Of a DNA stretch of 64,000 bases, positions 1 through 64,000 are shown piece by piece. The notes beneath the pieces were generated by a model. It was given only the letters and a program-made list of their open reading frames with translations, searched no databases and had not been told where the DNA came from. How positions within the stretch are numbered: position 1 is the first letter of the stretch; every line of letters begins with the position of its first letter. Source of the DNA: Candidatus Heimdallarchaeota archaeon (GTDB lineage Archaea; Asgardarchaeota; Heimdallarchaeia; JABLTI01). The position numbers were made by a program, and so were the translations under genes. Location: positions 7,321 to 71,320 of the forward strand of contig JABCTZ010000006.1 in the NCBI GenBank assembly GCA_018238155.1, written 5' to 3'.

Positions 1-2
1 AG

Positions 3-941
3 TGCATCGGACAGAAGACACTGAGTTTAATTGGGCAAAGAGCTTATGAAAGCAGAGCAAGATCTGAAAGCAAAATTGTGTGGACTAATCCATGGATACC
101 AAACCAACTAAATTTCACTCCAATTCAAAAATGGACCGCTCTACATGTTTGGTTATATATTTTCAAAGAAAAATTACCTTATAATCCGTTATATGAACGA
201 GGTTTTGCACGAATCGGGTGTTGGTTATGTCCCGCAAGTAATCAGGGAACGTTTGAAATAATCAAAGATGTTAGCCCAAATCTTTGGTCTGAATGGAATA
301 GTTTTCTAGAAAATTGGCGCGAAAAAAATGATTTGCCAAAAGAGTGGCTCACTTGGGGTTTGTGGCGTTGGAAGAAATTGCCAAAGAAAATGTTTGATCT
401 CGCAAATGAACAAAATATCATCTTGGATTATGAGAAGCGCGTTCAAAAAGAGCCTGGTGACTGGGATTTGCAGTTTCAATTGATAGAGGGTTTTGCTACT
501 TGTAAATCTGGTGACTTGATTTTTGAGGGAACCTTTGATTCAGCTCTAAATCTCACCCGTTTGCAACAATTCTGGGGAATATTCAGCGAAACTGATTATG
601 ATGAAAATCTAGGAATTTTGAGAGGTGTTACATCTGATGATACCTCAGTTACGCTTTCTGCAGATGGAGCTATAACTGCAAGTGGTAGAGATGCAAGAAA
701 GATTGAAGATTTTTTGAAAAAACTCATTCTAGAAGTTTTTCGATCTGAAGAATGCACCGGTTGTCGTGTTTGTATATCACATTGTCCTACAAAAGCAATT
801 GTTATGAATGAAGATTATAATCAAGTGGAAATTATTGAAGAGCTTTGTAATCAATGCGGTGACTGCCATAGAAAATGTCCAGTAATAAAATTCGGTCATA
901 CTGAAATTGAAACAATTTTCATAGAAGATGAGAAAGAGTAG
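3..941 (+). CDS. PAPS reductase/ATP-pyrophosphatase-family protein, C-terminal part, fused to a 2x[4Fe-4S] ferredoxin domain. The 5' end is truncated by the window edge.
   Basis: The frame stays open from nt 3 with no upstream stop (CIGQKTLSLIGQRAYESRARSE...). It has a PAPS-reductase-like GCWLCP motif. The C-terminus carries two CxxCxxCxxxCP motifs (CTGCRVCISHCP, CNQCGDCHRKCP). Confidence 0.7.
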   Translation, partial: CIGQKTLSLIGQRAYESRARSESKIVWTNPWIPNQLNFTPIQKWTALHVWLYIFKEKLPYNPLYERGFARIGCWLCPASNQGTFEIIKDVSPNLWSEWNSFLENWREKNDLPKEWLTWGLWRWKKLPKKMFDLANEQNIILDYEKRVQKEPGDWDLQFQLIEGFATCKSGDLIFEGTFDSALNLTRLQQFWGIFSETDYDENLGILRGVTSDDTSVTLSADGAITASGRDARKIEDFLKKLILEVFRSEECTGCRVCISHCPTKAIVMNEDYNQVEIIEELCNQCGDCHRKCPVIKFGHTEIETIFIEDEKE

Positions 942-983
942 TCCTAGATCACAACGATCTAGTCCTATTATTTATTGATAGTC

Positions 984-1325
984 TTATTTTGATTTAAGAA
1001 ACATGATTGCTTTTGCCATATCTCCATCACATTCAAGAAGAGCATTTTCAGCTTCGTCATCTGTAGCTCCTGTTTGTGAGGCAACTAATGCAACATCTTC
1101 ATCTGAAATTTCAATTTCAATAATTTCTACGTCAGTTCTATTTCTTTTTTTTGCATTTCCCGAAATTTGATATATTTCTTGACCCATATTCATTTTTGTA
1201 ACTTCTGCTCTTTGGATTGCTAGTTCATAGTCAGAAAAACGTATGATTACTTCTTCAACACCTTCGAGTTCCTGCATTTTCATTTTTTTCATCATTTTTT
1301 GAATATCACGTGGATTCATACCCAT
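984..1325 (-). CDS. nac: Nascent polypeptide-associated complex protein (archaeal NAC with a C-terminal UBA domain)
   Basis: 113 aa. The N-terminus MGMNPRDIQKMMKKMKMQ and the NAC beta-barrel segment (VIIRFSDYELAIQRAEVTKMNMGQEIYQISG) are present. The UBA-like tail reads DVALVASQTGATDDEAENALLECDGDMAKAIMFL. Confidence 0.9.
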   Translation of the reverse strand: MGMNPRDIQKMMKKMKMQELEGVEEVIIRFSDYELAIQRAEVTKMNMGQEIYQISGNAKKRNRTDVEIIEIEISDEDVALVASQTGATDDEAENALLECDGDMAKAIMFLKSK

Positions 1326-1479
1326 TTTATATCGCCTTTAAGTTTCGTCTTTTTCTAATTCCTACATCAAAGTTATTTCTATTTTTAGTTTTCCCTACTT
1401 ATGACTATCATTTTGAATATTTGTTTAAAAAAATCTGCAGAAGTAATTTTTCTCTATTATACTAGATGAATCTTTACTT

Positions 1480-1857
1480 CTAATATGATGCTACATCAAC
1501 ACGCCATTCATCATTGTCATCTTTATCTTTGACTACATGAATAGGTACTTGACCTGAACCTTGTTTCTTCCCTTCCTTATTCAAACGATGGAAGAAGAAT
1601 TTTATTTTATTATTCGAGCTCTGTCTTTCATCTTTAAGTTTGAACTTGTAAGAGTATTCCAGTTCATCAACATATTTTCTACCTGTTTTCCAATAAAAAT
1701 CCGGAGAAGAACCGTATCTGTCCGCTTGCTCTTGATGGAATTTTCGCATGGTTTTCAACCATTCGTCTCTATCGTCTTCCATGAGTAGCTTATAATGAAG
1801 AGTAGCGATTTCTTCGGGGTTCATCCCTGGTTTAACTTTATCACCCATGATAATCAA
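1480..1857 (-). CDS. Hypothetical small charged protein
   Basis: 125-aa ORF with no recognisable motif. The coding call rests only on ORF length in an AT-rich background and on compact spacing. Confidence 0.45.
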   Translation of the reverse strand: MIIMGDKVKPGMNPEEIATLHYKLLMEDDRDEWLKTMRKFHQEQADRYGSSPDFYWKTGRKYVDELEYSYKFKLKDERQSSNNKIKFFFHRLNKEGKKQGSGQVPIHVVKDKDDNDEWRVDVASY

Positions 1858-1918
1858 CTAAATTAATTATCAAAAAATAAACTAAAAACCTTTGCCATAA
1901 TGCATTTGTTGTGAAAAT

Positions 1919-3031
1919 TCATTCGAAAAATTGTCTAATTGATTTTTCGAGCGGTTGTTTCAATATCTTTGTTGGAGTTATTATACCAGTTATATTCTTT
2001 GCTGGAGTTATATCAAAAGCCGGATTGATATTTTGTGAAAATGGATGATGAATAATTCTTCTTTTCGCTTTTGTTTCATTTATTGCATCTACACTCATTG
2101 CTGTGCGAATTTCTTCTCCAGAGCGTTCTTCAATAATTACGTCTTTACCAGATGTGGTTTTTAAATCAAAAGTACTTCTTGGAGCAGCAACGTAAAATGG
2201 TATCTCATGTTCTTTACAGAGAACACTTAGAGTATATGTGCCAATTTTATTTGCAAAATCTCCATTGCTTACTATTCTATCTGCTCCAACAATGACCATA
2301 TCGATTTTACCTTGACTAATTAGATGACCTGCTGCTCCATCTGCATTTATGTAATGATTAATCCCTTCATTGTGTAATTCCCAAGCAGTTAGTCTTCCAC
2401 CCTGAATTCTAGGTCTTGTTTCATTGACATAAACAGTAATTTCTTTTCCAACTTCATTTGCCTTTCTGATTGGTGCTAATGCGGTTCCAAAATCGATAGT
2501 AGCTAGTGCTCCTGCGTTACAGATAGTCATTATTGTACACTTTTCTGGAATTAATTGATTGCCAATATCACCTATTCCTTTGCATTCCTCTAGTGTTTCC
2601 TTAGCAATGGATTCAACAGTTGCTTTAATCTGTTCGATATTTTCACTTACAGAAATTGATGAATCTAAAATTGATTCGATACGATTCAAAGTATTGAATA
2701 AATCAACAGCGGTAGGACGAGTTTTTGATAGTTCATTGGAAGCATTTTTCACAATCTTCTCAAGTTGGAGAAAATTTTCGATGATACCGGTATTCACTAC
2801 TTGTTGTAAACCAAATGCAGCAGTAACTCCAATTAAAGGCGCTCCACGTACAACCATTTCTTTAATTGCAAAACAAGTTTGTTTAAGATTACTAGCTTCG
2901 AAAATTTCAAATGAAAAAGGCAATTTTCGTTGATCGATCATATTGATTATTCCTTTCTCATTCCACCAAATAGATTGGAAATTTTTTGTCTCTTTGTTTA
3001 TAATAACTTTCAAATTTGAATAACCTACCAT
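1919..3031 (-). CDS. mtnA: S-methyl-5-thioribose-1-phosphate isomerase (eIF-2B alpha/beta/delta-like family)
   Basis: 370 aa. The N-terminal WWNEKGIINMIDQRKLPFSFEIFEA...AIKEMVVRGAPLIGVTAAFGL signature is typical of MtnA, as is VGADRI..NGDFANKIGTY. The start abuts the stop of the upstream gene (3032). Confidence 0.85.
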   Translation of the reverse strand: MVGYSNLKVIINKETKNFQSIWWNEKGIINMIDQRKLPFSFEIFEASNLKQTCFAIKEMVVRGAPLIGVTAAFGLQQVVNTGIIENFLQLEKIVKNASNELSKTRPTAVDLFNTLNRIESILDSSISVSENIEQIKATVESIAKETLEECKGIGDIGNQLIPEKCTIMTICNAGALATIDFGTALAPIRKANEVGKEITVYVNETRPRIQGGRLTAWELHNEGINHYINADGAAGHLISQGKIDMVIVGADRIVSNGDFANKIGTYTLSVLCKEHEIPFYVAAPRSTFDLKTTSGKDVIIEERSGEEIRTAMSVDAINETKAKRRIIHHPFSQNINPAFDITPAKNITGIITPTKILKQPLEKSIRQFFE

Positions 3032-3775
3032 TTACTCTTCATCTATTGGTAACTCACAAAAGATATAGGTGTTTTTCTCACCAACCTCATCACTGAATTT
3101 ATTCATAGATGGTTTCCACTTGTTTCCTATTCCTGCTAAAATAAAAATGCCCCCAACTTTTGCCATAGACTTCTTAACCAGCTCATACATCATTTCTAAG
3201 GTTGTACCAGTACGGCAACTATCTTCAATTATTAAAACTCGGTCATCCAAAGTTAGTAATCCTTTTGGGAGATTTAAGGACAAAAGTTCTCCTGTTGATT
3301 CCTGCGGATAATGAACTTTGATGAATTCCCTTACACCAAGGTCACGTGTCCGTTTTGCAATTGCAATATCAACACCCAATTCTGTTGCTAAATGAACACC
3401 CATAGGTAATCCTTCTGGTGCAACTACTCCAATTTTAGTGATACCTGCTTCTTTGAAATTATCTGCAACATATTGGGCTACGAGCTTAAGCAAAGAAGTA
3501 TTTCCTAATAACATAGTAGTATCAAAATATCCTCTGAAAAATACTAGCTGATCTTTTACTAGTTGTACAACATTGAGATTTTTTTTCGCTATAACAATTA
3601 TTTCATCCGCTCGTTCTGATGCAGGAAGAACATGACCTTTGATATATCTATTTAACACTACCTTGGAATAACCCATGATTGAACTTAATTGTTCGTATGA
3701 ATGATAACGCTTTAGCATCCTAAGGAGTTCAATCGAGCGAATTCTTTTTCTAATGTCATTCAGATAAGTTGTCAT
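3032..3775 (-). CDS. HTH domain fused to a phosphoribosyltransferase domain (PRTase-type putative regulator)
   Basis: The N-terminal helix-turn-helix reads YEQLSSIMGYSKVVLNRYIKG. The C-terminal PRPP-binding loop reads VLIIEDSCRTGTTL. Confidence 0.75.
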   Translation of the reverse strand: MTTYLNDIRKRIRSIELLRMLKRYHSYEQLSSIMGYSKVVLNRYIKGHVLPASERADEIIVIAKKNLNVVQLVKDQLVFFRGYFDTTMLLGNTSLLKLVAQYVADNFKEAGITKIGVVAPEGLPMGVHLATELGVDIAIAKRTRDLGVREFIKVHYPQESTGELLSLNLPKGLLTLDDRVLIIEDSCRTGTTLEMMYELVKKSMAKVGGIFILAGIGNKWKPSMNKFSDEVGEKNTYIFCELPIDEE

Positions 3776-3983
3776 AATTATCTCTCACTTGAGGTTATTT
3801 AAACTGGAATATTCTTTCACAGAAGATGAAGTTAAATTAACACTTTCATGTAAATAAATGAACTTGTTTGTATTAAATATTTATTCAAAATGGGGTTATT
3901 TTTTTACTTTTGGGAATCTTTTTTACTTCTAACGTTCCATATCAACCAATTTGATTTGCTATCATAAAGCTTGCTGTGATAAT

Positions 3984-5156
3984 ATGTTTGAAGAACAAGA
4001 GAAAATTTTGAAGGAAGAATTTCCACAATTACTTAATAGAGTTTGGTTGAACAGTTCTGCTTTTGTACCTCATGCAAAATCAGTTGTAAAAGCAATGCAT
4101 CAATTCATCAATTATATTCATGATCCAATTATTGGGGAAGCAGTAGATAACCACTTTCGAGCTGTTACAAATGATACTATGGTTGGTGCTTCAAAACTAT
4201 TCAATTGTAAATCAGATGACATTTCTTTAGTAATTAACACTGCTCACGGATTGAATTTTCCTTTACAGGGGATTGATTGGAACAAAGGAGATAATATTGT
4301 TACAAGTGAATTGGAGTTTCCAACAAATTACTACCCATGGAAGTATATTGCTAGAAGAAAAAGAGTTGAACTACGTGAAGCAAAGATAAATGAGAAAATA
4401 CAAATCAACGAAGATGAGATTATAGAACTGATTGACGATAAAACCAAACTAGTTGCTCTTTCATTGGTTCAATTTAATACTGGTCAAAGAGTTGATGCTA
4501 AGAGGATCACTAAAGTAGCACATGATCATGGGGCGTTAGTTGCATTTGATGCCATCCAAGCTTGTGGAGCAACTGAAGTTTATCCCAAGGATATTGGTGC
4601 TGATTTTCTCAGTGCAGGTGGTCCAAAATATTTGATGGCTCCATTAGGAATTGGTCTTTGTTATATAAGTCCGGAAGTAGTTGAATCAATGGAACCGCCA
4701 ATGCAAGGCACTGGTAATTATGATTTTACAGATGCTGATTGGATGAATAGAGAAAAACCTTATCACAAAGGAGCTAAGCGTTTTCAAAATGGTACAGTAC
4801 CGTTCTATTGTGTAGCTGGATTAGCTGCCTCATTGAAATTGATTAATTCGATTGGCATAAAAACAGTAGCGAAACACAATCACTCTCTAATAGAGCAACT
4901 GATAGAAGGCTTGGAAGAGCTTGATTTACAAATTATCACTCCTCATGAATCTTCACGAAGAGGTGTTCTGGTTTATGTTCGCGTTGTTGATAAAAGTAAA
5001 GATTTGAATAAAATTGTTGAAATGATGGAGGAAAAACACAAAGTAACTATTTCGGCGAGATTTGGCGGATTGCGATTCTCTGTTCATTTATACAATACAG
5101 AGGAAGATATTCAGAAGTGTCTTGTAGCTCTTAAAGATACATTGATGGAAATTTAA
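3984..5156 (+). CDS. Class V aminotransferase / cysteine desulfurase-like PLP enzyme
   Basis: Fold-type I class V pattern (FDAIQACGA, SAGGPKYLMAPLGIG with the putative PLP lysine). I chose the ATG at 3984 over the TTG at 3951 given in the ORF track. Confidence 0.75.
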   Translation: MFEEQEKILKEEFPQLLNRVWLNSSAFVPHAKSVVKAMHQFINYIHDPIIGEAVDNHFRAVTNDTMVGASKLFNCKSDDISLVINTAHGLNFPLQGIDWNKGDNIVTSELEFPTNYYPWKYIARRKRVELREAKINEKIQINEDEIIELIDDKTKLVALSLVQFNTGQRVDAKRITKVAHDHGALVAFDAIQACGATEVYPKDIGADFLSAGGPKYLMAPLGIGLCYISPEVVESMEPPMQGTGNYDFTDADWMNREKPYHKGAKRFQNGTVPFYCVAGLAASLKLINSIGIKTVAKHNHSLIEQLIEGLEELDLQIITPHESSRRGVLVYVRVVDKSKDLNKIVEMMEEKHKVTISARFGGLRFSVHLYNTEEDIQKCLVALKDTLMEI

Positions 5157-5283
5157 CTTCCCATCTCAATTATTTTTGTCGCTACATTTACTTACTTTTT
5201 TAAGTGCTTTAATGGATAATTCATTTATAGAGTCAGACATAATTAAGAATAGACTAACTGATTAACTTTAATGAGGTTCTGAG

Positions 5284-6192
5284 ATGAAACAAAAAGTCGA
5301 AATAAATACTATGATAGCTAGAAATGTCTATACATCAGAGTCATTAGATTTTGTTAAAAAAGTAATAGAAACTTTTTGTCATGATTCTATCCCAGAAAAA
5401 GCAAGTGAAATTCACCGTCAAAATAAAGCCAATCATTATACTGATGAATTTCGACTATATGGAACTAAAGAAAAGGGCATTAAATATCACTCATATTATA
5501 AGATTACAGAAACTAAACAAATTAAATCAAACATTTACACTCATTCTAATGAAACATTTGGTTATATCGATTTTTGGATAAAATTCACCATAAGTTCCCA
5601 CAATGGTCTTATTCTTGAAATAGATGTTAAGGACAAACAAAAAACAAAAGAAATTATTGAATTATTCGAAAAGAAATTTGGCTATAGTCGAGAACAAACA
5701 AAGGAAGAAGTATTTGATGAAATTATTCACGAGCTTCGAACTAGGGGTTCTGAACGGAATGGACAATATGGAATTGAAATGGGTTTAACAGCTATCAAAA
5801 TATATCCAAATGATTTCTGGGCACAATTCTATCTGGGTTTATCATATGCTTTAAATAATCGCCACAAAGAAGCTATCACTCATTTAGAGACTGCAACGAA
5901 AATTGATTCAAAAAGTTACGATGTTCTTTATAATTTAGCAAAGAGTTATTTTGATGTAGGTCAATTAGAAAAAGCTAAAAAAGTAATCATGAAAGCAAAG
6001 TCTCTAACTGAAAATAATCACGTAATCATCTATCATCTTGCATTAATTCTTGATAAAATGGATGATAAAGAGGCTGCAATAAAATATTACAAGAAGGCTT
6101 TGGAAACATCACCTGAGAAAAAAATAGATGATAAACGAACAAGTAAAAGTTTTCTAAAAGAAGCTCAAAAGCGATTAAAAGAATTAGAATAA
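5284..6192 (+). CDS. TPR-repeat protein with an uncharacterised N-terminal domain
   Basis: The C-terminal half has canonical 34-aa TPR hairpins (FWAQFYLGLSYALNNRHKEAITHLETATKIDS; YDVLYNLAKSYFDVGQLEKAKKVIMKA; IIYHLALILDKMDDKEAAIKYYKKALE). Confidence 0.75.
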   Translation: MKQKVEINTMIARNVYTSESLDFVKKVIETFCHDSIPEKASEIHRQNKANHYTDEFRLYGTKEKGIKYHSYYKITETKQIKSNIYTHSNETFGYIDFWIKFTISSHNGLILEIDVKDKQKTKEIIELFEKKFGYSREQTKEEVFDEIIHELRTRGSERNGQYGIEMGLTAIKIYPNDFWAQFYLGLSYALNNRHKEAITHLETATKIDSKSYDVLYNLAKSYFDVGQLEKAKKVIMKAKSLTENNHVIIYHLALILDKMDDKEAAIKYYKKALETSPEKKIDDKRTSKSFLKEAQKRLKELE

Positions 6193-6223
6193 AGAAAAAT
6201 AAATTGAAAGTGAGGAGATTGAT

Positions 6224-6622
6224 TTATTCAATTCCTCTGAGATCCTGATGTTGTAAGTACTTGTTTTGGACACTTTTACTTAAATCACCAATATTTGATG
6301 ATGATAAAACGCTTAATTCTGCTTTCACGCCGATTCGTTCTCCATTTGTTATTAGCATTCCAGATCTGCTTGCGGTGTCTGCACGTCTTCGTGCAGTTCT
6401 TTGTGTGACAATTCCTGAGCCTTTGGCATAAATCAATGTCCATTTGTTTTCTGATTTCTCAAATAACAATACTGCATCAGAACCATTTTGACTGGCATAT
6501 GTCTCCAATTTATTCGGTTCATTGCTAAGGTAAGTGAAATATTGTTCTGCAACGTCAGATTTCTCGATTTCTTTGAATTCGTCCTTATCTCTTGTGTAGA
6601 TAAAACAGTGTTTATTACTCAT
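6224..6622 (-). CDS. Hypothetical protein
   Basis: 132-aa ORF with no confidently recognisable motif. Confidence 0.45.
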   Translation of the reverse strand: MSNKHCFIYTRDKDEFKEIEKSDVAEQYFTYLSNEPNKLETYASQNGSDAVLLFEKSENKWTLIYAKGSGIVTQRTARRRADTASRSGMLITNGERIGVKAELSVLSSSNIGDLSKSVQNKYLQHQDLRGIE

Positions 6623-6814
6623 TGTAATTAGACTCCAAGTGGTTAATTTTTTAAGATCCTTTCAAATTGTTTTTCTGATAGATATCAAATGACTTTTGAT
6701 AAAATCATTGACGAAATACTAATTAGAAAATGACCTTTTTAACATATTGCTTTCGGTAAATTCGAACAACAAGAAATTCGCGGATGTTTTTTCTAGAAAA
6801 AAAGAACGCTAAAT

Positions 6815-7165
6815 TTACGGTTCTCTTTCAAGCTCAAAACTAGTAACTCTATTTCTACTCGCATCATAGCGAACTTTTTTGAAAGGCATATGTTTTTTCA
6901 AGTGGTTTTTAAGGCAGCTGTTCTGACAATGGAAGTATTCTTTATGCTCTTCACAATAGAATAGAATTTCTTGATCTATGAAAGGCTTTCCACAGCATAC
7001 ACAGATTTTATCTTGAATTTCAATATAGCACTTAAAATGAACAGTTAGCTTTTCAGTAAGGTGCACTAAGTCCTCTTTCTGTATCTTTTGATTGCACATT
7101 GAACAAACCATTTCCTGCTTTTCTTGTTCAAATGCAAGCTCTGTGTTTTCATTGTACAAATTCAT
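6815..7165 (-). CDS. Cys/His-rich zinc-finger protein (LIM-like spacing)
   Basis: 116 aa with the ligand pattern CxxC-x18-HxxC-x8-CxCC-x12-CxxH-x4-HCx3Cx3Hx3H. Confidence 0.6.
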   Translation of the reverse strand: MNLYNENTELAFEQEKQEMVCSMCNQKIQKEDLVHLTEKLTVHFKCYIEIQDKICVCCGKPFIDQEILFYCEEHKEYFHCQNSCLKNHLKKHMPFKKVRYDASRNRVTSFELEREP

Positions 7166-7449
7166 TCACCTACCTAACATTGTCTTGTATTCACGCCAAT
7201 TATATGATAAATTAGTCTTTATTTATTAAAGAGAACTGGGTTGGGAGACGACCGAATATATTCAGTAATTTCTAATCCTAAAATGAAATATTACCAAAAG
7301 AATATAAGGAAACATTTTCGACTTTAGTAAATATCTGATAAGGTAGAGTTGAAACTGAGTTCAGCTATATCATAGTCTTCGCAAAGATTTTTAAGCGAAC
7401 TATTAACGCTTGAATATCAGAATAAAAAAGAATATTGGTGAAACAAGAA

Positions 7450-7893
7450 ATGCCAGGTAGTAAAAGCCCCAGAGGCGAGTTCGCAGGACGCCAAATCAAA
7501 AATAAAAGAAAGAAATTCCGTTGGAAGGATATTTATTACAAGAGAAAAATGTTAGGTTTAGATAAGAAAACCGATCCTCTTGCAGCTGCTCCTCAAGCAT
7601 CTGGAATTGTAGTAGAAAAATACGGTGTTGAATCTAAGCAACCAAATTCAGCTCTTCGTAAATGTGTCCGAGTTCAATTAATCAAGAACGGAAAGCAAAT
7701 TGGTGCCTTTGTACCTCTAGATGGTGGGTTAACCCACATAGCTGAACACGATAGAGTTGTCGTAGAAGGCATTGGTGGTCCAAAAGGGGGCGCAAAAGGA
7801 GATCTTCCAGGAATCAAATGGCGTGTTACAAAAGTAAATGGTGTTTCGCTCACAAGTTTGATTTACGGAAAGAAAGAGAAACCCGTAAGATAG
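7450..7893 (+). CDS. rps12: 30S ribosomal protein uS12
   Basis: [27 protein letters not shown]... and [22 protein letters not shown] are canonical archaeal S12. I preferred the ATG at 7450 to the TTG at 7435. Confidence 0.95.
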
Positions 7894-7903
7894 GTGAAAT
7901 GAA

Positions 7904-8920
7904 ATGCCTAAAGATAAGAAAGACAAAAAGGTAGCTACTAAAGAAAAAGTAGACAAAAAAGAAAAATCTGCTAAGAAGAAGGAAGCTTCCAAAAAAGAAG
8001 ATAAGAAAGCTCTAAAGAAAGAGAAAGCAGCTGCAGAAACAAAGAAAGATAAGAAGAAAACAAAGGATGCTCTAAAGAAAGATAAGAAGAAAACAAAGGA
8101 TGCTCCAAAGAAAGAAGAAAAGAAGGCTCCTAAAAAAGAGAAAGCAGCAGCTAAGGTCGCTCCAAAAGAGACTTCTCCTAAACAAGAAGAGAAGAAACCT
8201 ATAGCAACCAAAAAAGAGGAAGTTAAACCTGCAGTAGCAGATAAAGAAGAAAAACCAAAAGCTACCAAAAAAGAAGAAGCGCCAAAGACAGCTCCAAAGA
8301 AACAACCTAAAGAAGAAAAGGTTGAAGAAGAAAAGCAAGAGGTTTTACCAAATTATGATCATATCAAACTTTTCAATAAATGGAGTTACAACGAAATCGA
8401 AATTATGGATCCCGGACTTAAAGCATATATTAGTCTTCGTCCAGTAATTATCCCTCATACAGGTGGCAGATACGCACATCGAAGATTCAAGAAAGCTGAA
8501 ATGCCTATTGTTGAACGACTTGTCAACAAATTAATGAAAACAAAGAAGGGAACTGGTAAGAAAGTAAGAATGATTAAAGCTGTTAGAATTGCTTTTGAAA
8601 TAATCAATTTACAAACTGGAAAAAATCCTCTTCAAGTTCTAATTGATGCAATTCAAAAAACATCTCCTAGAGAAGAAGTTACTAGAATAACTTACGGAGG
8701 GATGGCTCAATTACAATCAGTCGATGTAGCACCTATGAGAAGAATTGATATTTCTTTGACAAACATTGTTGAAGGTGTATACAAGAAATCATTCAATAAT
8801 ATTCTTTCTTCAGAAGAAATTCTTGCAAAAGAATTAATTGATGCTTCTGAGAACAAAACATCAAGCTTTGCAGTTAGTAAAATGCAAGAAATTGAGCGTG
8901 TCGCTCTAAGTGCTAGATAA
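7904..8920 (+). CDS. rps7: 30S ribosomal protein uS7 with a ~150-aa Lys/Glu/Ala/Pro-rich N-terminal extension
   Basis: The conserved uS7 core starts near aa 150 (IKLFNKWSYNEIEIMDPGLKAYISLRPVIIPHTGGRYAHRRFKKAEMPIVERL). A GGTGA Shine-Dalgarno-like motif sits 6 nt upstream of the ATG at 7904. There is no in-frame ATG, GTG or TTG between aa 1 and the core. Confidence 0.9.
   Translation: MPKDKKDKKVATKEKVDKKEKSAKKKEASKKEDKKALKKEKAAAETKKDKKKTKDALKKDKKKTKDAPKKEEKKAPKKEKAAAKVAPKETSPKQEEKKPIATKKEEVKPAVADKEEKPKATKKEEAPKTAPKKQPKEEKVEEEKQEVLPNYDHIKLFNKWSYNEIEIMDPGLKAYISLRPVIIPHTGGRYAHRRFKKAEMPIVERLVNKLMKTKKGTGKKVRMIKAVRIAFEIINLQTGKNPLQVLIDAIQKTSPREEVTRITYGGMAQLQSVDVAPMRRIDISLTNIVEGVYKKSFNNILSSEEILAKELIDASENKTSSFAVSKMQEIERVALSAR
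8042..8107 (+). repeat. 33-nt tandem duplication (2 copies, 1 mismatch) inside the uS7 extension
   Basis: aagaaagataagaagaaaacaaaggatgctcTa is followed directly by aagaaagataagaagaaaacaaaggatgctcCa. These encode KKDKKKTKDAL and KKDKKKTKDAP. Confidence 0.9.
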
Positions 8921-8941
8921 TTGATTCAGAAAGAAATCTCG

Positions 8942-8962
8942 TGCCCAGAAAGGGCATTTTTT
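8942..8962 (+). terminator. Hairpin plus T-run after rps7
   Basis: tgccc-agaaa-gggca is followed by tttttt. It lies between the convergent genes rps7 and the CPBP protease. Confidence 0.45.
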
Positions 8963-8976
8963 ATTCTTTTTCATTC

Positions 8977-10230
8977 TCATTCAATTATTTTCTCTTGTAC
9001 AAAATCGGGAGTTACAATTACTTTTTTGCGTTCAATCCATTGATGTTTTCGATTTTGGTTTACTATAAGGAGAAGTGAGAGAATCATAAGACTTGCTAGA
9101 TAAATGATTTCAATGAACCCTTCACCAAAAGAGAAATGGGACGTAATCGAGCTAATTCCAAATGGAATTAAAACAACCAGTCCGAAGTATCCAAGAATGA
9201 GAATAAACCATTCCGGACGTAAATTAATCTTTGTTTTCTTTTGTCGAATGTTTGTTTCTCGGGTTTTTGATTTCCTTTTTATCTTTAGTGCGATAAGAAT
9301 TATTCCAACAATAGTGCCAATCCCTGCTAAACCAATGATTACAAAATAAATAATAAAATAGACATTATTAAGGTTGTAATAATTAAAAATTGCACTCAGT
9401 GAAATAATGAAATTCCAAGATGCATGTAGAATTATTGTTAGAATTATTTTTTCTGTTAGAAAATAGATTGCACCAAGAATCAACCCAATTAAAAAAGTGA
9501 TTATAAAATGGATGACAAAGTAATAGAAAGAAAAAGTAAGATTTACTGAGGAATGCGCAAAAGCAAATATCAGACTTGAGAACGTGATTGTAGCATATTT
9601 ATTCATGCTTTTTTTCAAAGTTTGAATCAAAGACCATCGATAAAAAATTTCTTCAGCTATTGGAGCTGCAATAGAAACTAAAACAGTTGCAAAAATAATT
9701 ATTCCAAGATTACCTGAATTAAAAAAGTCATATGGAGTTTCTACGGAAAAATCAGGGAAGAAATGACTTTCAATTTGTGAAATAATTGTTTGTAAACCTG
9801 CAACAATGAAAAATATTAGCGCTAAACCAAAGCTCAAGATTTTTAGGTCTTTCTTTGAGATATTTAATGATTTTTTAGAAGGAATAAATTTTGTTCGTCT
9901 ATTCATTCCAAAAATCATAAAACCGATGATTATAGTTGCGATTAAATTAACTATTAAAAGAGCATAAATAACATTTGTAGAATTCGGGTCATAATGTCCA
10001 TTAGCATCTACCTTGATGATTTGAAAAGTAAGCAAAATCATCAATAGAATTACTCCAAAAAGTGCACCTATAACTTGAAATGATGAATAATAAAATACTG
10101 AGAACCAAAGACCAAAATGCGCGAAGAATTTCTTCACATCAAATTTTTCTTCTGGGTCATTAACAGAATAAGTATCAGTTTGAACCACAGCTGTTTCTTC
10201 TATCATTGGTTTAGACTCTTCGGGTAACAT
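8977..10230 (-). CDS. CPBP (CAAX/Abi) family intramembrane glutamic metalloprotease, multi-TM
   Basis: All three CPBP motifs are present: EEIFYRW, FAFAHS and HASWNF. The rest of the sequence is highly hydrophobic. Confidence 0.8.
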   Translation of the reverse strand: MLPEESKPMIEETAVVQTDTYSVNDPEEKFDVKKFFAHFGLWFSVFYYSSFQVIGALFGVILLMILLTFQIIKVDANGHYDPNSTNVIYALLIVNLIATIIIGFMIFGMNRRTKFIPSKKSLNISKKDLKILSFGLALIFFIVAGLQTIISQIESHFFPDFSVETPYDFFNSGNLGIIIFATVLVSIAAPIAEEIFYRWSLIQTLKKSMNKYATITFSSLIFAFAHSSVNLTFSFYYFVIHFIITFLIGLILGAIYFLTEKIILTIILHASWNFIISLSAIFNYYNLNNVYFIIYFVIIGLAGIGTIVGIILIALKIKRKSKTRETNIRQKKTKINLRPEWFILILGYFGLVVLIPFGISSITSHFSFGEGFIEIIYLASLMILSLLLIVNQNRKHQWIERKKVIVTPDFVQEKIIE

Positions 10231-10336
10231 GCTCGATCCTCGCTTTTTAAAAGATGTAGATAATAACAGCTATTTATTAGATTACAATACATAAATGATG
10301 CAAGAGTTGATAATTCTTGTGGAGATTTGAAAAGTT

Positions 10337-10633
10337 ATGACCTATGATGTTCTATCTTCAATTTTAGGAAATAATGTACCAGTTAAACTCGTGGAATTCT
10401 TCTTAGTGAATACTGAAGGAATGTTTCAATTGACGGATATTGCTAAAATGATTGGTATATCACATTCAAGAGTTCACGATTTGATCGATAATTTGGTGAA
10501 ATATCGCATTGTATTTGAAACAAGACAAAGCAGAACACGGTTATTTGAATTAAATGAAAATAATCCTGTTGTTAAACAGCTCCTCGAATTATATAGAATA
10601 ACAAGAGCATATAAACTTGCAAGTGAATATTAG
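10337..10633 (+). CDS. Small winged-helix DNA-binding protein
   Basis: 98 aa with an HTH-like stretch (LTDIAKMIGISHSRVHDLIDNLVKYRIV). Confidence 0.55.
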   Translation: MTYDVLSSILGNNVPVKLVEFFLVNTEGMFQLTDIAKMIGISHSRVHDLIDNLVKYRIVFETRQSRTRLFELNENNPVVKQLLELYRITRAYKLASEY

Positions 10634-10688
10634 ATATTAACTATTTAGAATGGCAAAAAAATAAAGCAAGCAAGTAAGGTTGGAACAG

Positions 10689-11432
10689 ATGGTTGAAGAA
10701 AACAAAGAAAAAAGGAATTTTTTACTTGATATGATAACAGATGCTCATTCACTCATCTATCAAGGAAAAAAAGATGAAGCACTCCAATGTTTTGATAAAA
10801 TATTGGAAAAATATCCGAGAGAAATATCTGCAGTATATGGAAAAGGAATGACTTATTTTGAATTCGGTGATTTAGAACAAGCAATAGAACAATTTGATAT
10901 TGTTCTTGAGCTGGATTCCAATGAAATAGATTCATTATATGCTAAAGGAGCAATTTTGAGTAAGCTTGGAAAAAACAAGGAAGCATTTACGTTTCTTGAT
11001 AAAGTGGTCGTGTTGGAACCCAAATTACATATTGCTTGGTTAGCAAAAGGGTATATTTTCCTAGATGAGACAAAGTATAACGAAGCGCTAATTTGTTTTT
11101 CAAAAGTAGAAGAATTAGGACAAAAAGACTTAGTATATGTTGGGAAAGGGCATGCTCTTAGGAAATTAGGTAAATTGGAAGAAGCAAAAGCAAACTACAA
11201 ACAAGGAATAGGTATAGATCCATATGATGCTGAGGCTTTGTTTGGTCTTGGAGCTATTGAATACAAAAATGATAATTTGAAACAAGCACTTGATTATCTT
11301 TACAGAAGTGTTATACAAGATGAAGAAATTGTGGATGCTTGGGAAATTTTAGTAGAGGTTTATAGGTTGTTGAAAAAACCTGATAAAGAAAAAATTGCTC
11401 AAGATAAATTGAACACCTTGAAAGAAAAGTAA
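10689..11432 (+). CDS. TPR-repeat protein
   Basis: Consecutive 34-aa TPR units (AVYGKGMTYFEFGDLEQAIEQFDIVLELDS, SLYAKGAILSKLGKNKEAFTFLDKVVVLEP and others). I preferred the ATG at 10689 to the TTG at 10680. Confidence 0.8.
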   Translation: MVEENKEKRNFLLDMITDAHSLIYQGKKDEALQCFDKILEKYPREISAVYGKGMTYFEFGDLEQAIEQFDIVLELDSNEIDSLYAKGAILSKLGKNKEAFTFLDKVVVLEPKLHIAWLAKGYIFLDETKYNEALICFSKVEELGQKDLVYVGKGHALRKLGKLEEAKANYKQGIGIDPYDAEALFGLGAIEYKNDNLKQALDYLYRSVIQDEEIVDAWEILVEVYRLLKKPDKEKIAQDKLNTLKEK

Positions 11433-11547
11433 ACAATCTTTGAACTTTGCTGATCAAACCACGCTAAATTTCAACGAACACAAAAAACTTATCTTTCACT
11501 AAGCTAAAAATAAATTGGAATCAAATTTCCAAGGAAAATAGATAATA

Positions 11548-12237
11548 ATGTTTGTTGTAAAAATTGGTGGTTCAATACTATTTGATAAAGAGTATCAATT
11601 AAAACAAAAATTACTTTCAAATTATGCAAAAACAATTCGTAATATTTTTAGTGAATCCAAGAAAAAATGTGCTATCGTAGTTGGTGGCGGAAAGCTTGCA
11701 AGAAAATATATTGCTGTAACTCGTGCATTGGGTGCAAATGAAGCCTATAATGACATAATGGGTATAGAAGCGGCTAAATTGAACGCAAGATTATTTATTG
11801 GTGCTTTAGGTGATATTGCCTATCCAGAACCTCCTAATAATCTCCAGGAGTTTCATGCATTATTTAACGTAACAGATAAAATCATCATTTGTGGTGGATT
11901 TCAACCAGGACAATCGACAAATGCTGTTGCAGCATCAATTGCTGAAATAGTAACTGCTGAGAAATTATTGAATCTCACAGATGTTGATGGTGTTTATACT
12001 GCTGATCCTGATAAAGACCCAAATGCAAAGCTAATGAAAGAATTAGCAATAAGTGATCTCATATCATTAATCGCAAAACAGACAACAAAAGCAGGTCAAT
12101 ATCCTTTATTTGATAAAACTGCCGTACAAATTGTCCAAAGATCTAAAATCGTTTTGCAATTTATTAATGGGTCCGATCCAGAAAACTTGATGAAAGCAAT
12201 AACTGGAAAACCAATTGGAACACTAATAACTCACTAA
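11548..12237 (+). CDS. pyrH: Uridylate (UMP) kinase, archaeal type
   Basis: Amino-acid kinase fold: MFVVKIGGSILFD, VVGGGKLAR, ICGGFQPGQSTNAVAA, LTDVDGVYTADP. Confidence 0.9.
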   Translation: MFVVKIGGSILFDKEYQLKQKLLSNYAKTIRNIFSESKKKCAIVVGGGKLARKYIAVTRALGANEAYNDIMGIEAAKLNARLFIGALGDIAYPEPPNNLQEFHALFNVTDKIIICGGFQPGQSTNAVAASIAEIVTAEKLLNLTDVDGVYTADPDKDPNAKLMKELAISDLISLIAKQTTKAGQYPLFDKTAVQIVQRSKIVLQFINGSDPENLMKAITGKPIGTLITH

Positions 12238-12290
12238 TTTGAAATTAAATTGTTAACTAGAAAAGCAACAATTATCTATTTTCTTTTTCC

Positions 12291-13967
12291 TTGGGTATTT
12301 GGAAAAAGGATGCAAAAATAATGACTGTTGTAAAAAAAGAGGAAGAAGAACAAGATGAATCTTCAGCTGTTGTTGAAGAGGAATATGAAACCAAAAAACA
12401 AACCCCTCGAAAAAAAGAATTGAAACAAGAAAAAGAAAAAGTGAAAGAGGATTCTGATACTGCTCAAGAAATGGTTGCTGAAGATAATCTTGAAGGAGAA
12501 GAACAAGAAAAATCTGAGGGAGAAGTATCGCCCAAATTTGATAAAGATGAGTATATCTATCAAAAATTAGTTAAGAAACGAAATCATGTTTATTCTTGTA
12601 TAGCAAATGTTTTGAAAAATTACAATAGAAAAAAGGTCCTAGATGCTTTTATTCCTGAGCGGGAGAAATTGGCCTTGAATCTTGCAACTATTCTAATGAC
12701 AAAGGATGGATTATCTGCAAGTGATTTCAGCAATTTATTAACCTACAGCTCAGAAGGTAAACAGGATATGCTGACAACAAATGAAATAATAGCTTTATCC
12801 GCAATTAATTTTCTTATTAATCAAGTTCATTTTCTATCCAAAGAAGGTGAAGGGAAATTGGCGTTTTCAAAAGAAGCAAAAAAACACTTGATGGAATTGG
12901 CTATAGACTGGGCAAAATTACGTGATCAAGCATTTATGTTCTCAAACGGCATGATAAAATTGGAATATGAATTACATGAAGAACTTCACTTTATCAAAAC
13001 GGAATTATATCATGAAACCGAATTGAAATTGAAAAGTATTGGTATTTCTCAAGATACAGGAGCAACTACGAAACTTCGTGAATTGCGAGATCAAAGACGA
13101 AAAATATCTGATAGAACAATTCAAGAATTGAATGATATGGTACGTTCTTGGCATAGTGAGATTGCTTATTTAAGAAGAATCACTGAATTCTATGCCTCAA
13201 TGAGACAATTAACAGAAGAAGAAGTTGAAGCATTATCCATCTTGTTTGAAAACTTTGGTAGCTTGATGTCCTTATCTAACTTAAAGAAACCATTTAAAGA
13301 AATGAAGATGTCAGTGATAGACGATTTACGCAACAAAAGCAAGAAACTCAATCCTTTAGAGGAGATGCGATTATTACTCTATGAAACAATAATAAAGTTT
13401 CAACTTGGTAGAGAAAACGTCCCATATTTCCTTTGTAGAAAAATAACAAAAAATAAAGAGGATTACTTACAAATACAAATTATATCCTTATTGTTATTTT
13501 CACGATTCTGTAACTCTTATAGTGAAACAACTAGAAGTAAAAAAGCACACGACCTTGAATTGATAACTTCTGAAATTGCAACACTATCTGGTTGGGAAAT
13601 TGTTGATCAGAATGTGGAAATTCTAAGTGAAGGAGACACCGTAACAGAAATTGATATTATTATTAAACGGAAAAAAACCACCATTGTTATTGAAGTTAAA
13701 GATTTAGCATTATGGCGTGGCTGGTATTTTGATCGAGAGAGTTTAACTAAAAGATATGAGATTTTCAATATAGCAGCAAAGAAATTAAGGGAACGTCGAC
13801 TATTACTAAAACTCCCTACAGCTAAATTACTAATTGTAACAGCTTTAAGTGAGCGTTGGAAAAAGGCTGATAATTTACCAATTGTCCCTCTAAAATCATT
13901 TCATAAATACTTGAAGAAACTAAAAAGATTAGAAAATAAACGCTCAAGTAAACCTAAGAGAAGATAA
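12291..13967 (+). CDS. Hypothetical protein with a charged N-terminus, a helical middle and a C-terminal PD-(D/E)xK nuclease-like domain
   Basis: The C-terminal segment TEIDIIIKRKKTTIVIEVKD fits the D...E-x-K restriction-endonuclease-fold motif. The alternative ATG start is at 12321. Confidence 0.6.
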   Translation: MGIWKKDAKIMTVVKKEEEEQDESSAVVEEEYETKKQTPRKKELKQEKEKVKEDSDTAQEMVAEDNLEGEEQEKSEGEVSPKFDKDEYIYQKLVKKRNHVYSCIANVLKNYNRKKVLDAFIPEREKLALNLATILMTKDGLSASDFSNLLTYSSEGKQDMLTTNEIIALSAINFLINQVHFLSKEGEGKLAFSKEAKKHLMELAIDWAKLRDQAFMFSNGMIKLEYELHEELHFIKTELYHETELKLKSIGISQDTGATTKLRELRDQRRKISDRTIQELNDMVRSWHSEIAYLRRITEFYASMRQLTEEEVEALSILFENFGSLMSLSNLKKPFKEMKMSVIDDLRNKSKKLNPLEEMRLLLYETIIKFQLGRENVPYFLCRKITKNKEDYLQIQIISLLLFSRFCNSYSETTRSKKAHDLELITSEIATLSGWEIVDQNVEILSEGDTVTEIDIIIKRKKTTIVIEVKDLALWRGWYFDRESLTKRYEIFNIAAKKLRERRLLLKLPTAKLLIVTALSERWKKADNLPIVPLKSFHKYLKKLKRLENKRSSKPKRR

Positions 13968-13973
13968 TTCTTC

Positions 13974-14708
13974 TCAATCTTTATTTTCTTGATTAGATTC
14001 GATTTTTATTGGTGTTTCAATGTTATTTTTATTATCAATACTTTGCATGAAATCGAATCTTCGGAGTAGATCGAAGAAGATTAAAATCTCAATCATACAT
14101 GCAAGAAAAGCAAGTGTTCGCATAATTGAAAACGCTACTATGCTAGATTCGTAATCAACTTGAAGAAGATTTAGAAAATTTGAAATTGGATAAATTAAGG
14201 CAAGAACACCAAATATGTAAGGGAATAAACTTTTACCTCTGCCGATATTTGCTCTGCTCTTTAATCTTCTTTGGAATATATCAAAGACAATGAATACTAT
14301 AATCAAAAGTAAACTTGTAATTAACTCAAAGGTATAAAACGTATTGTTCATGTAGTCTTCGATGGGAACAGGTATTAGTTGTGTAAATTTGAAGGAAATA
14401 TAAGCAATTTTGATACACACGTAGGAGAAAAGAGCTCCTGAAGCAATAACTGCTAATTTGCTAATTTTAATATAATGAATGCTTAACATCAACATTCCAG
14501 TTGCTAGAACACAAGCAAATAACGTAAAGAGAACATTAGTAATTATGTTTTCAATAAGGTTGAATTTTGTAGCACTTTTTTCAACAAAAGTAGTATTATA
14601 TAGAACAAATCGAATCAAAGTCCAAGCAGTATCTATAACTATTAACGGGATAAGCATTTGAGTTCCGATTTTTGCAGTTCTTTGTGCGTATTTGAAATTG
14701 ATCCCCAT
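13974..14708 (-). CDS. Integral membrane protein (about 7 hydrophobic segments), unknown function
   Basis: 244-aa ORF dominated by hydrophobic helices, with no catalytic motif recognised. Confidence 0.55.
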   Translation of the reverse strand: MGINFKYAQRTAKIGTQMLIPLIVIDTAWTLIRFVLYNTTFVEKSATKFNLIENIITNVLFTLFACVLATGMLMLSIHYIKISKLAVIASGALFSYVCIKIAYISFKFTQLIPVPIEDYMNNTFYTFELITSLLLIIVFIVFDIFQRRLKSRANIGRGKSLFPYIFGVLALIYPISNFLNLLQVDYESSIVAFSIMRTLAFLACMIEILIFFDLLRRFDFMQSIDNKNNIETPIKIESNQENKD

Positions 14709-15076
14709 TAATATCTTCCACCGATGAGTTGTCTTTCAAAACTATGAAGATAATATTAGCAAAAGATTTCAAGTTTTAGTACTATTAAAATGATTTGCCT
14801 AGTGGTAAAATTCTATCAATCTTTAACCGATTTTACTTTACTTTCTAATATACAATAACCAAAATTTCATTAGAAAGTTAATTCCTCACATAAAAATAAT
14901 TACTCACATAAATAGATATATTTAAAACGTTTGTTTTACTAAAGAGAATTAGTAAATAAGAATAACTTATCAGTCAGAAATTTTCTCAATTGAAGATACA
15001 TTAAAATAACACTTGGTAAGAAAACTACAAAATAACAGAGAAAAACTGATTAAATGAAATAGGAGTAAGAAACACT

Positions 15077-15811
15077 ATGACTGATTCAAATAATAGTGAG
15101 AAACAAAAAAACAATCAAATCAATGATTCTAAGGAAGAACTCATTACTACAAATGACAATAAATTTGAAGCTCATACAAGAATTCAAGAAATTTTGAAAA
15201 AAATCGACGAAACTCCTAAAGCAAAAAAACTCCTAAAAGAATTTGATGGAAAATTCAAAGATATTAGCATTAAGGATATACTAGAAACTGATGAAAAACT
15301 TTTGGAAGAACTTCTAAAGGTTAAAAAAGAACGAAAGGAATACTTAGAATCTCTACAAAGATTCAAAGCAGATTTTGAGAACTACAAAAAACGTGCGCAA
15401 AAACAAGAGGAAAGCAATATTCGGTATTCATCTGAAAGAATACTTTCCAAAGTCTTTGAGCCAATTGATGACTTGGGCAGAATTATTGATTTTGCAATTA
15501 AAAATAGTGAAGAAAAAGTACCCTTGGATGGATTAGAAATTACCTACAAAAAACTGTTAAGAATTTTGGGAGAAGAAGATGTTTCAATTATTGATCCTCA
15601 ACCTGGTGATTCTTTTGATCCAATGTTCCACGAGGCAGTTTGTGTTGACAATTCTGATAAATTCCGTGCTAATGAAATTGCTCAGCAATTTGAGAAGGGT
15701 TACAAGATAAAGGACCGAGTTATTCGAGCCTCTAAGGTCATGGTCTCTTCAGAAGAAAAGATCGAAGAAAAGATCGAAGAAAAGAAACAAAACGAAACAA
15801 AAAAAGATTAG
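15077..15811 (+). CDS. grpE: Nucleotide exchange factor GrpE
   Basis: GrpE core [18 protein letters not shown] ... FDPMFHEAV ... [17 protein letters not shown]. It lies immediately upstream of dnaK. Confidence 0.9.
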
Positions 15812-15839
15812 AATAAAAAAAATAATTGGTGAAAATAAA

Positions 15840-17717
15840 ATGGCAAAAGTTGTAGGTATAGATTTAGGAACAACAAATTCAGCAATTGCATTTATGGAAG
15901 GAGGTAATCCAACTATCATTCCAAATGCAGAAGGAGGAAGAATTACTCCCTCAATTGTTACTATTACAAAAGATGGAGAACAAATAGTAGGTGAAATTGC
16001 TAAACGACAAGCAATCTCCAAGCCTGAGAGAACAATTCGTTCTATAAAACGGAAGATGGGTTCAACTTACAAGGTAACTATTGACAAAACATCTTATACC
16101 CCACAAGAAATCTCAGCTATGATTTTACGTAAATTGAAAAAAGATGCTGAAGACTATCTTGGAGAGGAAATAAAAGAGGTAGTTATTACTTGTCCAGCGT
16201 ACTTTACCGATAGTCAGAGACAAGCTACTAAAGATGCTGGAAAAATCGCTGGTCTCGAAGTTTTAAGAATCATTAATGAACCAACATCAGCATGTCTTGC
16301 GTATGGTGTTGGAAAGAATAAAGAAGAAACAATTCTCGTTTTTGATCTTGGTGGTGGAACATTTGATGTTTCAATTCTTGAAACTGCTGAAGGACTTTTT
16401 GAAGTAAAAGCAACCAGTGGAAATACGCTCCTAGGTGGAGATGATTTTGATGATCGCATTATGAAAGCGGTATATGATTATTTCAAAAAAGAAGCAGGAG
16501 TTGATTTGACTAAAGATGCTTCTGCTATTCAAAGAGTAAAAGAAGCCTCTGAAAAAGCTAAGATTGAGCTTTCCACTAAGCAAAGAGCAACAATTGATAT
16601 TCCTTACATCACTGTCGATAAAAATGGCAAACCAAAGAATCTCAATTATGAAATTACAAGAGCACAATTCCAGGGAATGACTGCAGATCTAGTAGAAAAA
16701 ACCATGGGACCAACTCGACAAGCAATGAAAGATTCCAAGAAAAAACCTGCAGACATTGACAAAGTTCTGCTTGTAGGTGGCGCAACAAGAATGCCTGCAA
16801 TCAGAGAGGAAATCGCTAAAATGTTTGGTGAAGAGAAAATCTTCAAAGGAATTAATCCTGATGAATGTGTTGCAGTAGGTGCAGCAATTCAAGCTGGCGT
16901 TATTAAAGGCGATGTAAAAGATGTTTTACTTTTAGATGTAACTCCATTATCATTAGGAATTGAAACCTTGGGACAAGTTTACACTCCAATGGTTGATAGA
17001 AATACTACTATTCCTACAAGCAAGAGTCAAATTTTCTCAACTGCAGCCGAAAATCAACCAAGTGTTGAAATTCATGTGCTACAGGGAGAACGAAAATTTG
17101 TTAAGGACAACAAAACCTTAGGGAAATTCCAATTAGTTGGCATTCCTCCTGCTCCAAGAGGCGTTCCACAAATTGAAGTAACTTTTGATATTGATGTCAA
17201 TGGCATTGTCTCAGTGAAAGCAAAAGACATGGGTACTGGAAATGAACAAAAGGTAACAGTAACTTCCCCAAGTGGAATTCATAAAGATGATATTGAGCGA
17301 ATGGTTAAAGATGCAGAACAATATGAAGCTGAAGATCAAATACGCTTAGATGCTGTGCAATTAAAGAACGAAGCTGATGCTCTTGTTTATGGTGTAGATA
17401 AAACTCTCAAAGATCTGGAAGGAAAAATCAGTGAAGATGAAGTGAGCCAAATCAAAGAAAAACAAGAAGAATTAAAGCAGGCACTGACCACTGATAACAT
17501 CGATCAAATTAAACAGAAGAAAGATGCTTTGATGGAAACATTGAATGAAATCGTTTCAAAAGTTTACCAGCAAGCAGGTGGACAACCTGGAGCAGCTGGA
17601 TTTGATCCAAGTCAATTTGCTAAAGATGCCGGCGCATCCTTTACTCCTCCTGGCACCTCAGCAGAACCTGAACATGTAGTTGATGTTGATTACGAAGTCA
17701 CAGATGATGACGAATAG
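15840..17717 (+). CDS. dnaK: Hsp70 chaperone DnaK
   Basis: Canonical motifs are present: [32 protein letters not shown], and the [23 protein letters not shown] substrate-binding domain. Confidence 0.97.
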
Positions 17718-17727
17718 AAATAATTTT

Positions 17728-17775
17728 GGAAGTAGAACTACTTCCATACAATTCTTTTTTATTATCTTTTTTTTA
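17728..17775 (+). terminator. Hairpin (8-bp stem) followed by T-rich tracts after dnaK
   Basis: ggaagtag-aa-ctacttcc is followed by attcttttttattatctttttttt. Confidence 0.5.
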
Positions 17776-17807
17776 GAAAATAATGATAGTTAGTGTTCAC
17801 TTTGAAA

Positions 17808-18662
17808 TTACAGTGGAACTTTCTTACCATATTTATCTCGACCAAATTTTCCGAAATCAGATACCTTTTGAAGCTGATCTTGATTTAAAACAGGACCATC
17901 TATACATAACCGTAAACCGAGAGGATCTACAGTACATTGTCCACATAATCCTATTGCACATTTGAAATAACGATCGGCTAAACAAGCTTGAAATGGGATA
18001 TTTCTTGCTTCTGTAATTTTGAATGCAGAGCACATCATTAATTCTGGTCCACAAGAATAAACATTATCGTATATTGCTCCTTCATCAAAACTTGATTCAA
18101 AACAACTGGTAGAAAAGCCTTCATATCCACATGATCCGTCATCAGTGCTTGGTTTATAGGTAAAGTTAGTATTTTTGTTTTCTAATTTTTCAAAATACTC
18201 TTTGTAAGCTAGTTCCTCTACAGCTCTTGCACCATGAAACAAAGTTACTTCTAGCTTATTGCTAAGAGCTTCTTTTACAAGAAATTTTGTTGGAGCTATT
18301 CCGGTGCCACCTCCAATAATGGCTACTTTTTTAGCTTTGAGAATGAAACCTTTGCCATATGGTCCTCGTATTCCTAAAAGATCACCCTTTTTTAATCTAT
18401 GAATTGCTTCAGTTGCTTTCCCTATTTTAGCAACAGCAAAAGATAAGGTTCCTTTAATAGGATTACAACCAGCTATTCCCATTGGTTTTTCATCTACTCC
18501 ATAAAGCCATAACATTGCAAATTGTCCGGGTGAAGCGAATTTAGCTATTTCAGGAATAGTTAAAGTGATTGATTTTATTGGCACCCTACAATCTTCTGGT
18601 GTAAGGTTGGTAATTTCATTAATAGGAGCAACTTTCAGTGATCCAAGTTTCTGTATCGTCAT
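17808..18662 (-). CDS. pyrK: Dihydroorotate dehydrogenase electron-transfer subunit (FAD/[2Fe-2S])
   Basis: Ferredoxin-reductase-like fold (GGGTGIAP). The C-terminal cluster is CAIGLCGQCTVDPLGLRLCIDGP. It lies directly downstream of pyrD. Confidence 0.88.
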   Translation of the reverse strand: MTIQKLGSLKVAPINEITNLTPEDCRVPIKSITLTIPEIAKFASPGQFAMLWLYGVDEKPMGIAGCNPIKGTLSFAVAKIGKATEAIHRLKKGDLLGIRGPYGKGFILKAKKVAIIGGGTGIAPTKFLVKEALSNKLEVTLFHGARAVEELAYKEYFEKLENKNTNFTYKPSTDDGSCGYEGFSTSCFESSFDEGAIYDNVYSCGPELMMCSAFKITEARNIPFQACLADRYFKCAIGLCGQCTVDPLGLRLCIDGPVLNQDQLQKVSDFGKFGRDKYGKKVPL

Positions 18663-18679
18663 TTTTTTTTCTCCCTGAA

Positions 18680-19609
18680 CTAATCGGTGTGTGCAAGTCC
18701 TATTAGATCTGAAGCTTTCTTGAACCCTTCAGTTCTCAAATATTGTCGTAATCCTTCTGCTAAATCATTGAATATTGATATCTTCAGTGGATCTTGACAA
18801 TATGCTAATGCTGTTCCTATTTGAACTGCAGAGGCACCTGCTAGCATAAATTCAACAACATCTTCCCATTTTGAAACTCCACCTACACCAACTATTGGTA
18901 TTTTTTCTCCGAAAGCTGAATAAAGATCAAAGATGCATTTCATAGCAATAGGTTTCACTGCAGTACCAGATAGTCCGCCAAATTTATTGGCAAGAATTGG
19001 TTTCCGGTATTTAATATCAATAGCCATCGCTCGAACAGTATTGATAACAACTAAGGCATCTGCACCACCATCAATTGCTGCTTGAGCTGGTATTGTAAGA
19101 TCCGTTAAATTAGGAGAAATTTTAACCAAGATTGGTTTTGAAACAACCTCTTTGACTTTTTGAGTAATTTCCTTAACCATATCAGGATCTTGACCAATTA
19201 TTGCTCCATAACGACCTCCATGTGGGCATGAAATATTCAATTCATAAGCATCTGGATTTCCTTTGGAAAGTGTTTTAGCTACTTGAACAAATTCAGTAGC
19301 TGTCTTCCCAAAAATACTTGCTATTATTGGTACATTAGTACGATTCTTTGTTTCTTTAATTTCCTCATGAAAGGCATCGCAACCCGGATTTGGTAATCCC
19401 ATAGCATTTAGTAGCGACCCATTACCTAATTCAACAACAGTTGGGTTAACATAACCCGATTTTGGTTCGGGTCCAATAGACTTTGTAACAATAGCTCCAC
19501 AACCCATTTCAGCAATGCGGGTCATTACAGAAGCTGTTACACCTAAAACACCAGAAGCTAGCATGAAGGGATTATTCATCTTAATATTGGAAAGGGTTGT
19601 TTTAATCAA
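18680..19609 (-). CDS. pyrD: Dihydroorotate dehydrogenase (class 1B) catalytic subunit
   Basis: TIM-barrel DHODH motifs are present: NPFMLASGV, ELNISCPHGG, GGLSG.A.KPIA, GVGGV. Confidence 0.92.
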   Translation of the reverse strand: MIKTTLSNIKMNNPFMLASGVLGVTASVMTRIAEMGCGAIVTKSIGPEPKSGYVNPTVVELGNGSLLNAMGLPNPGCDAFHEEIKETKNRTNVPIIASIFGKTATEFVQVAKTLSKGNPDAYELNISCPHGGRYGAIIGQDPDMVKEITQKVKEVVSKPILVKISPNLTDLTIPAQAAIDGGADALVVINTVRAMAIDIKYRKPILANKFGGLSGTAVKPIAMKCIFDLYSAFGEKIPIVGVGGVSKWEDVVEFMLAGASAVQIGTALAYCQDPLKISIFNDLAEGLRQYLRTEGFKKASDLIGLAHTD

Positions 19610-19714
19610 CTACTAGTATCTCCTCTATAGAGAATTAAGCTCAACATTTAAAAAAATATTTGCGAGAAAATGAAAGAGAAAAAAAGAGAAAAGATGGTTG
19701 GAAAAACAATTACC

Positions 19715-20857
19715 TTAAGCAGATGTAACAGTTTGCCAAACATAGATATTATCATAATATGAATCATCATTTGCAAAACTCACAAAACCGATGAAACCGT
19801 GAGAGAGTTGACTGTCTGCCCATGATAAAGTTGCTGTCTCAGAGTTATCAATAAATAGAGCACCATTTGATCCATCTGCAACAATTCTCCAAGAATACCA
19901 AACATTATTTGTTCTAGTCCAATCTGCTTCAGCAATTTTATACCAATTGAATCCATCTGCATCTCCTTCAACATAGTGAATGGTAATTTTGTTTTCAACA
20001 ATAATATCTCCTGGAGTTGCCCAATCAAAGTAGTCATGTCCGCCATCATGTGATGGGTTAGACGCGCCCGGATGGTTTCGTGTAAACCAAACACAGTAGA
20101 AATTTGGATAAGTACCTGAATCATCAAAACGATAAATGATTCCATTAGCATCATCGTCACCTGTTCGAAGATCATAAGTAATATTGACATCATAGAAGTC
20201 GCGTAAAGGATCTTCTAAGACAATGAATTGACAATCGTTATTCGTACATTCAGCAAAATGATTTCCACCTTGCTCAGAAATTTTCCAATCAGCAATTGTG
20301 TGTGTTCCACCACCATGAGTAGCCATAAGATAATGTGTCCATTCATTTAGGTCAATTGCAGATTCAAAATTATTTTCATATTGCAAAACAAAATGACTGA
20401 ATTTAGCAGAAACTTTGATTTCTATTTCTATTGTACTATCTTTGTCATATGCAAATGTAAATACCGCAAGCTCTCCATATCCGAATTCATGTACAGCATC
20501 TGCCGCAGAACATTTAACATCAACACTTGACCCTTGAACAATTGAGTAAGCCTCAGTTTTCAAAGTCCAATTAACCGTTACACCATTTTTAGTGACAACA
20601 ACTTCACTAATTATTGCTTCAGCAGTACCAATGTTGTTAATTGAAACTGTTAAGGAATCTGCAAATGGAGTAGCATCTTTATTCTCTAAATCATAATCCA
20701 TAACAATGAGCTGACCATCCCCTTTAAGTAAGGGTACGACAACAAAATAGACAATAGCTGCAGCAGTCACAGTAAGTGCTATTAATAATATCGTAGCAAT
20801 TACAGGAGAAACTGCTTTTCTTCTTGCCCATAGACTTTTTACTTTGTTTGATATCAT
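19715..20857 (-). CDS. Archaeal type IV pilin-like protein (class III signal peptide) with a C-terminal ConA/LamG-like lectin domain
   Basis: The N-terminus RRKAVSPVIATILLIALTVTAAAIVYFVV is the archaeal prepilin motif. The C-terminus (DFYDVNITYDLRTGDDDANGIIYRFDD ... HGFIGFVSFANDDSYYDNIYVW) looks like a DUF1080/LamG-type jelly roll. Confidence 0.7.
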   Translation of the reverse strand: MISNKVKSLWARRKAVSPVIATILLIALTVTAAAIVYFVVVPLLKGDGQLIVMDYDLENKDATPFADSLTVSINNIGTAEAIISEVVVTKNGVTVNWTLKTEAYSIVQGSSVDVKCSAADAVHEFGYGELAVFTFAYDKDSTIEIEIKVSAKFSHFVLQYENNFESAIDLNEWTHYLMATHGGGTHTIADWKISEQGGNHFAECTNNDCQFIVLEDPLRDFYDVNITYDLRTGDDDANGIIYRFDDSGTYPNFYCVWFTRNHPGASNPSHDGGHDYFDWATPGDIIVENKITIHYVEGDADGFNWYKIAEADWTRTNNVWYSWRIVADGSNGALFIDNSETATLSWADSQLSHGFIGFVSFANDDSYYDNIYVWQTVTSA

Positions 20858-21022
20858 AATTGAACCTCAATAAAGAAATTTCGTTCTAATGTTCTTAAAT
20901 TATGAATAAAAAACTATTTTTTAAGGCAAATTCGACTGAAAGAACACAATTTGGATGAAACATCAAAGGTAAACTGATTATCTAAATTAAGTCGTTTGTT
21001 ACGTTACAATAAAATATCTATA

Positions 21023-21844
21023 TTATGCTATTTTGTTAGCAATGTTAAGGGATTGCTGAACACCTTTTTTTGGGATAATCACTTTTACCTCTGGAAAATG
21101 TTTCTCCATTTTTTGGAGAAAGTCATCTAAATTAACCTCATATGTTATGGGCGGGAATGTATCATCAATATGATGAAGCATAATTGCTTTTGGTTTAAAT
21201 GAGCGAATAACTTTCATGGTTTTTGGGATAATCCTTGAGCTACCCATTAACGGAAGTAATAAGAGATTTGTTGAAGATGACCTAAACGTTTTAAGCTCAT
21301 TTCTAGTTGTTCCCGCTGATCCCCAGTGATGCAAAACAAAGAGCTCATTATTATCTTCGTCACAATTGCTAATTCTAAAACTAAAAACAGATCTTTTTGG
21401 ATATTTTTTACTCAAAGTTAAAAATGGTTTCATTTCTCGAAGGAGGCCAATTTTCTTCTTTAATTGTCTCAAGATAAGTAATGCATCTATATGAACGTGT
21501 GCAGATTTAATTGGTTTAACAGTTATTGACCCGAAACGGAAAAGCATACCTTTTTCTAAAACTCTCAGTTTTTGAGTAGGAACACCTAAATTTGTGAGAT
21601 CTTTAGCAGTTTTTTTGGAACAATGAACTAGTATATCTCTCGAAGCAACTATTTCTGGAACAGAAAGAGAATGATCAAAATGTCCATGAGTAAGAAAAAT
21701 TGCTTCTGATTTGTCTGCAAATTTATTGATTATTGTTTTTTCAGAGGATAAAGCGGGATTCATAGGAAAAAAGGGATCAATAAGGATTCCGTTTTCAGCT
21801 GCTGAAATGTGAAATCCTGCGGTACCCAACCAAGTGATCTTCAT
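21023..21844 (-). CDS. Metallo-beta-lactamase-fold hydrolase
   Basis: Carries the HxHxDH motif (FLTHGHFDHS). Confidence 0.8.
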   Translation of the reverse strand: MKITWLGTAGFHISAAENGILIDPFFPMNPALSSEKTIINKFADKSEAIFLTHGHFDHSLSVPEIVASRDILVHCSKKTAKDLTNLGVPTQKLRVLEKGMLFRFGSITVKPIKSAHVHIDALLILRQLKKKIGLLREMKPFLTLSKKYPKRSVFSFRISNCDEDNNELFVLHHWGSAGTTRNELKTFRSSSTNLLLLPLMGSSRIIPKTMKVIRSFKPKAIMLHHIDDTFPPITYEVNLDDFLQKMEKHFPEVKVIIPKKGVQQSLNIANKIA

Positions 21845-21874
21845 AAAATTATTCCTTCAATTTTTGTTAAAAGA

Positions 21875-22819
21875 TTATTTCTTCTCTGCCTTTATATTTT
21901 TTTTCTCATCAAAGTAGAGGAGGTAATTTTCACCTAAAATGAATTTTATTTGATTATGTAATTCCGTATTTCTTTCTTTAAGCCAGCGGAGAGCATGTTT
22001 AAGAGTCCAAATTAGATAGAAATTTTCTGCTCCTAACTCTTTTTTGGTTTTTGAGGATAAATTATCAGTCACTGTAATTTCGGCTTCTTTAATCCATTCT
22101 CTTACTAAAGTTAGAATTTTCTCAGGCATATATTTCGTTAAATCTTTTAGATTGTTACCCACTGATTTTCTTACGTAAATAGAAGAGTCAGCTTTGTTTA
22201 AGGCCAAAATCTCTAAAATACAATCGTTTTTCTTGGGATCCCTTAACCATTTTATGTCAGCAAGGGGACGTAAACTTTCAATAGACAATCTCCTCAAATT
22301 GTCACTTTCTGATGTAGACCACTCTTTGAGAATTGCTAGAGATTTTATTGGAAAAACTTTCAAACCTTTTCTAATCACTTGTCCACTCATTTCTCTTATT
22401 TCCCAATGTGGATGCTCTGCCCAGATCTTTGTTTGGAGCATGGCTTTTTGAAAATTCTCTTCAGAAAAAGTTGCAAGTTCACCCATTAAGGCTATAGCAT
22501 AATTCTTCATATGGTTGTTCCGATTAGAATCTGGATGTGCAAAAAGAGCAGCTATGAATGCAAAGGAATCAATATGTTGAACTTTGTGTAAATAATTCCC
22601 CGAAACCTCAGCAACAATCTTTGATATGTAAACGCTTCCTTTGCCTATCCGCTCTCTCTCAGGAATTAAATTATATTCCTTTTCTAAAAAAGATTCAATC
22701 TTCATGAGATTTTTATTTAACACAATGGTTTGGCAAATTTTTTCATTATTCAGAAATTTCATTGTTCTTTCTGTTATTTTCCCTTTAGAGCTAATTGATA
22801 CCACTAGAAGACATCTCAC
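21875..22819 (-). CDS. DNA alkylation repair enzyme family (HEAT-like repeat) protein
   Basis: Typical family segments are present: HPHWEIREMSGQVIRKGL, SDNLRRLSIESLRP, IYVRKSVGNNLKD. The start may be the internal Met at 22762. Confidence 0.65.
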   Translation of the reverse strand: MRCLLVVSISSKGKITERTMKFLNNEKICQTIVLNKNLMKIESFLEKEYNLIPERERIGKGSVYISKIVAEVSGNYLHKVQHIDSFAFIAALFAHPDSNRNNHMKNYAIALMGELATFSEENFQKAMLQTKIWAEHPHWEIREMSGQVIRKGLKVFPIKSLAILKEWSTSESDNLRRLSIESLRPLADIKWLRDPKKNDCILEILALNKADSSIYVRKSVGNNLKDLTKYMPEKILTLVREWIKEAEITVTDNLSSKTKKELGAENFYLIWTLKHALRWLKERNTELHNQIKFILGENYLLYFDEKKNIKAEKK

Positions 22820-23211
22820 AATATTTCTAATTAAGATAGTTCATATAAACTTGACTTTCAATTAAAAATATTCTGAATAATTTTTTTCTATGAGATGTTA
22901 ATGGACATCACAGAAAGAATCCAAAGAGCACTTCAATATCTGTGTAATGAATAAACAGAAATAGTCTCAAGGGACTGCTAAATTTTTGCTATTCCGATAG
23001 CTTCTGTTCCAGTTAATCTTTTTGAGGTTTCCAAAATAAGCAATTTAGATTTGGAGAGTCAATAAGCAGTATGGTTATTATTTTGAATGAAAAATAGAGG
23101 AAACCATTCTTACTTCATTATTTGTAGTGTATTCAAAAAAAATAAAAAAGATTCGTAAGATAACAAAAAAATAAATTAAATATTCTTTTAAAAACAAGAA
23201 TGAAAAAAGCT

Positions 23212-23445
23212 TTATCCGCCCTCTGTACGGGCGATTAGATATACTTTTTCATAATCGGTAATTCCAACTTCTTCAAATGTTTCGTTATCATCAAGTTGTC
23301 TTCCACGGAAAACAACGATTACCGCACTTGCAGGAATTCTCTTTTGTCGTGAGATTTCCCTTTTCAATTCAGCAATAGTTGAATTGGGTTTCACTTCACA
23401 GTCGATAACCCCGCCACCAATTGCAGATACAACCCTGACAATCAT
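23212..23445 (-). CDS. Ubiquitin-like beta-grasp protein terminating in Gly-Gly
   Basis: 77 aa. It aligns colinearly by hand with ubiquitin (E-V-x-P-x-x-T-I, I-P, F-x-G-x-Q-L-x-D, final R-x-x-G-G). The stop codon follows GG directly. Confidence 0.8.
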   Translation of the reverse strand: MIVRVVSAIGGGVIDCEVKPNSTIAELKREISRQKRIPASAVIVVFRGRQLDDNETFEEVGITDYEKVYLIARTEGG

Positions 23446-23564
23446 TTTAATTTTTCACCTTAGTTTTAATTTTATATTAACTGTATAGATTTTTTCTCTA
23501 CTAGAGTTTTAGCTAATATACAATATAAACCATTTCAAATGGAACATTAGCTAATCACACCTAT

Positions 23565-24326
23565 TTATTCAGTAACTATTTCTTTATGTTTATTTATTAA
23601 AGCTCCCATCAAGCCTCCTCCAAAGCCATTATCAATATTTACTACTGCTACATTTGGTGCACAGCTGTTTAACATGGTTAGCATTGCAGAAATTCCTTTC
23701 ATATTTGCTCCATAACCAATAGATGTTGGAACGGCAATTACAGGACAAGCAGCGAGACCTGCAACAACAGAAGGAAGCGCTCCTTCCATACCAGCTATGG
23801 CTACAATGGCATTCGCAGAGAATATCTTATCACGATGATGAAGCAAGCGATGTATGCCAGCAACTCCAACATCATAAATCCGAGTAATATTTGCACCCAT
23901 TATTTCAGCTGTTAGAGCGGCTTCTTCGGCAACGGGAATATCTGCAGTACCGCCACAAATAATCAATAAAGAACCAACCTTTTTTCTTTGTATTCTATTA
24001 AGATATATTATTCTTGCTTGCGAACAAAATTGTAAGTTCTCATCAACTTTCTTCAATTCGATATAGATTTTCTCAGTTGCACGTGTTAATAGAATATTCT
24101 CATTTCGCTTACTAAGAGAAGTATATATACCTTTGATTTGTTCTATAGTTTTTCCTGGACAATAAACAACTTCTGGAAAACCTTTCCTTAAAGCTCGGTG
24201 ATGATCAACTTTTGCATAACCAAGGTCCTCATAAGGAAAATCTTTGAGTCTTGCTAATACAGCGTTAAGAGAAACGCGGTCTTCTTTATACTCTTCCAAT
24301 AATTTCTTCAATTTATTTTGATCCAC
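23565..24326 (-). CDS. larB: Nickel-pincer cofactor biosynthesis protein LarB (PurE-like carboxylase/hydrolase)
   Basis: AKVDHHRALRKGFPEVVYCPGKTIEQI, plus a PurE-like C-terminal half (ICGGTADIPVAEEA ... AGMEGALPSVVAG). Confidence 0.85.
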   Translation of the reverse strand: MDQNKLKKLLEEYKEDRVSLNAVLARLKDFPYEDLGYAKVDHHRALRKGFPEVVYCPGKTIEQIKGIYTSLSKRNENILLTRATEKIYIELKKVDENLQFCSQARIIYLNRIQRKKVGSLLIICGGTADIPVAEEAALTAEIMGANITRIYDVGVAGIHRLLHHRDKIFSANAIVAIAGMEGALPSVVAGLAACPVIAVPTSIGYGANMKGISAMLTMLNSCAPNVAVVNIDNGFGGGLMGALINKHKEIVTE

Positions 24327-24367
24327 GCTTTTATCACCTTAGAATTATTTTCTAATTTAAGCTATGT

Positions 24368-25171
24368 CTACTTCCGAGTTTTATTCATTGAACCCTTCTT
24401 ATATCCATTTAAATCCAATGTCGTATAATCGAAACCAATTTCTTTAAATTTAGATGTTATTTTCTCGGCATTCTCAATGAGAAGTGAAAAATTATCCGGT
24501 GATACTTCAACTCGAACAAGTAAACCATGAACGCGGACACGAAGTCGAAGAATACCTAATTCTTTCAAATATTCTTCTGCTTCATAAACCATAGCTAACT
24601 TTTCTTTAGTTATTTTCTCTCCAAAGAAAAATCGCGTAGCTAGACATGGAGATGAAGGTTTGTCCCAGCAGGATAAGCTAAGCTGTTTTGAGAGTAATCT
24701 AATTTCTTCTTTCGTTAACCGTGCATCGATTAAGGGACTTTTAACAGAATATTCTTGAACTGCTTGATAACCTGGTCGATAATCATCTAAATCATCAAAA
24801 TTAGAACCTTCAATTAGTTGTCCGGAAATGCGTTGTGTTCTACAATATTGTTGAATCTCTTCAATAGCACCTTTCTTACAAATATAACATCTATTAGGAG
24901 GATTATTTTCAAACCATGAGTAATCCATTTTTGAAGAGTCAATAATTAGATGCTTTATGCCAATTTTTTTAGCAAGTATTTTAGCTTCTTCGAGTTCATG
25001 ACTTGGAAATTGTGGAGTATCTAATGTTAGAGCAATCGCTTCATCACCTAACATATTAAAAGCAACTTGAGCTAAAAAAGTGCTGTCGACCCCTCCAGAG
25101 AAGGCAATTACTACCGCTTTCAATTCTGAAAGGATCTGTTCTAATTCATCTAATTTATTTGATGTATTCAT
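24368..25171 (-). CDS. larE: ATP-dependent sacrificial sulfur transferase LarE (PP-loop ATPase)
   Basis: PP-loop AFSGGVDSTFLA and the LarE cysteine motif SSPCLATRF. Confidence 0.85.
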   Translation of the reverse strand: MNTSNKLDELEQILSELKAVVIAFSGGVDSTFLAQVAFNMLGDEAIALTLDTPQFPSHELEEAKILAKKIGIKHLIIDSSKMDYSWFENNPPNRCYICKKGAIEEIQQYCRTQRISGQLIEGSNFDDLDDYRPGYQAVQEYSVKSPLIDARLTKEEIRLLSKQLSLSCWDKPSSPCLATRFFFGEKITKEKLAMVYEAEEYLKELGILRLRVRVHGLLVRVEVSPDNFSLLIENAEKITSKFKEIGFDYTTLDLNGYKKGSMNKTRK

Positions 25172-25194
25172 GATGTATCAAACAACAGGGAACT

Positions 25195-26496
25195 TTATGC
25201 TGTGGAATTGGAGAAAATAAAGTAAATTGTCATTACATCATTCCATGTCTTACCAAATTTATTACCCAAGTGAGCAGTGGCACTGATAGAGTAATTACCT
25301 CCTTCAATTAGTAATCCATTTTCTATCCAAGAACCGATACCAACAGTTTTTTGACCCTCAAAATTATAAACAAGCGTCCATCCACCTTCACCTAGAACTT
25401 CACCACTTGTCTGGTTAGTAACTGTTAAAGTGAAAGATTGGAACTTTTGATGCCAATGACCTGGATTATTTACAGTAACAGTCGTAAATACAAACCAATG
25501 TTTCCCTCCAGTAACATCATAGGAATCTGTTTTTTCGAATTTAAGATCAACAATTCCAAAATGTGAACCCCAAGTAGCATCTAAAGTATCAACTATTGGA
25601 ATTAAAATAACAAGTCCAAGAACAATACTTGGTAAAATAAAATGTTTCTTTTTCATTGCCTTTTTATAGAAATCTTTCAAAATACCTAAGAATGTTTTAT
25701 CGCCATTTAATTCAACAGCTTCCTTTTTGGAAGTTTTTTCTTTAGTACTGGTTTTCTTTCCAAAAACTTTCTTATCGTCAAAAACATCCGATTCCTCGTC
25801 CTCTTCGTCTTTTGAGGTCATGCTAAGAACAATGGATAATAGAAAGACAATACCAACAACAACAAAAAGTGCCGTTCGACCACCTGAACTTTGGAAATAG
25901 CTATAGATTCCACCAAGGTAGGGGATTCTGCCAACAATTTTACCTACTAATCGATCTTCATGGATATTTAATTCATCAATTCTAATAAACTCAATAAATG
26001 CTTGATTGGTTTCCCAATTATCACCTTTTGTAGTGAACCAATAATCACCTGTGGCATCCTGATAAACACGCGTCACTCTGTGTACAATCGGGACATCAAC
26101 ATCCTCTGTGTGATTAACATAATTAAAAACAATTGCATCTCCAACCTTAATTGTAGATGGATCGACACCTCGGACAATAAGCATATCTTTTCTAATATCA
26201 TTTTCTCCGCCAAAACTATCTCTATTTGAACCCCAATAAGATGGCTCCATAGATTCACTTGTAACTACAACGAGTGGAGAACTTGTATTGAGAAAAGCTC
26301 CTAGGATTTGATTGAAACTAAGCACTAAGACTACTGCAATAATGATGAAGAATCCAATTTCAATGATGTCTTTTCTCCAAGTAGTTTTACTTTGCTTTTT
26401 AGACTTCTTTTCTGTTTTTTGTGACAAATTTGTTGGCGTCCTTTTCCTATGAATATAGGAGAATAATTGATACATGAATAAAATACTTTTCCACAA
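25195..26496 (-). CDS. Signal peptidase I (Sec11/archaeal type) with a long C-terminal extension
   Basis: Motifs SESMEPS (catalytic Ser), IVHRV and TKGDNW follow an N-terminal TM. Then come a second TM, a K/E-rich linker, a third TM and a beta-rich ~140-aa domain. Confidence 0.8.
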   Translation of the reverse strand: MWKSILFMYQLFSYIHRKRTPTNLSQKTEKKSKKQSKTTWRKDIIEIGFFIIIAVVLVLSFNQILGAFLNTSSPLVVVTSESMEPSYWGSNRDSFGGENDIRKDMLIVRGVDPSTIKVGDAIVFNYVNHTEDVDVPIVHRVTRVYQDATGDYWFTTKGDNWETNQAFIEFIRIDELNIHEDRLVGKIVGRIPYLGGIYSYFQSSGGRTALFVVVGIVFLLSIVLSMTSKDEEDEESDVFDDKKVFGKKTSTKEKTSKKEAVELNGDKTFLGILKDFYKKAMKKKHFILPSIVLGLVILIPIVDTLDATWGSHFGIVDLKFEKTDSYDVTGGKHWFVFTTVTVNNPGHWHQKFQSFTLTVTNQTSGEVLGEGGWTLVYNFEGQKTVGIGSWIENGLLIEGGNYSISATAHLGNKFGKTWNDVMTIYFIFSNSTA

Positions 26497-26554
26497 TATT
26501 CCAAATATCGAGAGATAATAAGGATTATTAAGAGCTAACTAAATCTGTTTTCAT

Positions 26555-27109
26555 ATGAAACTTGAAAAGGCAATTGATGAGAAGTATAGTTTTATTCTTG
26601 TTGGATGTAATACTGTTAAAGAACGAGATGGTATGAGTGAATTATGGCATGTTCTAATTAAATATTGTAATATTTCTCCAATAGAAGCATTTGAACTGCC
26701 AATAAGAGGTCTCTATTTAATTGCTATTACAGAAAACCCACAAGAAATTGTTGCAGTAATTGGTTCAATTGTCAAAGAAAAAAAATTTGTTTTCCAGATG
26801 AGTAGAAAACTCATTCCGATAGATCAAATAATTGAAAGCTCTTTGGATTTACTTGCAGAAAGAATTACTCCTTATCTTAAACGAATTCACAAAAAAGATC
26901 AATGGAGAATCACAGTAAATAGAAGACATACTAATTTGAAAAAGGCTGAAATCATTGAAAAAATTGCTTTATTACCTCAAGCACCAAAAGGTAGAGTAAA
27001 CTTATCAAATCCGGATTGGGAAATTATCATTGAGATTTTTGGCAGATGGATTGGATTTAGCGTATGCCCTACAAATAGTATTTTAAAAATAGCTGAAAAT
27101 GAAATTTGA
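26555..27109 (+). CDS. THUMP-domain RNA-binding protein
   Basis: THUMP-like C-terminal half (WRITVNRRHTNLKKAEIIEKIA ... VNLSNPDWEIIIEIFGRWIGFSV). Confidence 0.65.
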   Translation: MKLEKAIDEKYSFILVGCNTVKERDGMSELWHVLIKYCNISPIEAFELPIRGLYLIAITENPQEIVAVIGSIVKEKKFVFQMSRKLIPIDQIIESSLDLLAERITPYLKRIHKKDQWRITVNRRHTNLKKAEIIEKIALLPQAPKGRVNLSNPDWEIIIEIFGRWIGFSVCPTNSILKIAENEI

Positions 27110-27128
27110 AATCAAAGTAATTATCATT

Positions 27129-27746
27129 TCATTTCCATATATTAAGCAAAGCTGATTTCTCAATTGCTATTTTTTCTATTATTTCATCTCGAGAGCTTTC
27201 TGATTTCTGGAGAAATAGATTTATTTCTTTCTCAGTTATTTCAAGATTTGCCAGAATTTTCTTTTCATTTCGCACTGAAAACCCCTCAATATTTAACTGG
27301 AAATTAGAAACTACAATATTCCTCACTTTCAAGAACTCTTCAAAATCAAAAAATCCCTTCTTTGAAGGAGAATGATTCACCTCAACATGATTTGATTTGA
27401 TATGTAAGGTTATTACTTCTTTGGATTCAATATTTAATCCAACTTTCTCGATTGCTTTGCTAATCTGTCTATAACCTGATAAATAAAGTAGAATTTCAGT
27501 ATTCAATGTTTTAGCTAGATTATTCTTCTGTTTAAAAGCTTGTAACGAATAGTGTATGCATGCTTTTAGATGTTGAAATCCTGCTACACTTCCCGAATCA
27601 ATGATTAAAAGATAATTGTGATCGCCAAGCATTTTTTTTTCTTCAAGGATCAGTTTCTTTACGATTTCAACAATCTGATCATTGGAGATTTTTTTGGTAA
27701 AGGTTGCAAGAGAGATTTCTATATGATGGGAACCTAACAGTATCAT
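27129..27746 (-). CDS. cgi121: KEOPS complex subunit Cgi121 with a ~90-aa C-terminal extension
   Basis: LIIDSGSVAGFQHLKACIHYSLQAFKQKNNLAKTLNTEILLYLSGYRQISKAIEKVGL matches the Cgi121 core signature (EILLY.SG.RQI..AI...G). Confidence 0.75.
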   Translation of the reverse strand: MILLGSHHIEISLATFTKKISNDQIVEIVKKLILEEKKMLGDHNYLLIIDSGSVAGFQHLKACIHYSLQAFKQKNNLAKTLNTEILLYLSGYRQISKAIEKVGLNIESKEVITLHIKSNHVEVNHSPSKKGFFDFEEFLKVRNIVVSNFQLNIEGFSVRNEKKILANLEITEKEINLFLQKSESSRDEIIEKIAIEKSALLNIWK

Positions 27747-27860
27747 AAACGTACACCATAATTTTCTTTACATGTGGTATCAATATAAAAACTTTTAATA
27801 TTCCTCTAAAGTTTGAATAAAACTAGAAGCATATAGAGATTAAATCAAAAAGTGAGCAAG

Positions 27861-28439
27861 ATGTCAGACAATATTATAGTATTTACACCTCAAAATATCT
27901 GGGATAAAATATTTGATTTAGCTCAAAATATCAAACAAGCAGAATTCTGTCCAGATATTATTATTGGGATCCTTAGAGGCGGGTTAGAGGTTACACGTAC
28001 ATTAAGTGATTTACTTGAAATAAAGCAAGTATCCACTATTGGTGTGGGTTTTTACAAGGGGATAAATGAAACTCTCAAGAAACCACAACTCACTCAGGAA
28101 TTAATCTATGATGTGAAAAATAAGCATGTTCTATTAGTAGATGATGTGGCTGATACAGGGAAAAGCATGGCTTTTGCATTGAAATACATGGAAACAAAAA
28201 AAGCTAGCACCATTAGAACTGCAACGATTCACCACAAACCACATTCAATATTTAAACCCAACTTTTTTGTTGAAGAGACATCAAATTGGATTGTCTATCC
28301 ATGGGAGTACGTTGAGTTTTCAAAACTTTTTATTAATAAACAAAGAACCAATAAAAAAACATATTATCAAATCGCAATCGAGCTTAAAAAATTGGGCATT
28401 CCAAAAAAAGTAGTAGATAATATTTTGCCTGAAAAATAA
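27861..28439 (+). CDS. Purine phosphoribosyltransferase (hypoxanthine/xanthine-guanine PRTase-like)
   Basis: PRPP loop VLLVDDVADTGKSM and the short archaeal HGPRT-like length. I preferred the ATG at 27861 to the GTG at 27852. Confidence 0.8.
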   Translation: MSDNIIVFTPQNIWDKIFDLAQNIKQAEFCPDIIIGILRGGLEVTRTLSDLLEIKQVSTIGVGFYKGINETLKKPQLTQELIYDVKNKHVLLVDDVADTGKSMAFALKYMETKKASTIRTATIHHKPHSIFKPNFFVEETSNWIVYPWEYVEFSKLFINKQRTNKKTYYQIAIELKKLGIPKKVVDNILPEK

Positions 28440-28486
28440 TAAAAAAAAGTTAATTATTTACCCTCTGTTTTTCAGAGAGCAAATGG

Positions 28487-29284
28487 TCATGCTGTTTTTT
28501 CTTCTATTGGCAACTCTTTGTAGAATTTGCGTAAGAAATTTGGCATAACATAACCTAGATATGCAAATGAACACATTAGAATCGCTGCAACGTAAGCAAT
28601 ATAATAGAATGGTGTAAATCCTTCTATTGAAAAGATAGGTATTAATCCTTCGCTAGCTGTCAAGAAGTCAAGAGCAAAAGAACTGTAAGTTATCACTCCA
28701 AAAACAGCTGAAAGGATAATAAATTTGAATCCTACTTTTTCCCATCTCAGATTTGCTTCTTGAAGTGGACGAATAGTGAGGAACATCAAAGTGAAGAACG
28801 ATATGAAAGTTAATGCTAAATGATAAAGTGTTGGTGAAAGAGCATAAACTGGATTAGGCCAGGTATTAAATGTAGCTCCTATTAATAAACCAATTGTGAT
28901 ACCATTTAATGCTCCAAAAATTATTGGAATAAGCATTTTCGTTCTTCGGAAAATGGGCGATTGTGAGAAAACAATAGCAACAAATATCATAATGAATACA
29001 TTACTAATAGCTGAAAATCCATAACCAATATTGATTCCAAGAGCACTAAAGCCAATAGTAGTATAATTTGTATTTGTAATTATCTCATTATCAATTAGAT
29101 ATTGAATTAATTTACCAAGAAATAAACTAAGAGCTCCAATAACCCAGGCATTAAAAGCAATTGCTAATGTAAGTGCTGCAATTCTCTTACGATCGAAATA
29201 TCTATAGTATAAAGCTGCTACTACAAATGAAACAGCTAGAAAAGCAATTCCTTCTGTGATAACTGCTTCGAGTGGGATATCCAT
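28487..29284 (-). CDS. 7-TM membrane protein, paralog B of a tandem pair
   Basis: Seven hydrophobic helices. It is clearly homologous to the adjacent ORF (SQSPIFRRTK..LNGITIGL, LRWEKVGFKFIIL, FAYLGYVMP). It lies 1 nt downstream of paralog A. Confidence 0.7.
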   Translation of the reverse strand: MDIPLEAVITEGIAFLAVSFVVAALYYRYFDRKRIAALTLAIAFNAWVIGALSLFLGKLIQYLIDNEIITNTNYTTIGFSALGINIGYGFSAISNVFIMIFVAIVFSQSPIFRRTKMLIPIIFGALNGITIGLLIGATFNTWPNPVYALSPTLYHLALTFISFFTLMFLTIRPLQEANLRWEKVGFKFIILSAVFGVITYSSFALDFLTASEGLIPIFSIEGFTPFYYIAYVAAILMCSFAYLGYVMPNFLRKFYKELPIEEKTA

Positions 29285-29285
29285 T

Positions 29286-30089
29286 TTAATTAACCTCCGG
29301 CTCTTTTAGTAAATTACGTATTCTCGTTGGCATAGCATATCCAAGATAAGCAAATGTGGACATTAGGATAGCAAATACCCAACCAAAATAATTAAAGACA
29401 GTATACCCTCTGCCAAATATCTCCTTGAAGAATAAAGGAAATATGAGGTCTAAAACGAACATAACATAAATCATTATACCTGAAAAACCATAAAGGATAA
29501 TGAAGGTAAAACCTGCTCGTTCCCATCTCAAAGTAGCCTCTTTTCTTTCTTTAAAACTAAGAGCTAAGAGTAATGTGAATGAAAAGAATGTTAAGAGCAA
29601 ATGGTATATTGTTTGAGCAATTGGATATTGGGGATTATATAGTTCGGTTGGATCTACAGCGTCCAAGCTTAAAGAAAGAGTATTAATAATTAAACCAATC
29701 GTAATTCCATTAAGAATTGCATTCACTAGTGGTATTGTTTTCTTGGTTCGTCTAAACATTGGTGCTTGAGAAAAGATTTGTGATATGAACAAAACCATAA
29801 ATATGTTACTTGCTGCAGAGAAAAGATAACCAAGGTTGATGCCATATCTTGCGTATTGTATTTCTCCTGCTAATTGTGGCATATTAATGTAATGTAAAAT
29901 AAAACCGAGAAATACTAAAATTCCACTTATCCCCCAGAAGAGGAAGGTTAATGCTAAAGTTAAAGCAGGTTCTTTTCTTCTATCAAAATATTTCATGAAA
30001 AGCATTATAACAACTGTAAATACAGCCAAAAGCACAAATCCTAATATAATTATTGATCCAAGTTTTGGATCTTGAGGTAAGTCTGCCAT
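29286..30089 (-). CDS. 7-TM membrane protein, paralog A of a tandem pair
   Basis: Seven hydrophobic helices. It shares motifs with paralog B (SQAPMFRRTK..LNGITIGL, LRWERAGFTFIIL, FAYLGYAMP). Confidence 0.7.
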   Translation of the reverse strand: MADLPQDPKLGSIIILGFVLLAVFTVVIMLFMKYFDRRKEPALTLALTFLFWGISGILVFLGFILHYINMPQLAGEIQYARYGINLGYLFSAASNIFMVLFISQIFSQAPMFRRTKKTIPLVNAILNGITIGLIINTLSLSLDAVDPTELYNPQYPIAQTIYHLLLTFFSFTLLLALSFKERKEATLRWERAGFTFIILYGFSGIMIYVMFVLDLIFPLFFKEIFGRGYTVFNYFGWVFAILMSTFAYLGYAMPTRIRNLLKEPEVN

Positions 30090-30104
30090 GATGTTTCACT
30101 CCAA

Positions 30105-30560
30105 TTACCAGAGAGCATCCTTCATTTTGTCAATTGGTGACAATTCCTTCTGGTGCCACTCGATCATTTCTAGCATAGATTTCTTAAATTCAGATATTTT
30201 GACAATATCAAAATTATTTGGATCATAAACCTTCTCAAATTTTGTTGCTATTTCCTTAGCAACGCCTTCCCATTGAGATAATATTTTATCATCCATGGAT
30301 GTTTTAAAAACAAAAGTTACTGAAACTCCTTTTTCAGCACAAATTTGAGCTATTAGTTGATCATTTAGACCCAACTTGAAAATGCCTTTCTCAAGTTTCG
30401 TTGCAATGTCTTTTATTTGGTCAAGAAAGCCCATAAAAGTATCAGAATTTGGATCTATATCACCAATCTGAGTTGTAATTAAGGCTTCTCCACTATCTTT
30501 TGAGAAAATAATCGCGTTCTCGATCATAGTAGTTTTTTTCTCCATAAAATGGATAAACAT
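30105..30560 (-). CDS. Small soluble longin/roadblock-like protein (first gene of the 3-gene operon)
   Basis: The predicted secondary-structure order is beta-beta-alpha-beta-beta-beta-alpha (NAIIFSKDSGEALITT / DTFMGFLDQIKDIATKL / FKLGLNDQLIAQICAEKGVSVTFVF / ILSQWEGVAKEIATKFEKVY). The start may be Met6 (30545) or Met12 (30527). Confidence 0.55.
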   Translation of the reverse strand: MFIHFMEKKTTMIENAIIFSKDSGEALITTQIGDIDPNSDTFMGFLDQIKDIATKLEKGIFKLGLNDQLIAQICAEKGVSVTFVFKTSMDDKILSQWEGVAKEIATKFEKVYDPNNFDIVKISEFKKSMLEMIEWHQKELSPIDKMKDALW

Positions 30561-30707
30561 TTGTTTTTATATTTCCATTAGATACTAAAATATACTAGTC
30601 TCTAAGTAAATAAAGTTCACCCTATTAGCAAAACCGGGTGAAAATTCGTTAAATCAAAATTAGCTTTATTTAGGAGAGAATTTATTGTTATTGATGTGAT
30701 TTGGTTC

Positions 30708-31799
30708 ATGAGTAAAAGTAGCGAGTTTCAGTATTATTCTGCACCTGGAAGAGTGTGCTTCTATGGTGAACATCAAGATTATCTAAAACTTAAGGTTGTT
30801 CCTGCTGCAATCAATCTTCGAACACTTATTGGGATTAAGGATAATGATCTAAAACGCATTCGAGTTAAATCACAAGATACAGCTTCTTCAGATGATTTCT
30901 CCATTTCAAAGAAAATATCTTTGGTAAAAAATGAATTTGATTACCTTCGAGCGATAATAATTTCTTTACAAAAGGAAGATTTAGTAGAAAATTTAACTGG
31001 ATTAGATGTTACTATCAGCAGCAGTTTGCCAATTGGATCGGGCTTATCCTCTTCGGCAGCATTATTGGTTGCTTGGACCACAGCACTCAATGATAGGTTC
31101 CAGTTAAATTTAAATAAAGAAGAAATCGCACTGTTGAGTTTCAAAGCAGAAAACAACATTCTTGGAGTGAATTGTGGTATTATGGATCAATATTCCTCTT
31201 CACTAGGAGGTATTATTGGTCTTGATTGTGATGGTCCACCATATAAGATTACTAAGCATTCAACTGCTTTTTCAAGTTTAGTTCTTGGAGATAGTTGTGT
31301 AAGACGTTCAGCAAATGAACCATTAACTATTTTGAAAAATCAATTATATTCTGGGATTAAAAATTTGCAAAAAGTTGTACCATTTAATTTGAAAGAAATT
31401 ACTTTTGAGGAGCTGACGAGATTGAAATCAACTTTAACACCAAATGAGCAAAAAAGGTTGCATGGTGCAATAGTTATTCGAGACATAACCAAAGAGGCTC
31501 AACGAAATTTGTCTAAGAAAAGCAACCTGAATTTGCCTTTATTGGGAGAATTATTAACAAAACAGCATGATGCTCTGAGAGATTTATTAGAAGTATCAAT
31601 TCCCATATTAGATAATATGGTTAATGCATCAATAAAAGCGGGAGCACTTGGAGCCAAGTTAACTGGAGCAGGATTTGGTGGTTGCATTGTAGCTCTTGCT
31701 CCTGGAAAAGAAAAAGAAGTTGCAGCAGCAATAGAACATTCCGGTGGAAAAGCAATAATTTGTCAAGTGGATTCCGAAGGTGGAAGAAAAGAGAAATAG
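30708..31799 (+). CDS. GHMP-family kinase (galactokinase-like signature)
   Basis: SAPGRVCFYGEHQDYL is the galactokinase-type GEH.DY motif, and the GHMP ATP loop is PIGSGLSSSAALLVA. I preferred the ATG at 30708 to the GTG at 30696. Confidence 0.8.
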   Translation: MSKSSEFQYYSAPGRVCFYGEHQDYLKLKVVPAAINLRTLIGIKDNDLKRIRVKSQDTASSDDFSISKKISLVKNEFDYLRAIIISLQKEDLVENLTGLDVTISSSLPIGSGLSSSAALLVAWTTALNDRFQLNLNKEEIALLSFKAENNILGVNCGIMDQYSSSLGGIIGLDCDGPPYKITKHSTAFSSLVLGDSCVRRSANEPLTILKNQLYSGIKNLQKVVPFNLKEITFEELTRLKSTLTPNEQKRLHGAIVIRDITKEAQRNLSKKSNLNLPLLGELLTKQHDALRDLLEVSIPILDNMVNASIKAGALGAKLTGAGFGGCIVALAPGKEKEVAAAIEHSGGKAIICQVDSEGGRKEK

Positions 31800-31827
31800 T
31801 AAAAGTAACCTATTTCTCCAATGAAGA

Positions 31828-34800
31828 TTATTTCCTTCCAACTATTCTTGGATTGATTTTTCCTTCTAGAATTAAGTATTCAATTTCTCTCTGAATTGTT
31901 TCAGGTGGGAAGTTCATTTGGGTTGAAATTTTGTTAATGTCAATATTTCCAATGTCTTGATAACCTAATGCAAGCTTCGCGACTTCACTTCTGAGTTGAA
32001 GATATGAATAGAGTACTGTTGTGTCTTTATTAAATACTGCCATAAACTTTTGTGGAATGTATTCGATACGAATTACGCTAAGAATTTCATCTAACCGTAA
32101 TTTTGTTTTATTAGCTAAATCTGCTACAATAGCTTTACCATTATCTAATAATTCTTTATCACACCAGTGCAATACTTCAGAAAGTATATCACTTGAAACA
32201 AAAAGACCAATTTTGAAGTACTTGCCTGTGATTTCTTTATGAGCATAAAGATCTTGAATTAGAACGTTGATTAAACGAGATATTGGTTGATTTTCTAAAT
32301 ATTCATAAATACTAATTCTTCCTCGCTCATAAATATCTGCTCGAACTTGTTCCTTATAGATATCAATGAATTCTTGGATATTCCTTTGGAATTTGATATT
32401 TACTAAGCTTGCTTGTTGTAGTGTGAGGGAAAGATTTCCTTCTTGAAGGGCAACCAAAGATTTCTTGAGTGCAATAAATGTCCTATTTTTCAAAACACGT
32501 TGGTCATTAATTTCTTCAATAATTGTTTGAATTGCTTTGAAATCCCAAATACGTAATTTCTTAAGTGAGGATCTGATTAGAAGATCTAAGAATAAGTTAA
32601 TGATTTTTGAATCAGTAGTCGCTTTAAGATATTTGAACATTAAGTCATCATAAATTTTGGTTTCTTCTATAAAACTACCAGTGCGTTCGTAAATATCTGT
32701 TGCAGCAAAAACATATGGAATTGAATGGAAGATAAGATCCTTCTTACCTGATTTAAGCATCTTTTTAGCTTGATCCAATGCTTGAAAGGCAAGGTCTTCT
32801 GCTTGTTCAATCATATTTCTATTGGCATAAACCATTCCGGGAACAAGATAACAGATATACCCATCTTCAATGGGTACAGTGTTGAAGAGATTCTGGATAG
32901 TTGTTGCTATGATTTTTATGCTCTTCTCATCTTGAGAGAGTTCATAATTTTCAAGAGAAGTTGAATAATAATATAATCCTTCTTTGAATTTGTCTTCTTT
33001 AATTTTCTGATCGCCAATACTTGCACTTATCATTGCTACATCAGCAATTAAACGATTATCACCAAAGATTTCATATATTCTTCCAGCAGCTTTCAGGAAA
33101 TTGATAGCGTCACTTAATTTATTTTTATCTGCTGCAAGTTGACCTAGAGCTATACAATGTTTTCCAAGGTCAATAATTCTGTCTCGTTGTCCAAAATTAT
33201 TCATTGCCGTTGCCAAAGTTTCCATTAGGACATCAAGACCTTTGAAACGTTTTTTCGTTAAACTTTCAAGTATAACTAATAATTCATCAATGATTGCAAT
33301 TCCAATTTGAGTTTGTTTGGATAGAGATGCTAATCGCAATGCTTGGTCTTCAATTCTTATTGCTTTATCGAAAGTAGTTGATTTTTGATGTAATAATTCA
33401 GCAGTCTGATGCCAAGCTATAATCATATTTGCATAATCCAAATTGCCAAGAATGGATAGAGGGTAATTTGAGTTGATAATTGAGCTGAGTAATTTGATGA
33501 TATTTTCTCTTGCAAAAATTACTAAGTCAACATTCTTTTCTTCAGATATATCTTGGTTTAATTGTATTAATGGAAATGCTACTACAGGATAGAACTCTTT
33601 TTCTGATAAGTTGATAACTAGATTGATAGTTGTACTTAGTAATTTCATACCATCTTTTCTAGTTGAAGATTCTAGGCAAAGAATCCTTCCAGTTTGAGCT
33701 AATGTGCCAATAAACTTTCTACTTTCTTTGATATCATTGACTTCTAGATAGATACTTCTTGCTTGATTTACTGTTGCATCAATTAAGTCAAATTTCTTAT
33801 TTTTAATTAAATAATTAACATGGTCTAAATAATTATTTGCAATATTAATCTTTAATTTAGAATTACTCGCTAAATCTGCTGCTGCATTTGCAGCATCTAA
33901 AATACCTCTGGCTATTCTTGGTCCACGTGAAATGAGTAATTTTTTACCATAATCAGTTAGTATTTTAGATAAATGTTCAAGACCTTTCTGATTTTTTGTT
34001 TGACTCAAGAATTTAGTTGTTGAATCAATAAATTGTTCAATAAGCTCTAATCGACTATCTTCATCTATTATGCTCTTTTCATATTGTGCTCCTATTACTT
34101 GTGAAATGGTTTCAAGATAGTTAGCTCCTGCTCGAGAGGTTTTTTCGAGTTTAGTTTCATATTGTACGATAAGCTCACCACCAGCATTCATAAATTGAAT
34201 GCCTAAAATTGGGTCTCCTTCTTTAATTAATTTCAAACCAAAATCAATGCATCTGTTTCCTACTTTTGGCAGATAATTGTTTAAACCTGCTCTAGTAGAA
34301 AGTTCCATTGCTTTTGAGAAATAGAGAGCCGCGATATCGAAATTCCGTTCATTGAGCATTTTACCTCCTTGGTTGATAAAGATTTCAGAGATCACCATGA
34401 TTCTTTCAGTTCGTTGAAGGAAGATATACAATCCACCGGCAAGCTCAACTAAAGGCATTCCAGTATTAATGTTATTATTATCAATTTGTTTTCGACCTTC
34501 AGCAATGAGTTCATTAACAATATCTAATGATTCTTTGGTTAAGTTCCCTTGAGCTAAGAGATGAACACCATTTCTAAATGCTTCAACTGCAGCTGCCATT
34601 TCATTTCTTTGCATAAGAGTTCGTCCTAAATCAATACTGATTTGACCGATACCTGTAAGATCATTTATTGTACGGAGGATGCCAATACCTGATGCAAGAA
34701 TAACATGAGATGCTTCGAGTTTTCCATCTTCTCTAAGAATGATACCTTGATTTCTACATACAGTAGCTAAGTGCTTAATTGAAGATTCATCCGAGATTTG

Positions 34801-37800
34801 AGCTATTTTCTCCATGCCCTTGTCAATTAATCGGCTACCACCAACATTTCTTCCATAAGAAATCAATAGAGCTGCTCCAACAAAACATTTCTCAACACCA
34901 CCTGTCATCTCTCCTTTAGCAAAGAGAGCATCAATTGCTGTGTTGATTAAATGGAATCCTTCTTTGGCTCTTTCAGCTTCAATGTAATTCTTTGCATGTG
35001 TGAGTAGCCTTTCAGTGCCGAGGAACAAATCATCAGCAGAAGTCATTGCTTCAAAGGCAATTGGTAACATTTTGAATGCTATGTCATATTCTCTTTTCTT
35101 CTGGAGGTCTGTGGCGATTTTAAATATAGAATTCGCTAGATGGATTAATCGATTATTCTTTCCGGTCCTTCTAAAGAGAGTAAAGCTTTCCTTGAATAAT
35201 TCTATAGATTTCTCATGATTTTTAATCTCATAAAATGTTTGACCTTCAATCATACAAAGACGGCCTGTGAATTCTTCGCCAACTATAGCACCAATAGTAA
35301 GTGCAACTTCCCATAATCGTAATCCAGCATCAGGATTATTACTTTTGATATTTGCAGTACCAAAAGCCATGACCTTAAGAGCAGTTTCTTCTACTTCTTT
35401 CATACGGTTATTTTGTTCCAGAATTTTAGCTATTTTTGCATAACAGAGAATGCTATTTTCAATACTATTTGCAGCCATCAATTGATCAACTAACTCTTCT
35501 AAAAATTGAATAGATTCATCCACACGTTTAATTTCAGTTAAGATTTCTGCTCCACGAATACCCCATGAAACAGCTACTTCGTTATTCTTTTGTTTGAGAA
35601 ACTCTTCACAAGTATTGATACAGATGCCCGCAGCTTCAATATCTTTATTCACGCTTCGAAGAATTTCAATTGTGAGATTAATGTAGTTTGTTGCTGGGAG
35701 GAGTTCACTTTCAACAATTAAATTACTTGAAATTATTGCTACTTCATTTGCAAGTTGACTAAGCTGTTTCAAATTTTGGGTTTGAATATATGCTTTGTAG
35801 GTTTTTTCTAAACTAATTAAAGCAGCATCATGTAGGTTTTCTTTTGAGAAAATTTGCCATTCTTTTAGTTTAATTTCTTCGTTAAGTTTTAAATCGTTAT
35901 TTTGTAAAGCAAAATTTTCAGCTAACTGAAAGAATTCTTGGCTTCTTGTTGACCTAACTCCTCTATCTAATTTTATTGAAGGAATAATACCTTGAACAAT
36001 TTCTGTTGCTATATCGATTATTTGGTTGATGAGTTTGGTTAATTTTTTATCTTTTTTTAGACTTAGAAAGATATCACCTGTTTCTCTGAATTTTACTAAC
36101 CCTTCTTCCAAATTATTATTTATAATATGATATTCGCCCATTGAATTTTGTATTTCAGCAATTGATGAAGGATCTTTTAAAATAACGTACAATTCTATTG
36201 CTTTGTCTAAAAGAACAAGACCAAATTGAGGTGTGTAGCTTTGAAGGAATTTTTCACCTTCAATTCTTGCTGTTTGAGCTCCTTGGACAGTTTTATCTGC
36301 TTTATTGAGAGCTTCTATACCTAGAGTTATCATGCTATTCGATTCAACAAGCTTGTCTTTTTTGAAGAGATCTCTTCCTTTTTCAATAATTTCAGCACCA
36401 ACTATAGCTGCGTGTCTAACTGATGAAGAAAGATACAAATCAATTGACTTTGAGTAATATTTTATCGAAAGACCAAATTGTTCTTTAGATAGAAATTCTT
36501 TTGCTGTTTCATATGAACGACCTGCTTCTGCCTCTGTGCTAACTGCTCCATCTATCTGAATGGCTACTTGAAATCCTTTTTCAGCGTTAACAAAATCACC
36601 TTTATTCAAGATGGTTGTAAATGTTTCAAAACAATGATTTGCTACACCCGGATAAATCTTACCTTTTTCGGGTATTTTATTCTTTACAGAAGCAAGAAGG
36701 TAATATTCCAAACTCTTTTCGTGATTATCATGTTCAGAATGATATCTTGCTAGTGCTGAAAGAATTCTTGCTGCTTCTTCCGGTTGATCCGCTTTCGTGA
36801 ATTCAACAGCTCCTTCCTCAAAAAGAGGGTCTGCATAATCAGTAAGATTCTTTCGCAAGAAATCAGCTGCAAAACTAACCATAATTCTAGCAGCTCGTTC
36901 ATATTCTCCTGCCTCTGAGAGTACTTTGCCACTCCCTCGAGCAGATGCAAGCGTGATATCATTTAGTTCTTCAATATTGAATTTTCTGATATTAGTTATA
37001 TGATCTTCAATAGTTTCTACTGCTGAATTGATATTTCGTTTAATTAAGGCTCTAGAGAGCGTTTCATTAAAATCACAAGCAGCACTCCATAATCCTTCTG
37101 CATTGATAATATCGCCATTTTTTATACACTGTTCTGAGTACTTCGTTGCCAACATCACTAATGGTTTGAATTTTTGTTCTTGGAGTTCTGCAGGAATTGT
37201 TTGAGCAGCAAGCTTTAATCGGTCTAATGCAGTATCAAAATGTCCTTCAACAAGTAGCTCATCTGCAAGCTTGAGGTAAACATCTGCTGCGTCTTCGTTT
37301 TTGCCTGCTTTTATATAAGCTTCAGCTGCTTTTGTTGCTAAATCAATGCCTGTCTGAAGATTTCTAACTTTAAACATTGGTTTCCACGAAGAATCAAAAG
37401 TATCTGCTGCTAGCTCTATTTCTCCTAATTCCATAAAGAAATCCGCACAAAGACGATACATTATTTCAGCATAATGGAAATCATTTTTATCAAAACGTTC
37501 TCGAGCGAGCTGTCGTATTTCACTGGGAATATCTACTCTTTCTTCGCTTTCAGGCAGTTCTTTTAATGGGTCAATCATTTTTTTGAAAGCTTCAGTTGCA
37601 AGTTGAAATTTGTTATATTTTAGTAGAAGCTCAGCTTCTTTCTTATAAACTAATACCTCAAAATTACGGTCAATTAATTTTCCAATTTCAATTGCAATAT
37701 TAAAATAATCTCTGCCAATTGGATACTGTTCTATTGTGTGAAGTTGTAATCCCATAGAAATAATACTATTTCCAAATTCGATGATATCATCTTTTTTACC

Positions 37801-38754
37801 AATTTCGATATAATATTCTTTGGCCATATTATAGTAGGGAATTGCTTCACTGTAAAGTTTCTTTTCAAAAATAGCTAATCCAATTAAAGCTAACTCACGT
37901 GCAAGAACGGTAATTGCGGGAATTGCATCACGAGAAATACAAATATCTTTTGCATGTTTGATTAAACGAACAGCAGTGCTATTTTCATACTGAACTGCAT
38001 CTGATTTTACAAGTATGTTTTCGGGGTCTAAAATCTCAGGGATTAAGGTTTCAATGTGCACGATAAAATTTTCCATTACCTTTTCAGCTGCCAAGATAAT
38101 AATTTCCTTATTATCAGGTTTCATTTCAAGAAGTAGCTTTACAGCTTCATCAAGAGCTTTATCTCCTTTTTCAGCTTGCTTCCCATCAAAATATTTTTGA
38201 GAGAGTGAGGTGTAGAAATCAATAGACCCAATTTCATAATCAGCTTTTTTATAAAGTGCTTTTGCTTTCTCTAAATACTCTTCCCCAATTTTTTCTTCCT
38301 CGGTTTTTACTTTTACTTTTAACAATATTTGGATGACATTTTCACTATATGCTTTTGCTGCCTCTAAGTATTTTTCTTTCGGATCTTTGCCGATTTTTTC
38401 ATATTGACTTGCAATTGTTTCATTTATTTTACCCACTAAATCATACCTGTTTTCTCTTGTCTGGAAAATTATGGCTGCTTTCTCTAAGAATTCTTCAGCA
38501 CTAGTTTGAAATGTTTCAAAATTCGAATAGTCCAATTTTTCACTAGCATCAATAAAATAATTAATCGTTTGAATCAATATTTTTGAATCATTTTTAATAA
38601 CTACTGCTTCAGCTATTTCCAGTAATAATCGAGATGCTTCTTCATGATTATCTTTCTCAATCAAAGTATGAATTAATCTAAAGAATTCATCCACTGCTGC
38701 TCTTGTTGAACCAGAATTTAGGAGATGGCGTGCTTTTTCAATATTCTCAAACAT
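31828..38754 (-). CDS. Giant (2308 aa) all-alpha SNAP/TPR-like solenoid protein with C-terminal winged-helix (PCI-like) modules
   Basis: Uninterrupted 6927-nt frame in AT-rich DNA. It shows repeated helical-hairpin periodicity (for example ATKAAEAYIKAGKNEDAADVYLKLADELL). The C-terminus is NIDINKISTQMNFPPETIQREIEYLILEGKINPRIVGRK. No TM, signal peptide or enzyme motif was seen. Confidence 0.85.
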   Translation of the reverse strand: MFENIEKARHLLNSGSTRAAVDEFFRLIHTLIEKDNHEEASRLLLEIAEAVVIKNDSKILIQTINYFIDASEKLDYSNFETFQTSAEEFLEKAAIIFQTRENRYDLVGKINETIASQYEKIGKDPKEKYLEAAKAYSENVIQILLKVKVKTEEEKIGEEYLEKAKALYKKADYEIGSIDFYTSLSQKYFDGKQAEKGDKALDEAVKLLLEMKPDNKEIIILAAEKVMENFIVHIETLIPEILDPENILVKSDAVQYENSTAVRLIKHAKDICISRDAIPAITVLARELALIGLAIFEKKLYSEAIPYYNMAKEYYIEIGKKDDIIEFGNSIISMGLQLHTIEQYPIGRDYFNIAIEIGKLIDRNFEVLVYKKEAELLLKYNKFQLATEAFKKMIDPLKELPESEERVDIPSEIRQLARERFDKNDFHYAEIMYRLCADFFMELGEIELAADTFDSSWKPMFKVRNLQTGIDLATKAAEAYIKAGKNEDAADVYLKLADELLVEGHFDTALDRLKLAAQTIPAELQEQKFKPLVMLATKYSEQCIKNGDIINAEGLWSAACDFNETLSRALIKRNINSAVETIEDHITNIRKFNIEELNDITLASARGSGKVLSEAGEYERAARIMVSFAADFLRKNLTDYADPLFEEGAVEFTKADQPEEAARILSALARYHSEHDNHEKSLEYYLLASVKNKIPEKGKIYPGVANHCFETFTTILNKGDFVNAEKGFQVAIQIDGAVSTEAEAGRSYETAKEFLSKEQFGLSIKYYSKSIDLYLSSSVRHAAIVGAEIIEKGRDLFKKDKLVESNSMITLGIEALNKADKTVQGAQTARIEGEKFLQSYTPQFGLVLLDKAIELYVILKDPSSIAEIQNSMGEYHIINNNLEEGLVKFRETGDIFLSLKKDKKLTKLINQIIDIATEIVQGIIPSIKLDRGVRSTRSQEFFQLAENFALQNNDLKLNEEIKLKEWQIFSKENLHDAALISLEKTYKAYIQTQNLKQLSQLANEVAIISSNLIVESELLPATNYINLTIEILRSVNKDIEAAGICINTCEEFLKQKNNEVAVSWGIRGAEILTEIKRVDESIQFLEELVDQLMAANSIENSILCYAKIAKILEQNNRMKEVEETALKVMAFGTANIKSNNPDAGLRLWEVALTIGAIVGEEFTGRLCMIEGQTFYEIKNHEKSIELFKESFTLFRRTGKNNRLIHLANSIFKIATDLQKKREYDIAFKMLPIAFEAMTSADDLFLGTERLLTHAKNYIEAERAKEGFHLINTAIDALFAKGEMTGGVEKCFVGAALLISYGRNVGGSRLIDKGMEKIAQISDESSIKHLATVCRNQGIILREDGKLEASHVILASGIGILRTINDLTGIGQISIDLGRTLMQRNEMAAAVEAFRNGVHLLAQGNLTKESLDIVNELIAEGRKQIDNNNINTGMPLVELAGGLYIFLQRTERIMVISEIFINQGGKMLNERNFDIAALYFSKAMELSTRAGLNNYLPKVGNRCIDFGLKLIKEGDPILGIQFMNAGGELIVQYETKLEKTSRAGANYLETISQVIGAQYEKSIIDEDSRLELIEQFIDSTTKFLSQTKNQKGLEHLSKILTDYGKKLLISRGPRIARGILDAANAAADLASNSKLKINIANNYLDHVNYLIKNKKFDLIDATVNQARSIYLEVNDIKESRKFIGTLAQTGRILCLESSTRKDGMKLLSTTINLVINLSEKEFYPVVAFPLIQLNQDISEEKNVDLVIFARENIIKLLSSIINSNYPLSILGNLDYANMIIAWHQTAELLHQKSTTFDKAIRIEDQALRLASLSKQTQIGIAIIDELLVILESLTKKRFKGLDVLMETLATAMNNFGQRDRIIDLGKHCIALGQLAADKNKLSDAINFLKAAGRIYEIFGDNRLIADVAMISASIGDQKIKEDKFKEGLYYYSTSLENYELSQDEKSIKIIATTIQNLFNTVPIEDGYICYLVPGMVYANRNMIEQAEDLAFQALDQAKKMLKSGKKDLIFHSIPYVFAATDIYERTGSFIEETKIYDDLMFKYLKATTDSKIINLFLDLLIRSSLKKLRIWDFKAIQTIIEEINDQRVLKNRTFIALKKSLVALQEGNLSLTLQQASLVNIKFQRNIQEFIDIYKEQVRADIYERGRISIYEYLENQPISRLINVLIQDLYAHKEITGKYFKIGLFVSSDILSEVLHWCDKELLDNGKAIVADLANKTKLRLDEILSVIRIEYIPQKFMAVFNKDTTVLYSYLQLRSEVAKLALGYQDIGNIDINKISTQMNFPPETIQREIEYLILEGKINPRIVGRK

Positions 38755-38993
38755 CGTTAGTTTTACAACCCATAAAGCCTATAGTATAGTTAGTATATGA
38801 TACTTAATATTACTTTTTTATTGATTATAGACTGTTTATGTTTTATATACTTGACTCTTGCCCAAATAAAAATTGTGTTAACGAAATTCTTCGAAGATTT
38901 AAGTGTCTTCAAATGGGCAAAGTAATTTCTTACAGTCAGTATTTATAAAAGATGAGTGTTTTATGTTATATAATTAAAATAGGTGAATACACA

Positions 38994-40370
38994 ATGGATT
39001 TATCAGTTAGTTTTCATGGGGCAGTAGCAAGAACAACAGGATCCGCCCATTTAATTCGAGCAGGTAATAAACGGCTTTTATTGGATTGTGGAATGATACA
39101 AGGGATACCTCACCATTATAATCGAAATTTTTCATTTGATCCAAAGTCCGTTGATGACATTATTTTATCACATGCACATGTTGACCATTCAGGTAGAATC
39201 CCTCTAATGTACAAACAGGGATTCGAAGGAAATGTCTATTGTACCGCAGCAACAAAAGATTTAGTGAAAGTTTTGCTTCTGGATGCAGTAAAAATTTCTC
39301 GGATAGAAATGAAGAAGGCTCGTTTCAGAGGTAGAAAAGCTTCTTTAAGCCCCTTATATGCAGAAGAAGATGTTTATAATGCCTTGAAGCATTTTATTAC
39401 TGTTCCTTATCATCAAGTTAAGAATATTGACAGAAAAATTTCCTTGAAATTTATTGATGCTGGACACATTCTTGGATCTGCACAAGTTATACTTGATTGT
39501 GATGGTACAATAATTACTTTTACCGGCGATTTAGGTCAAAATGGCATGCCATTGATTCGTAATCCTGATCCAATTAAGAAAACACACTATTTGATAACAG
39601 AATCAACATACGGAAATCGAATGCACACACCAATGGAAAAAGCAGCAAAAGCATTAATCAAATTTGCTAAGCATATTTACGCCGAAGGAGGAAAATTAAT
39701 CATCCCTGCTTTTGCAATTGGTAGAACACAAACATTGGTCTACTTTCTTAATGAAATATTTGAGAAAGGGGAAATCGATAAAATGCCAGTCTACATTGAT
39801 TCACCTATGGCTATAGATGCAACAAAAATTTATCTAAAACATCCTGAATGCTTTGATAAAGAAACTTTGAACCTACTAAAATCAGGCGATAACCCCTTGA
39901 TATTTCCTGAATTGTCCTTTTCAAAAACACATCGCGATTCAAGAAGTATATTAAAAGGATGGGAAACATGTGTTGTTTTTGCAGGATCCGGAATGTGCAC
40001 CGGAGGACGAATTTTGAGTCATTTAATTAATGAACTGCCTACAAGAAAGTCTATTGTTTTGATGGTAGGGTATCAAGCGAAAGGCACACTTGGACGAGAA
40101 ATCTTTGAAGGAGCTAAATCTGTGAAGATTTATAACAAAGAAATCAAAATTCGTGCAAAGATAAGATCTATTGGAGGTTTTAGTGCACATGCTGATCGAA
40201 AAGAATTAATTGATCACATAGCAAAAATTAGAAAGAAACCAGCAAAAACATTTGTAGTGCATGGAGAAGCACAGCAATCACTAACTTTTGCTGCAAACAT
40301 AAGAAATTCTTTACGAATTTGGGCGCGTGTACCTGAACATAAGAAAGAGTATCGTCTCAAACCCTTGTAA
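38994..40370 (+). CDS. Beta-CASP family metallo-beta-lactamase ribonuclease (aCPSF2/RNase J-like, no KH domains)
   Basis: HxHxDH (SHAHVDHSG), beta-CASP motifs (ESTYG; GFSAHAD; VHGE). A GGTGA motif sits 8 nt upstream of the ATG at 38994. Confidence 0.85.
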   Translation: MDLSVSFHGAVARTTGSAHLIRAGNKRLLLDCGMIQGIPHHYNRNFSFDPKSVDDIILSHAHVDHSGRIPLMYKQGFEGNVYCTAATKDLVKVLLLDAVKISRIEMKKARFRGRKASLSPLYAEEDVYNALKHFITVPYHQVKNIDRKISLKFIDAGHILGSAQVILDCDGTIITFTGDLGQNGMPLIRNPDPIKKTHYLITESTYGNRMHTPMEKAAKALIKFAKHIYAEGGKLIIPAFAIGRTQTLVYFLNEIFEKGEIDKMPVYIDSPMAIDATKIYLKHPECFDKETLNLLKSGDNPLIFPELSFSKTHRDSRSILKGWETCVVFAGSGMCTGGRILSHLINELPTRKSIVLMVGYQAKGTLGREIFEGAKSVKIYNKEIKIRAKIRSIGGFSAHADRKELIDHIAKIRKKPAKTFVVHGEAQQSLTFAANIRNSLRIWARVPEHKKEYRLKPL

Positions 40371-40383
40371 TAGAATGGCTTTT

Positions 40384-42144
40384 CTAAGATTGCCTTTTAT
40401 AGACAATTGCGTTTGGTTCACCAGCAATATTTGCTACAACAACTAAGTCCTGTTGTAAAAAGAACTCATGAATATCAAAGTAATAATGAGTTACACTTTG
40501 AATCTCTGTTGTCCGAATAATGACATACGTACCTTTCATACTGTATAGCTCAATAAGATGACTATGATTCAGTCTCGCCAATGGCTTTGTAATATGTAGA
40601 CGAATAAAAGTAATTGTGATATTTTTATCCAGATAAGCATAGCCGCCTGTATACCAAACCATCTCAAGAACAATAACTCTTTCAGAATCCTCTTGTTCTC
40701 CTACCCAGTACATTGCATTACAGATACCCGAATTCCATTTCCACATATAATTTTTCTGAACTAAACTCATATACAGTGATGATGTGCTTAATATTGCCAA
40801 CATCAAACCTAAAACTGCATTTCGGTAATGTTTTCTTTTAACTATTTTCGAAAATTTGTAAATGCCATTAGCAACGAAAAGCATGCCAAGTGGGAGAAAG
40901 GTCATAATAAATCTAAACTCTTTATGAGCAATGGATGAGAAAATAGCTAGCCAATAGAACATTAAAAATAAAACGAATACTTTTGATTTGGTCTTTTCCT
41001 TAAAAATAAGTCCAAAAATAAGCAAGATGAAAAAGATGAATATGAAGATAAAGGCAAAATCAGTGAAAAATCCGATAAAATATTGATTCCAAGGTGAAAT
41101 ACCATGATATGCATTATTGCCTTCTATGATATTATACTGAAAATATTTGATAGGTGAGTGGAGAAAGGTGCCCCAGGTAAACAAGTCTAACAATCCTTGG
41201 AAAAAGACCATCAAAAAAGCTCCTCCACAAAAACATGCTAGAGTTTTCAAAGAATCAAAATATTCTCTTTTACTCAAAGGTTGATATGCCTTCTCTTCTT
41301 TATTCGCCTTCAATGTTCTTCTTACATTCTCAGTTTTTCTATAAATATCAACAAGAGGTTTGTATACAATTGCGATTGCAAGAGGAATTCCCATAAGTGC
41401 TCCTGGAAATCGTATCATAAATGATAACCCTAATGAAATTCCTGCTATTATTGAAAGAATGATTTTCCTCTTCATTTTTTCATCTTTTATCATCTTGTAG
41501 ACAAGAAAAATACTTAGAAAGAGAAAATCAGATGATAGAGAATCAGTCATTGTTCGACTCGCCCAAAAAGGGAAAAACCACCAAGTACTACAAATAAAAG
41601 CACTTACTAAGCCTACGGTTTTATTGAACATTTCTTTACCAAATAGATAAGATACTACAACAGTAATAATTGAAAAAAGGGAAAGGAATAATCTAGCAAA
41701 ATACATCAAAACCAATGGGTCAGATATTCCAAAGAGCATAACAAATTTGTAGACACCAACGAGCAGTAAAACAAATAACCATGACCGTGCCCCTCCAAAC
41801 CGATAATCAGAATTGTACTCCCAAGGAATTGTTTCTCCTGATCCATATTCTCCATAAATCCAATAATGAATCATTTCAAGCGTTTGAAAAACTTCATCAG
41901 GATGAACAAATCCCTGAGATTCTTGTGTTGCTAAGAAACGAAGAATAATGGATAAAATGATAATACTCGTCAAAGGTAAATAGTTGAAAATTTTTTTAAA
42001 AAATGTTGTGTCAAAATACTCAGAGAAATTCTTTCTTGTGGTTATATGTTCACTCACTTTTTCTCTTTCGTGAATGGAGAACTGAGTCTTAGTTTGTTGG
42101 TCTCCTTCAAGCAAAAAATTCTTCTCTCCAACATATGTATACAC
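40384..42144 (-). CDS. GT-C fold, GT22-like (Alg9/Alg12/PIG-B type) dolichol-phosphate-mannose-dependent mannosyltransferase
   Basis: The first-loop signature is FVHPDEVFQTLEMIHYWIYGEYGSGETIPWEY...GARSW (compare eukaryotic DE.F.. E..HY.. .G.G..TWEY...iRS). It has more than 10 TM helices and a GTG start. Confidence 0.75.
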   Translation of the reverse strand: MYTYVGEKNFLLEGDQQTKTQFSIHEREKVSEHITTRKNFSEYFDTTFFKKIFNYLPLTSIIILSIILRFLATQESQGFVHPDEVFQTLEMIHYWIYGEYGSGETIPWEYNSDYRFGGARSWLFVLLLVGVYKFVMLFGISDPLVLMYFARLFLSLFSIITVVVSYLFGKEMFNKTVGLVSAFICSTWWFFPFWASRTMTDSLSSDFLFLSIFLVYKMIKDEKMKRKIILSIIAGISLGLSFMIRFPGALMGIPLAIAIVYKPLVDIYRKTENVRRTLKANKEEKAYQPLSKREYFDSLKTLACFCGGAFLMVFFQGLLDLFTWGTFLHSPIKYFQYNIIEGNNAYHGISPWNQYFIGFFTDFAFIFIFIFFILLIFGLIFKEKTKSKVFVLFLMFYWLAIFSSIAHKEFRFIMTFLPLGMLFVANGIYKFSKIVKRKHYRNAVLGLMLAILSTSSLYMSLVQKNYMWKWNSGICNAMYWVGEQEDSERVIVLEMVWYTGGYAYLDKNITITFIRLHITKPLARLNHSHLIELYSMKGTYVIIRTTEIQSVTHYYFDIHEFFLQQDLVVVANIAGEPNAIVYKRQS

Positions 42145-42244
42145 GATTAGAATTTTTAAACATAAAAACTATCCCATAAGCTACTTATAACACAAGAATT
42201 TAATAAATAATAGAACTGTTGGTATTATATACTGAGGTAGAAAG

Positions 42245-44446
42245 TTGAGCGACTATATACATACTATCAGCTTCAAAGTTCTCATAGACTCTGAAGTTGT
42301 AGACTTTACGTTTAGAGTTCCACGAGGAACACTGCTCATCCAAGTATTGGATGAACTCGAAACAACATTGAAAATTCAGCCAAGAGTAATTGCTACAGTA
42401 AATCATGATGGGGAAATAATGATTGTTGAAAACCATTATTCCACCATTGAGTATCTTATACAAAAATTTGGGACTGATTTTTATGCTGGTGGATCAAGTG
42501 TTGTGACATTCAATCATGGAGAATACATTGTTGATTTAGAAGTTCCAGAAGCAATTCCATTTGCTTCATCCTTTAGAACAGCGAGCAAAAGCTTCTCAAT
42601 ATTACCAAGAGATGTCTCTATTGAGAGACAAGATGGTCAAGTAATGGACTATGAAATATTTCGTTTGCCCACTGCTTTTGTGCTAAATTCTTGGGGAAAT
42701 TTTTATCGAATAGTTGATCGCGAATTGGGTGATCCTTTAATAGATCCACCAAAAGTGGACGGAGAAGTATCCTCTCTAGATTCAAATCAAACTTATGAAG
42801 AAAGAACAGAATCAGAACAAACTTCAATGGTCTACCCACCGAAATTTGATGGTTCGGAATCAACAGATACTGTTTCAGAGGTATCGGAATTAGATATTTT
42901 GACTGAACATTTTGTTGAATCCTCCTTACATGAAGATGATCAAGAAGAATCCGATTCTGAACATGTTGAGAGAACTTCTCCTTGGCAAAAAACGGAAGAC
43001 GAGGAGCCCTCTTCAAGTTCAATTGAGCTTGAAGAAGAACCAACAATTGAATCATTGATGGATGAAATCCTCCTTGAAAGTAAAACAGATCAAAACGATG
43101 ATGACGTCGACGGAGAATTTCTAACTCAAGCAATTGAAGAACCATTGGCAGATTCTGTTGTTACAGATGTTTCACAGTTTGATGAGGAATCTGATGACAT
43201 TCCCCTAAGTGAAGTGATTGATTTTGGCGATGAAATAGATGCTTTAGAGGATGAAACAATTATTGATGAGACGGAAGAAGAAGATGCTTCAGAAATCCCT
43301 GCTCAAGATATTTATGAAGTATCAGTCCTCGAGGAAAATGGTTCAGAAGAACAAATTTTTGATGAATTTGTTGATGAAACAGAAGAAATAGCTGCTGATC
43401 TTCCAATTGAAGAAACTTCTTCAACATTTGAGGAAATGATTACAACTTCTTTTACAGAAGAGAAAGAAGAACCTGAAGAGGAAGAAGAATCTGAGGAAGA
43501 AACATTTGTTTCTCAACCATTTGATGACGAGCAATTTATTGAATCCATCAAAGATCATTATGTTGCAGAAGATTCACGCGATGAAATACTAACATCCACA
43601 GCTGAAACAGAAATAATTGAAGATGGTGTTGAAGAAGAATTAGAGAATGAACCTCAAGCATTAGATGATTTGACGGGAGATTTGGTTGTTGAATCTGAAG
43701 ATATTTTCGAATCTGTTGTCAAAGACATCGATGAAGCAATTGAACAATCTGAAATTACTCCTATTCTGAAGGATTTACCTTTAGATCAAAGACTGGAGAT
43801 TAGAAAACAAGAGCTAGTTTCTCTTGAAAAAACTTTGAGTGAAGAAGAGAAACTAAAAGTGAAGATACAACAAAGAATGATTTCCATTGATTATTACGAA
43901 AAAATGAATCCACGAAAAGTATATTCTATATCCGTGAAAATTTCACCTACTCTTTCAACTAAACAAAATGAACATAATATTAAACTGAAGATTGTACCAA
44001 TATTTCCAGGTTGCTATGTAACACCTCACCAAGAGATTGTTGAAATAAATGGTGAAAGTGATATTGATGTAGAATTTACTGTAACACCTCTAATTAGCCA
44101 AGGAACGGTCAACGGAAAACTTGGCATTTGGTATAAAGGAAGGAATATTCTTAATATTAATACTACTTCAAAAATAAGGAATTATTCGGGTTGCATTGTT
44201 AGTAGTATATTGGCATTTCTATTTGGAATAATGCCTTTTCTATTTTTAATATTTAATTTTAATTTTAACAATGCTTTAGCAACAGGATTAAATAACATCT
44301 TTTCAACTACATTGACAGCTAATCTGTTTGTGATTTTTGAAATAATTTTGCTAGTAATTTTTCTTGGTCTAATGGTTGGGTTCATTTTCGTAGGGAAACC
44401 AACCAAACGAAAAATAAAACGCAAATTTTATCCTGTAGCTCCTTGA
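42245..44446 (+). CDS. Membrane-anchored protein with a structured N-terminal domain, a ~370-aa extremely acidic low-complexity region, a beta-sandwich-like domain and C-terminal TM helices
   Basis: 733-aa ORF with a TTG start as given in the track. A long D/E/S/T-rich stretch runs roughly aa 175-545. The C-terminus has three hydrophobic helices (IVSSILAFLFGIMPFLFLIF...; FVIFEIILLVIFLGLMVGFIFV). Confidence 0.65.
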   Translation: MSDYIHTISFKVLIDSEVVDFTFRVPRGTLLIQVLDELETTLKIQPRVIATVNHDGEIMIVENHYSTIEYLIQKFGTDFYAGGSSVVTFNHGEYIVDLEVPEAIPFASSFRTASKSFSILPRDVSIERQDGQVMDYEIFRLPTAFVLNSWGNFYRIVDRELGDPLIDPPKVDGEVSSLDSNQTYEERTESEQTSMVYPPKFDGSESTDTVSEVSELDILTEHFVESSLHEDDQEESDSEHVERTSPWQKTEDEEPSSSSIELEEEPTIESLMDEILLESKTDQNDDDVDGEFLTQAIEEPLADSVVTDVSQFDEESDDIPLSEVIDFGDEIDALEDETIIDETEEEDASEIPAQDIYEVSVLEENGSEEQIFDEFVDETEEIAADLPIEETSSTFEEMITTSFTEEKEEPEEEEESEEETFVSQPFDDEQFIESIKDHYVAEDSRDEILTSTAETEIIEDGVEEELENEPQALDDLTGDLVVESEDIFESVVKDIDEAIEQSEITPILKDLPLDQRLEIRKQELVSLEKTLSEEEKLKVKIQQRMISIDYYEKMNPRKVYSISVKISPTLSTKQNEHNIKLKIVPIFPGCYVTPHQEIVEINGESDIDVEFTVTPLISQGTVNGKLGIWYKGRNILNINTTSKIRNYSGCIVSSILAFLFGIMPFLFLIFNFNFNNALATGLNNIFSTTLTANLFVIFEIILLVIFLGLMVGFIFVGKPTKRKIKRKFYPVAP

Positions 44447-44547
44447 TTTGATGATTAACGCAGCCGTTAATCATTTTCATTTTCTAAATGCTCTAGAAAG
44501 ATTTTAATATAAATTAAATAGAAAAGCAAGAGAAGGAGTAAGAACAT

Positions 44548-44766
44548 ATGAATGATTTCAACGCATTCCTTGGTCCAAAAGGTTTACTAGCATTTGCCAT
44601 TATTTTTCTAATTTTAGGAATAGCCGCGTTCGCATGGTTGTTCATGTATCAAGAAGCAGACCCAGATAGAACATTTCGTGGTTCAGTAGCCCGAGCATTT
44701 TCTGCATCAATGTTTATGGGATTTTCAGTTTTCCTCTTTGTTGTCTGGAGTGGCGCAATAGCATAA
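44548..44766 (+). CDS. Small 2-TM membrane protein
   Basis: 72 aa with two hydrophobic helices. A GAAGGAG motif lies upstream of the ATG. Confidence 0.55.
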   Translation: MNDFNAFLGPKGLLAFAIIFLILGIAAFAWLFMYQEADPDRTFRGSVARAFSASMFMGFSVFLFVVWSGAIA

Positions 44767-44788
44767 TTTCATTAATGATAAGAAGAAG

Positions 44789-44806
44789 AGCGATCGTTCG
44801 ATCGCT
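44789..44806. terminator. Perfect 8-bp palindromic hairpin between convergent genes
   Basis: agcgatcg-tt-cgatcgct, flanked by T-rich tracts on both strands. Confidence 0.45.
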
Positions 44807-44825
44807 AAATTAACTATTTATTTTT

Positions 44826-45572
44826 TCAATGATATTTAACATTTGAGCAATTGCTCTTAGATTTAATATTGAGCGTTTCAAAGAGCATTGAACCAATATC
44901 TATGAACAATAGGCTATTAATTAACAGTGGTTCTTCTTTTAGCATTACTCTAGTAGCTTCTGCAACTTGTAGGCTACCAATTAACTGAATTATACTTGGA
45001 TGAATACCTGTAATAGATGAAACTGGAAGTGTTTTATCATCAACATGACCAAATAAGCATTCAATACAAGTACTACCTCGAACAACAGTCATTGCATTCC
45101 CAGTTAAACCACTAACTGCACCAAAGAGGAAAGGTAAATCTTTTTCTAAACACTTTTTATTTATTGCAAATCTTGGTGTGAATCTATCTAAGGCATCAAT
45201 AACAAAATCTACATTATCAGTCACAAGTTCAACATTTTTAGTAGTAATCTCTTCCTGAATGATTTTAATTTCAACATCAGGATTAAGATATTCTAAGAAT
45301 TTTTTAGCTGCTTGTACTTTGGATTTGCCTACATCCTTTTCACGGTAAAGCATTTGTCTTTGCAAATTTGATAATTCAACGACATCTTTGTCAATTAATC
45401 GCAAGTAACCTACTCCTAAAGCAGTAAGTTGAGTAGCAGTAACAGAACCTAGACCTCCTGCTCCAACAATAGAGACTCTAGCTCTTCGTATTTTTTTCAT
45501 ACCCTCAACACCAATTGACGGGAGAACAATAAAACGAGAATATCTGCCTGTAGTCAAGTCCTTTTCGTTCAA
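44826..45572 (-). CDS. ThiF/MoeB/UBA-type E1-like adenylyltransferase
   Basis: RYSRFIVLPSIGVEGMKKI, Rossmann loop VGAGGLGS, LIDKDVVELSNLQRQ, and a single CxxC (CIEC). Confidence 0.85.
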   Translation of the reverse strand: MNEKDLTTGRYSRFIVLPSIGVEGMKKIRRARVSIVGAGGLGSVTATQLTALGVGYLRLIDKDVVELSNLQRQMLYREKDVGKSKVQAAKKFLEYLNPDVEIKIIQEEITTKNVELVTDNVDFVIDALDRFTPRFAINKKCLEKDLPFLFGAVSGLTGNAMTVVRGSTCIECLFGHVDDKTLPVSSITGIHPSIIQLIGSLQVAEATRVMLKEEPLLINSLLFIDIGSMLFETLNIKSKSNCSNVKYH

Positions 45573-45576
45573 AGTT

Positions 45577-46167
45577 TTACTTCTCCTTTAGTAGCTCTTT
45601 TGCGAGCTTCTTGACTAAGTTAAATTCGTAATTGTCTACTTCTTTCTTGAAACTAATGAAAAAATCACTGAACATCTCTTTAGAGAGACCATTTTGAATA
45701 TAATTATTCATCTGAAGGATAGTTTCCAGTCGATCTGCTTCAGAGACTATTCTTGCTTCAATAGATTTCTTATCTTGAAACTCAGAGAAATATTCTTGCA
45801 GAATTTTTCCTTGCTCTGGTGGAAGTTTTTGAAATAATGAATTTGCTGCATTTTTGTCAAGGTCATGTTTGAAGGCATCGAATTTTTCTGGGGCGAATTT
45901 TCTTATACAACGGTTAATATCTTGAGATACACTTTCAGACAAGTCATGTATATGCGCCATGATTAATGCTTTTTCTAAATTGATCTTTTTTCCATTAGCC
46001 TTTTCATCAAAACAGATTAACATAGTAATCATCGTTACAAACTGACTATGATCTGCAACACTTTCTACTTGTGATAGTGGAACACCAGAATATATCCATC
46101 CACTTCTGACTATTCGTTTCAAGCGGATAGATTCTTGTAAAAATGACAATAACTCTATTTCATGCAT
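45577..46167 (-). CDS. HD-domain phosphohydrolase (YfbR-like 5'-deoxynucleotidase family)
   Basis: ESVADHS and AHIHDLSES motifs are present. It lies 4 nt upstream of the E1-like gene. Confidence 0.75.
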   Translation of the reverse strand: MHEIELLSFLQESIRLKRIVRSGWIYSGVPLSQVESVADHSQFVTMITMLICFDEKANGKKINLEKALIMAHIHDLSESVSQDINRCIRKFAPEKFDAFKHDLDKNAANSLFQKLPPEQGKILQEYFSEFQDKKSIEARIVSEADRLETILQMNNYIQNGLSKEMFSDFFISFKKEVDNYEFNLVKKLAKELLKEK

Positions 46168-46257
46168 TTGATATCACACACATATACTAATTCATTTCAA
46201 ATTAAAAATGATTGGCACTACTAATAAAAAAAGAGTTGGTTGGTTAATTGCTCCAAC

Positions 46258-47025
46258 CTAAGTATAAAAGGTGCTCTTTTTCCTTCCTTGTTGGGGCGAT
46301 GCAGAAGACATTTCTTGTGTTTGATGAGCTAATTCTGAAAGTTTCTTTTTTATGGATTCAGATTGCTCAACCAAATTTTTGACTTGTACATCTAATTCTT
46401 TTAAATTATTGATAACCTTAATGAGCGCTGCAGCACCTCCCGGATCTGGGAGATTAGGTCTTGTACCTACAAGAAACGCATATCCATCAACATCACTTAT
46501 CATGGTTTTGTTCAAAATTGCTCCTGCAAATCCTTTAATAAATCCACTTTTCAGAGGGGGAATGTTCAATTTCTCAGCTTTGGCTTTAAGCTCTGGTTCT
46601 GCAACCATATACACTTTCCCTTCATCATTTTTATTGAGATAGCCGAATCCATCAAGGATAATAATTTCCTTTGCTCCATGTTTCTCTGTCCATTCCATAA
46701 TAGTATTAGCAATGAAATAGGCAGCTTCCGGAGAGACAGCACTTTCACCAATGAATATTGCAATTTTCGAGCCTTTCTTTCCCATGATTCGATAAGGATG
46801 TCTTAGATACCCATCTAGGAAAACAGCTACAGGTGGTAATGCAACACCTTCTATAAAACCAATGGTTTCAAGGGCTAATTTTTTGCTTATATGTTGAGCA
46901 GCAATTGCTCCAGTTAACCCCATGCCCGGAAAACCAATAATAACTGTTTCTACATCAAAATCCGTTTTGCAGATACATCGAGCATACATCTCGGAATTAT
47001 CAATTAAACTTCTATCATAACTCAT
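46258..47025 (-). CDS. PAC2 (proteasome assembly chaperone 2) family protein
   Basis: VIIGFPGMGLTGAIAAQHI ... IAIFIGESAVSPEAAYFIANTIMEWTEKHGAKEIIILDG is typical of archaeal PAC2/PbaA-B-like proteins. Confidence 0.8.
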   Translation of the reverse strand: MSYDRSLIDNSEMYARCICKTDFDVETVIIGFPGMGLTGAIAAQHISKKLALETIGFIEGVALPPVAVFLDGYLRHPYRIMGKKGSKIAIFIGESAVSPEAAYFIANTIMEWTEKHGAKEIIILDGFGYLNKNDEGKVYMVAEPELKAKAEKLNIPPLKSGFIKGFAGAILNKTMISDVDGYAFLVGTRPNLPDPGGAAALIKVINNLKELDVQVKNLVEQSESIKKKLSELAHQTQEMSSASPQQGRKKSTFYT

Positions 47026-47185
47026 TGTTCATTTCTCCAAGTGTTTTTGAAAATAAATCTTCAAATTATATGTTGTAAATATATACTATCTTTTACCATT
47101 ATTTAGACTTGTTGTTTTTTGTTTAGAAAAAACTTTATCAAAAGTAAACTTTTAATAAAAATATCAATATTAAAGCAAATAAAGG

Positions 47186-47205
47186 GTCGGAAAAATACCT
47201 CCGAC
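47186..47205 (-). terminator. Short hairpin 18 nt downstream of the homocysteine methyltransferase-domain gene
   Basis: gtcgga-aaaatacc-tccgac (6-bp stem). Confidence 0.3.
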
Positions 47206-47222
47206 AAATCGTTGTTTGAAAA

Positions 47223-48146
47223 TTACTTTTTCTTCTTAACAACTTCAATCATTTTCTTAATATGTTTAGTAGAAGTTCCACAGCACCCTCCAATAACTTC
47301 TACGCCAAGTTTTTGGATTTCTAGCATATCATTAGCAAACCTAGTTGGATCGATTGGGTAAAGATTTTTACCCGCGACAGTCAATGGTGCTCCTGCAGTA
47401 GGTTGTATGATAACTGGTTTCGTTGCAACCTTTTTGATTTCCTTAGCTAATCCTATCATTTCAAAACTACCAAGTGTGCAACCACAACCAACAACATCTG
47501 CTCCTGCTTTTTCTAAGCGAGTAATGGATTCTTTCACTTCAACATTATCCAATGGTGTTCGATATCCTTCAGCAAACTTATCAAAAGTCATTGCTACAAT
47601 AATTGGTATATCACTCGCTTCTTTGGCACTCTTGATGGCTTCTTCTGCTTCTTCGATATAATACATTGTTTCGATACTAAACAAATCTACACCACCTTTC
47701 ACTAGAGCTTCGATTTGTTCATCAAAAGCTTCTCGGAACATTGATAATGTATAATCTCCACCATCACGTTCTAAAAGCACTGCATTTGGTCCAACATTTC
47801 CGGCAACAAAACCATTTTTTGGGCAGACACTTCGAGCAATCTCTACTTGACGAGTGTTGATTTGTTGAATCTTTCCTTCAAGTTTTTTTCCTAAACCTAT
47901 AATGGTTGCACCATATGTATTTGTATGGATGGCATCAACCCCTGCATCAAAATATGCTTTATGTATTTCTGCAATAATCTCAGAAAAGTAAGCTGAAAAT
48001 CTTTCAGCAGAATCGCCTAGTACCAATCCTTTCTCAAGGAGCTCAGTTCCCATTGCCCCATCAAAGAAAACGGTTCGTTCTTTTATTAAATCAAGTATTG
48101 TTTTCTTCATACATTTCACCAAAACTATAACTTCTTTTTTTCCCAA
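47223..48146 (-). CDS. Homocysteine S-methyltransferase-domain protein (MetH N-terminal-like)
   Basis: Zinc/homocysteine-binding cysteines are present (VGCGCTLG, GGCCGTSTKHI), along with FFDGAMGTEL at the N-terminus. The start may be Met13 (48110). Confidence 0.8.
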   Translation of the reverse strand: MGKKEVIVLVKCMKKTILDLIKERTVFFDGAMGTELLEKGLVLGDSAERFSAYFSEIIAEIHKAYFDAGVDAIHTNTYGATIIGLGKKLEGKIQQINTRQVEIARSVCPKNGFVAGNVGPNAVLLERDGGDYTLSMFREAFDEQIEALVKGGVDLFSIETMYYIEEAEEAIKSAKEASDIPIIVAMTFDKFAEGYRTPLDNVEVKESITRLEKAGADVVGCGCTLGSFEMIGLAKEIKKVATKPVIIQPTAGAPLTVAGKNLYPIDPTRFANDMLEIQKLGVEVIGGCCGTSTKHIKKMIEVVKKKK

Positions 48147-48280
48147 ATGCTAATAGTTTATAGTTTTAAAAAACGTTCCTCAAAGGCAATAGGTGGAGAG
48201 AAACAATCAAAACTTTGTTAAGGTGAAATATGTTCTATTCTTAGTAGTGAAAATTTACCTCTCAATCCAAGTTGATTGCA

Positions 48281-50386
48281 ATGAAGAAATTAGTTATTGG
48301 CATTGATATAGGTGGAACATTCACAGACATTATTATTCAAAACAAAGATTCTGGTAATATCATTAAACAGCTAAAGGTTGCAACGACAATCCAAAACCCT
48401 GAAGAGGCCATAATCACTAGCTTACATCAAGAACTAACTGATGAAGAAATAGATTTTGTTCAACAAATCTATCATGCTACTACGATTGGAACAAATGCTT
48501 TTCTTGGTCAAGTAAATTTAGAATTACCTAAAACAGCATTGGTTACAACAAAAGGTTTTAGAGATGTGCTGGAAATTGGTCGACAAAGAAGATCTTCTCT
48601 TTATGACTTCTCTTTTGAGAGACCAAAACCCATTATTCCTAGACGTTTTAGATTTGAAATTAAAGAACGATTAAATCATAGAGGAGAAATAATCTCTCCC
48701 CTCGAATTTGGTGCTTTGCCAAAAATCAGTGCTTTTATCAAACGAGAAAAAATCAATAGTGTTGCAATTACTCTTCTCCACTCATACAAGAATTCAATTC
48801 ATGAACAAAAATTAAAAGAATACTTTGAAAAAAATCACAAAGAGATTTTTGTTTCAGCAAGTTTTGAAGTATCTCCCGAACACAGAGAATTTGAACGAAC
48901 AAGTACAACAGCAATAAATGCGATCTTAATGCCAATAGTTTCTAGATACATAAAGTCATTGGTTGAATCATTTACAGAATTTGGTTTTAAAGCTCCATTG
49001 TTTATCATGCAGAGCAATGGTGGAGTAAGTAAATCGGATCAAATACAAAAATTACCTGTTAGTATAATTGAAAGTGGACCATCTGCCGGTGTAGTTGCAT
49101 CCCGATTTTATGCTGAATTCCTTGATCTTAATAGAGTACTTTCTTTTGATATGGGTGGAACAACTGCAAAAGCAGGTTCAATAGTAGATAAAATAATCAC
49201 TCTAACCTCTGAATATGAAGTGGGTGGTGATCTTCATAGCGGACGAATTACAAAAGGAAGTGGTTATCCTGCAAGATTTCCATTTATTGATCTAGCTGAA
49301 ATTTCCTCTGGAGGGGGGTCAATTGCGTGGGTGGATGAAGGAAATGCTTTGCGCGTTGGTCCGATTAGCGCTGGGTCCGATCCTGGTCCCGCTTGTTATA
49401 ATCAAAATGGTGATGCACCCACAATTACTGATGCAAATCTAATTCTTGGTCGGTTAAATCCTGAAGGCTTACTTGATAAAACATTTAAATTATATCCTGA
49501 ATTTTCAAAGAAAAGTATCAAGAAGGAAATAGCATCGAAAATAGATTTGAGCATTACAGAAAGTGCTCTTGGAATCATTGAAATTGCAAACATAAATATG
49601 AGTCGTATTTTACGAATTGTAACAGTTGAACGTGGATTAGACCCAAGAGGTTTCATTTTAATTGCTTTTGGTGGTGCAGGACCATTACATGCATGTGCCT
49701 TAGCGACTGAGCTTGAGATGACCCACATAATAATTCCAAATAATCCTGGATTTTTCTCAACAATGGGGTTACTCTTCACAGATGTTAAACATACAAACAT
49801 CAAATCAATTAGAGAAAAGATATCGAATCTCGATTATCTGATGATTGAGAATGCATTTGAAAATTTGGAAGGAAAAGGAACTGATGTTTTAAATGAGGAA
49901 GGTTTCCAAGAAACAGATATAGTTCATCAACGATTTGCGGAATTACGGTATGTAGAGCAAGGTTTTGAATTATTGGTTCCACTTTCAGAAGTAAAATTAG
50001 TTGGTGATAATGTCTCCTCAAATATTAAGAGAATTTTTAATGAGAACCACAAAGTAAAATATGGCTACATAATGGAAAATGAAGAAGTTGAAGTGGTTAA
50101 TATAAGAGTAAATAGTCTTGGTTTAATCAAGAAACCTGTTCTAAAGCCTATCAAATCTGGAAAGAAAAAACCAATAAAAGAAGCTATTGTTGGTTATAGG
50201 CAAGTGTTTTTCAACAGAGAAAAGGAATTTACTCAAACACCGATTTATGATCGAACAAAACTTCAAGCAAAGAATGAAATTACTGGTCCGGCTGTCATTG
50301 AACAATATGATACAACAACAGTTCTTCCTCAAAACTGGATAGCAAAAGTGGATGAATTTGGATTGCTTCATTTGTGGAGGGTGTGA
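48281..50386 (+). CDS. hyuA: Hydantoinase/oxoprolinase family, A (beta) subunit
   Basis: IGIDIGGTFTDI, SFDMGGTTAK and GGAGPLHA motifs are present. I preferred the ATG at 48281 to the TTG at 48272. Confidence 0.88.
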   Translation: MKKLVIGIDIGGTFTDIIIQNKDSGNIIKQLKVATTIQNPEEAIITSLHQELTDEEIDFVQQIYHATTIGTNAFLGQVNLELPKTALVTTKGFRDVLEIGRQRRSSLYDFSFERPKPIIPRRFRFEIKERLNHRGEIISPLEFGALPKISAFIKREKINSVAITLLHSYKNSIHEQKLKEYFEKNHKEIFVSASFEVSPEHREFERTSTTAINAILMPIVSRYIKSLVESFTEFGFKAPLFIMQSNGGVSKSDQIQKLPVSIIESGPSAGVVASRFYAEFLDLNRVLSFDMGGTTAKAGSIVDKIITLTSEYEVGGDLHSGRITKGSGYPARFPFIDLAEISSGGGSIAWVDEGNALRVGPISAGSDPGPACYNQNGDAPTITDANLILGRLNPEGLLDKTFKLYPEFSKKSIKKEIASKIDLSITESALGIIEIANINMSRILRIVTVERGLDPRGFILIAFGGAGPLHACALATELEMTHIIIPNNPGFFSTMGLLFTDVKHTNIKSIREKISNLDYLMIENAFENLEGKGTDVLNEEGFQETDIVHQRFAELRYVEQGFELLVPLSEVKLVGDNVSSNIKRIFNENHKVKYGYIMENEEVEVVNIRVNSLGLIKKPVLKPIKSGKKKPIKEAIVGYRQVFFNREKEFTQTPIYDRTKLQAKNEITGPAVIEQYDTTTVLPQNWIAKVDEFGLLHLWRV

Positions 50387-52034
50387 TTCATTGAAAGAAA
50401 ATCAAGTAGATGTTATTACTCGAGAAGTCATTCGTGGTGGATTAGAATTTATTGCAGAGGAAATGGGTATTATTTTGCGAAATGCTGCATATAGTACAAA
50501 TATTAAGGAAAGAATGGATCACAGTTGCTCATTATTTGACTACAAAGGACGAATGTTAGCTCAAGCAGAGCATATACCTGTGCATCTCGGCGCTATGCCA
50601 CTTGCTGTGAAGAGTGTTGTAACAACCTTTGAAGGAGAAATTAATCCCGGAGATTCATTTATTCTAAACGATCCATATTTAGGTGGAACTCACTTACCAG
50701 ATATTACTATAGTTACACCAATCTTTTATCAAAAGGAATTGGTCGGCTATTCTGTAAATAGAGCACATCATAATGACATCGGTGGAATGGTTCCAGGATC
50801 AATGCCTGGAAATGCTACTGAAATTTTCCAAGAAGGCTTGAGGATTCCTCCTGTGAAAATAGTTCGAAAGGGGATTATTAACAAGGATATTCTCGATATA
50901 ATAATGATTAATTCCAGAACACCCAAGCTCCGTAAAGGTGATTTAATGGCTCAACTGTCTGCAAATTGGACTGGAGAGAAACGATTAATAGAATTAATTC
51001 AAAGTAAAGGACTAAAAACATACAAATTAGCTGTTGATGAAATCTTGGATTATTCTGAAAGAAGATTTCTAGCTATTCTTGAAAACTTTCCCAACAAAGA
51101 AGCTGAAGGTATAGACTTCATGGATGACGATGGGATTAGTGATGAAAGAATCAAAATCGTCGTCAAAGTAAAGAAAACTAAAAACCATCTGACTTTTGAT
51201 TTCACAGGCACTTCTAAACAAGTAAAAGGGGCTGTTAATTGCCCGTATGCTGTTACATTATCTGGTGCATATTTTGTATTACGATCAATATCTGATCCTA
51301 CAATACCTGCAAATGAAGGATTATATCGTCATTTAACAGTCATTATTCCGGAGGGATCAATTTTAAATGCTAAAACCCCTGCTGCAGTTGTTGGAGGAAA
51401 TGTAGAAACATCTCAACGAATTGTCGATACTCTATTGAAAGCTTTTTCAAAGATAATTCCGGGTAAAATTCCTGCTGCATCTCAAGGAACAATGAATAAT
51501 CTCATTATTGGTGGGATGGATGCAAATAATCAACCATTTACTTTTTATGAAACAATAGGTGGTGGAAGCGGTGGCACTTCAAGTAAAGATGGAGTCGATG
51601 GAATTCATACCAATATGACTAATACTATGAATACACCAATCGAAGAAATCGAAGCAAGATATCCGCTAAAAGTTTTGGAGTATTCTTTGAGAAACAATAG
51701 CTCTGGAAAAGGCAAATATCGTGGTGGTATTGGGATAATCAGAACATTTCAAACGGAAGTTCCTGTTACAATTAGTCTTCTAGGTGAAAGGCAAAAAACT
51801 GCTCCTTGGGGGTTAGAAGGTGGAAAAGATGGAAAGCAAGGGGAATATTATAAAATCACAACAGCAAATAAAAAAGTAGTCTTACCAGGAAAAAGCACCT
51901 TTACATTGGAGGCAGGAGAGATAATCGTAATTGAAACACCAGGAGCAGGTGGTTACGGTGAACCACTGGAGAGAAGTGAAAAAAGAATAACTGATGATAA
52001 ACTAGATGAGAAAGTTATTGAAAAAAAGACCTAA
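50352..52034 (+). CDS. hyuB: Hydantoinase B/oxoprolinase family, B (alpha) subunit
   Basis: DVITREVIRGGLEFIAEEMG, NDPYLGGTHLPD and the C-terminal ETPGAGGYGEP are typical of HyuB. The true start may be the TTG at 50391, just after the hyuA stop. Confidence 0.88.
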   Translation: MNLDCFICGGCDSLKENQVDVITREVIRGGLEFIAEEMGIILRNAAYSTNIKERMDHSCSLFDYKGRMLAQAEHIPVHLGAMPLAVKSVVTTFEGEINPGDSFILNDPYLGGTHLPDITIVTPIFYQKELVGYSVNRAHHNDIGGMVPGSMPGNATEIFQEGLRIPPVKIVRKGIINKDILDIIMINSRTPKLRKGDLMAQLSANWTGEKRLIELIQSKGLKTYKLAVDEILDYSERRFLAILENFPNKEAEGIDFMDDDGISDERIKIVVKVKKTKNHLTFDFTGTSKQVKGAVNCPYAVTLSGAYFVLRSISDPTIPANEGLYRHLTVIIPEGSILNAKTPAAVVGGNVETSQRIVDTLLKAFSKIIPGKIPAASQGTMNNLIIGGMDANNQPFTFYETIGGGSGGTSSKDGVDGIHTNMTNTMNTPIEEIEARYPLKVLEYSLRNNSSGKGKYRGGIGIIRTFQTEVPVTISLLGERQKTAPWGLEGGKDGKQGEYYKITTANKKVVLPGKSTFTLEAGEIIVIETPGAGGYGEPLERSEKRITDDKLDEKVIEKKT

Positions 52035-52143
52035 AAGCAACTTTTTATCAAAAAGTTCTAAATCATAAGACTTATTTTCTCATAACTGTCAAAATTGTGT
52101 AAGAAGCGTTTGAGTTTAGTGTTTCGTATTGGAGTAATGCATA

Positions 52144-54126
52144 GTGACCACGCCAGCTAAGGGGACGAAAGTAAAAATCAAAAAGACCTACAAGACCCAC
52201 CCGAATCTTGATAGAATTCTTACAGATGGCAATTGGTACAGAAAACTCATTGAAACAATGGATGATGGGATTATTGCTACAGATATGAATAGAAATATTA
52301 TTTATGTTAATCCTGCTGTGTGTAAAAAATTGGGTTACACTGATGAAGAATTGCTTGGTATGAACTCTTTGGACATTGTTGTTGAAGAAGATCGCGATAG
52401 AGTCGCTCGAGAATCTGAAATACGTTTTAGTGAAAAAGTCTCTTCACAATATGAAATTACTTTCAAAACAAAAGTTGGTTCAAGATTACCAGTTCTTATT
52501 AGTGGCTCACCAATTTTGGATGAGAAGAATCAAACACTCGGGACTTACGCTTTAATTACAGATATCCGTGATAGAAAGGTTGTAGAAAAAGAGTTACGCG
52601 ATAAGAATAATGAATTACAAACTCTTTATAATAATTTATTAGAACTATATCAACAGCTGGGTGCAATAATCGCTGAGACTACAACAGTACCCTCAACAGA
52701 AATTTTACTTTTCACTTCCAAGCATTGTGTTTATTGTGCGCCTGCAGAAGAAGTTCTACAACAAGTACTTGCATCTTACGCCGGAAAAATTACTTACAGA
52801 AAAGTAGATATTGAAAAAGAACCTGAGCTTGCAGCTGAACATGATATTCTTTCCCTTCCTACAATAGTTATTGGAAAAGAACAATTAACCTCTGTTCCAG
52901 ATATCTATAAATTACATTCAGCTTTATTCAGTGCATTGGTACCTGAAGAAAAATTCAGAAGAACAAGACAAGAATTAGATAATATTATCGACAATTCTCC
53001 GGTAGCTATTTTTACAATTAATTCTAAAGGAACGATTACTAAAAGCAATCCTCATGTTGGAATTATGACAGGTATGAAGAAACAAGATATTACAGGTCAT
53101 AATGCTATAGAAGCAGATGACAATGAAGAAGAAATTTTCCCAAAATCACTAATCAAACTCTTTAAGAAAGGTCTAAAGGGCAAGAGAATCACTGAAAATC
53201 GTTTACGTATCAAAGATTATTCCTCTGAAAAAGCCGATCCATTTTCAATTGTAAGTTTCAAAGTAGTTCCTATGGCTACCAAGGAAGGAGATATAAACGA
53301 AATTCTTGTTTTATGTGAGGATGTTACTAAATTAGCTATGCAAGAAGAAGCCTTGAGTGAATCATATACAAAATTAGAAGAGCTGAATGACACGCTTTTA
53401 CAATTAAATAAAGATAGATCAAATTTTGTTGAACTTACATCAACTAAACTTCTAGAGCCCTTAAGAAACTCGAGAGCGTTGATAGATACTATTCTCCGTG
53501 GGAAATTAGGTCTGTTGAGTGAAGAATTATTTGGAACAATGGAATTTTTAAGAAATAATTTGGATAAAGTATCCAAAAGCATTTTCGGCATAATAGAATT
53601 TTCAAATATAGAAGCACAAGACTTTAGTTTGAAACTAAATGAAAATAATCTTAAGGAATTAATTTCACAAACAACCAGTTTAGTTGGGTCAGTAGGTATA
53701 CAAAAGAGCTTTATTGGAACTGTAGATATTTCCAGCAAAGTAAACGTTTGGTGTGACTCCGAACAAATTATTCGTATTTTAAGAAACTTGATTTTGAATG
53801 CTATCCAATTCACACCATTGAATTGCACTATCCTCTTTACTGCTGAAGAAAAGAATGGTCTTGTTGCAGTTTCTGTGAAAGATAATGGTTTTGGTATTGC
53901 AAAGAAAGATCTCGAAATAATCTTTAATCAATATGTAAAAACCGACCCTCAAAGTCCTGGTTCGGGTTTAGGCTTATCTATGGTAAGAAGTTTAGTAGAA
54001 GCTCATGGTGGAACCGTTAGAGCAAAATCTGAAGGTAAGAACAAAGGTTCAACATTCATATTTACTTTGCCGACCAATGAAGCATCATATGAAAAACTAA
54101 TTTCTAAGAAAGAGAAATCAAAGTAA
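52144..54126 (+). CDS. PAS - thioredoxin-like (CxxC) - PAS - DHp - HATPase_c sensor kinase-like protein with a degenerate H-box
   Basis: PAS (DDGIIATDMNRNIIYVNPAVCKKLGY). Trx-like insert (ILLFTSKHCVYCAPAEE...SLPTIVIG). ATPase N, G1 and G2 boxes are intact (NLILNAIQFTP, VKDNGFGI, GSGLGLSMV). The H-box position reads FVELTSTKLLEPL. Confidence 0.8.
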   Translation: MTTPAKGTKVKIKKTYKTHPNLDRILTDGNWYRKLIETMDDGIIATDMNRNIIYVNPAVCKKLGYTDEELLGMNSLDIVVEEDRDRVARESEIRFSEKVSSQYEITFKTKVGSRLPVLISGSPILDEKNQTLGTYALITDIRDRKVVEKELRDKNNELQTLYNNLLELYQQLGAIIAETTTVPSTEILLFTSKHCVYCAPAEEVLQQVLASYAGKITYRKVDIEKEPELAAEHDILSLPTIVIGKEQLTSVPDIYKLHSALFSALVPEEKFRRTRQELDNIIDNSPVAIFTINSKGTITKSNPHVGIMTGMKKQDITGHNAIEADDNEEEIFPKSLIKLFKKGLKGKRITENRLRIKDYSSEKADPFSIVSFKVVPMATKEGDINEILVLCEDVTKLAMQEEALSESYTKLEELNDTLLQLNKDRSNFVELTSTKLLEPLRNSRALIDTILRGKLGLLSEELFGTMEFLRNNLDKVSKSIFGIIEFSNIEAQDFSLKLNENNLKELISQTTSLVGSVGIQKSFIGTVDISSKVNVWCDSEQIIRILRNLILNAIQFTPLNCTILFTAEEKNGLVAVSVKDNGFGIAKKDLEIIFNQYVKTDPQSPGSGLGLSMVRSLVEAHGGTVRAKSEGKNKGSTFIFTLPTNEASYEKLISKKEKSK

Positions 54127-54208
54127 TTTGTTGATTTTTTATGCCCACTTTGATTTGTTAGTCAGAAATGTTTTATACCTACGTAATAATTGCAATAATG
54201 TGATTAAA

Positions 54209-55342
54209 ATGCATTATCGTATGTTAGGTAAAACTGGACGAAAAGTATCAATACTTGGTTTTGGAGCAATGCGTTTGCCCACAATAAAACCAGGAGAACA
54301 AGCAATCAAACATGATGAAGCAATAAACTTGATAAGAAGAAGCATTGATGCTGGTGTAAATTATGTTGACACAGCATATAATTATCATAGTGATGAAAGC
54401 GAGCTTGTTGTAGCAAAGGCATTGAAAGACGGATATAGAGATAAAGTTACTCTCGCAACTAAAGCACCGATTTGGAAGAAAGAGTACGATAAAGAAGAAA
54501 GTTTTGATAAATATCTCAAAGAACAATTGAAGAAATTAGATGTTGAAACGATAGATGTGTATCTTTTCCATGCTCTAAATGAAAAAACATGGAAGAAACT
54601 GAATGAAATAAAAGCAATTGAAAGTGCACAGAAAGCAAAAAAAGAAGGGAAAATAAATCACTTGGCTTTTTCATTTCATGATAAACCAGAGCTTTTGAAA
54701 AAAATTATTGATTCTGATGCATTTGAGGTTATGTTGGTACAATACAACATTCTTGATACTGTAAATGAAGAAATGATCAAATATGCATCTGAAAAAGGCA
54801 TAGGTATAGTTATTATGGGACCCGTAGGTGGAGGTCGGCTTGCAGGTGAACCTCCTGAAGATCTAATAAAATATTTGTTACCTGGAAAGAAAACTTTTGC
54901 TGATTTAGCTCTAAGGTATGTGTGGGCTAATAAATACGTTGATATTGCATTATCTGGAATGGGTTCAGACGAAATGCTAGATGAAAACCTTTCATTGGCT
55001 TCTAATGAAGATTATACTTTGACTGATGTTCAAAAAGAAAAGGCGGATGAATTAGGTGTTGCATTCAAAAAACTGACAGATAATCTCTGTACAAACTGTA
55101 AATATTGCATGCCATGCGAACAAGAAGTGAATATTGCTTTTATCTTTCAATCATTGATAAATTTCCAAGTTTATGGACAAGAAGATGCAGCTAAACGAAG
55201 ATATAGTGCAATAGGCAAAGAAGATTGGGCTTCAGGAAAAAATACAGAAGCATGCACAGAATGCGGAGAATGTCTAGAAAAATGTCCACAGAAAATACCT
55301 ATTATTGAACAATTAAAGAAATCACACAAAATTCTGACTTGA
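54209..55342 (+). CDS. Aldo/keto reductase with a C-terminal 4Fe-4S ferredoxin-like domain
   Basis: MHYRMLGKTGRKVSILGFGAMRL is a classic AKR start. The C-terminal cysteine clusters are CTNCKYCMPC and CTECGECLEKCP. I preferred the ATG at 54209 to the TTG at 54128. Confidence 0.85.
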   Translation: MHYRMLGKTGRKVSILGFGAMRLPTIKPGEQAIKHDEAINLIRRSIDAGVNYVDTAYNYHSDESELVVAKALKDGYRDKVTLATKAPIWKKEYDKEESFDKYLKEQLKKLDVETIDVYLFHALNEKTWKKLNEIKAIESAQKAKKEGKINHLAFSFHDKPELLKKIIDSDAFEVMLVQYNILDTVNEEMIKYASEKGIGIVIMGPVGGGRLAGEPPEDLIKYLLPGKKTFADLALRYVWANKYVDIALSGMGSDEMLDENLSLASNEDYTLTDVQKEKADELGVAFKKLTDNLCTNCKYCMPCEQEVNIAFIFQSLINFQVYGQEDAAKRRYSAIGKEDWASGKNTEACTECGECLEKCPQKIPIIEQLKKSHKILT

Positions 55343-55405
55343 TAGAAGATACAATAATAATAGAAAAAATAGCAGTTGAAAAACTGCTTTTTACTTTCTT
55401 TTTTT

Positions 55406-56095
55406 TTATCTCATCCATTGCCCTACTTTGATTCCCTTCCAAGGTTTAATATCACCATTTCTCATACCAATGAAATCTGGGATCATTCTAATGATGATGA
55501 GTATTGTGCATCCCCAAGCAAAAACCATTATCGGCCAAGTATGCCAATAGGTTCCATTAAGTGTAGAAAATTGTCCTACCAAATAAAATATTGTGTATGT
55601 TGTTGCAACGGATGCAGTTGCCATTATACCCGCTACTCCACTGTATCTGATAATTATTAACCAAATAAGTAATGAACCCCACCACACCAGAATACCCCAA
55701 GGATTGATAACAATCATTACTCCTGATAATGCTGCAAATCCTTTGCCTCCTTGAAACTTCATCCAAGGCATCCAGCAATGCCCGGCAAATACTGCAATGC
55801 CACACAGAGCTGCTAGTAAATCCAAATTTACGGGTTCTAAAGATGTTAGAGAACTAAAAAAGAAATATCTGGTTAATAATGTACCGAGAAACCCTTTTGT
55901 AATATCTAAAGACATTGTTAAAGCTGCCCAACTATAGCCTGCTGTTCGGACAGTGTTTCTAGTGCTAACGGAACCTGAACCTTCATTACGCACATCTTTT
56001 CCAGTAACCAATTTAACAATAATCCAAGCAAATGGAAGAGAACCGAAAAAGAAACCTATAATTGGTGCTAAAATAAATGGATAAATCATTTGCAT
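55406..56095 (-). CDS. plsY: PlsY-family glycerol-3-phosphate acyltransferase (bacterial-type)
   Basis: FGSLPFAWII...GKDVRNEGSGSVSTRN, LDITKG and AGHCWMPWMKFQGGKGFAALSG match the three conserved PlsY motifs. The protein is a multi-TM protein. Confidence 0.85.
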   Translation of the reverse strand: MQMIYPFILAPIIGFFFGSLPFAWIIVKLVTGKDVRNEGSGSVSTRNTVRTAGYSWAALTMSLDITKGFLGTLLTRYFFFSSLTSLEPVNLDLLAALCGIAVFAGHCWMPWMKFQGGKGFAALSGVMIVINPWGILVWWGSLLIWLIIIRYSGVAGIMATASVATTYTIFYLVGQFSTLNGTYWHTWPIMVFAWGCTILIIIRMIPDFIGMRNGDIKPWKGIKVGQWMR

Positions 56096-56256
56096 AATCT
56101 CCTGTTACTGACGAATACTCTTGTTCATCTTTAAATAGATTATTCCCCCACTCTATGATGGTTCAAAGGTCCATTCTTTAATAAAAGTAATTCTTTGGCA
56201 AAACCTAAAAAAGCAGAAGAGCTTAAGAAAGATAACAAACCAAATCGAAAGAGAGA

Positions 56257-56547
56257 ATGATTATCTTGGTGTCATGGAAAGAAGAATTTAAACAAGCTGG
56301 TTTAGAGTTGGGATTTGATCTATTATTAGTTGCACTTATCGTTTGTTGGGTAGCTGCCATTTTAACAGCTATTCTAGAAGTTTCTCTTTGGGTTGTCTTT
56401 GGACTTTTCTTTTTGGGTTGTGTTTTCTTATTTTCAATGTTCACTATCTCAAGAAATTCGGAAGAAGCAGAGAAAAAAGCTCTTGCACTAGAAAATGTTG
56501 AAGACACAGAGAATGAAGCTGAAGAAGAAAGTGATGATTCAGAGTGA
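56257..56547 (+). CDS. Small 2-TM protein with an acidic tail (tentative)
   Basis: Two clear hydrophobic helices followed by a D/E-rich C-terminus. I preferred it to the overlapping antisense Ser-rich ORF. Confidence 0.4.
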   Translation: MIILVSWKEEFKQAGLELGFDLLLVALIVCWVAAILTAILEVSLWVVFGLFFLGCVFLFSMFTISRNSEEAEKKALALENVEDTENEAEEESDDSE

Positions 56548-56762
56548 CCGTTTAATACAAAGGACAATAATTAGCTTCTTTTCTTTTCTGTTATTCCTAT
56601 AACACAACACTTTTTTGTTCAAACTTCAAAATGATTCTAGCAGATAATTTGTTGTCAAAAATGAAATTGCCTTTATTGTAACAAATGAGGTACATTTACA
56701 GATACGAATAAGTAGAGTGATTTGATAAGAAATTAATAGAATCACATCTGGAGCGAATAAAA

Positions 56763-58409
56763 ATGCCTGAAATAGGTCTTGGAGAATTCGATGATCAAGA
56801 AGTATTGAAGAAATCACTTGAGATATTTGAAAAAAAGAAAAAAGAAATTCAAGATCACATTCTTGAAAGAACAGCAGTCGTTCCAGATGAAACTTTAACA
56901 GAACTTGAAAAACAATTCAATATTTCCACAGAATTAGCGAAAGCTGTTTTCGTACTAGAGTTTGAGTATCACATTCCAAGGGAACTTTCTGCAAATCACT
57001 ATAAAGCTGAAATGAAAAGACTGACACAAGCACAATATGAATTGCCTGATATCTACTCTTTTAGAGTAAGATTTTCAATGGAAGAAGGTTTTTGGATTAA
57101 ATATCTAGTAGTGGACCTTCCAAAAAAACTTGAGCAAAAAATGCTCAAATTGAAAAAAATCTATTGTTCTCTATTTGGCGATCTTGCTGCAGACAAAGAA
57201 GATGCAGCTGTATATATTATTGAAAGAGCTTTTATTTGCAGTGAGATAGTAAGACCAATTATCCATTCTTGGATGAAAGAGCATCATCGAGCAAAGTATT
57301 CTGATTGTGTTGAAATTTTCTTGTGCAGCATCTCTCGAAAAGCGAGAGAAAAGTGTTTACTGTTAGTTGAAGAAATTAGCAATAGATTTCATTCACAGAT
57401 TGATTCATTAAGAAGTATCATTACTGAAATTAGACCACAAGGATGGATATTGAATGCAAAAGAAGAGTATAATAAACTTTCAGAGAAATTGCTTCTATTC
57501 GATAAAGAAAATTATCTTGATTGGCGCTTGACTGCAGAAATCATCTTAGAAATAATGTTGTTTAGGGAATTTGATGGATCAACAAAGGAAGAATCAGTTT
57601 TTCTAGTTAAAGAAATGCCGAAACAGAAAGAAAATATTGTCACTGAAATGATGGTCACAAAAAAAGAAAAATTCATCACAGATGATATTTCGGTGATTCT
57701 TACAAAAATAATTGAATTACCAGAAAATGATCAAAAGCAGCTGATCGTAGAAATGGTACAAGAAAGCTATGATTTTGCTATAATTAAAAATCGTACAAAG
57801 CCAGCTATTTTCTCTAAGGTCTTTCTAGAAAGGATTATGGCAGAACTAATGGTTAGAAGTAATGAAATAACCAAAATAACAAAGAAATTTGATATCCAAC
57901 TAATGTTTCGCTTGTCTCCCGCAGGAGGAAAAGATCGTCGAAATTTAGATCTAGATGAAAAAATAACGGAATTACTTGAAGAATTTGTGGTGGATATTTT
58001 AAAAAGAAGAGATGAGCTAAAAATCGTTTCAACAGAAAAAACAATGAAAACAGCCGTTGAACCATCTCATGAAGAAATCGAAAAAAACTCTGAAGTGCAC
58101 TCTGCAATAAAAAATCAAAGAGCAGGAAAAATAAAGGATTCAACTGAAAAGGAATTATGGCTATTTGTAAGAGATGAATACTTGAAAGAATTATTTGATA
58201 GTGAGAAGGAACTAGTTGCCGGGGCAAAAATTTTAAAGAAATATTCACTTGATCTGGGATTATTAATGACAGAGGGAGAAGCAATATCATATTTAACCTC
58301 TGAACTCGAAAAAAGGGGTTTTTCTTTTGAAAACTCAAGCAAAGAAGATATTGATTCAAATTTGTGCAAAAGCATTTTCAGGCAGTTGAAAGAATTGAGA
58401 AAGTATTAA
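56763..58409 (+). CDS. Hypothetical helical protein (548 aa)
   Basis: Long ORF with no recognisable motif. It is the first gene of the 56.7-61.8 kb cluster of uncharacterised proteins. Confidence 0.6.
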   Translation: MPEIGLGEFDDQEVLKKSLEIFEKKKKEIQDHILERTAVVPDETLTELEKQFNISTELAKAVFVLEFEYHIPRELSANHYKAEMKRLTQAQYELPDIYSFRVRFSMEEGFWIKYLVVDLPKKLEQKMLKLKKIYCSLFGDLAADKEDAAVYIIERAFICSEIVRPIIHSWMKEHHRAKYSDCVEIFLCSISRKAREKCLLLVEEISNRFHSQIDSLRSIITEIRPQGWILNAKEEYNKLSEKLLLFDKENYLDWRLTAEIILEIMLFREFDGSTKEESVFLVKEMPKQKENIVTEMMVTKKEKFITDDISVILTKIIELPENDQKQLIVEMVQESYDFAIIKNRTKPAIFSKVFLERIMAELMVRSNEITKITKKFDIQLMFRLSPAGGKDRRNLDLDEKITELLEEFVVDILKRRDELKIVSTEKTMKTAVEPSHEEIEKNSEVHSAIKNQRAGKIKDSTEKELWLFVRDEYLKELFDSEKELVAGAKILKKYSLDLGLLMTEGEAISYLTSELEKRGFSFENSSKEDIDSNLCKSIFRQLKELRKY

Positions 58410-58964
58410 AGATGATTTTTTTTATCTGTCCTCGAAAATTGAAAATGTTTTACTCGATGTTTTTTGATTCACAGTATCGGATTGATTGCTAGCAATAACC
58501 TCTTTCTTACGATGGCTTCGGTTCAAGTTTTCAGCCCAAAAATCTAGTTCAATTGGCATTCTTTTTCTTTACCTTCTCAAGATTAGTTTGTAGTGAAAGA
58601 ATATTTCAGTAATTCAATAAAAACAACTGCAATATCGGGATAGTTACCCCAATATTAGCCTTTAAAAGAATTTGGAGAGGAAAAATAAACAAAAAGAAGG
58701 GTCTTCATAGCGACAAAAACACTGATGCTTTTTCCCACAAAGCATAAAAAGAATCAATAAAACGTACAATTAGAAACTAATTTGTCTTCAAATCTAGAAA
58801 AGCTATTTGAAGTTGCTTGTGTAAAAATATGCTCTTTGTTTGACCACTCAGAAGGACGGCTAGAACAGAAAACGCTACAAGATAAACAAGCACTTGGTAC
58901 TGATAGATTTTGAAGGAAATGGATTACAGATTAAATAATTGATAGTAGGGTAGATGATAGAACA

Positions 58965-60197
58965 ATGTCAAATATAGAAGATTTCACAAAAGAATTAGAA
59001 ATTTCTACATTCTCAAAACCAATTCTAAAAGAAATGGGGATAAAGTCAATCTTCTTAGTTACATTTGATATTATTCTAGGACCAATAGCTTATGTCAATA
59101 CATTGACACCTGAAAAAAGTGAATACCTTGAATTCTTGGAAAATCTAGCGCATCTAGGAGAATTTTATACTGGGATATCACACGCTCAAATTGATAAAGT
59201 AACAACAAGAACCGGAGAAGAGATGATAGTTGGACGCGCAACAAGAAAAGTAAATGAAATGGAATTAATTGATATTGCTGTAGCTATAGTAGACTCAACA
59301 GAATATCAAAATGAAATTGTTAAGATGCTGAAATTCGTAGTTCGTACTTCATATGGTAATCCAAAGAACTTTTGTGATTTATTAGACAGAGTACTGCTAG
59401 AATATCAAGACCTCGGAAAGAAAAATGCCAAGGCTGGAAAATTCGCTGTATATAAAGACACATCAAAAGCAAAAGTGACAAATATAGCAAAGATATATCA
59501 CAATTGGAAAGGCGTGCTCTTCATAGATTTTGAAAAAGATAACGTAAACAGCTCATTTATGCCTGATTGGATTGAAGCAAGCAAAATAAATTCACAGGAA
59601 ATAGCACAAAAAACAAGAAATATGTACGCAGAAGGAGTTATCCTTCCAAGATCAAAACAAATTTTTTCGATGGTAAGCATAAAGGGTAAACAAGTAATTG
59701 CCGTATCAACAAATAATTCACGGTTTGTAACAATAATATATCCCACAGCAGACGGAATGACAAAAATATCAACTATAGCAGAAAATATGGATATTATTAA
59801 CGAAGCTTTGAGCGAAGTAGGAATGCAAGTCAATACAGAAGCAATGAAAAGTACTCTTGAAATGATCGATAAAAGAATAAGAGTAAATGACACAAGTGCA
59901 TTAATGAAAGAAGTAATTGTTCTAATGTTGAGAGCAGAAGAGCTGATGCCAAAGAACAAGATACAACAAAAAGAATTCGAAACATTTCAAGGAGGAATAC
60001 AAAAGAAATATTTCAAAGGATTAAGAAAAGCATTCGAAGAATTTGATGGCACAAAAACAATACTAGAAATTGCTCGAAAAGCAAATGTTAGTTTGGATAA
60101 AATGGCTGATTTTGTGTCGTTTTGTATGACAAGGGGAATTGTACAAGTTTTTACTAAAAATGGCCGAACAAGAACACCTGAAAGGAAAATTGTCTAA
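58965..60197 (+). CDS. Hypothetical protein with two longin/roadblock-like modules and a C-terminal winged helix
   Basis: The beta-beta-alpha-beta-beta-beta-alpha pattern occurs twice (IFLVTFDIILGPIAYVN... and GVLFIDFEKDNV...IFSMVSIKGKQVIAVSTNNSRFVTIIYP...). The C-terminal wHTH-like segment is TILEIARKANVSLDKMADFVSFCMTRGIVQVF. Confidence 0.6.
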   Translation: MSNIEDFTKELEISTFSKPILKEMGIKSIFLVTFDIILGPIAYVNTLTPEKSEYLEFLENLAHLGEFYTGISHAQIDKVTTRTGEEMIVGRATRKVNEMELIDIAVAIVDSTEYQNEIVKMLKFVVRTSYGNPKNFCDLLDRVLLEYQDLGKKNAKAGKFAVYKDTSKAKVTNIAKIYHNWKGVLFIDFEKDNVNSSFMPDWIEASKINSQEIAQKTRNMYAEGVILPRSKQIFSMVSIKGKQVIAVSTNNSRFVTIIYPTADGMTKISTIAENMDIINEALSEVGMQVNTEAMKSTLEMIDKRIRVNDTSALMKEVIVLMLRAEELMPKNKIQQKEFETFQGGIQKKYFKGLRKAFEEFDGTKTILEIARKANVSLDKMADFVSFCMTRGIVQVFTKNGRTRTPERKIV

Positions 60198-60370
60198 GTA
60201 AAAACAGTAACAAACAAACAATAAATTGAAAATAAGACTTATTTTTGATAAAAAAATTCACAAACAAAATAGCGATACATTCTTTTGTATTGAATAAAAG
60301 AGGCTATTACTTCACAAAATGAAGCGATAGAATAAATGAATAAATAAGTTGGGTGTGTGTGAAATTGACA

Positions 60371-60652
60371 ATGCAATATGTAGTTAAGAAAATGGCAAAA
60401 ATACATTGTGCAAAAGGACCAAAGGGCTGCAAGAAATGTCAAGAATATGTGAAAGAGATAAGATATGCATTATTGGATACCAATCCACAAGAAAATGAAT
60501 TAGCAGCAAGACCAATGATAGAGTTGGAAATAGCTAGCGGCGAAAAAATTTGGGTAACTTTTGACATAATAGCCTATTTTGATACATTGGATGCAGTAAA
60601 AGAATATGCAGTAAAAAAAGGCATTGAAATTGAGCAAATAATTGAAGAATAG
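60371..60652 (+). CDS. Small hypothetical protein
   Basis: 93-99 aa ORF (ATG at 60371, GTG at 60353) with a CAKGPKGCKKC cysteine pair near the N-terminus. Confidence 0.45.
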   Translation: MQYVVKKMAKIHCAKGPKGCKKCQEYVKEIRYALLDTNPQENELAARPMIELEIASGEKIWVTFDIIAYFDTLDAVKEYAVKKGIEIEQIIEE

Positions 60653-60760
60653 AATTTATGAAGGTTTATTTGCCAAAAAGAATCAATGATCCTTCCATTC
60701 AATAAAAAACAGTAAATGTGTAAGAATATAACTAAGACATAGATCGAATAAAATGATCTA

Positions 60761-61813
60761 TCAGAAACTTAAACCAAAAAAAGAATGCTTCTCAATTTGT
60801 TGTTTAAGATCAGGTTTTATCTGTATGCAAATATCAATAACTAAAGTCATTAAATCTTCTGAAGTCTGTTTAGTAAATTTCTTGAATTGTTCACTGTCAA
60901 TTTTATCATTTGAACACAATCTTAACAAGTCAATACATTTTTGAATAATATTACTCATTTCCTTTTCATATGTTGCACGAATTTCAATTTCTGTTTTTTG
61001 CTTTCGCAAATTTTTTATCAAAGCACGAAGAATTTTGGTACTTTTTGAACCATAAACAGTTCTCTTTTCAAATGAAATAGTTGTTACATCAGCATTTTTA
61101 TAATTTTTAATAGATGCCTGAGGAACGCCAATAACATTAACTGTTTGAGGAATTACATATGAGCTTGAATAGTTGATCACTTTGTGAAAGGGAAAAGGAG
61201 TAAGTAAATTCAGAATAGAAACTGTATTAGAGGCAGATAATATATCACCACAAATGATTATTGTTTTGTAAGACAATAAGGCATATATAACGGCATCTAA
61301 ATTGGATTTTATATGCTCTAGAAGAAACGTGATAGAAACATCAGTAGCGGTATTCATCTTAGTACGAAAAACAGCTAAACTCTCTTCTGAAAACCTTTTC
61401 ATTTCAGTTGAGCTTCGATCAAAAGAGGATAAAACATTATCAATTATTTTATCAATTAGTTGTTCAGCTTCATTGGAGAAGCAGTAATCTGCGTGAATCT
61501 CTTTAATTTCAAATGAAATTTTGGATGCTATTTTAGATAGAATCTGATCGATTATTTCCCTTTTAAAAGCTATATTGATATCCTTAATAATGACAACACC
61601 AAAATACTTTCTTATTTCCATATATATTTCATGTGTTTTTGTAGCAAAGTATTTCGCTTCACCAACATCTATTGTAGATAGAAATGCCTGTATGGCTGAA
61701 ATAGCTCCTGAAAAAAGAGTAGCCCTGTCAATAGATTCTTTTTCTATTGATTGCAATTTTCTGAAATATAGAGGAAGTCCACTTCGAGAAATAATATAAA
61801 CAGCATCTAGCAT
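60761..61813 (-). CDS. Longin (uDENN-like) + cDENN-like + helical (dDENN-like) protein
   Basis: N-terminal longin pattern (AVYIISRSGLPLYF / ATLFSGAISAIQAFLSTI / YFATKTHEIYMEIRKYFGVVII). The core DAVIYALLSYKTIIICGDILSASNTVSILNLLTPFPFHKVINYSSSYVIPQTVNVIGVP resembles the cDENN signature. The tail is helical. Confidence 0.6.
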   Translation of the reverse strand: MLDAVYIISRSGLPLYFRKLQSIEKESIDRATLFSGAISAIQAFLSTIDVGEAKYFATKTHEIYMEIRKYFGVVIIKDINIAFKREIIDQILSKIASKISFEIKEIHADYCFSNEAEQLIDKIIDNVLSSFDRSSTEMKRFSEESLAVFRTKMNTATDVSITFLLEHIKSNLDAVIYALLSYKTIIICGDILSASNTVSILNLLTPFPFHKVINYSSSYVIPQTVNVIGVPQASIKNYKNADVTTISFEKRTVYGSKSTKILRALIKNLRKQKTEIEIRATYEKEMSNIIQKCIDLLRLCSNDKIDSEQFKKFTKQTSEDLMTLVIDICIQIKPDLKQQIEKHSFFGLSF

Positions 61814-62008
61814 TTTGTAAAAAACAAATTAGTATCCATTTTAAATGTTCGTTAAGATTCATGAAGGGACGATGAACGCTTCTTTTGTCGGTAGAAATGC
61901 TTTTGCCTGTGTGCTCGAATTCATCCCTAGAATGAACTTCAAGACTTGATAGCTACATAAACTGAATAAACAAAGCAGATTGATCACTCTACTATGATGA
62001 CGATTAAA

Positions 62009-62320
62009 CTATTTAACTAACATCTTATATGTTCTAAAGCTTAACAAAACCATAATTAGAACGAAAATTGCACCAAATAAATAAACAATGGGTGTTATAA
62101 TTTGATTGATAATATCAATTTCTAATATAGCACTAATTATTGCCATGATATAACCAAAAGTAAAGAAAATAACAAGAACGAAAGCAATTTTCCAATACTT
62201 TGCTATTGTAGCGCCATCAGGAAATATTGAAATGATTTTCAAAATCAGATAAAAGCAAAAGCTGAAGCTTATAATTCCGATAGATGCTGAAATAATTGTG
62301 AATATACCTAGTAAATCCAT
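62009..62320 (-). CDS. Small 3-TM membrane protein
   Basis: 103 aa made almost entirely of three hydrophobic helices. Confidence 0.5.
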   Translation of the reverse strand: MDLLGIFTIISASIGIISFSFCFYLILKIISIFPDGATIAKYWKIAFVLVIFFTFGYIMAIISAILEIDIINQIITPIVYLFGAIFVLIMVLLSFRTYKMLVK

Positions 62321-63084
62321 TTTGACATCACATCCTTCTATTTGGAAATAGTTATAAATCTTTTTTTAGCACAAAAAAAACACTTATTATAAAAGTAACA
62401 GTAAACAGATAAAAAATACTCTCTCCAGAGGAAAAATTAACAGTAAAAGTAAAGAGAAAATATTTTATTCCAACAACGGGAATAATAAACATGAGGAAAG
62501 GTTTTAATACTACTGCTTCAAAACAAAACAAGTCAAAAGACGAAAACTCGGGATGGAACGCAAGAGAAATAAAAACTTGCAGACCATTTGCTTATTGGAG
62601 CAAAAGTTTAAAAACAAAAAACTTCACCGACAGAGATTAGTTTCTTCATGAAACTGCTCGCACCGTATATGAAGGCGACAATCCGACTAGGAGCATACCG
62701 CTCTAGAATGACAGGTTGCAAAAATCCAAGCGAGCAAACAATGAAAAAAGAAACGAAAAATCTCAAAAAAATAAATAATATTAAATAACAATAAATAACA
62801 TCAAAAAATAATAATCATTATGTTTACTATGAGATCCCGAAATAAAACGGTTCGGGGTTGATGAAAACCAACTCGCGCTATTATATATTACCCCCAATAG
62901 AATAAAAGCAAAATTGCATGGTTAAAAGACATGTAAAGGTTGTACAAACTAATAATTCCTACTGTTAGAAAGCAAATATTTTTCTAGTGGAAAGTAAGAT
63001 CTTGTTAATAGTAAACCCGTACACAAAAAACCCTGTTATGTTTATACCATAAATGGTCCATAACTAATCAAAAACAGGAATCAA

Positions 63085-64000
<916 letters not shown>

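Follow-up and report, generated by a model that had tools for sequence, protein, structure and literature searches.

A stand-alone gene for a Gly-Gly-terminated ubiquitin in a Heimdall-group Asgard archaeon

The question raised by this locus is whether a 77-codon gene ending at Gly-Gly, for which genome-wide profile searches place no E2, RING or JAB gene within the same 64-kb window (the whole stretch of DNA analysed here, 64,000 nucleotides), encodes a ubiquitin, and which enzymes it would work with. Asgard ubiquitin systems bear on the origin of eukaryotic protein tagging and of ubiquitin-directed ESCRT sorting. We conclude that the gene is very probably the sole ubiquitin of its host, translated already mature with a free C-terminal Gly-Gly. 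The evidence consists of family membership, predicted fold, the Gly-Gly terminus, orthology to operon-encoded ubiquitins, the presence of orthologous E1 and E2 genes, and purifying selection; the enzyme pairing, the substrates and the chain type we infer. The host is a Heimdall-group Asgard archaeon, represented by a 4.08-Mb MAG of 46 contigs (90.7% complete, 5.9% contamination). An archaeal 16S rRNA gene lies with its 5′ part in the window (63084-64000), and close homologues of the ubiquitin protein bear Heimdallarchaeota or Asgard labels in public records, where NCBI names them 'ubiquitin-like domain-containing protein'.

The gene and its product

The features of the window that enter the argument, all on the minus strand, are as follows.

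23212..23445, minus strand: ubiquitin gene, 77 aa ending in RTEGG, stop codon TAA at 23214-23212
23190..23211, minus strand: T-runs directly 3′ of the ubiquitin stop codon, T6 at 23208-23203 and T5 at 23194-23190
23446..23564, minus strand: larB-ubiquitin spacer, 119 bp, read from sequence
23565..24326, minus strand: larB (nickel-pincer cofactor synthesis), NCBIfam NF033503 LarB at 280.6 bits against a cut-off of 175
24368..25171, minus strand: larE (ATP-dependent sacrificial sulfur transferase), NCBIfam TIGR00268 at 301.3 bits against a cut-off of 150
44826..45572, minus strand: E1-like gene, 248 aa, MoeB/ThiF/UbaA-type, PF00899 at 228 bits

The ubiquitin reading frame opens with an ATG at 23445-23443 and closes with GGC GGA TAA at 23220-23212, so the Gly-Gly-then-stop ending described in the first-pass annotation is correct; its 77 codons translate to a C-terminus reading ...ARTEGG. 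The spacer towards larB measures 119 bp, the upstream distance given earlier, and contains a Shine-Dalgarno-like AGGTGA at 23460-23455, 9 nt 5′ of the ATG, as well as TATA-like AT-rich stretches at 23480-23470 and 23528-23513. This spacer is probably the gene's own promoter, and the T-runs beyond the stop codon are likely to be an archaeal oligo-T termination signal. The downstream gap, given earlier as 391 bp, is in fact one longer, 392 bp to the GTG start, at 22819, of the long ORF that follows. The claim that the gene is monocistronic fits these flanking gaps, and a single-gene transcript is plausible judging from the sequence.

Between the ubiquitin gene and pyrD lie three additional minus-strand genes (21875-22819, 21023-21844 and 19715-20857), which encode a HEAT protein resembling those of DNA alkylation repair, a protein with a metallo-beta-lactamase fold and one of 380 aa without a Pfam match. 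In close relatives pyrD comes 130-170 bp after the ubiquitin gene, without these three. On the other side, larB and larE are syntenic context and lie outside the ubiquitin system. No larC or larA is recognisable near larB-larE (23565-25171), and upstream of larE comes a gene (25195-26496) whose product is homologous to archaeal signal peptidase I.

At the sequence level the likeness of the 77-aa protein to ubiquitin is far above chance. In a Pfam search it matches PF00240 at 50.8 bits (cut-off 25.4, E=1.4e-13) over profile positions 5-70 of 72, with Rad60-SLD as the second-best model, and the ThiS, MoaD and Urm1 models (PF02597, PF09138) give no match even at E<=10; the profile contrast between ubiquitin and the sulfur carriers thus comes out for ubiquitin. 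BLASTP against one polyubiquitin unit gives 23/72 identities (32%) without a gap, query residues 6-77 on ubiquitin 5-76, in agreement with the earlier estimate of a colinear protein identical at a quarter to a third of positions. All of the motifs quoted with that estimate are found in the alignment (archaeal/eukaryotic: CEVKPNSTI/LEVEPSDTI, RIPAS/GIPPD, FRGRQLDD/FAGKQLED and RTEGG/RLRGG). When the PDB was searched with phmmer, a single eukaryotic ubiquitin scored at E about 1e-7, and the closest single-domain protein was the ubiquitin of Caldiarchaeum subterraneum (6fj7, 2mqj, 6fnn), at E about 4e-14. A large representative library yielded 2776 matching proteins at E<=0.001, almost all of them eukaryotic polyubiquitins with scores inflated by repeats, and was uninformative on archaeal relatives; these were found by a word-indexed search and a genome scan.

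With 17 relatives as input, AlphaFold2 predicts a structure with a pLDDT of 90.1 and the secondary-structure order beta-beta-alpha-beta-beta-3/10-beta, i.e. a beta-grasp fold. Foldseek aligns this predicted model to ubiquitin chains with TM 0.87-0.93 and rmsd 1.1-2.4 A, and to Caldiarchaeum ubiquitin (6fj7/6fnn) with TM 0.87-0.91 and 36-37% identity, so the structure prediction proposed earlier also points to ubiquitin.

In the gapless alignment, G76-G77 pair with ubiquitin G75-G76, R72 is retained as R73, and the hydrophobic-patch positions L8, I44 and V70 are occupied by I9, V45 and I71. Lys48 corresponds to an arginine, R49, as had been claimed, and K63 pairs with D64. K6, K11, K29 and K33 pair with S7, G12, E30 and Q34, which leaves K27, kept as K28, as the only one of ubiquitin's lysines K6/K11/K27/K29/K33/K48/K63 to be retained. 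The 39 distinct sequences that were aligned, all with the motif in its S/T-A-I-G-G form, share K28 without exception and K67 almost without exception; position 49 of related sequences is R, Q, T or K, and position 64 is mostly D. With no lysine to match either K48 or K63, chains of these two types seem less likely than mono-ubiquitylation or linkages of a non-canonical kind, the chain type being deduced from these residues. As trypsin cuts after R73, the remnant that this ubiquitin would leave on lysines is TEGG, not GG.

The Gly-Gly stands directly before the stop codon, and the protein would therefore be ready for conjugation without processing, as the first-pass annotation had proposed. Published work shows an archaeal E1 to accept its ubiquitin when this ends in GG, but not in the propeptide form (Hennell James et al., PMC5654768). 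Ending exactly at Gly-Gly is common among Asgard ubiquitins rather than special: 36 of the 65 complete orthologues do so, including 10 of the 11 in the window's own clade, and the remainder carry 1-16 extra residues. RTEGG itself is invariant: each of the 38 distinct sequences whose C-terminus is covered by the alignment has it, as do 19 complete ones left unaligned.

Orthologues, gene order and selection

A scan of one genome per species, with neighbours taken as called ORFs labelled by BLASTP, found 66 orthologous ubiquitin loci at 44-100% identity, in MAGs labelled Heimdall-, Borr-, Sif-, Atabeya-, Frey-, Jord-, Hel-, Hermod-, Kari-, Hod- and, in one case, Thorarchaeota. The signature motifs (V/I)V(S/P)AIGG and YLI(A/T)RTEGG are common to them. 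The gene orders around ubiquitin are:

33 loci: ubiquitin together with E2 and E1, in most cases behind a RING gene and in many back to back with the ESCRT-I/II genes UEV-Vps23, Vps28 and EAP30
12 loci: ubiquitin-E1 pair
4 loci: RING-ubiquitin-JAB, followed by ESCRT genes
3 loci: RING adjoining ubiquitin only, mostly at a contig end
3 loci: no layout with RING, E1, E2 or JAB nearby
11 loci: the window's own clade (91-100% identical), with ubiquitin after larE-larB

An E1, E2, RING or JAB gene thus lies within 6 kb at 52 of the 55 loci outside the window's clade, and larB or larE lies near ubiquitin at none of them. Within the clade the 11 loci have no conjugation genes near ubiquitin; larB is 61-120 bp upstream in 10 of them (the eleventh is a short contig without a labelled neighbour), and pyrD follows wherever the contig reaches. 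The lar-linked layout larE-larB-ubiquitin-pyrD is limited to the window's own order, which comprises 12 species genomes in 2 genera. The ubiquitin gene is present in 11 of the 12, and in 11 of the 12 genomes a single PF00240 match exceeds the Pfam cut-off (G003 has two, identical to each other); in the host genome the single PF00240 gene is the one at 23212-23445. In relatives with 94% identity the order CGI-121, THUMP, signal peptidase, larE, larB, ubiquitin, pyrD, pyrK is preserved, and because this whole neighbourhood is syntenic, the stand-alone position of ubiquitin is a derived trait of the order. The statement that the gene is not clustered with E1, E2, E3 or JAMM genes therefore holds, the window having no E2, RING or JAB gene and its sole ThiF gene lying 21 kb off.

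Some of the other loci merit comment. The tailed ubiquitins of four Borr-type loci have a JAB gene 107-205 bp downstream, an arrangement that, by analogy, would fit the Rpn11-dependent maturation of Caldiarchaeum pro-ubiquitin (PMC5654768). One locus labelled Thorarchaeota (L084, JBHLSA010000040.1) carries ubiquitin-E2-E1. According to PMC9192718, Thorarchaeota seem to be without true ubiquitin; either this bin is mislabelled or ubiquitin does occur in part of the Thor lineages. Three loci labelled Bathyarchaeia, Deferrimicrobium and Thermoproteota (L038, L064, L075) show a typical Asgard context and probably come from mislabelled or chimeric bins.

Between the ubiquitin gene and that of one relative (L032), 42 codons differ, by 43 nucleotides in total; every codon change is synonymous, so that the protein is without an amino-acid change while LarB, LarE and PyrD are only 62-73% identical; purifying selection extends over the C-terminal tail. 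Across the 11 own-clade loci there are 13-44 synonymous and 0-7 non-synonymous codon changes. Identity within the clade is 91-100% for ubiquitin, 64-91% for LarB, 50-88% for LarE (omitting a 46-residue LarE fragment in L040) and 64-92% for PyrD. This shows that the ORF is a translated gene under very strong constraint.

Conjugation machinery and alternative readings

The first-pass annotation had held that lack of an E2, E3 and deubiquitinase repertoire would favour a sulfur-carrier or SAMP-like role. The repertoire is there: the genome has a canonical E2, a UBA1/UBA3-like E1, some 19 RING matches, two JAB proteins, and UEV-Vps23, Vps28 and EAP30. There are three genes of E2 fold, one canonical and two of UEV type without the catalytic cysteine. 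The canonical E2 (157 aa, C3:20120-20590) has the motif WHPNIFKDRIC and finds its best PDB matches in UbcH5 and UBE2D; it is 51-64% identical to 36 ubiquitin-adjacent E2s, every one of which has HPN...C. The UEV-type protein on contig C21 is UEV-Vps23, one of two such proteins in the genome, and adjoins homologues of Vps28 and EAP30. The 19 RING matches include 11 above the Pfam cut-off, and no specific RING partner stands out, as tblastn with an operon RING matches many RING genes about equally. The two JAB proteins (on C17 and C41) have intact HxHx7Sx2D JAMM motifs. The one on C41 is a JAMM protease of 293 aa (G000:C41:41321-42202, L009:1468-2349) whose hydrophobic C-terminal stretch resembles a membrane anchor, and it may be a membrane-bound deubiquitinase. 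Two ThiS-like genes are also present, one with a 76-aa product ending in AGG, and a genome search gave no match to Urm1.

Three genes encode ThiF-fold proteins: the one in the window (44826-45572), a 333-aa enzyme at C13:55406-56377, and a third in a JAB row, also on C13. We take the 333-aa enzyme to be the cognate E1 by orthology. Its identity is 47% with the ThiF protein encoded immediately after ubiquitin in one relative and 42-53% with 27 further ubiquitin-adjacent E1s, and among PDB sequences it is matched best by UBA1 and UBA3, in their active adenylation domains. Two CxxC zinc motifs, invariant among these E1s, and a conserved loop cysteine are present. The predicted model has, in addition, a beta-grasp-like (ubiquitin-fold-like) domain at the C-terminus; its alignment to UBA3 spans about 400 columns, those to ThiF and MoeB only about 253.

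The E1-like gene in the window is where the annotation had placed the only one, 21 kb away, but it is of the MoeB/ThiF/UbaA type and probably not the cognate enzyme. The protein has no C-terminal extension; its best PDB match is E. coli ThiF, it matches this protein and MoeB over its full length, and its NCBIfam scores are 198 bits for MoeB, 194 for ThiF and 188 for UbaA against only 68 for Ube1. We rejected it as the cognate E1 on these grounds, given that the C13 enzyme is orthologous to ubiquitin-adjacent E1s, and the ThiS-like proteins of the genome, not ubiquitin, are its probable partners. It adjoins a 72-aa plus-strand ORF (44548-44766) that matches Ost5 (oligosaccharyltransferase subunit 5), a eukaryotic-signature protein, at 31.8 bits (Pfam cut-off 27.4); a PAC2 proteasome-assembly homologue lies nearby at 46258-47025.

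The row on C13 (25-29 kb) was also considered as ubiquitin machinery and rejected, as it has a small protein of its own and stands behind an SMC-like ATPase:

G000:C13:25158-28796 (L022:5158-8796), plus strand: second ubiquitin-like kit of JAB, ThiF, small protein and E2-like protein

Its members are a JAB protein of 211 aa with an intact JAMM motif, a ThiF protein of 284 aa, a small protein of 103 aa ending in ...AQVG, and an E2-like protein of 259 aa (WHPRIS...DAC). The ATPase upstream is a 995-aa SMC/LmuB-like protein at L022:629-3616.

If the enzymes are paired as we propose, the 333-aa E1, with its ThiF-type adenylation domain, loop cysteine, two CxxC motifs and C-terminal ubiquitin-fold-like domain, would adenylate Gly77 and form a thioester. 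Ubiquitin would then be transferred to the canonical E2 on C3 through its HPN...Cys site, and one of the many RING proteins would ligate it onto substrate lysines. The ubiquitylated proteins may be read by UEV-Vps23/ESCRT-I (C21), and ubiquitin may be released by the JAMM proteases on C17 and C41. The pairing of this E1 and E2 with the ubiquitin is drawn from orthology, the genes being physically unlinked. At 5.9% contamination, a foreign origin of the enzymes on other contigs is in principle conceivable, against which counts the fact that E1, E2 and ubiquitin orthologues co-occur in relatives.

Three other readings of the gene were weighed. That the protein docks on UEV, the proteasome or Cdc48 without being conjugated, conjugation having been lost after the gene left its operon, would account for its detachment from E1, E2 and RING genes in all 11 own-clade relatives and for the missing canonical chain lysines K48 and K63. 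We consider it very unlikely, given the invariance of RTEGG in the 38 aligned and 19 further complete sequences, the free Gly-Gly kept at all but one of the own-clade loci, the extreme purifying selection that includes the C-terminal tail, and the orthologous E1 and E2 with retained catalytic residues. A eukaryotic contaminant or a recent transfer from a eukaryote is hardly conceivable: strong matches to eukaryotic polyubiquitins did dominate the large library search, but identity to eukaryotic ubiquitin is only 32%, the contig bears archaeal genes besides the 16S rRNA gene, the GC content of the gene is that of its surroundings (even across the window, about 33%), and orthologues of 44-100% identity sit in archaeal operons across Asgard.

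The position beside larE suggests a different alternative, namely a sulfur-carrier beta-grasp protein (like SAMP2, Urm1 or TtuB) whose Gly-Gly is thiocarboxylated for LarE or another thiolase. The gene follows larE-larB by 119 bp on the same strand, in an order kept by the 10 relatives whose contigs reach larB, and a MoeB/UbaA-type E1 lies in the same window. Yet the ThiS, MoaD and Urm1 profiles all fail to match, distinct ThiS-like GG proteins are encoded in the genome for such a role, and LarE keeps its own sacrificial cysteine motif, SPCLATR. At the 55 loci outside the order the neighbours are E1, E2, RING or JAB genes instead of larB or larE, and since everything from CGI-121 to pyrD-pyrK is syntenic, the adjacency looks inherited rather than functional. 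We therefore regard this reading as highly improbable, with a small opening left by the steady position beside larE for a sulfur-carrier side role of the ubiquitin.

Significance and comparison with known systems

The gene is an Asgard ubiquitin of an already described kind, and it does not define a new kind of system. Mildly new are the order-wide dispersal of the system, the strict conservation of the protein and the lack of K48 and K63 equivalents: in one Heimdall-group order the ubiquitin system has left the operon, ubiquitin is encoded ready for use, and the protein is conserved almost as strictly as eukaryotic ubiquitin. We can only tentatively suggest, as a reading more doubtful than probable, that the order has a dispersed, eukaryote-like layout, in which a pre-matured, near-invariant ubiquitin with its own promoter would serve scattered E1 and E2 enzymes and an enlarged RING set, giving mono-ubiquitin or non-K48/K63 signals. 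That RING set may include receptor-like membrane RING proteins, and the linkage candidates may be K28, K67 and Met1. If this layout is real, the lineage would be naturally placed between archaeal ubiquitylation of the operon type and the network of eukaryotes. The absent K48 and K63 equivalents make a testable prediction about pre-eukaryotic ubiquitin signals.

The closest known systems are the operon ubiquitins of other Asgard archaea (RING-Ub-E2-E1/ESCRT). They belong to the same family, at 44-65% identity and with the same motifs and length, and orthologues of their E1 and E2 are present in the host genome. The host gene differs in lying outside an operon, between larB and pyrD throughout its order, and the host's E1, E2, RING, JAMM and ESCRT genes are on other contigs. 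The Helarchaeota Hel_GB_B pro-ubiquitin, trimmed to Gly-Gly, has been conjugated in vitro by E1, E2 and a RING E3, with K201 of UEV-Vps23 as the in vitro target (Lu et al., bioRxiv 10.1101/2023.07.25.550441). One of our loci (L052) is contig NODE_4 of that genome, and its ubiquitin is 56% identical to the host protein and ends in GG-SPKN; the reconstituted Helarchaeota ubiquitin thus has an SPKN propeptide, and the host ubiquitin has none. Heimdall and Odin ubiquitins bind their UEV proteins (Hatano et al., PMC9192718); the text of that paper contains no statement on the di-glycine, Rpn11 or a propeptide.

The ubiquitin of Caldiarchaeum subterraneum (2MQJ, 6FJ7, 6FNN; PMC5654768) shares the fold, is the best single-domain sequence match in the PDB, and is likewise a prokaryotic ubiquitin that works with an E1, an E2 and a small RING E3. 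Isopeptide linkage to lysines of substrates has been demonstrated for it, as for the Helarchaeota orthologue. It has a 9-residue propeptide cut by the adjacent Rpn11/JAMM protease, a step that the host ubiquitin does not need, and unlike its genes, those of the host system are not in an operon. SAMP, ThiS, MoaD and Urm1 are also small beta-grasp proteins with a C-terminal Gly-Gly that are activated by a ThiF-fold E1, but their profiles do not match the host ubiquitin, which has putative E2 and RING partners instead. With eukaryotic ubiquitin, the host protein shares a gapless alignment, the beta-grasp fold (rmsd 1.1-2 A), the terminal Gly-Gly and extreme purifying selection; the eukaryotic tail is RLRGG where the host's is RTEGG, and, unlike eukaryotic ubiquitin, the host protein is encoded as a monomer, without a fusion or poly-ubiquitin precursor.

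What the first reader, a model, noticed from the sequence alone, without database searches (positions are those of the whole stretch)
31828..38754. Single 6.9-kb ORF encodes a 2308-aa helical solenoid capped by a PCI-like winged helix
Stop codons are frequent in non-coding frames of this AT-rich genome, so a 6927-nt uninterrupted frame must be a real gene. It is by far the largest gene in the window.

Read by eye, the protein is one continuous array of degenerate two-helix repeats. Their A/Y/L periodicity is that of SNAP-type/TPR hairpins, for example ATKAAEAYIKAGKNEDAADVYLKLADELL, EGAVEFTKADQPEEAARILSALARYH and YAKIAKILEQNNRMKEVEETALKVM. I saw no TM segment, signal peptide, P-loop or catalytic motif.

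The last ~40 aa (NIDINKISTQMNFPPETIQREIEYLILEGKINPRIVGRK) read like the winged-helix subdomain that closes PCI domains in proteasome-lid, COP9 and eIF3 subunits. A second WH-like segment (AIVADLANKTKLRLDEILSVIR) lies about 60 aa upstream.

Solenoid plus WH is the PCI architecture, but here the solenoid is several-fold longer than in any canonical PCI subunit. That suggests a giant scaffold or assembly platform.

The gene appears to be its own transcription unit. It diverges from a beta-CASP RNase gene and converges on a GHMP kinase gene.
Basis: partly seen in the sequence, partly recalled or inferred. Interest (0 to 1): 0.8.

Follow-up and report, generated by a model that had tools for sequence, protein, structure and literature searches.

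The report
Giant helical scaffold with UFL1-like tail
This is a real, conserved 2308-residue gene of a Heimdall-group (Asgard) archaeon that encodes one long helical-repeat scaffold ending in three small winged-helix modules most like those of the eukaryotic UFM1 ligase UFL1, and it lies close to a UFM1-like gene, so it may bear on how that eukaryotic protein-tagging system arose.

Summary
The ORF at 31828-38754 (-) is intact. It has full-length orthologues of 2306-2334 aa (46-87% identity) in about 20 Heimdallarchaeota/Asgard MAGs, and no related genome shows it split.

AlphaFold2 models give an unbroken all-alpha array of about 20-residue helix-turn units for residues 750-2144. Profile self-comparison extends the repeat to the N-terminus.

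The C-terminus carries three tandem winged helices, not one plus a hint. Pfam PCI stays below threshold, so it is not a canonical PCI subunit. The best matches are the PCI-like winged-helix repeats of UFL1:
- Foldseek top hit is the UFL1-DDRGK1 chimera 8B9X (E 1e-4).
- Pfam E3_UFM1_ligase gives collinear near-threshold hits.
- hhalign gives 83-85% probability.

New findings:
- Each genome carries a second, collinear paralogue of 2303-2304 aa at 16-18% identity.
- The window's gene lies 3.5 kb from a membrane protein with a UFM1-like domain and 6 kb from a ThiF-type E1.

Most likely it is a non-enzymatic cytosolic assembly platform that docks through its winged-helix tail. A role in a proto-UFM1 system is possible but unproven.

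The parts
31828..38754 (-). Complete gene, 2308 codons plus stop. It encodes a 261 kDa, pI 5.5 soluble protein (clade A of a two-paralogue family).
38755..38951 (.). 197-bp AT-rich divergent intergenic region shared with the beta-CASP gene. It is the presumed promoter region; this is inferred from gene orientation only.
32323..38754 (-). Residues 1-2144: continuous alpha-solenoid of helix-turn-helix repeats (helices of about 17-20 aa, turns of about 3 aa, hairpin of about 40 aa). Seventy helices are modelled in residues 750-2144. Residues 1-749 are not modelled but are related to the modelled repeats by profile self-comparison.
   Evidence: DSSP; pLDDT 85.7 and 91.9; hhalign window matrix, probabilities up to 95%
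34075..35457 (-). Residues ~1100-1560: the most conserved stretch of the solenoid (majority-residue frequency 0.73-0.87 among clade-A orthologues). It is the presumed principal ligand-binding surface (inference).
35068..35241 (-). Residues 1172-1229: the only Pfam match above its gathering score (TPR_12).
32194..32397 (-). Residues 2120-2187: winged helix 1 (linker helix H1, short strand, recognition-type helix, beta-hairpin GKYFKIGLFVS).
   Evidence: elements H171-195, E197-199, H210-222, E228-231, E235-238 of the model that starts at residue 1950
32005..32193 (-). Residues 2188-2250: winged helix 2. It contains AIVADLANKTKLRLDEILSVIR.
31831..32004 (-). Residues 2251-2308: winged helix 3. It contains IDINKISTQMNFPPETIQREIEYLILEGKINPRIVGRK. 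The protein ends just after one short strand, so the wing is incomplete.
42245..44446 (+). Context, a possible partner by inference only. This 733-aa conserved neighbour has an N-terminal ~165-aa domain whose second half is UFM1-like, then a long acidic linker and a C-terminal membrane anchor.
44826..45572 (-). Context: a 248-aa ThiF-family E1-like adenylyltransferase. It is closest to ThiF/MoeB and not specifically to UBA5.

Best explanation
The gene encodes a cytosolic, non-enzymatic assembly platform.

Shown:
- About 2140 residues form one uninterrupted TPR/SNAP-like alpha-solenoid of roughly 53-55 helical hairpins.
- The last ~190 residues form three tandem PCI-like winged helices. Their closest known relative is the WH1-WH3 array of the eukaryotic UFM1 E3 scaffold UFL1.
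- The protein has an equally long, collinear paralogue in the same genomes.

Inferred:
- The solenoid's strongly conserved central part (residues ~1100-1560) binds partner proteins or peptides, as TPR scaffolds such as Ski3, Ctr9 and LGN do.
- The winged-helix tail is the docking module. It would dock as in UFL1-DDRGK1 and in PCI complexes, where winged helices pair with other winged helices or hold an E2/UBL.
- The near-fixed length across orthologues (2306-2334 aa) and in the paralogue (2303-2304 aa at 16-18% identity) suggests that the number of repeats, and so the overall geometry, is under selection, as in a spacer or a defined superhelix.
- Likely docking partners are the clade-B paralogue (heterodimer) and/or the neighbouring UFM1-like membrane protein.
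For: Gene reality and selection.

All-alpha solenoid:
- AlphaFold2 of residues 750-1949 has pLDDT 85.7 and 59 helices.
- AlphaFold2 of residues 1950-2308 has pLDDT 91.9.
- Internal repeat similarity reaches 95% hhalign probability across residues 2-1680 and 1802-2041.
- Foldseek neighbours of the solenoid are Ski3 (E 1e-10), IFT-A TPR subunits, Ctr9 and LGN. TPR_12 is above its cutoff.

Winged-helix tail:
- DSSP shows three helix/strand winged-helix units.
- The Foldseek PDB top hit is the UFL1-DDRGK1 chimera 8B9X (E 1e-4, probability 1.0, 251 of 255 target residues). PCI subunits follow at E >= 1.4e-3.
- Pfam E3_UFM1_ligase matched 5 of 17 family C-termini. The best E-value is 3.2e-5. One shown hit scores 22.7 bits against a cutoff of 23.2 and aligns residues 61-267 of the 269-aa C-terminal segment to profile positions 21-227.
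- hhalign of the family C-terminus against a 44-sequence UFL1 alignment gives probability 83-85%, E 6-9e-6, 182-184 collinear columns, matching human UFL1 45-237.
- Controls for that comparison: reversed 18.5; column shuffles 15.8 +/- 2.4; 15-column block shuffles 20.5 +/- 3.7 (maximum 28.9); real score 47.1. The 17 solenoid windows score <= 17.2; the two C-terminal windows score 25.5 and 29.4.
- Clade A alone and clade B alone each recover the same register.

Paralogue pair: five MAGs share locus-tag prefixes for one clade-A and one clade-B protein. A and B are 16-18% identical with only a few small indels. Their C-termini match at 99% probability.

No enzyme, defence or RNA signal.
Against: - No partner has been shown. 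The scaffold role is inferred from fold class and from the absence of catalytic domains.
- The UFL1 relationship is not significant by sequence-to-profile methods. The exhaustive search of 1.84e9 representatives with the C-terminal profile found only 10 family members and no UFL1. The profile against PDB did not list UFL1. My own UFL1 HMM gives at most 12 bits on single family sequences.
- hhalign with either clade alone gives only 17-20% probability.
- Foldseek TM-scores are low (0.29-0.39, rmsd 11 A) because the inter-domain angles differ.
- The global shape of the solenoid is uncertain (pTM 0.44).
- Residues 1-749 were not modelled.
Confidence: 0.6

Rival explanations
1. Proto-UFMylation scaffold. 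The winged-helix tail works like UFL1's. It would hold the neighbouring UFM1-like protein, or a charged carrier, and position it on a target, with the ThiF-type E1 nearby. That would make this a Heimdallarchaeial forerunner of the UFM1 E3 machinery.
For: - UFL1 is the best match of the tail by three methods.
- The 733-aa gene 3.5 kb upstream (42245-44446) has a UFM1-like domain. All 13 PDB hits of its profile are UFM1 chains, although E is only 0.18-0.26. hhalign against human UFM1 gives 83-88% probability and E 3-9e-6, and the reversed control gives 0%. Pfam Ufm1 scores E 0.046 in one orthologue.
- That gene sits upstream of the giant gene in 12 of the related loci held.
- A ThiF-family E1 lies 380 bp beyond it, and a 77-aa ubiquitin-like protein ending in GG lies 8.4 kb on the other side.
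- Literature: Ufm1 homologues are reported in nine Asgard clades (PMC12962969). UFL1 and DDRGK1 are said to 'originate in Asgard archaea' (PMC10183829).
Against: - No UFC1/E2 or UfSP protease was found among the window ORFs scanned.
- The ThiF is closest to ThiF/MoeB, not UBA5.
- The genes are not an operon. GT22 and beta-CASP genes lie between them, on mixed strands. Synteny is conserved only within one lineage, where general collinearity could explain it.
- The UFL1 elements needed for ligase activity (the N-terminal UFC1-binding helix and the partial winged helix completed by DDRGK1; PMC9627666) have no counterpart here. The array is C-terminal and preceded by the solenoid.
- The UFM1-like domain is internal to a membrane protein, and its Gly is not conserved in the most divergent orthologue.
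- The clade-B paralogue has unrelated neighbours.
Confidence: 0.2
2. Canonical PCI-domain subunit. The solenoid plus terminal winged helix would be a PCI domain that assembles with other PCI/MPN subunits into a lid/CSN/eIF3-like horseshoe.
For: - Foldseek lists Rpn, CSN and eIF3a PCI subunits at E 1.4e-3 to 4e-2 with probability 0.7-1.0.
- Weak PF01399 hits cover the last winged helix in 6 of 17 homologues.
- Two paralogues exist, as PCI assemblies require.
Against: - PF01399 is never above its cutoff (best ~15 bits against 22) and is absent in the window protein.
- There are three winged helices instead of one, and no C-terminal helix for a helical bundle.
- Only two paralogues were found in an exhaustive search, against six PCI subunits in known complexes.
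- No MPN protein was found among the window ORFs scanned.
- UFL1 outranks PCI in Pfam, Foldseek and hhalign.
Confidence: 0.08
3. RNA-metabolism scaffold analogous to Ski3. The solenoid would organise an RNA-decay or RNA-processing machine together with the divergently transcribed beta-CASP ribonuclease, with the winged helices touching RNA or the ribosome.
For: - The top Foldseek hits of the solenoid are Ski3 in Ski2-3-8 and ribosome-bound SKI complexes (E 1e-10 to 1e-7).
- The divergent beta-CASP neighbour is retained in every clade-A locus examined, including the most divergent orthologue at 47% identity, where the GHMP kinase neighbour is lost.
- The segment before WH1, and WH1 and WH3 themselves, are mildly basic (pI 8.2-9.7) in an otherwise acidic protein.
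Against: - The Ski3 similarity is generic to long TPR arrays (TM 0.11-0.15), and Ctr9, IFT-A and LGN score similarly.
- The clade-B paralogue has no RNase neighbour.
- No helicase or WD40 partner is encoded nearby.
Confidence: 0.1
4. Membrane-coat-like or trafficking scaffold. The alpha-solenoid would work with a separate beta-propeller protein, in the protocoatomer/BBSome/IFT style.
For: - The clade-B paralogue is immediately preceded on the same strand, in all three loci examined, by a ~719-aa FG-GAP beta-propeller with weak BBS2/BBS7/ITFG2-like hits plus a zinc ribbon.
- IFT-A TPR subunits are among the top structural neighbours of the solenoid.
Against: - The window's clade-A gene has no propeller neighbour, and its 733-aa neighbour is unrelated to the propeller protein.
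- The BBS-type hits are below Pfam cutoffs.
- The solenoid similarity is generic.
Confidence: 0.06

Closest known systems
UFL1 (E3 UFM1-protein ligase 1) N-terminal tandem winged-helix array, with DDRGK1/UFBP1 (PF09743; PDB 8B9X, 8OHD)
   Same: Both have three consecutive PCI-like winged helices with a period of about 62 residues, each led by a long helix that forms a helical backbone. The family's tail aligns collinearly with human UFL1 residues ~45-237 (WH1-WH3). UFL1 is the best match in Pfam, in Foldseek/PDB and by profile-profile comparison. As in some UFL1/UFBP1 winged helices, a beta-strand is missing from a wing (PMC9627666).
   Different: - The array is at the C-terminus of a 2100-residue solenoid instead of at the N-terminus.
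- There is no UFC1-binding N-terminal helix and no partial winged helix completed by a DDRGK1-like partner.
- There are only three winged helices, not five plus a partial one.
- There is no UFL1 C-terminal region.
- Sequence-to-profile scores sit at or below Pfam's cutoff.
PCI-domain subunits of the 26S proteasome lid, COP9 signalosome and eIF3 (PF01399)
   Same: Both have a TPR-like helical repeat stack running directly into a winged helix of the same sub-class. They are structural neighbours at Foldseek E 1e-3 to 4e-2.
   Different: - The solenoid is about 5-10 times longer.
- There are three winged helices, not one.
- There is no C-terminal bundle helix.
- PF01399 is below its cutoff.
- Only two paralogues exist, and no MPN partner was seen.
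Long eukaryotic TPR scaffolds: Ski3/TTC37, Ctr9, IFT-A TPR subunits, LGN/Pins
   Same: All are uninterrupted arrays of antiparallel helix pairs that act as non-enzymatic platforms. They are the top Foldseek neighbours of residues 750-1949 (E 1e-10 to 1e-5).
   Different: The similarity is generic (TM <= 0.36, mostly ~0.1). Those proteins lack a winged-helix tail. The repeat here is about 40 residues rather than the canonical 34.
alpha/gamma-SNAP (Sec17; PF14938)
   Same: Both have a twisted sheet of ~18-20-residue helical hairpins. Sec17 aligns to the last helical segment over 197 columns at 4.8 A (TM 0.47 on the target). gamma-SNAP is the second-best PDB sequence match of the N-terminus (E 0.024). 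Faint PF14938 hits are recorded for several orthologues.
   Different: SNAPs are ~290-aa proteins with a C-terminal globular bundle that bind SNARE complexes and NSF. None of these features is present or testable here. PF14938 does not match the window protein.

Membership tests
TPR-like alpha-solenoid (Pfam TPR clan) | At least one TPR-clan profile above its gathering score | tested here: met
   TPR_12 scores 34.8 bits against a cutoff of 30.1, in 3 stretches, the best at residues 1172-1229.
TPR-like alpha-solenoid (Pfam TPR clan) | Tandem antiparallel helix pairs forming a continuous superhelix | tested here: met
   AlphaFold2 DSSP shows 70 helices of about 17-20 aa with about 3-aa turns over residues 750-2144. 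The repeat self-similarity matrix supports this. Residues 1-749 are inferred only.
PCI domain (PF01399) | Profile match above the gathering score (22 bits) | tested here: not met
   No hit in the window protein at E <= 10. The best homologue hits have E 0.023-0.37 and score 11.5-15.3 bits.
PCI domain (PF01399) | Helical-repeat subdomain followed by a single terminal winged helix | tested here: not met
   A helical stack is present, but it is followed by three tandem winged helices with linker helices.
PCI domain (PF01399) | Fold similarity to solved PCI subunits | tested here: inconclusive
   Rpn, CSN and eIF3a chains appear at Foldseek E 1.4e-3 to 4e-2 with TM 0.16-0.35, ranked below UFL1-DDRGK1.
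PCI domain (PF01399) | Assembly with other PCI and MPN subunits into a horseshoe plus helical bundle | not testable with these tools
   Only one paralogue was found, and no MPN gene was found among the window ORFs scanned. No multimer modelling was available.
UFL1 / E3_UFM1_ligase (PF09743) | Profile match above the gathering score (23.2 bits) | tested here: inconclusive
   No hit in the window protein. Five of 17 family C-termini match. The best E-value is 3.2e-5 (bits not shown). The hits shown score 18.8-22.7 bits, just under the cutoff, and are long and collinear. Clade B has none.
UFL1 / E3_UFM1_ligase (PF09743) | Tandem PCI-like winged-helix repeats on a helical backbone | tested here: met
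   The AlphaFold2 model shows them. The Foldseek top hit is 8B9X at E 1e-4. hhalign gives 83-85% probability over 182-184 columns, with controls.
UFL1 / E3_UFM1_ligase (PF09743) | N-terminal UFC1-binding helix plus a partial winged helix completed by DDRGK1/UFBP1 (the minimal ligase module; PMC9627666) | tested here: not met
   The array is C-terminal and is preceded by the solenoid. The alignment starts at UFL1 residue ~45, after that module.
UFL1 / E3_UFM1_ligase (PF09743) | UFL1 C-terminal region (the C-terminal helix stack, 'CTR' of PMC9627666; probably the Pfam families PF25041/PF23659 seen in full-length UFL1s) | tested here: not met
   No such Pfam hits. The protein ends 12 residues after the last helix of WH3.
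UFL1 / E3_UFM1_ligase (PF09743) | Operates with UFM1, UBA5 and UFC1 | tested here: inconclusive
   A UFM1-like-domain protein and a generic ThiF E1 are neighbours. No UFC1 or UfSP was found in the window. The rest of the genome was not examined.
SNAP (PF14938) | Profile match, and a ~290-aa protein with a nine-helix sheet plus a globular C-terminal bundle | tested here: not met
   No PF14938 hit in the window protein; only faint precomputed hits in orthologues. The local fold resembles Sec17, but the size and architecture differ.

The most novel reading that the evidence does not exclude
The two giant paralogues form a Heimdallarchaeial complex that is an ancestral relative of the UFL1-DDRGK1 scaffold. 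Its UFL1-type winged-helix tails would engage the neighbouring membrane-anchored, UFM1-like-domain protein, possibly after activation by the adjacent ThiF-type E1. This would be a pre-eukaryotic, membrane-linked UFM1-like system organised on a 0.5-MDa solenoid platform, and it would place the origin of UFMylation components in one conserved archaeal gene neighbourhood.
Probability: 0.15. Interest if true: 0.85.

Novelty: new variant of a known kind. Interest (0 to 1): 0.6.

Why it matters
Heimdallarchaeia are among the closest known archaeal relatives of eukaryotes. The origin of eukaryotic ubiquitin-like systems is an open question.

Published work states that Asgard archaea have Ufm1 homologues (PMC12962969). 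[quoted passage not shown] Neither paper describes the archaeal proteins or their context.

Here a concrete, conserved candidate is defined:
- a 261-kDa solenoid with a UFL1-type triple winged-helix tail;
- a same-length paralogue in the same genomes;
- a position next to a UFM1-like-domain membrane protein and an E1-like enzyme.

That turns a vague phylogenetic statement into a testable set of pairwise interactions.

Even if the UFM1 link fails, the family is unusual. A pair of 2300-residue repeat proteins has kept its length to within a few residues at 16-18% identity, which implies selection on overall geometry. All public records examined annotate the family only as 'hypothetical' or 'TPR repeat protein'.

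Tried and rejected
- NCBIfam: only noise (E >= 0.018 against cutoffs of 70-750 bits).
- PADLOC defence models: nothing, so it is not a recognised defence protein.
- Rfam on 31000-39500: nothing.
- PDB sequence searches with the full-length and C-terminal profiles: nothing significant, and neither UFL1 nor PCI listed.
- Exhaustive HMMER search of 1.84e9 representatives with the C-terminal profile: only 10 family representatives, so no bridge sequences to UFL1.
- hhalign against a single UFL1 sequence: 4% probability. A family alignment was needed.
- My own UFL1 HMM against single family members: <= 12 bits, although usually in the right place and register.
- A database search with a UFL1 profile, meant to find archaeal UFL1-like proteins, listed only the top 120 hits, all eukaryotic. 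It was uninformative.
- Test of whether the 733-aa clade-A neighbour and the clade-B FG-GAP propeller neighbour are paralogues, which would imply a duplicated two-gene module: no similarity. Rejected.
- Test of whether the ThiF neighbour is UBA5-like: ThiF/MoeB score higher (E 3e-31 against 3e-23). Not specifically UBA5.
- Search for E2/UFC1, UfSP, MPN or DDRGK among ORFs of >= 100 aa (59 of the 60 listed, plus one 77-aa ORF): none found.
- The three small genes beyond the GHMP kinase (151, 267 and 265 aa) have no Pfam hits. Two are paralogous multi-pass membrane proteins. No link to the giant gene was established.
- Supplements of PMC12962969 are not held as text. The appendix of PMC10183829 gives no protein identities.
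- Assembly or frameshift artefact: rejected, because intact orthologues exist in independent assemblies.

Full report
**1. The observation**

The ORF at 31828-38754 on the minus strand is 2308 codons with an ATG start. It is the largest in the window; the next largest is 733 aa. The five other frames of the same stretch contain 106-282 stop codons, and no open run exceeds 78 codons. At the window's composition (33.4% GC), an open frame of this length has a chance probability of about 1e-79.

A protein search found 22 close relatives at 47-85% identity. Seventeen are full length at 2306-2334 aa. All come from MAGs labelled Heimdallarchaeota or Asgard, apart from labels such as 'Bathyarchaeia' on MAGs that may be misassigned. 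A scan of one genome per GTDB species found 13 loci, all in Heimdallarchaeota/'Promethearchaeati' MAGs. The match runs uninterrupted over residues 1-2306/2307 wherever the contig is long enough. The gene is therefore real and under purifying selection, and it is never split.

The flanks are as described. A beta-CASP/RMMBL nuclease gene lies 197 bp away on the opposite strand (divergent). A GHMP kinase gene ends 28 bp from the giant gene's stop codon (convergent).

**2. Anatomy of the solenoid**

- Pfam finds only TPR_12 above threshold, at residues 1172-1229. NCBIfam, PADLOC and Rfam give nothing.
- The protein is 261 kDa with pI 5.5 and has no transmembrane-grade hydrophobic segment.
- AlphaFold2 with a 20-sequence alignment models residues 750-1949 at mean pLDDT 85.7. 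The model has 59 helices of about 17-20 residues joined by about 3-residue turns, with no strand and only a few short breaks.
- Residues 1950-2308 are modelled at pLDDT 91.9. Eleven further helices reach residue 2144.
An all-against-all hhalign of 120-residue profile windows shows they are related to the modelled repeats, with probabilities up to 95%. Only windows 1682-1801 and 2042-2308 stand apart.
- Foldseek neighbours of the solenoid are long eukaryotic TPR scaffolds: Ski3 (E 1e-10), IFT-A subunits, Ctr9, central-pair proteins and LGN/Pins. TM-scores are low, as expected for flexible superhelices.
- Conservation peaks at residues ~1100-1500.

The 'continuous array of degenerate two-helix repeats' is confirmed.

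**3. Anatomy of the tail**

The model shows three winged helices, not one or two:
- WH1 at residues 2120-2187;
- WH2 at 2188-2250, which contains AIVADLANKTKLRLDEILSVIR;

Each begins with a long linker helix. The chain ends after only a short strand following the last helix of WH3.

**4. What the tail resembles**

*PCI.* PF01399 is absent from the window protein. It appears only below threshold in 6 of 17 homologues (best shown hits E 0.023-0.047, about 15 bits against a cutoff of 22).

*UFL1.* The best Pfam family is instead E3_UFM1_ligase (PF09743), the N-terminal winged-helix array of UFL1.
- Five of 17 members match, and the best E-value is 3.2e-5.
- One shown hit scores 22.7 bits against a cutoff of 23.2. 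It aligns residues 61-267 of the 269-aa C-terminal segment to profile positions 21-227.
- Foldseek against the PDB ranks the UFL1-DDRGK1 chimera 8B9X first (E 1e-4, probability 1.0, 251 of 255 residues aligned). Proteasome-lid, CSN and eIF3a PCI subunits, Sec17 and SelB follow at E 1e-3 to 4e-2.

*Profile-profile test.* I recalled the human UFL1 N-terminus from memory and verified it as 100% identical to PDB 8OHD chain A. I then collected UFL1 homologues and ran hhalign.
- With 24 family C-termini against 44 UFL1 sequences, the probability is 83-85%, E 6-9e-6, over 182-184 collinear columns. These match human UFL1 45-237, that is WH1-WH3.
- Controls: the reversed alignment scores 18.5; 100 column shuffles score 15.8 +/- 2.4; 100 block shuffles score 20.5 +/- 3.7 (maximum 28.9). 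The real score is 47.1. The 17 solenoid windows of the same protein score <= 17.2, while the two C-terminal windows score 25.5 and 29.4.
- Each paralogue clade alone recovers the same register, but with only 17-20% probability.

*Against.* Sequence-to-profile methods do not connect the families.

My reading is that the tail belongs to the PCI-like winged-helix class, and within it is probably (about 65-70%) closest to UFL1/DDRGK1. Peter et al. describe the UFL1/UFBP1 winged helices as 'PCI-like' and note missing wing strands (PMC9627666).

The protein is not a UFL1 orthologue. It lacks the UFC1-binding helix, the partial winged helix completed by DDRGK1, WH4-5 and the C-terminal region, and its array is at the opposite end of the protein.

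**5. A paralogue**

The 'remote' hits (P0023, P0027 and P0030-32, 2303-2304 aa when complete) are not orthologues from other lineages. NCBI locus-tag prefixes show that five MAGs (KGD59, EAX90, GF308, U9O98, ACFFDW) each encode one clade-A protein (the window's type) and one clade-B protein.
- Identity is 46-65% within the compared clade-A set (up to 85-87% for the closest relatives) and 39-54% within clade B.
- A and B are 16-18% identical, yet they align end to end with only a handful of small indels.
- Their tails match at 99% hhalign probability.
- An exhaustive search found no third group.

An ancient duplicate kept at the same length suggests constraint on overall geometry, and perhaps a heteromeric pair. 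This is untested.

**6. Genomic context**

*Clade A.* Clade-A loci share the order ThiF - Ost5-like - unknown 650-1000-aa protein - GT22 (Alg9-like) - beta-CASP <> GIANT. The usual continuation is GHMP kinase, three small genes, PRTase, CGI-121 and THUMP, and further on a 77-aa ubiquitin-like gene. The beta-CASP neighbour persists even in the most divergent orthologue, where the GHMP kinase is gone.

*The UFM1 lead.* I had noted that the UFL1 lead predicts UFM1-system genes nearby. The 'unknown' protein (window 42245-44446, 733 aa) has three parts: a conserved ~165-residue N-terminal domain, an acidic linker, and a C-terminal membrane anchor.
- The profile of the N-terminal domain hits only UFM1 chains in the PDB: 13 of 13 hits, though with E 0.18-0.26.
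- hhalign against human UFM1 gives 83-88% probability and E 3-9e-6 over 61 columns at 26% identity. The reversed control gives 0%.
- One orthologue has a weak Pfam Ufm1 hit.
- The gene is present upstream of the giant gene in 12 related loci.

*Limits of the lead.* The adjacent ThiF is a generic E1-like enzyme, closer to ThiF/MoeB than to UBA5. No E2/UFC1 or UfSP was found among the window ORFs scanned. The genes are on mixed strands with unrelated genes between them. Synteny within one lineage is weak evidence of functional linkage.

*Clade B.* Clade B has different neighbours. Notably, a ~719-aa FG-GAP beta-propeller with sub-threshold BBS2/BBS7/ITFG2-like hits lies directly upstream on the same strand in all three loci examined.

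**7. Mechanism**

*Shown:* a giant non-enzymatic solenoid with a triple winged-helix tail, conserved, and duplicated.

*Inferred:* it is an assembly platform. The conserved central repeats bind partners, and the winged-helix tail docks onto another winged-helix protein (the paralogue) or a ubiquitin-like/E2-type partner. This mirrors how UFL1-DDRGK1 and PCI complexes use this winged-helix class.

The specific proto-UFM1 reading gets about 15-20%. An RNA-processing scaffold with the beta-CASP nuclease gets about 10%. A canonical PCI subunit gets about 8%. A coat-like role with a propeller partner gets about 6%.

**8. Novelty**

All database records examined call the protein 'hypothetical' or 'TPR repeat protein'. 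Literature searches found no description of it.
- Koestlbacher et al. report Asgard Ufm1 homologues, some with partial or multiple hit regions (PMC12962969). The 733-aa neighbour fits that description.

The domain kinds are known. The architecture, the paralogue pair and the neighbourhood are not described. I classify this as a new variant of a known kind.

Noticed in passing
window 42245-44446 (+): This 733-aa protein is conserved upstream of the giant gene in 12 related loci. Its N-terminal ~165 aa look like two beta-grasp units. The second (residues ~98-161) matches UFM1: every PDB profile hit is UFM1, and hhalign gives 83-88%. A conserved Leu-Gly-Asp follows where UFM1 has its C-terminal Val-Gly. 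The rest is a long acidic low-complexity linker, a conserved PIFPGCYVTP region and two C-terminal hydrophobic helices. It is probably one of the Asgard 'Ufm1 homologues' of PMC12962969.
   Followed up: partly
window 44826-45572 (-), 44548-44766 (+), 46258-47025 (-): Just beyond the UFM1-like gene lie a ThiF-family E1-like protein (248 aa, PF00899 E 1e-67, closest to E. coli ThiF/MoeB and not UBA5), a 72-aa two-TM ORF orthologous to a weak Ost5 hit in L001, and a PAC2 proteasome-assembly-chaperone family protein. The order is conserved in L001 and L017.
   Followed up: partly
window 23212-23445 (-): A 77-aa ubiquitin-family protein (PF00240 E 1.4e-13) whose sequence ends exactly in Gly-Gly (…RTEGG), so it is already in mature form. 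It lies 8.4 kb from the giant gene and is conserved in the same relative position in L001 and L017.
   Followed up: partly
L003:7697-9856, L018:5715-7874, L019:5058-7214 (all +), upstream of the clade-B paralogue: A ~719-aa protein with an FG-GAP beta-propeller and sub-threshold hits to BBS2_Mid, BBS7/BBS1 propellers and ITFG2, plus a zinc-ribbon/FYVE-like segment. It is always co-directional with the clade-B giant gene and 126-144 bp from it; in one locus a glyoxalase gene is inserted between them. Together they form a separate beta-propeller plus alpha-solenoid pair.
   Followed up: partly
L003, L018, L019 (clade-B genes at 10001-16915, 8001-14915, 8001-14912); not in the window: Every genome with the window's gene also has a collinear paralogue (2303-2304 aa where complete) at 16-18% identity. 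Length is preserved to within a few residues across an ancient duplication.
   Followed up: yes
window 28487-29284 (-), 29286-30089 (-), 30105-30560 (-): Two adjacent paralogous multi-pass membrane proteins (265 and 267 aa) and a 151-aa soluble protein. None has a Pfam hit, and all are conserved next to the GHMP kinase gene in L001 and L002. Their function is unknown.
   Followed up: no
window 40384-42144 (-): An Alg9-like GT22 mannosyltransferase (PF03901 E 1.5e-44) sits between the beta-CASP gene and the UFM1-like gene. With the Ost5-like ORF, this is a small eukaryote-type N-glycosylation flavour in the same neighbourhood.
   Followed up: no
window 984-1325 (-), 5284-6192 (+), 10680-11432 (+): A NAC-domain protein with a HYPK-type UBA domain, and two ordinary short TPR proteins (302 and 250 aa) with strong canonical TPR_1/TPR_2 hits. 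The contrast shows that the giant protein's repeats are far more divergent from the 34-residue TPR consensus.
   Followed up: no

Follow-up and report, generated by a model that had tools for sequence, protein, structure and literature searches.

In eukaryotes, longin-type GAP and GEF platforms (GATOR1, folliculin, C9orf72-SMCR8 and Mon1-Ccz1) control nutrient signalling and membrane identity, and the origin of these platforms is an open question in eukaryogenesis. Two-longin platforms are assembled there from two subunits, as in NPRL2-NPRL3, FLCN-FNIP and C9orf72-SMCR8, and NPRL2 and NPRL3 (Npr2 and Npr3 in yeast) are the longin subunits of GATOR1/SEACIT, a GAP complex for RagA/B (Gtr1). The C-terminal half of NPRL2/3 consists of two or more winged helix-turn-helix repeats (PMC3747258), and the catalytic longin NPRL2 carries a GP motif at its strand 1-strand 2 hairpin with the arginine finger, Arg78, beside it, such that a GP hairpin plus an arginine has been described as the signature of NPRL2, FLCN, SMCR8 and some Asgard longins (PMC12290439). 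For the archaea, Liu et al. (bioRxiv 10.1101/2020.10.19.343400; Nature 2021) describe Asgard 'NPRL2-like' proteins as an NPRL2-type longin joined to an NPRL2-like C-terminal domain.

The window analysed here is a 64,000-nucleotide stretch of a Candidatus Heimdallarchaeota contig, in which a plus-strand gene at 58965-60197 (hereafter T) opens with ATG and encodes a 410-aa protein, just as an earlier note on this DNA had it, with a predicted double longin/roadblock and winged-helix build that is NPRL2/NPRL3-like by fold. T is a real, conserved gene and not a chance open reading frame, because it has 25 homologues at 44-87% identity, remoter relatives at 15-25%, and full-length orthologues in the majority of genomes of several Heimdall-group families. 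Most Heimdall-group families keep T in a single copy, as does its own genome (90.7% complete), where no paralogous partner was found, and T is absent from families f4 (0/21 genomes) and f6 (0/3). In Loki-like genomes the T profile matches solely the C-terminal winged-helix stretch of ORFs of about 330 aa (E ~1e-4). The f20 paralogues sit beside genes for HerA/DUF87-like ATPases, Cdc6, MoaC and other products, none of them a GTPase.

Evaluating T and 22 family members against Pfam with hmmscan assigned no family, with NPR2 and NPR3 absent at E ≤ 1, and returned a weak HTH_47 match in T (E 0.081). Comparison of PDB sequences with family profiles, whether full-length or restricted to the first module (D1, below), gave noise only and no NPRL chain, and no longin Pfam family was linked to the T family by any sequence method used. 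Because the family goes undetected by every Pfam and PDB sequence profile, the link to NPRL2/3 described below is structural only.

That link comes from an AlphaFold2 model built on the 25 homologues (mean pLDDT 80.9, pTM 0.61), from which secondary-structure elements were taken by DSSP. D1 (58986-59354, plus strand; residues 8-130) is a predicted roadblock/longin alpha-beta domain by DSSP and VIA, with elements E26-35, E39-46, H53-64/67-73, E78-80, E86-96, E99-109 and H115-129, and VIA matched it to Loki Rag-like GTPases in their C-terminal roadblock domains (Z 6.7 and 6.6) and, further, to Roadblock2 (Z 6.3), MglB (Z 6.2) and LAMTOR (Z 6.0). The second module, D2 (59505-59882, plus strand; residues 181-306), is by the same two methods a predicted longin domain, with elements E181-188, E193-195, H201-205/210-222, E235-239, E242-248, E254-260 and H268-285, matching AP sigma/mu N-terminal domains, TRAPP subunits and Sec22/VAMP7 longins (VIA Z 7-8.3) as well as the longin domain of the Lokiarchaeota Roadblock-Longin protein (8yqg_A, VIA Z 8.2). 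Because hhalign found no similarity between D1 and D2, the modules are not a recognisable recent duplication. Helices follow D2, and the chain ends in H366-372, H377-389 and E393-397, within a predicted winged helix (59907-60158, plus strand; residues 315-398) where VIA aligned residues 316-399 with winged-helix domains (Z 8.0, rmsd 2.3-2.5, 68-73 aligned residues) and where the weak HTH_47 match offers a further pointer. The earlier note had read a beta-beta-alpha-beta-beta-beta-alpha pattern twice in the letters, then a helical region and a wHTH-like end, and all of this is borne out by the model at approximately the residues where it had been placed; longin/roadblock folds are present in the model by Foldseek also.

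Among solved structures, those closest to the model of T are NPRL2 and NPRL3. The top Foldseek hit in the PDB was GATOR1 chain 9o5a_H (E 2.9e-5, probability 1.00, 391 aligned columns, a 370-residue chain), and NPRL2/NPRL3 chains of GATOR1/SEACIT took ranks 1, 2, 4 and 5 (E 2.9e-5 to 2.8e-4), followed by MON1A/CCZ1, the SEA complex, Fuzzy-Inturned and BLOC-3. VIA ranks 1-8 were likewise all GATOR1/SEAC chains (Z 9.2-10.9), aligned collinearly over residues 22-398 of the model and 3-327 of the chain, such that model residue 22 falls on chain residue 3, and single-domain longins ranked below them (Z ≤ 8.3). Searched by shape, the ESM Atlas returned NPR2 (PF06218) clusters, DENND11 and C9orf72. 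The eukaryotic multi-longin regulators that had been named as likely relatives from the sequence are thus the best fold matches, with NPRL2/3, Mon1-Ccz1 and HPS/BLOC-3 in front and C9orf72-SMCR8 at a lower score. Counting against the likeness to NPRL2/3, whole-chain TM-scores are low (~0.18) and the collinear alignments have an rmsd of 13-15 Å, so that what matches is the order and fold of the domains, not a rigidly superposed chain.

Comparing T with each described system in turn reveals shared build alongside clear differences. T is predicted to start with a longin-type module and end with a winged helix as NPRL2/3 do, and D1 has the GP hairpin described for NPRL2 together with a conserved arginine that may match the one there (PMC12290439), whereas it has a second longin module and one winged helix where NPRL2/3 repeat the wHTH. 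By sequence T falls outside both NPR2 (PF06218) and NPR3 (PF03666). NPRL2/3 form a heterodimer of paralogues joined by Iml1/DEPDC5, whereas T is single-copy in a genome in which the NPR2, NPR3 and IML1 (PF12257) HMMs each found no match at E ≤ 1, with no Iml1/DEPDC5 found, and its conserved gene partners are instead a helical protein and a methyltransferase-like protein. The tri-longin RabGEF subunits (Mon1, Ccz1, Fuzzy, Inturned, HPS1 and HPS4) are multi-longin single chains like T, matching it at Foldseek E 6.7e-5 to 2e-2 and, on D2, at VIA Z 6.5-7.4, but they carry three consecutive longins in place of two modules and a winged helix, and T's own genome lacks a paralogous partner subunit. 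Longin-DENN proteins matched residues 169-312 only (FLCN 8dhb_J, Z 6.9; C9orf72-SMCR8, Z 7.1; DENND1B, Z 6.3), and the region that follows matches winged helices, not a DENN module, among the folds that VIA lists. D1 also superposes on MglB/Roadblock-LC7 proteins and on Rag roadblock C-terminal domains, Lokiarchaeota Rag-like ones included (Z 6.0-6.7), and D2 on the longin part of PDB 8yqg, the Loki Roadblock-Longin protein, so a roadblock-longin tandem is already among solved Asgard proteins; T has in addition a long helical linker and a winged helix at its C-terminus, and no sequence similarity between T and these proteins was detected. The Asgard 'NPRL2-like' proteins of Liu et al. belong to the same conceptual ESP class as T, and T would be set apart by being Heimdall-group-wide, with two alpha-beta modules and a length of about 400 aa.

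Within D1, conservation centres on the start of strand 2 as placed by DSSP, where Gly39-Pro40 (59079-59084, plus strand) sits in an F34-D35-x3-G39-P40 hairpin. G39 occurs in all 22 sequences and P40 in 21 of them, and across the family F34, D35, G39, Y68 and G70 are invariant while P40 and R91 are kept in at least 90%, in each case down to 15% identity. Arg91 (59235-59237, plus strand), in strand 4, is an arginine in 20 of the 22 sequences of alignment A2 and in at least 90% of alignment A5, which includes D1-only proteins, and it is a candidate arginine finger and a possible counterpart of NPRL2 Arg78. Together, the FDx3GP hairpin and Arg91 recall the GAP-type longin signature without being diagnostic of it. 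As G-x-P turns are common at the equivalent hairpin of roadblock/LC7 domains, the GP motif is suggestive only.

Gene neighbourhood analyses revealed that the conserved associates of T are A3 and, in other families, A4. A3 (56763-58409, plus strand), upstream of T, encodes a 548-aa protein that has 31 homologues and is full-length in 10/10 genomes scored in T's own family (f1), and in each of the eight same-genus genomes (our own included) that carry both on one contig it lies directly 5' of T and reads in the same direction; in f3 and f9 a gene carrying the A3 N-terminal domain adjoins T divergently. The A3 model is all-helical, with no Pfam family, no Foldseek match in the PDB at E ≤ 0.1 and no usable match by Atlas features, and beyond a helical bundle matched at residues 307-417 (6x6s_AM, Z 11.0) a wide VIA search gave noise; a link to TBC proteins via TBC1D22A (Z 5.9, rmsd 12 Å) was not counted. 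Between A3 and T lies a conserved minus-strand ORF of 45 aa (58422-58559), whose nucleotide block and peptide ends (MP[IV]E..W...SIF[ED]) are kept in G123, G289 and L004, and at whose position a gene of 49-50 aa is called in L001 and L004.

A4, a gene for a winged helix joined to a class-I methyltransferase-like domain, stands immediately 3' of T in 37/37 assessable genomes of four other families (f2, 24/24; f3, 10/10; f5, 1/1; f9, 2/2), on the same strand and across a gap of roughly 30-190 nt, while the other flanking genes differ among these four families. The phyletic patterns of the two genes are nearly identical, down to their joint absence from f4 (0/21) and f6 (0/3). T's own family shows no such linkage in any of eight genomes (0/8); in the genome studied here, A4 is located at G000:C15:224484-225431. 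Resemblance of A4 to class-I methyltransferases is weak but consistent; its hits were confined to generic methyltransferase models, all scoring below threshold, and did not include the Bmt2/SAMTOR family. In f3 and f1 its G-x-G-x-G motif is eroded, and catalysis may therefore not be what A4 is kept for.

Bringing fold, motif and neighbourhood together, we consider it about an even chance (roughly 0.5) that T is a cytoplasmic longin/roadblock-class protein, built as D1, D2 and a winged helix, that regulates a small GTPase or serves as its platform. Under this explanation D1 and D2 may form a two-longin platform within one chain, D1, with its GP hairpin and arginine, would be the side contacting the nucleotide pocket, and the winged helix would bind protein rather than read DNA. 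Counting for regulation of a GTPase, small GTPases are numerous in T's own genome, four strong Rag-like genes among them. Counting against it, none of the 24 loci examined has a GTPase gene next to T, and some proteins with longin/roadblock folds have no part in regulating GTPases. No Rag-like gene of the genome is linked to T, and the Rag-like gene at L057:1737-2663 does not track it, having orthologue-level matches in f1 and f4 only.

A different account makes T the regulatory or adaptor subunit of A4 with no GTPase involved, its alpha-beta modules binding a ligand or substrate protein and its winged helix docking on the N-terminal winged helix of A4. The same-strand tandem in 37/37 genomes of four families with otherwise different flanks, the near-identical phyletic patterns with shared absences, and the methyltransferase likeness of A4 all argue for this account, whereas the separation of the pair in T's own family, the degraded G-x-G-x-G and an NPRL2/3-like fold that suggests GTPase regulation argue against it, and we hold it to be possible if on the unlikely side. 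It is compatible with GTPase regulation, the two not being mutually exclusive. The output of the winged helix raises the further question of whether T could be a one-component transcription regulator with two sensor-type alpha-beta domains (roadblock/longin/PAS-like). A C-terminal winged helix is the usual prokaryotic DNA-binding output, and the HTH_47 match, the lower-ranking Foldseek hits to phytochrome/PAS sensor modules, the PerR winged helix (VIA Z 5.7) and the nearest Atlas cluster by language-model features, a Thorarchaeota family with 52% TrmB (score 0.86, a lead only), all lean that way. We nevertheless judge a transcription regulator unlikely, as the helix at the recognition position (residues 377-389, the third of the winged helix) is hydrophobic/acidic in 22/22 sequences (mean net charge -0.6; e.g., LDKMADFVSFCMT), as longins of GTPase regulators, not sensor domains, match the fold of T best, and as NPRL2/3 carry winged helices too (PMC3747258).

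The earlier note had further proposed that T acts with the longin-DENN-like (folliculin-like) gene on the opposite strand, and it was right about the layout: T converges on a minus-strand 350-aa ORF at 60761-61813, with a 99-aa ORF (60353-60652) between. As a full explanation, T and the 350-aa protein would form a heterodimeric longin platform, perhaps with the 99-aa product as a third part; both proteins are longin-type, their genes are 564 nt apart here, the convergent arrangement recurs in the closest relative (G123), and eukaryotic longin regulators work as heterodimers (PMC3747258). Co-location tells otherwise. The 350-aa gene has three close homologues only and full-length orthologues in 3/301 genomes (our own, G123 and G145), such that T is far more widely conserved; in G123 the orthologue (72% identity) lies about 1.5 kb from T with other genes between, in G145 the two are on different contigs, and the gene is not near T in 22 of 24 loci compared, nor beside it in any of ~45 other T-bearing genomes. 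Six further same-genus genomes have T and A3 without the 350-aa neighbour, and hhalign shows no profile similarity of D1 or D2 to the 350-aa family. The ORF of 351 aa that follows T in L002 is no homologue of the 350-aa gene. Beyond the nearest relative the two genes are thus close to never co-located, a specific partnership of T with the adjacent folliculin-like gene is not supported, and their proximity is a local juxtaposition; the heterodimer is accordingly very improbable. Of the earlier interpretation, then, the fold reading holds in the model and its matches, and the pairing is not supported by co-location.

Returning to T as a small-GTPase regulator, the T-A4 pair, with A3 in several families, may by analogy be an archaeal metabolite-sensing GTPase switch comparable to GATOR1-SAMTOR, a speculation to which we give a low probability. 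A4 would sense SAM or a related metabolite and gate the GAP-type platform, whose target would be a Rag- or Arf-like GTPase. The likeness to SAMTOR-GATOR1-KICSTOR, which concerns the T-A4 gene pair only, is that a class-I methyltransferase-fold protein goes with an NPRL2/3-type protein; the association is physical in that system (PDB 9o5d, by its title) and a strictly conserved gene pair in this one, and A4 differs further in having no Bmt2/SAMTOR family among its matches and in being split from T in T's own family. If the analogy were true, TOR-pathway nutrient-sensing logic would predate eukaryogenesis. The partners of T worth pairing with it are the methyltransferase-like and helical proteins rather than the product of the folliculin-like gene. 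As a compact single chain of predicted NPRL2/3 build, single-copy, with a hairpin/arginine motif and fixed gene partners, the T family is therefore a tractable one in which to ask what longin platforms did before eukaryotes.

The gene at 58965-60197 (plus strand) lies in archaeal DNA of low G+C (~33%) and encodes, as the only copy in its genome, a 410-aa protein that matched no Pfam family. Its 25 homologues at 44-87% identity came only from Asgard MAGs, labelled Heimdallarchaeota, Gerdarchaeota, 'Thorarchaeota' or Asgard group, and an exhaustive HMMER search revealed more full-length relatives at 15-25% identity in MAGs labelled Heimdallarchaeaceae, Kariarchaeaceae, Wukongarchaeota and Promethearchaeota. 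Among the 301 Asgard genomes surveyed, full-length, single-copy orthologues were present in 8/10 genomes of the gene's own family (f1), 25/29 of f2, 10/11 of f3, the one genome of f5 and both of f9, which lies outside the class, and were not found in f4 (0/21) or f6 (0/3). All five f20 genomes carried ~440-aa paralogues; beside each of two f20 paralogues of ~430 aa stands a large minus-strand HerA/DUF87-like P-loop ATPase gene (947-1204 aa; L048:8490-12104 and L049:7568-10411, local coordinates), and the two ATPases are homologues.

An AlphaFold2 model built on a 25-sequence alignment (mean pLDDT 80.9, pTM 0.61) contains the beta-beta-alpha-beta-beta-beta-alpha module twice (D1, residues 8-130; D2, 181-306), with a long helix and disordered residues in between and with helices and a winged helix (315-398) thereafter, so the earlier note had read this pattern correctly. 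Foldseek against the PDB ranked GATOR1 chains first (9o5a_H, E 2.9e-5, probability 1.00, 391 alignment columns for a chain of 370 residues) and MON1A/CCZ1, the yeast SEA complex, Fuzzy-Inturned and BLOC-3 next, a coherent list that supports the proposed likeness in fold to multi-longin GTPase regulators. On re-examination by VIA the best eight chains were all GATOR1/SEAC (Z 9.2-10.9, as against ≤8.3 for single-domain longins), with collinear alignment of model residues 22-398 to chain residues 3-327, and a VIA search made independently of Foldseek agreed. From their lengths, we take the matched GATOR1 chains to be NPRL2 (~360-370 residues modelled) and NPRL3 (400-460). Because whole-chain TM-scores were low (~0.18) and rmsd was 13-15 Å, the likeness is one of domain order and domain folds, not a rigid-body match. 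By VIA, D1 came closest to roadblock domains (Z 6.6-6.7 for the C-terminal domains of Loki Rag proteins, 6.2 for MglB, 6.0 for LAMTOR), D2 to longins (AP sigma, TRAPP, Sec22/VAMP7, and at Z 8.2 the longin of the Loki Roadblock-Longin protein, whose structure is already in the PDB as 8yqg) and the C-terminus to winged helices (Z 8.0), while an ESM Atlas shape search listed NPR2 clusters, DENND11 and C9orf72.

Profile methods gave no such links, as neither Pfam searches with the protein and 22 relatives nor PDB searches with the full-length profile or D1 alone connected it to any family, NPR2, NPR3 and IML1 HMMs matched nothing in its genome, and the D1 and D2 profiles showed no similarity to each other. 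NPRL2/3 combine a longin with two or more wHTH repeats (PMC3747258). We class the present family outside NPR2/NPR3 because it differs in four respects: a second longin-type module, a single winged helix, a distribution over most Heimdall-group families, and partner genes of its own.

Across 22-24 sequences with identity down to 15%, F34, D35, G39, Y68 and G70 were invariant and P40, E66, R91, P329 and R390 at least 90% conserved, with G362 invariant across the full-length set. A 2025 paper describes a 'GP' motif, adjoining an arginine finger, that NPRL2, FLCN, SMCR8/C9orf72 and some Asgard longins have in common and non-GAP longins lack (PMC12290439). In our model G39-P40, at the start of D1 strand 2, appears placed exactly as this motif, and Arg91, which lies in D1 strand 4 (86-96) and precedes the hairpin of strands 4 and 5, is a candidate for the arginine finger. 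The motif is suggestive rather than diagnostic, since roadblock/LC7 domains, too, typically have G-x-P turns at the hairpin that bears G39-P40 and we infer the relation of Arg91 to G39-P40 in space from topology.

A convergent gene for a 350-aa product (60761-61813, minus strand), read in the earlier note as longin-DENN-like and with an archaeal 16S rRNA gene ~1.3 kb beyond it (5' part only, 63084-64000, plus strand; Rfam RF01959, 814 bits; cut off by the window end), had been proposed as a partner, a pairing that the comparison did not sustain. Only three close homologues occur in a large protein collection, full-length orthologues among the 301 genomes are confined to its own genome, G123 (72% identity) and G145 (47%), and neither the D1 nor the D2 profile resembled it. 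The G123 orthologue is again convergent, ~1.5 kb off with different intervening ORFs, the two genes lie on different contigs in G145, and no orthologue of the 350-aa gene was found near the longin gene in the six other same-genus genomes that carry the latter or in any other family. With neighbours of this kind only here and in G123, the juxtaposition is recent and local. A 351-aa ORF downstream of the Gerdarchaeota-labelled orthologue (locus L002) proved unrelated on comparison. Between the two window genes lies a 99-aa Cys-rich ORF (HCAKGPKGCKKC; 60353-60652, plus strand) with a weak, sub-threshold Pyrid_ox_like match (E 3.6e-4), and a homologue in G289 (L050) lies farther downstream of the longin gene.

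Comparison of 24 loci revealed other neighbours. Directly upstream on the same strand in f1 is A3 (56763-58409, plus strand; 548 aa), found full-length in that family only (10/10 genomes scored), always with a gap of ~540-610 nt, and 39% identical to its L002 orthologue; its model is all-helical (pLDDT 73), it belongs to no Pfam family, and fold searches gave nothing convincing. The N-terminal ~250 residues form a domain, likewise lacking a Pfam family or recognisable fold match, that is widespread among Asgard genomes in ~400-aa ORFs (for example in 41/76 f11 genomes) and recurs in an own-genome paralogue (G000:C7:304459-305166). Genes with this domain adjoin and diverge from the longin gene at 2/2 f9 and 3/5 f3 loci, and the association therefore outlasts rearrangement. 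The 555-nt gap here holds a conserved 45-aa ORF (58422-58559, minus strand), convergent with A3 and divergent from the longin gene, that has no Pfam family; in f1 this minus-strand ORF is 45-50 aa long, with terminal motifs conserved in related genomes (start MP[IV]E.D.WA, end SIF[ED]), and two public records include a gene call for it. A3 and the longin gene are therefore probably not co-transcribed. Just upstream of A3 this archaeon carries a gene for a lipid enzyme of bacterial type, a PlsY-type glycerol-3-phosphate acyltransferase (55406-56095, minus strand; PF02660, E 5.5e-35), kept there in L001, L004, G289, G259 and G123.

A further pairing is with A4, a ~330-aa gene that comes next downstream in the same orientation, across a gap of roughly 30-190 nt, in f2 (24/24 assessable genomes), f3 (10/10), f5 (1/1) and f9 (2/2), where the remaining flanking genes vary from family to family. 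Its phyletic pattern matches that of the longin gene (f1 9/10, f2 26/29, f3 10/11, f5 1/1, f9 2/2; not found in f4 0/21, f6 0/3, f11 0/76 or f14 0/68). The pair is split in f1 (adjacent in 0/8), and the own-genome homologue lies between actin-like ATPase and helicase genes (G000:C15:224484-225431; L055:1489-2463). Three family-specific clusters are distant homologues (blastp 2e-6 and 1e-3), and their alignment (L035:7189-8235, L041:7247-8218, L046:2409-3404) has an N-terminal wH-like region and a class-I methyltransferase-like Rossmann domain. The motif LNWGxGSGY keeps G-x-G-x-G intact in f2; this SAM-binding motif is degraded in f3 and the own-genome copy, so A4 may in part have become a pseudo-enzyme or a sensor. 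Profile and Pfam matches were to generic methyltransferases, all below threshold, and none was specific to SAMTOR/Bmt2.

This tight coupling allows that the longin protein regulates, or is regulated by, a putative SAM-binding protein. That it forms with A4, possibly also A3, a metabolite-gated GTPase switch by analogy with GATOR1-SAMTOR is improbable, its whole support being how strictly the genes are paired and which fold class each protein has. That the longin protein is a transcription factor is less likely. Among the many small GTPases of the genome are four strong Rag-like genes, none linked to the longin gene, and one tested for co-variation with it showed none. Two of the strongest (Gtr1_RagA) are convergent neighbours on contig C8 (407 aa, L056:2425-3648, plus; 581 aa, L056:3721-5466, minus), and a third (L058:1466-2425) has a 353-aa ORF 48 nt downstream on its own strand. 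For a protein of this fold class, with its conserved hairpin and arginine, wide single-copy conservation and conserved neighbours, we put the probability of a role as GTPase regulator at about 0.5. As such it would be a platform for a small GTPase that holds in one chain both longin-type halves for which eukaryotic GAP/GEF complexes use two subunits. D1 would be the catalytic-type half, and the winged helix, given the hydrophobic/acidic character of its third helix, would serve for docking.

What the first reader, a model, noticed from the sequence alone, without database searches (positions are those of the whole stretch)
60761..61813. Archaeal protein with a longin + DENN-like core + helical tail, the tripartite DENN architecture
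The first ~105 aa have the longin topology beta-beta-alpha-beta-beta-beta-alpha.

Residues ~160-250 (nt ~61064-61336) align by eye with the cDENN signature of eukaryotic Rab-GEFs:
- ORF: LDAVIYALLSYKTIIICGDILSASNTVSILNLLTPFPFHKVINYSSSYVIPQTVNVIGVP
- DENND1-type: ILYIFTALLLERRIIFIADKLSTLSKCCHAMVALIYPFAWQHTYIPVLP...TPFLIGL

This is followed by ADVTTISFEKRTVY, which resembles the DENN 'vvvvDLd.n.i' strand. The remainder is an all-helical tail, as in dDENN.

DENN, folliculin and SMCR8 modules are regarded as eukaryotic membrane-trafficking GEF modules built on a longin domain. A compact prokaryotic version would bear on the origin of Rab/Arf/Rag regulation.

The gene sits in a 5-kb block (56763-61813) of otherwise unannotatable proteins. 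One of those (58965-60197) also looks multi-longin. No small GTPase gene is visible in the window.
Basis: partly seen in the sequence, partly recalled or inferred. Interest (0 to 1): 0.8.

Follow-up and report, generated by a model that had tools for sequence, protein, structure and literature searches.

The report
Heimdallarchaeal longin–DENN protein, folliculin-like

Summary
The ORF at 60761-61813 (minus strand, 350 aa) is real and conserved. Orthologues show 72, 66, 40 and 37% identity.

**Fold.** With a 45-sequence alignment AlphaFold2 gives a confident model (pLDDT 87). It has an N-terminal longin fold (ββαβββαα, residues 1-139), a linker helix, an α/β core (about 156-258) and a helical tail (259-350). 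The best Foldseek PDB matches are all longin+DENN proteins: C9orf72 (6e-8), folliculin (9e-8) and DENND10 (3e-7).

**Sequence support.** It is weak but always falls on the same core motif. This includes weak SMCR8_C Pfam hits and hhalign versus human FLCN at E 5e-4.

The structural reading is supported. The novelty claim is not: Liu et al. (2020/21) reported Asgard DENN proteins, including longin+DENN in Heimdallarchaea.

**New detail.**
- The DENN module is shared (E 1e-40) with relatives that carry a GP-motif, FLCN-type longin.
- This clade instead carries a different longin, 37% identical to free-standing 149-aa longins.
- It has no canonical GP motif and no conserved arginine finger.

I infer a non-catalytic or GEF-like platform for a small GTPase. 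No GTPase gene is nearby, and the function is untested.

The parts
60761..61813 (-). Complete ORF, 350 aa plus stop: longin-DENN protein
   Evidence: ORF list. Orthologues at 72/66/40/37% identity. AF2 pLDDT 87.2. Foldseek top hits are C9orf72, FLCN and DENND10.
61397..61813 (-). Residues 1-139: longin domain (β1 4-9, β2 14-19, α1 28-45, β3 53-57, β4 61-67, β5 71-78, α2 85-102, α3 114-139). It carries a G12-L13-P14 turn before β2 and the strongly conserved TLFSGAISAIQ helix α1.
   Evidence: AF2 secondary structure. Foldseek hits to Sec22b, Ykt6, TRAPPC1/Bet5, sigma-adaptin, zeta-COP and MglB. 37% identity over residues 1-137 to the free-standing 149-aa longin P0007. The paralogue family gives weak Pfam hits to Fuz_longin_1, Robl_LC7 and Sybindin.
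61349..61396 (-). Residues 140-155: low-confidence hinge (136-139) and linker helix (143-155) between the two modules
   Evidence: AF2 pLDDT falls below 50 at residues 136-139, followed by helix 143-155. The hhalign match of the DENN module starts at residue 156.
61040..61348 (-). Residues 156-258: α/β DENN core (cDENN-like). It contains the motif VIYALLSYKTIIICGD-ILSASNTVSILNLLTPFPF...YSSSY...NVIGVP and the β-hairpin 244-254.
   Evidence: AF2 pLDDT 93-98. Foldseek to FLCN C-terminal domain 3v42_A. hhalign to human FLCN 365-424 at E 1.2e-3 and 5e-4. SMCR8 723-756 at E 0.05. PF27109 SMCR8_C (weak) recorded for the 100%-identical fragment P0003 and for P0004 and P0008.
60764..61039 (-). Residues 259-350: all-helical tail (dDENN-like), ending in the conserved FFG motif
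   Evidence: AF2 helices 260-271, 275-300, 307-316, 319-332 and 336-345. It is part of the 191-column hhalign match to the GP-longin/DENN relatives (E 1.1e-40). P334 is nearly invariant across 45 relatives.
62009..62320 (-). Context only: 103-aa protein with about three hydrophobic transmembrane segments, 195 nt upstream on the same strand. Involvement is not shown.
   Evidence: ORF. Hydropathy scan. Same position and strand in L001, L002 and L004, with 71-76% identity. Absent next to the more distant orthologue P0004.
58965..60197 (+). Context only: conserved 410-aa Asgard protein, convergent with the target. Its N-terminus reads IFLVTFDIILGPIAY (a GP motif) and R91/R94/K95 are invariant. It is a candidate GAP-type longin, unproven.
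   Evidence: 25 homologues at 44-100% identity in Heimdall-, Gerd- and Thor-labelled MAGs. Invariant columns. hhalign to GP-longin relatives gives only E 0.13 over 21 columns. No target homologue lies near it in the more distant genome L018.

Best explanation
The gene encodes a soluble two-module protein of the DENN superfamily, from an Asgard archaeon of the Heimdallarchaeaceae lineage. The N-terminal module is a longin domain (residues 1-139). The C-terminal module is a folliculin/SMCR8/C9orf72/DENND10-like DENN module, with an α/β core at about 156-258 and a helical tail at 259-350.

**Shown.** The fold is established, as is its homology to other Asgard DENN modules. The protein is also a mosaic. 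The same DENN module occurs in relatives behind an FLCN-like 'GP-motif' longin, whereas this clade carries a different longin. That longin is closest to free-standing 149-aa longins of the same lineage, which weakly resemble the Mon1/Fuz, roadblock and sybindin families.

**Inferred.** Like eukaryotic longin-DENN proteins, it probably dimerises through its longin and/or DENN modules, with itself or with a paralogue, and offers the longin platform to a small Rab-, Rag- or Arf-like GTPase encoded elsewhere in the genome. It lacks a canonical GP motif and a conserved arginine finger. I therefore expect it to act as the non-catalytic partner or as a GEF-like or scaffolding subunit (FNIP/NPRL3/DENND-like), not as an FLCN-type GAP.

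**Confidence by step.** Fold and superfamily assignment about 0.9. Regulator or platform for a small GTPase about 0.5. Non-GAP role about 0.6, conditional on the GTPase link.
For: **Structure**
- AF2 with 45 sequences gives pLDDT 87.2, above 93 for residues 150-300.
- Foldseek PDB hits: C9orf72 6.2e-8, FLCN 9.2e-8, DENND10 3.4e-7, further FLCN/FNIP2 and CSW chains, FLCN C-terminal domain 3v42_A 1.8e-4 (TM 0.55), and many longins.
- Chain identities were checked: 6ulg_L and 6nzd_H are folliculin and 6lt0_C is C9orf72.

**Sequence**
- PF27109 SMCR8_C (weak) is recorded for P0003 (identical C-terminal fragment), P0004 and P0008.
- Among relatives, the Folliculin_C, C9orf72-like and Folliculin Pfam models are hit at E 1e-4 to 3e-3.
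- hhalign of the family profile against human FLCN gives E 1.2e-3 and 5e-4 on target 176-234. SMCR8 723-756 gives E 0.05.

**Mosaic**
- hhalign of the target clade against the GP-longin relatives aligns only residues 156-347 (E 1.1e-40).
- The N-domain is 37-45% identical to the standalone longin P0007.

**Motifs**
- The turn before β2 is G-L-P.
- The β4-β5 loop reads RKY / SKN / RKF / SEK / SNN in the five orthologues.

**Taxonomy**
- All named relatives are Asgard: Heimdallarchaeaceae, Hodarchaeales and Thorarchaeota.
Against: - The protein itself reaches no curated Pfam or NCBIfam threshold. Every sequence link to eukaryotic DENN proteins is marginal (E 5e-4 to 0.1) and covers only about 35-60 residues.
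- Whole-chain TM-scores to PDB hits are low (0.33-0.42) because the inter-domain orientation differs. I could not run a domain-by-domain superposition.
- No small GTPase, roadblock or second longin gene lies in the 64-kb window or beside five relatives examined. The GTPase link therefore rests on analogy only.
- The arginine-finger and GP criteria come from eukaryotic GAP complexes and may not transfer. MglB-type roadblock GAPs need no arginine finger.
- The N-terminal part of the AF2 alignment mixes two non-alignable longin types, and helix α1 has only pLDDT 58-75.
Confidence: 0.8

Rival explanations
1. It is a catalytic FLCN/SMCR8/NPRL2-type GAP subunit. It would insert an arginine from the longin β4-β5 loop into the nucleotide pocket of a Rag- or Arf-like GTPase.
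For: The best structural matches are members of GAP complexes (FLCN, C9orf72-SMCR8). The window protein has R68-K69 in the β4-β5 loop and a G-x-P turn before β2. The Traffic 2025 paper proposes GAP activity for Asgard FLCN/SMCR8-type longins.
Against: R68 is S in three of five orthologues, and the loop is not conserved. The motif is G-L-P, not the GP that the paper says defines GAP longins and is absent from FNIP2, NPRL3 and DENND proteins. The N-domain does not align at all with the GP-motif longins of the sister clade.
Confidence: 0.1
2. It is a GTPase-independent adaptor or scaffold. The longin and DENN modules would bind other proteins, for example a membrane protein, as DENND10 does inside Commander or as longin domains do in SNAREs and adaptor small subunits.
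For: No GTPase is nearby in any context examined. A 3-TM protein gene sits upstream on the same strand in three genomes. The closest free-standing longin, P0007, overlaps by 14 nt a 247-aa multi-TM protein gene in four contigs. DENND10 and sigma-adaptin/zeta-COP longins are among the structural matches.
Against: Asgard GTPase regulators are generally not in operons with their GTPases (Tran et al. 2024), so the absence of a neighbouring GTPase says little. The 103-aa neighbour is lost next to the more distant orthologue P0004. Most characterised longin-DENN proteins act on GTPases.
Confidence: 0.2
3. It is a tri-longin (Mon1/Ccz1/Fuz/HPS1-type) Rab-GEF relative and not a DENN protein.
For: Paralogues of the N-domain hit Pfam Fuz_longin_1 (12 of 46, best E 6e-5). 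MON1 appears weakly in a PDB profile search (E 0.39). The G-x-P turn resembles the Mon1 'GKP' motif; this last point is from my own recollection and was not tested.
Against: The region after residue 156 matches DENN modules and FLCN-CT, not longin domains. No Mon1, Ccz1 or Fuz chain is in the top 50 Foldseek hits. Only one longin topology is present in the model.
Confidence: 0.03
4. The resemblance to DENN is convergent or artefactual: a generic α/β sandwich plus a helical bundle produced by AlphaFold from a modest alignment.
For: Sequence links to eukaryotic DENN proteins are all marginal. Whole-chain TM-scores are 0.33-0.42.
Against: Four independent weak sequence signals fall on the same motif in the same register: FLCN, SMCR8 and C9orf72 by hhalign/hmmsearch, and the Pfam SMCR8_C model. 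Foldseek probability is 1.00, and seven of the top eight hits are full-length longin-DENN chains. The first, shallow-alignment model already showed the same order of secondary-structure elements.
Confidence: 0.05

Closest known systems
Folliculin (FLCN) and its C-terminal DENN domain (PDB 3V42, 6ULG, 6NZD)
   Same: Same two-module layout: an N-terminal longin, then an α/β DENN core with a helical tail. Foldseek gives 9.2e-8 for the full chain and 1.8e-4 (TM 0.55) for the isolated C-terminal domain. The core motif aligns with FLCN 365-424.
   Different: The target is much shorter (350 vs 579 aa). It has no GP motif (G-L-P instead) and no conserved equivalent of Arg164. It has no N-terminal zinc/cysteine region. 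No FNIP-like partner or Rag GTPase has been identified. The Pfam Folliculin and Folliculin_C thresholds are not met.
C9orf72 / SMCR8 (CSW complex; PDB 6LT0, 7MGE, 6V4U)
   Same: C9orf72 is the best Foldseek match (6.2e-8). Weak Pfam SMCR8_C hits fall on the C-terminal module. The SMCR8 723-756 motif AIYSLLSGRTLVVLGEDEAIVRKLVTALAIFVP matches target VIYALLSYKTIIICGD..SILNLLTP.
   Different: No GP or WD motif, no SMCR8-type arginine finger and no WDR41-like partner. Sequence E-values are only 0.05-0.1.
Asgard DENN-domain proteins of Liu et al. 2020/2021 (bioRxiv 10.1101/2020.10.19.343400, Fig. 5b)
   Same: Asgard origin, DENN module, and the longin+DENN organisation reported for Heimdallarchaea. 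The paralogue families are lineage-specific and patchy.
   Different: The target is not in the described conserved operon (LAMTOR1-like roadblock + Rab-like GTPase + DENN); no such neighbours are present. Whether this exact family is one of their asCOGs could not be checked.
Asgard 'FLCN/SMCR8-type' GP-motif longins (Traffic 2025, PMC12290439)
   Same: The sister clade (P0006, P0008-P0014, P0030 and others) has an FDxxxGP longin in front of the same DENN module. It probably belongs to this described class.
   Different: The target clade replaced that longin with a non-GP longin. The N-domains are not alignable.
   Same: Tripartite layout. Like DENND proteins, the target lacks the GP motif.
   Different: No DENND1-type chain is among the top 50 Foldseek matches. 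The Pfam DENN, uDENN and dDENN models give no hit. GEF activity is untested.

Membership tests
DENN superfamily (longin + DENN module; FLCN/SMCR8/C9orf72/DENND) | N-terminal longin (uDENN-equivalent) fold, β-β-α-β-β-β-α-α, with no N-terminal helix | tested here: met
   AF2 elements E4-9 E14-19 H28-45 E53-57 E61-67 E71-78 H85-102 H114-139. Foldseek hits to Sec22b (TM 0.68), Ykt6 (0.63), TRAPPC1 and sigma-adaptins.
DENN superfamily (longin + DENN module; FLCN/SMCR8/C9orf72/DENND) | Central α/β DENN core followed by an all-helical d-DENN-like tail | tested here: met
   pLDDT 93-98 for residues 150-300. Full-length matches to C9orf72, FLCN and DENND10 at E 6e-8 to 3e-7, and to isolated FLCN-CT 3v42_A at E 1.8e-4, 182 columns, TM 0.55.
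DENN superfamily (longin + DENN module; FLCN/SMCR8/C9orf72/DENND) | Significant match to a curated sequence model (PF02141, PF03455, PF03456, PF11704, PF16692, PF15019, PF27109) | tested here: inconclusive
   The protein itself gives no hit at E up to 10 in the local Pfam. There are precomputed weak PF27109 SMCR8_C hits on P0003, P0004 and P0008. Relatives hit Folliculin_C, C9orf72-like and Folliculin only at E 1e-4 to 3e-3. hhalign against FLCN gives E 5e-4.
DENN superfamily (longin + DENN module; FLCN/SMCR8/C9orf72/DENND) | Binds and regulates a small GTPase (GEF or GAP), usually as a homo- or heterodimer | not testable with these tools
   No biochemical or multimer-folding tool was available. 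No GTPase gene is in the window or in the relatives' flanks.
Longin-domain GAP subunits (FLCN, SMCR8, NPRL2; Asgard GP-motif longins) | GP dipeptide at the end of the β1-β2 loop or start of β2 | tested here: not met
   The target and its four orthologues read G-[LV]-P (G12-L13-P14). The sister clade has true GP (LGPIPIF and similar). The definition is from PMC12290439.
Longin-domain GAP subunits (FLCN, SMCR8, NPRL2; Asgard GP-motif longins) | Conserved arginine finger in the longin β4-β5 loop (FLCN R164, SMCR8 R147) | tested here: not met
   Loop residues 68-70 read RKY, SKN, RKF, SEK and SNN in the five orthologues. The FLCN R164 position was worked out from the FLCN sequence as I recalled it. 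Only residues 336-579 of that recalled sequence were checked against the PDB, and R164 lies outside that range.
Tri-longin-domain Rab GEFs (Mon1/Ccz1, Fuz/Inturned, HPS1/HPS4) | Three consecutive longin domains | tested here: not met
   Only one longin topology is in the model. The C-terminal part matches DENN modules, and no TLD chain is in the top 50. The weak Fuz_longin_1 hits concern the N-domain paralogues only.
Conserved Asgard DENN operon of Liu et al. (LAMTOR1-like roadblock + Rab-like GTPase + DENN) | Adjacent roadblock and Rab-like GTPase genes | tested here: not met
   The neighbours are a 103-aa TM protein, a 99-aa protein and 410-aa and 548-aa proteins of unknown family. There is no P-loop G-domain in 64 kb. 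An HMM search with the family profiles finds no paralogue in the window.

The most novel reading that the evidence does not exclude
The target clade may record an archaeal 'head swap' on a DENN module. An FLCN-like, GP-motif and arginine-bearing (GAP-type) longin would have been replaced by a Mon1/Fuz/roadblock-like platform longin taken from a free-standing 149-aa gene of the same lineage. That would convert a GAP-type regulator into a GEF-type or non-catalytic partner. This would be a prokaryotic parallel to, or a snapshot of, the split between FLCN/SMCR8-type GAPs and GP-less DENND/FNIP-type proteins in eukaryotes. The two archaeal forms could heterodimerise through their shared DENN modules, as FLCN and FNIP do.
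Probability: 0.12. Interest if true: 0.6.

Novelty: new member of a known kind. Interest (0 to 1): 0.3.

Why it matters
Longin-DENN proteins control Rab, Rag and Arf GTPases in eukaryotic membrane traffic and nutrient signalling. Their presence in Asgard archaea bears on how that control system arose, and this gene adds one more compact (350 aa) Heimdallarchaeal example. In every public record returned here this gene's orthologues are unnamed and its more distant relatives are labelled 'hypothetical protein', and it is invisible to curated sequence models.

The useful extra is the modular picture. The same DENN module is found behind two unrelated-looking longin heads, one with and one without the GAP-type GP motif. 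That gives a natural pair for testing what the longin head contributes to GAP versus GEF or scaffold behaviour.

It does not change the current view. Archaeal DENN proteins have been in the literature since 2020-21.

Tried and rejected
- **Single-sequence searches found nothing.** Pfam, NCBIfam and PDB phmmer searches with the protein alone gave no significant hit.
- **First AF2 run was unusable.** With a 3-sequence alignment it reached only pLDDT 36. It was replaced by the 45-sequence run.
- **Second large-database search was skewed.** The profile search was dominated by one 243-aa DENN-core family (P0079-like) and added little.
- **Locus scans had narrow reach.** With the narrow one it found only two loci.
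- **The window's own contig is not on record.** Exact-sequence look-ups of the target and the 548-aa neighbour failed.
- **Fusion hypothesis rejected.** I tested whether the target is a fusion of two adjacent genes, a standalone longin plus a DENN-only gene. The gene after standalone longin P0007 is a multi-TM protein with no similarity to the DENN module.
- **Conserved-partner hypothesis rejected.** I tested whether the 410-aa neighbour is a conserved partner. In a more distant genome the 548/410-aa pair persists without any target homologue nearby, and the orthologue P0004 has no 410-aa homologue nearby.
- **410-aa neighbour as a recognisable longin or DENN: not demonstrated.** hhalign gave E 0.13 and 0.22, and a Pfam scan of 24 members gave nothing relevant.
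- **No paralogue in the window.** HMM search with the family profiles found only the target.
- **C9orf72 link is not significant on its own.** hhalign to C9orf72 gave E 0.097, although in the expected register.
- **Supplement unavailable.** Supplementary sequences of the Traffic 2025 paper were not held.
Full report
**Observation.**

The finding's coordinates match an ATG-initiated ORF of 350 aa on the minus strand, 60761-61813. The window is AT-rich (about 32% GC) and ends in the 5' part of an archaeal 16S rRNA gene (63084-64000).

The ORF is a real gene:
- Full-length orthologues of 353, 350, 350 and 353 aa share 72, 66, 40 and 37% identity and the same N-terminus.
- Two of them lie in the same gene order as in the window: 103-aa membrane protein, target, 99-aa protein, 410-aa protein, 548-aa protein, PlsY.
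- The closest genome record is titled 'Candidatus Heimdallarchaeota archaeon isolate CSMAG_2352'.
- Named members of the wider family are all Asgard: Heimdallarchaeaceae, Hodarchaeales and Thorarchaeota.

**Sequence searches.**

The protein alone matches no Pfam, NCBIfam or PDB sequence at a meaningful level. An exhaustive HMMER search of 1.84 billion cluster representatives, using a 3-sequence profile, found 91 relatives. They fall into two groups:
- About 45 proteins of 330-370 aa (some longer) that match mainly residues 140-347.
- About 45 free-standing proteins of about 147 aa that match residues 1-137.

Pfam scans of these relatives gave only sub-threshold hits, but the hits are informative. 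For the long group they are Folliculin_C (2 members), C9orf72-like (2) and Folliculin (1). For the short group they are Fuz_longin_1 (12), Robl_LC7 (9) and Sybindin (5).

A newer Pfam model, PF27109 SMCR8_C, is recorded as a weak hit for three proteins: P0003 (a 210-aa fragment 100% identical to the target's C-terminal part), P0004 and P0008.

**Structure.**

AlphaFold2 with three sequences failed (pLDDT 36). With the 45-sequence alignment it gave pLDDT 87.2 and pTM 0.67. The model has four parts:
- A longin domain: β 4-9, β 14-19, α 28-45, β 53-57, β 61-67, β 71-78, α 85-102, α 114-139.
- A hinge and a linker helix (143-155).
- An α/β core (about 156-258, pLDDT 93-98).
- Five helices running to residue 345.

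Foldseek against the PDB returned 40 hits at E of 1e-3 or better. The top ones are C9orf72 (6lt0_C, 6.2e-8), folliculin (6ulg_L, 9.2e-8; 6nzd_H), DENND10 (8p0v_M, 3.4e-7), 8dhb_J/I, 7mge_B and 6v4u_A. All of these are longin+DENN chains aligned over about 400 columns. Below them come the isolated FLCN C-terminal DENN crystal structure (3v42_A, 1.8e-4, 182 columns, TM 0.55) and a long list of longin and roadblock domains (TRAPPC1, sigma-adaptins, zeta-COP, Ykt6, Sec22b, VAMP7, MglB, MP1/p14). I confirmed the chain identities by sequence.

Whole-chain TM-scores are only 0.33-0.42 with large rmsd. That is expected when two rigid modules are oriented differently. I could not run a per-domain superposition.

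**Sequence-level bridge to eukaryotic DENN proteins.**

- A profile of the family aligns target 176-234 to human FLCN 365-424, at E 1.2e-3 with the full-length profile and 5e-4 with a DENN-only profile.
- The DENN-only profile finds SMCR8 723-756 (AIYSLLSGRTLVVLGEDEAIVRKLVTALAIFVP) at E 0.05 among all PDB sequences.
- C9orf72 218-254 aligns in the same register at E 0.097.

None of these is convincing alone. Their agreement in register, together with the fold match, makes homology the economical reading.

**Modular history.**

A profile-profile comparison set the target clade (five sequences) against thirteen more distant full-length relatives. It aligns only residues 156-347, at E 1.1e-40. 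The N-terminal 155 residues are not aligned at all, either there or when the standalone-longin profile is used.

The distant relatives start with ...FSVFDxxxGPxPIFST.... This is the 'GP motif' that Traffic 2025 (PMC12290439) describes as specific to GAP-type longins (FLCN, SMCR8, C9orf72, NPRL2) and to a class of Asgard longins. Most of them also have an arginine somewhere in the β4-β5 loop.

The target clade instead begins MLDAVYIISRSGLPLYFRK. Over residues 1-137 it is 37-45% identical to the free-standing 149-aa longin P0007 of Heimdallarchaeaceae. So one DENN module is combined with two different longin heads. This kind of domain shuffling is what Liu et al. describe as typical of Asgard eukaryotic signature proteins.

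**Catalytic-motif tests.**

The turn before β2 is G12-L13-P14, not GP. The position equivalent to the FLCN arginine finger (R164, in the β4-β5 loop) reads RKY, SKN, RKF, SEK and SNN in the five orthologues, so it is not conserved. The R164 mapping rests on my recollection of the FLCN N-terminal sequence; only residues 336-579 of that recollected sequence were verified against the PDB.

The best-conserved feature of the N-domain is helix α1, TLFSG(A/V)ISAIQxFL. L33 and F34 are invariant, and G36 and A40 nearly so, across 46 sequences. By analogy with roadblock and longin dimers, this helix contributes to the dimer and GTPase platform. That last point is inference, not a test.

**Context.**

There is no small GTPase in the window:
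- A six-frame Walker-A scan found only four out-of-context matches.
- Pfam scans of essentially every ORF of 100 aa or more show metabolic and informational genes: hydantoinase A/B, a PAS histidine kinase, PlsY, an aldo-keto reductase, an Alg9-like GT22, PAC2, CGI-121, Hsp70/GrpE, S7/S12 and others. They show no Ras-family, roadblock or longin hit.
- HMMs of the family find no paralogue in the window.
- The flanks of P0004, P0008, P0079 and P0007 also lack GTPases.

This does not match the conserved roadblock + Rab-like GTPase + DENN operon of Liu et al.. It does fit Tran et al.'s remark that Asgard GTPases are generally not in operons with their regulators.

Two membrane-protein associations were noticed. 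A 103-aa, roughly 3-TM gene lies 195 nt upstream of the target on the same strand in three genomes. A 247-aa multi-TM gene overlaps the 3' end of the standalone longin gene P0007 by 14 nt.

The target is the fastest-evolving gene of its neighbourhood. It shows 66-72% identity between genomes, against 80-86% for the 548- and 410-aa genes.

**The 410-aa neighbour.**

It is conserved at 44-87% identity across Heimdall-, Gerd- and Thor-labelled MAGs. It begins with IFLVTFDIILGPIAY (a GP motif) and has invariant R91, R94 and K95. By eye that would fit a GAP-type longin.

The profile comparisons are not significant, however: E 0.13 over 21 columns against the GP-longin relatives, and E 0.22 against the standalone longins. 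Its only notable database signal is an unexpected match of residues about 264-385 to the helical subdomain of Get3 (3ibg_A, E 6.4e-5). Ten of 24 members also give weak SHOCT_2 hits.

In a more distant genome the 548/410-aa pair persists without any target homologue nearby. The two are therefore not a conserved pair. No structure-prediction quota was left to test the longin idea.

**Literature and novelty.**

- Liu et al. [quoted passage not shown]
- The Arf-family preprint lists DENN domains among known Asgard homologues.
- A 2026 Nature Communications paper notes DENND10-like folds in Archaea and Bacteria and calls the DENN fold widely distributed.
- Traffic 2025 describes the GP-motif Asgard longins.

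The protein is therefore a new, unannotated member of a known kind. The modest new point is the alternative, non-GP longin head on a shared DENN module.

**Mechanism.**

*Shown:* the fold, the Asgard-restricted family, the mosaic architecture, the absence of conserved GAP motifs, and the absence of a linked GTPase gene.

*Inferred:* the protein dimerises and presents a longin platform to a small GTPase encoded elsewhere, acting as a non-catalytic, GEF-like or scaffolding subunit.

*Rivals:* an FLCN-type GAP (about 0.1), a GTPase-independent adaptor perhaps tied to membrane proteins (about 0.2), a tri-longin GEF relative (about 0.03), and convergence or artefact (about 0.05).

**Dead ends.**

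See 'tried and rejected'.

Noticed in passing
window 58965-60197 (+): Conserved 410-aa Asgard protein with no family assignment. Its N-terminus reads IFLVTFDIILGPIAY (a GP motif) and R91/R94/K95 are invariant across 24 homologues, which is reminiscent of GAP-type longins. Residues about 264-385 give an unexpected profile hit to the helical subdomain of Get3 (3ibg_A, E 6.4e-5). Ten of 24 members give weak SHOCT_2 hits, and there is a weak winged-helix hit at the C-terminus.
   Followed up: partly
window 56763-58409 (+): 548-aa charged, probably helical protein with no Pfam or NCBIfam hit. It is 80% identical in related MAGs and stays next to the 410-aa gene even in a more distant Heimdall genome (L018 7766-9427 and 10001-11224).
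   Followed up: partly
L003/L010 (GCA_018238125.1 contig JABCTY010000028.1) vs window 54971-61525: This public contig is 99.97% identical to the window up to position 61525, inside the target gene, and then continues with unrelated sequence. Its gene call is therefore a 210-aa fragment (P0003) lacking the longin domain. This is probably an assembly chimera, or possibly a strain rearrangement.
   Followed up: partly
L011 6001-6450 and 6437-7180 (also L012-L014): The free-standing 149-aa longin closest to the target's N-domain (P0007) overlaps by 14 nt a 247-aa gene with about 6-7 hydrophobic segments, which suggests a longin plus membrane-protein operon. The target itself has a 103-aa, roughly 3-TM gene upstream (window 62009-62320).
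   Followed up: partly
L001 3102-3920 and L004 4523-5338: Related genomes carry an extra 271-272-aa gene of unknown family (69% identical to each other) between the 99-aa and 410-aa genes. It is absent from the window.
   Followed up: no
window 40384-42144 (-): 586-aa Alg9-like mannosyltransferase (Pfam Glyco_transf_22, E 1.5e-44), a eukaryote-type glycosylation enzyme family. A 733-aa ORF with no Pfam hit lies next to it (42245-44446).
   Followed up: no
window 31828-38754 (-): Giant 2308-aa ORF whose only Pfam signal is one TPR_12 stretch. A 1423-aa TPR protein also lies just downstream of the target's orthologue P0004 (L009 9486-13757).
   Followed up: no
window 46258-47025 (-), 27129-27746 (-), 984-1325 (-), 8977-10230 (-): Other archaeal/eukaryote-like genes: a PAC2 proteasome-assembly chaperone, CGI-121 (a KEOPS subunit), NAC with a UBA domain, and an Rce1-like CAAX protease.
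   Followed up: no
window 63084-64000 (+): 5' 905 positions of an archaeal 16S rRNA gene, cut by the window end. It could be used to place the organism precisely.
   Followed up: no
window 60353-60652 (+): 99-aa protein convergent with the target and conserved (79-80% identity) in related genomes. It has a weak sub-threshold Pfam hit to Pyrid_ox_like (E 3.6e-4), and its function is unknown.
   Followed up: no
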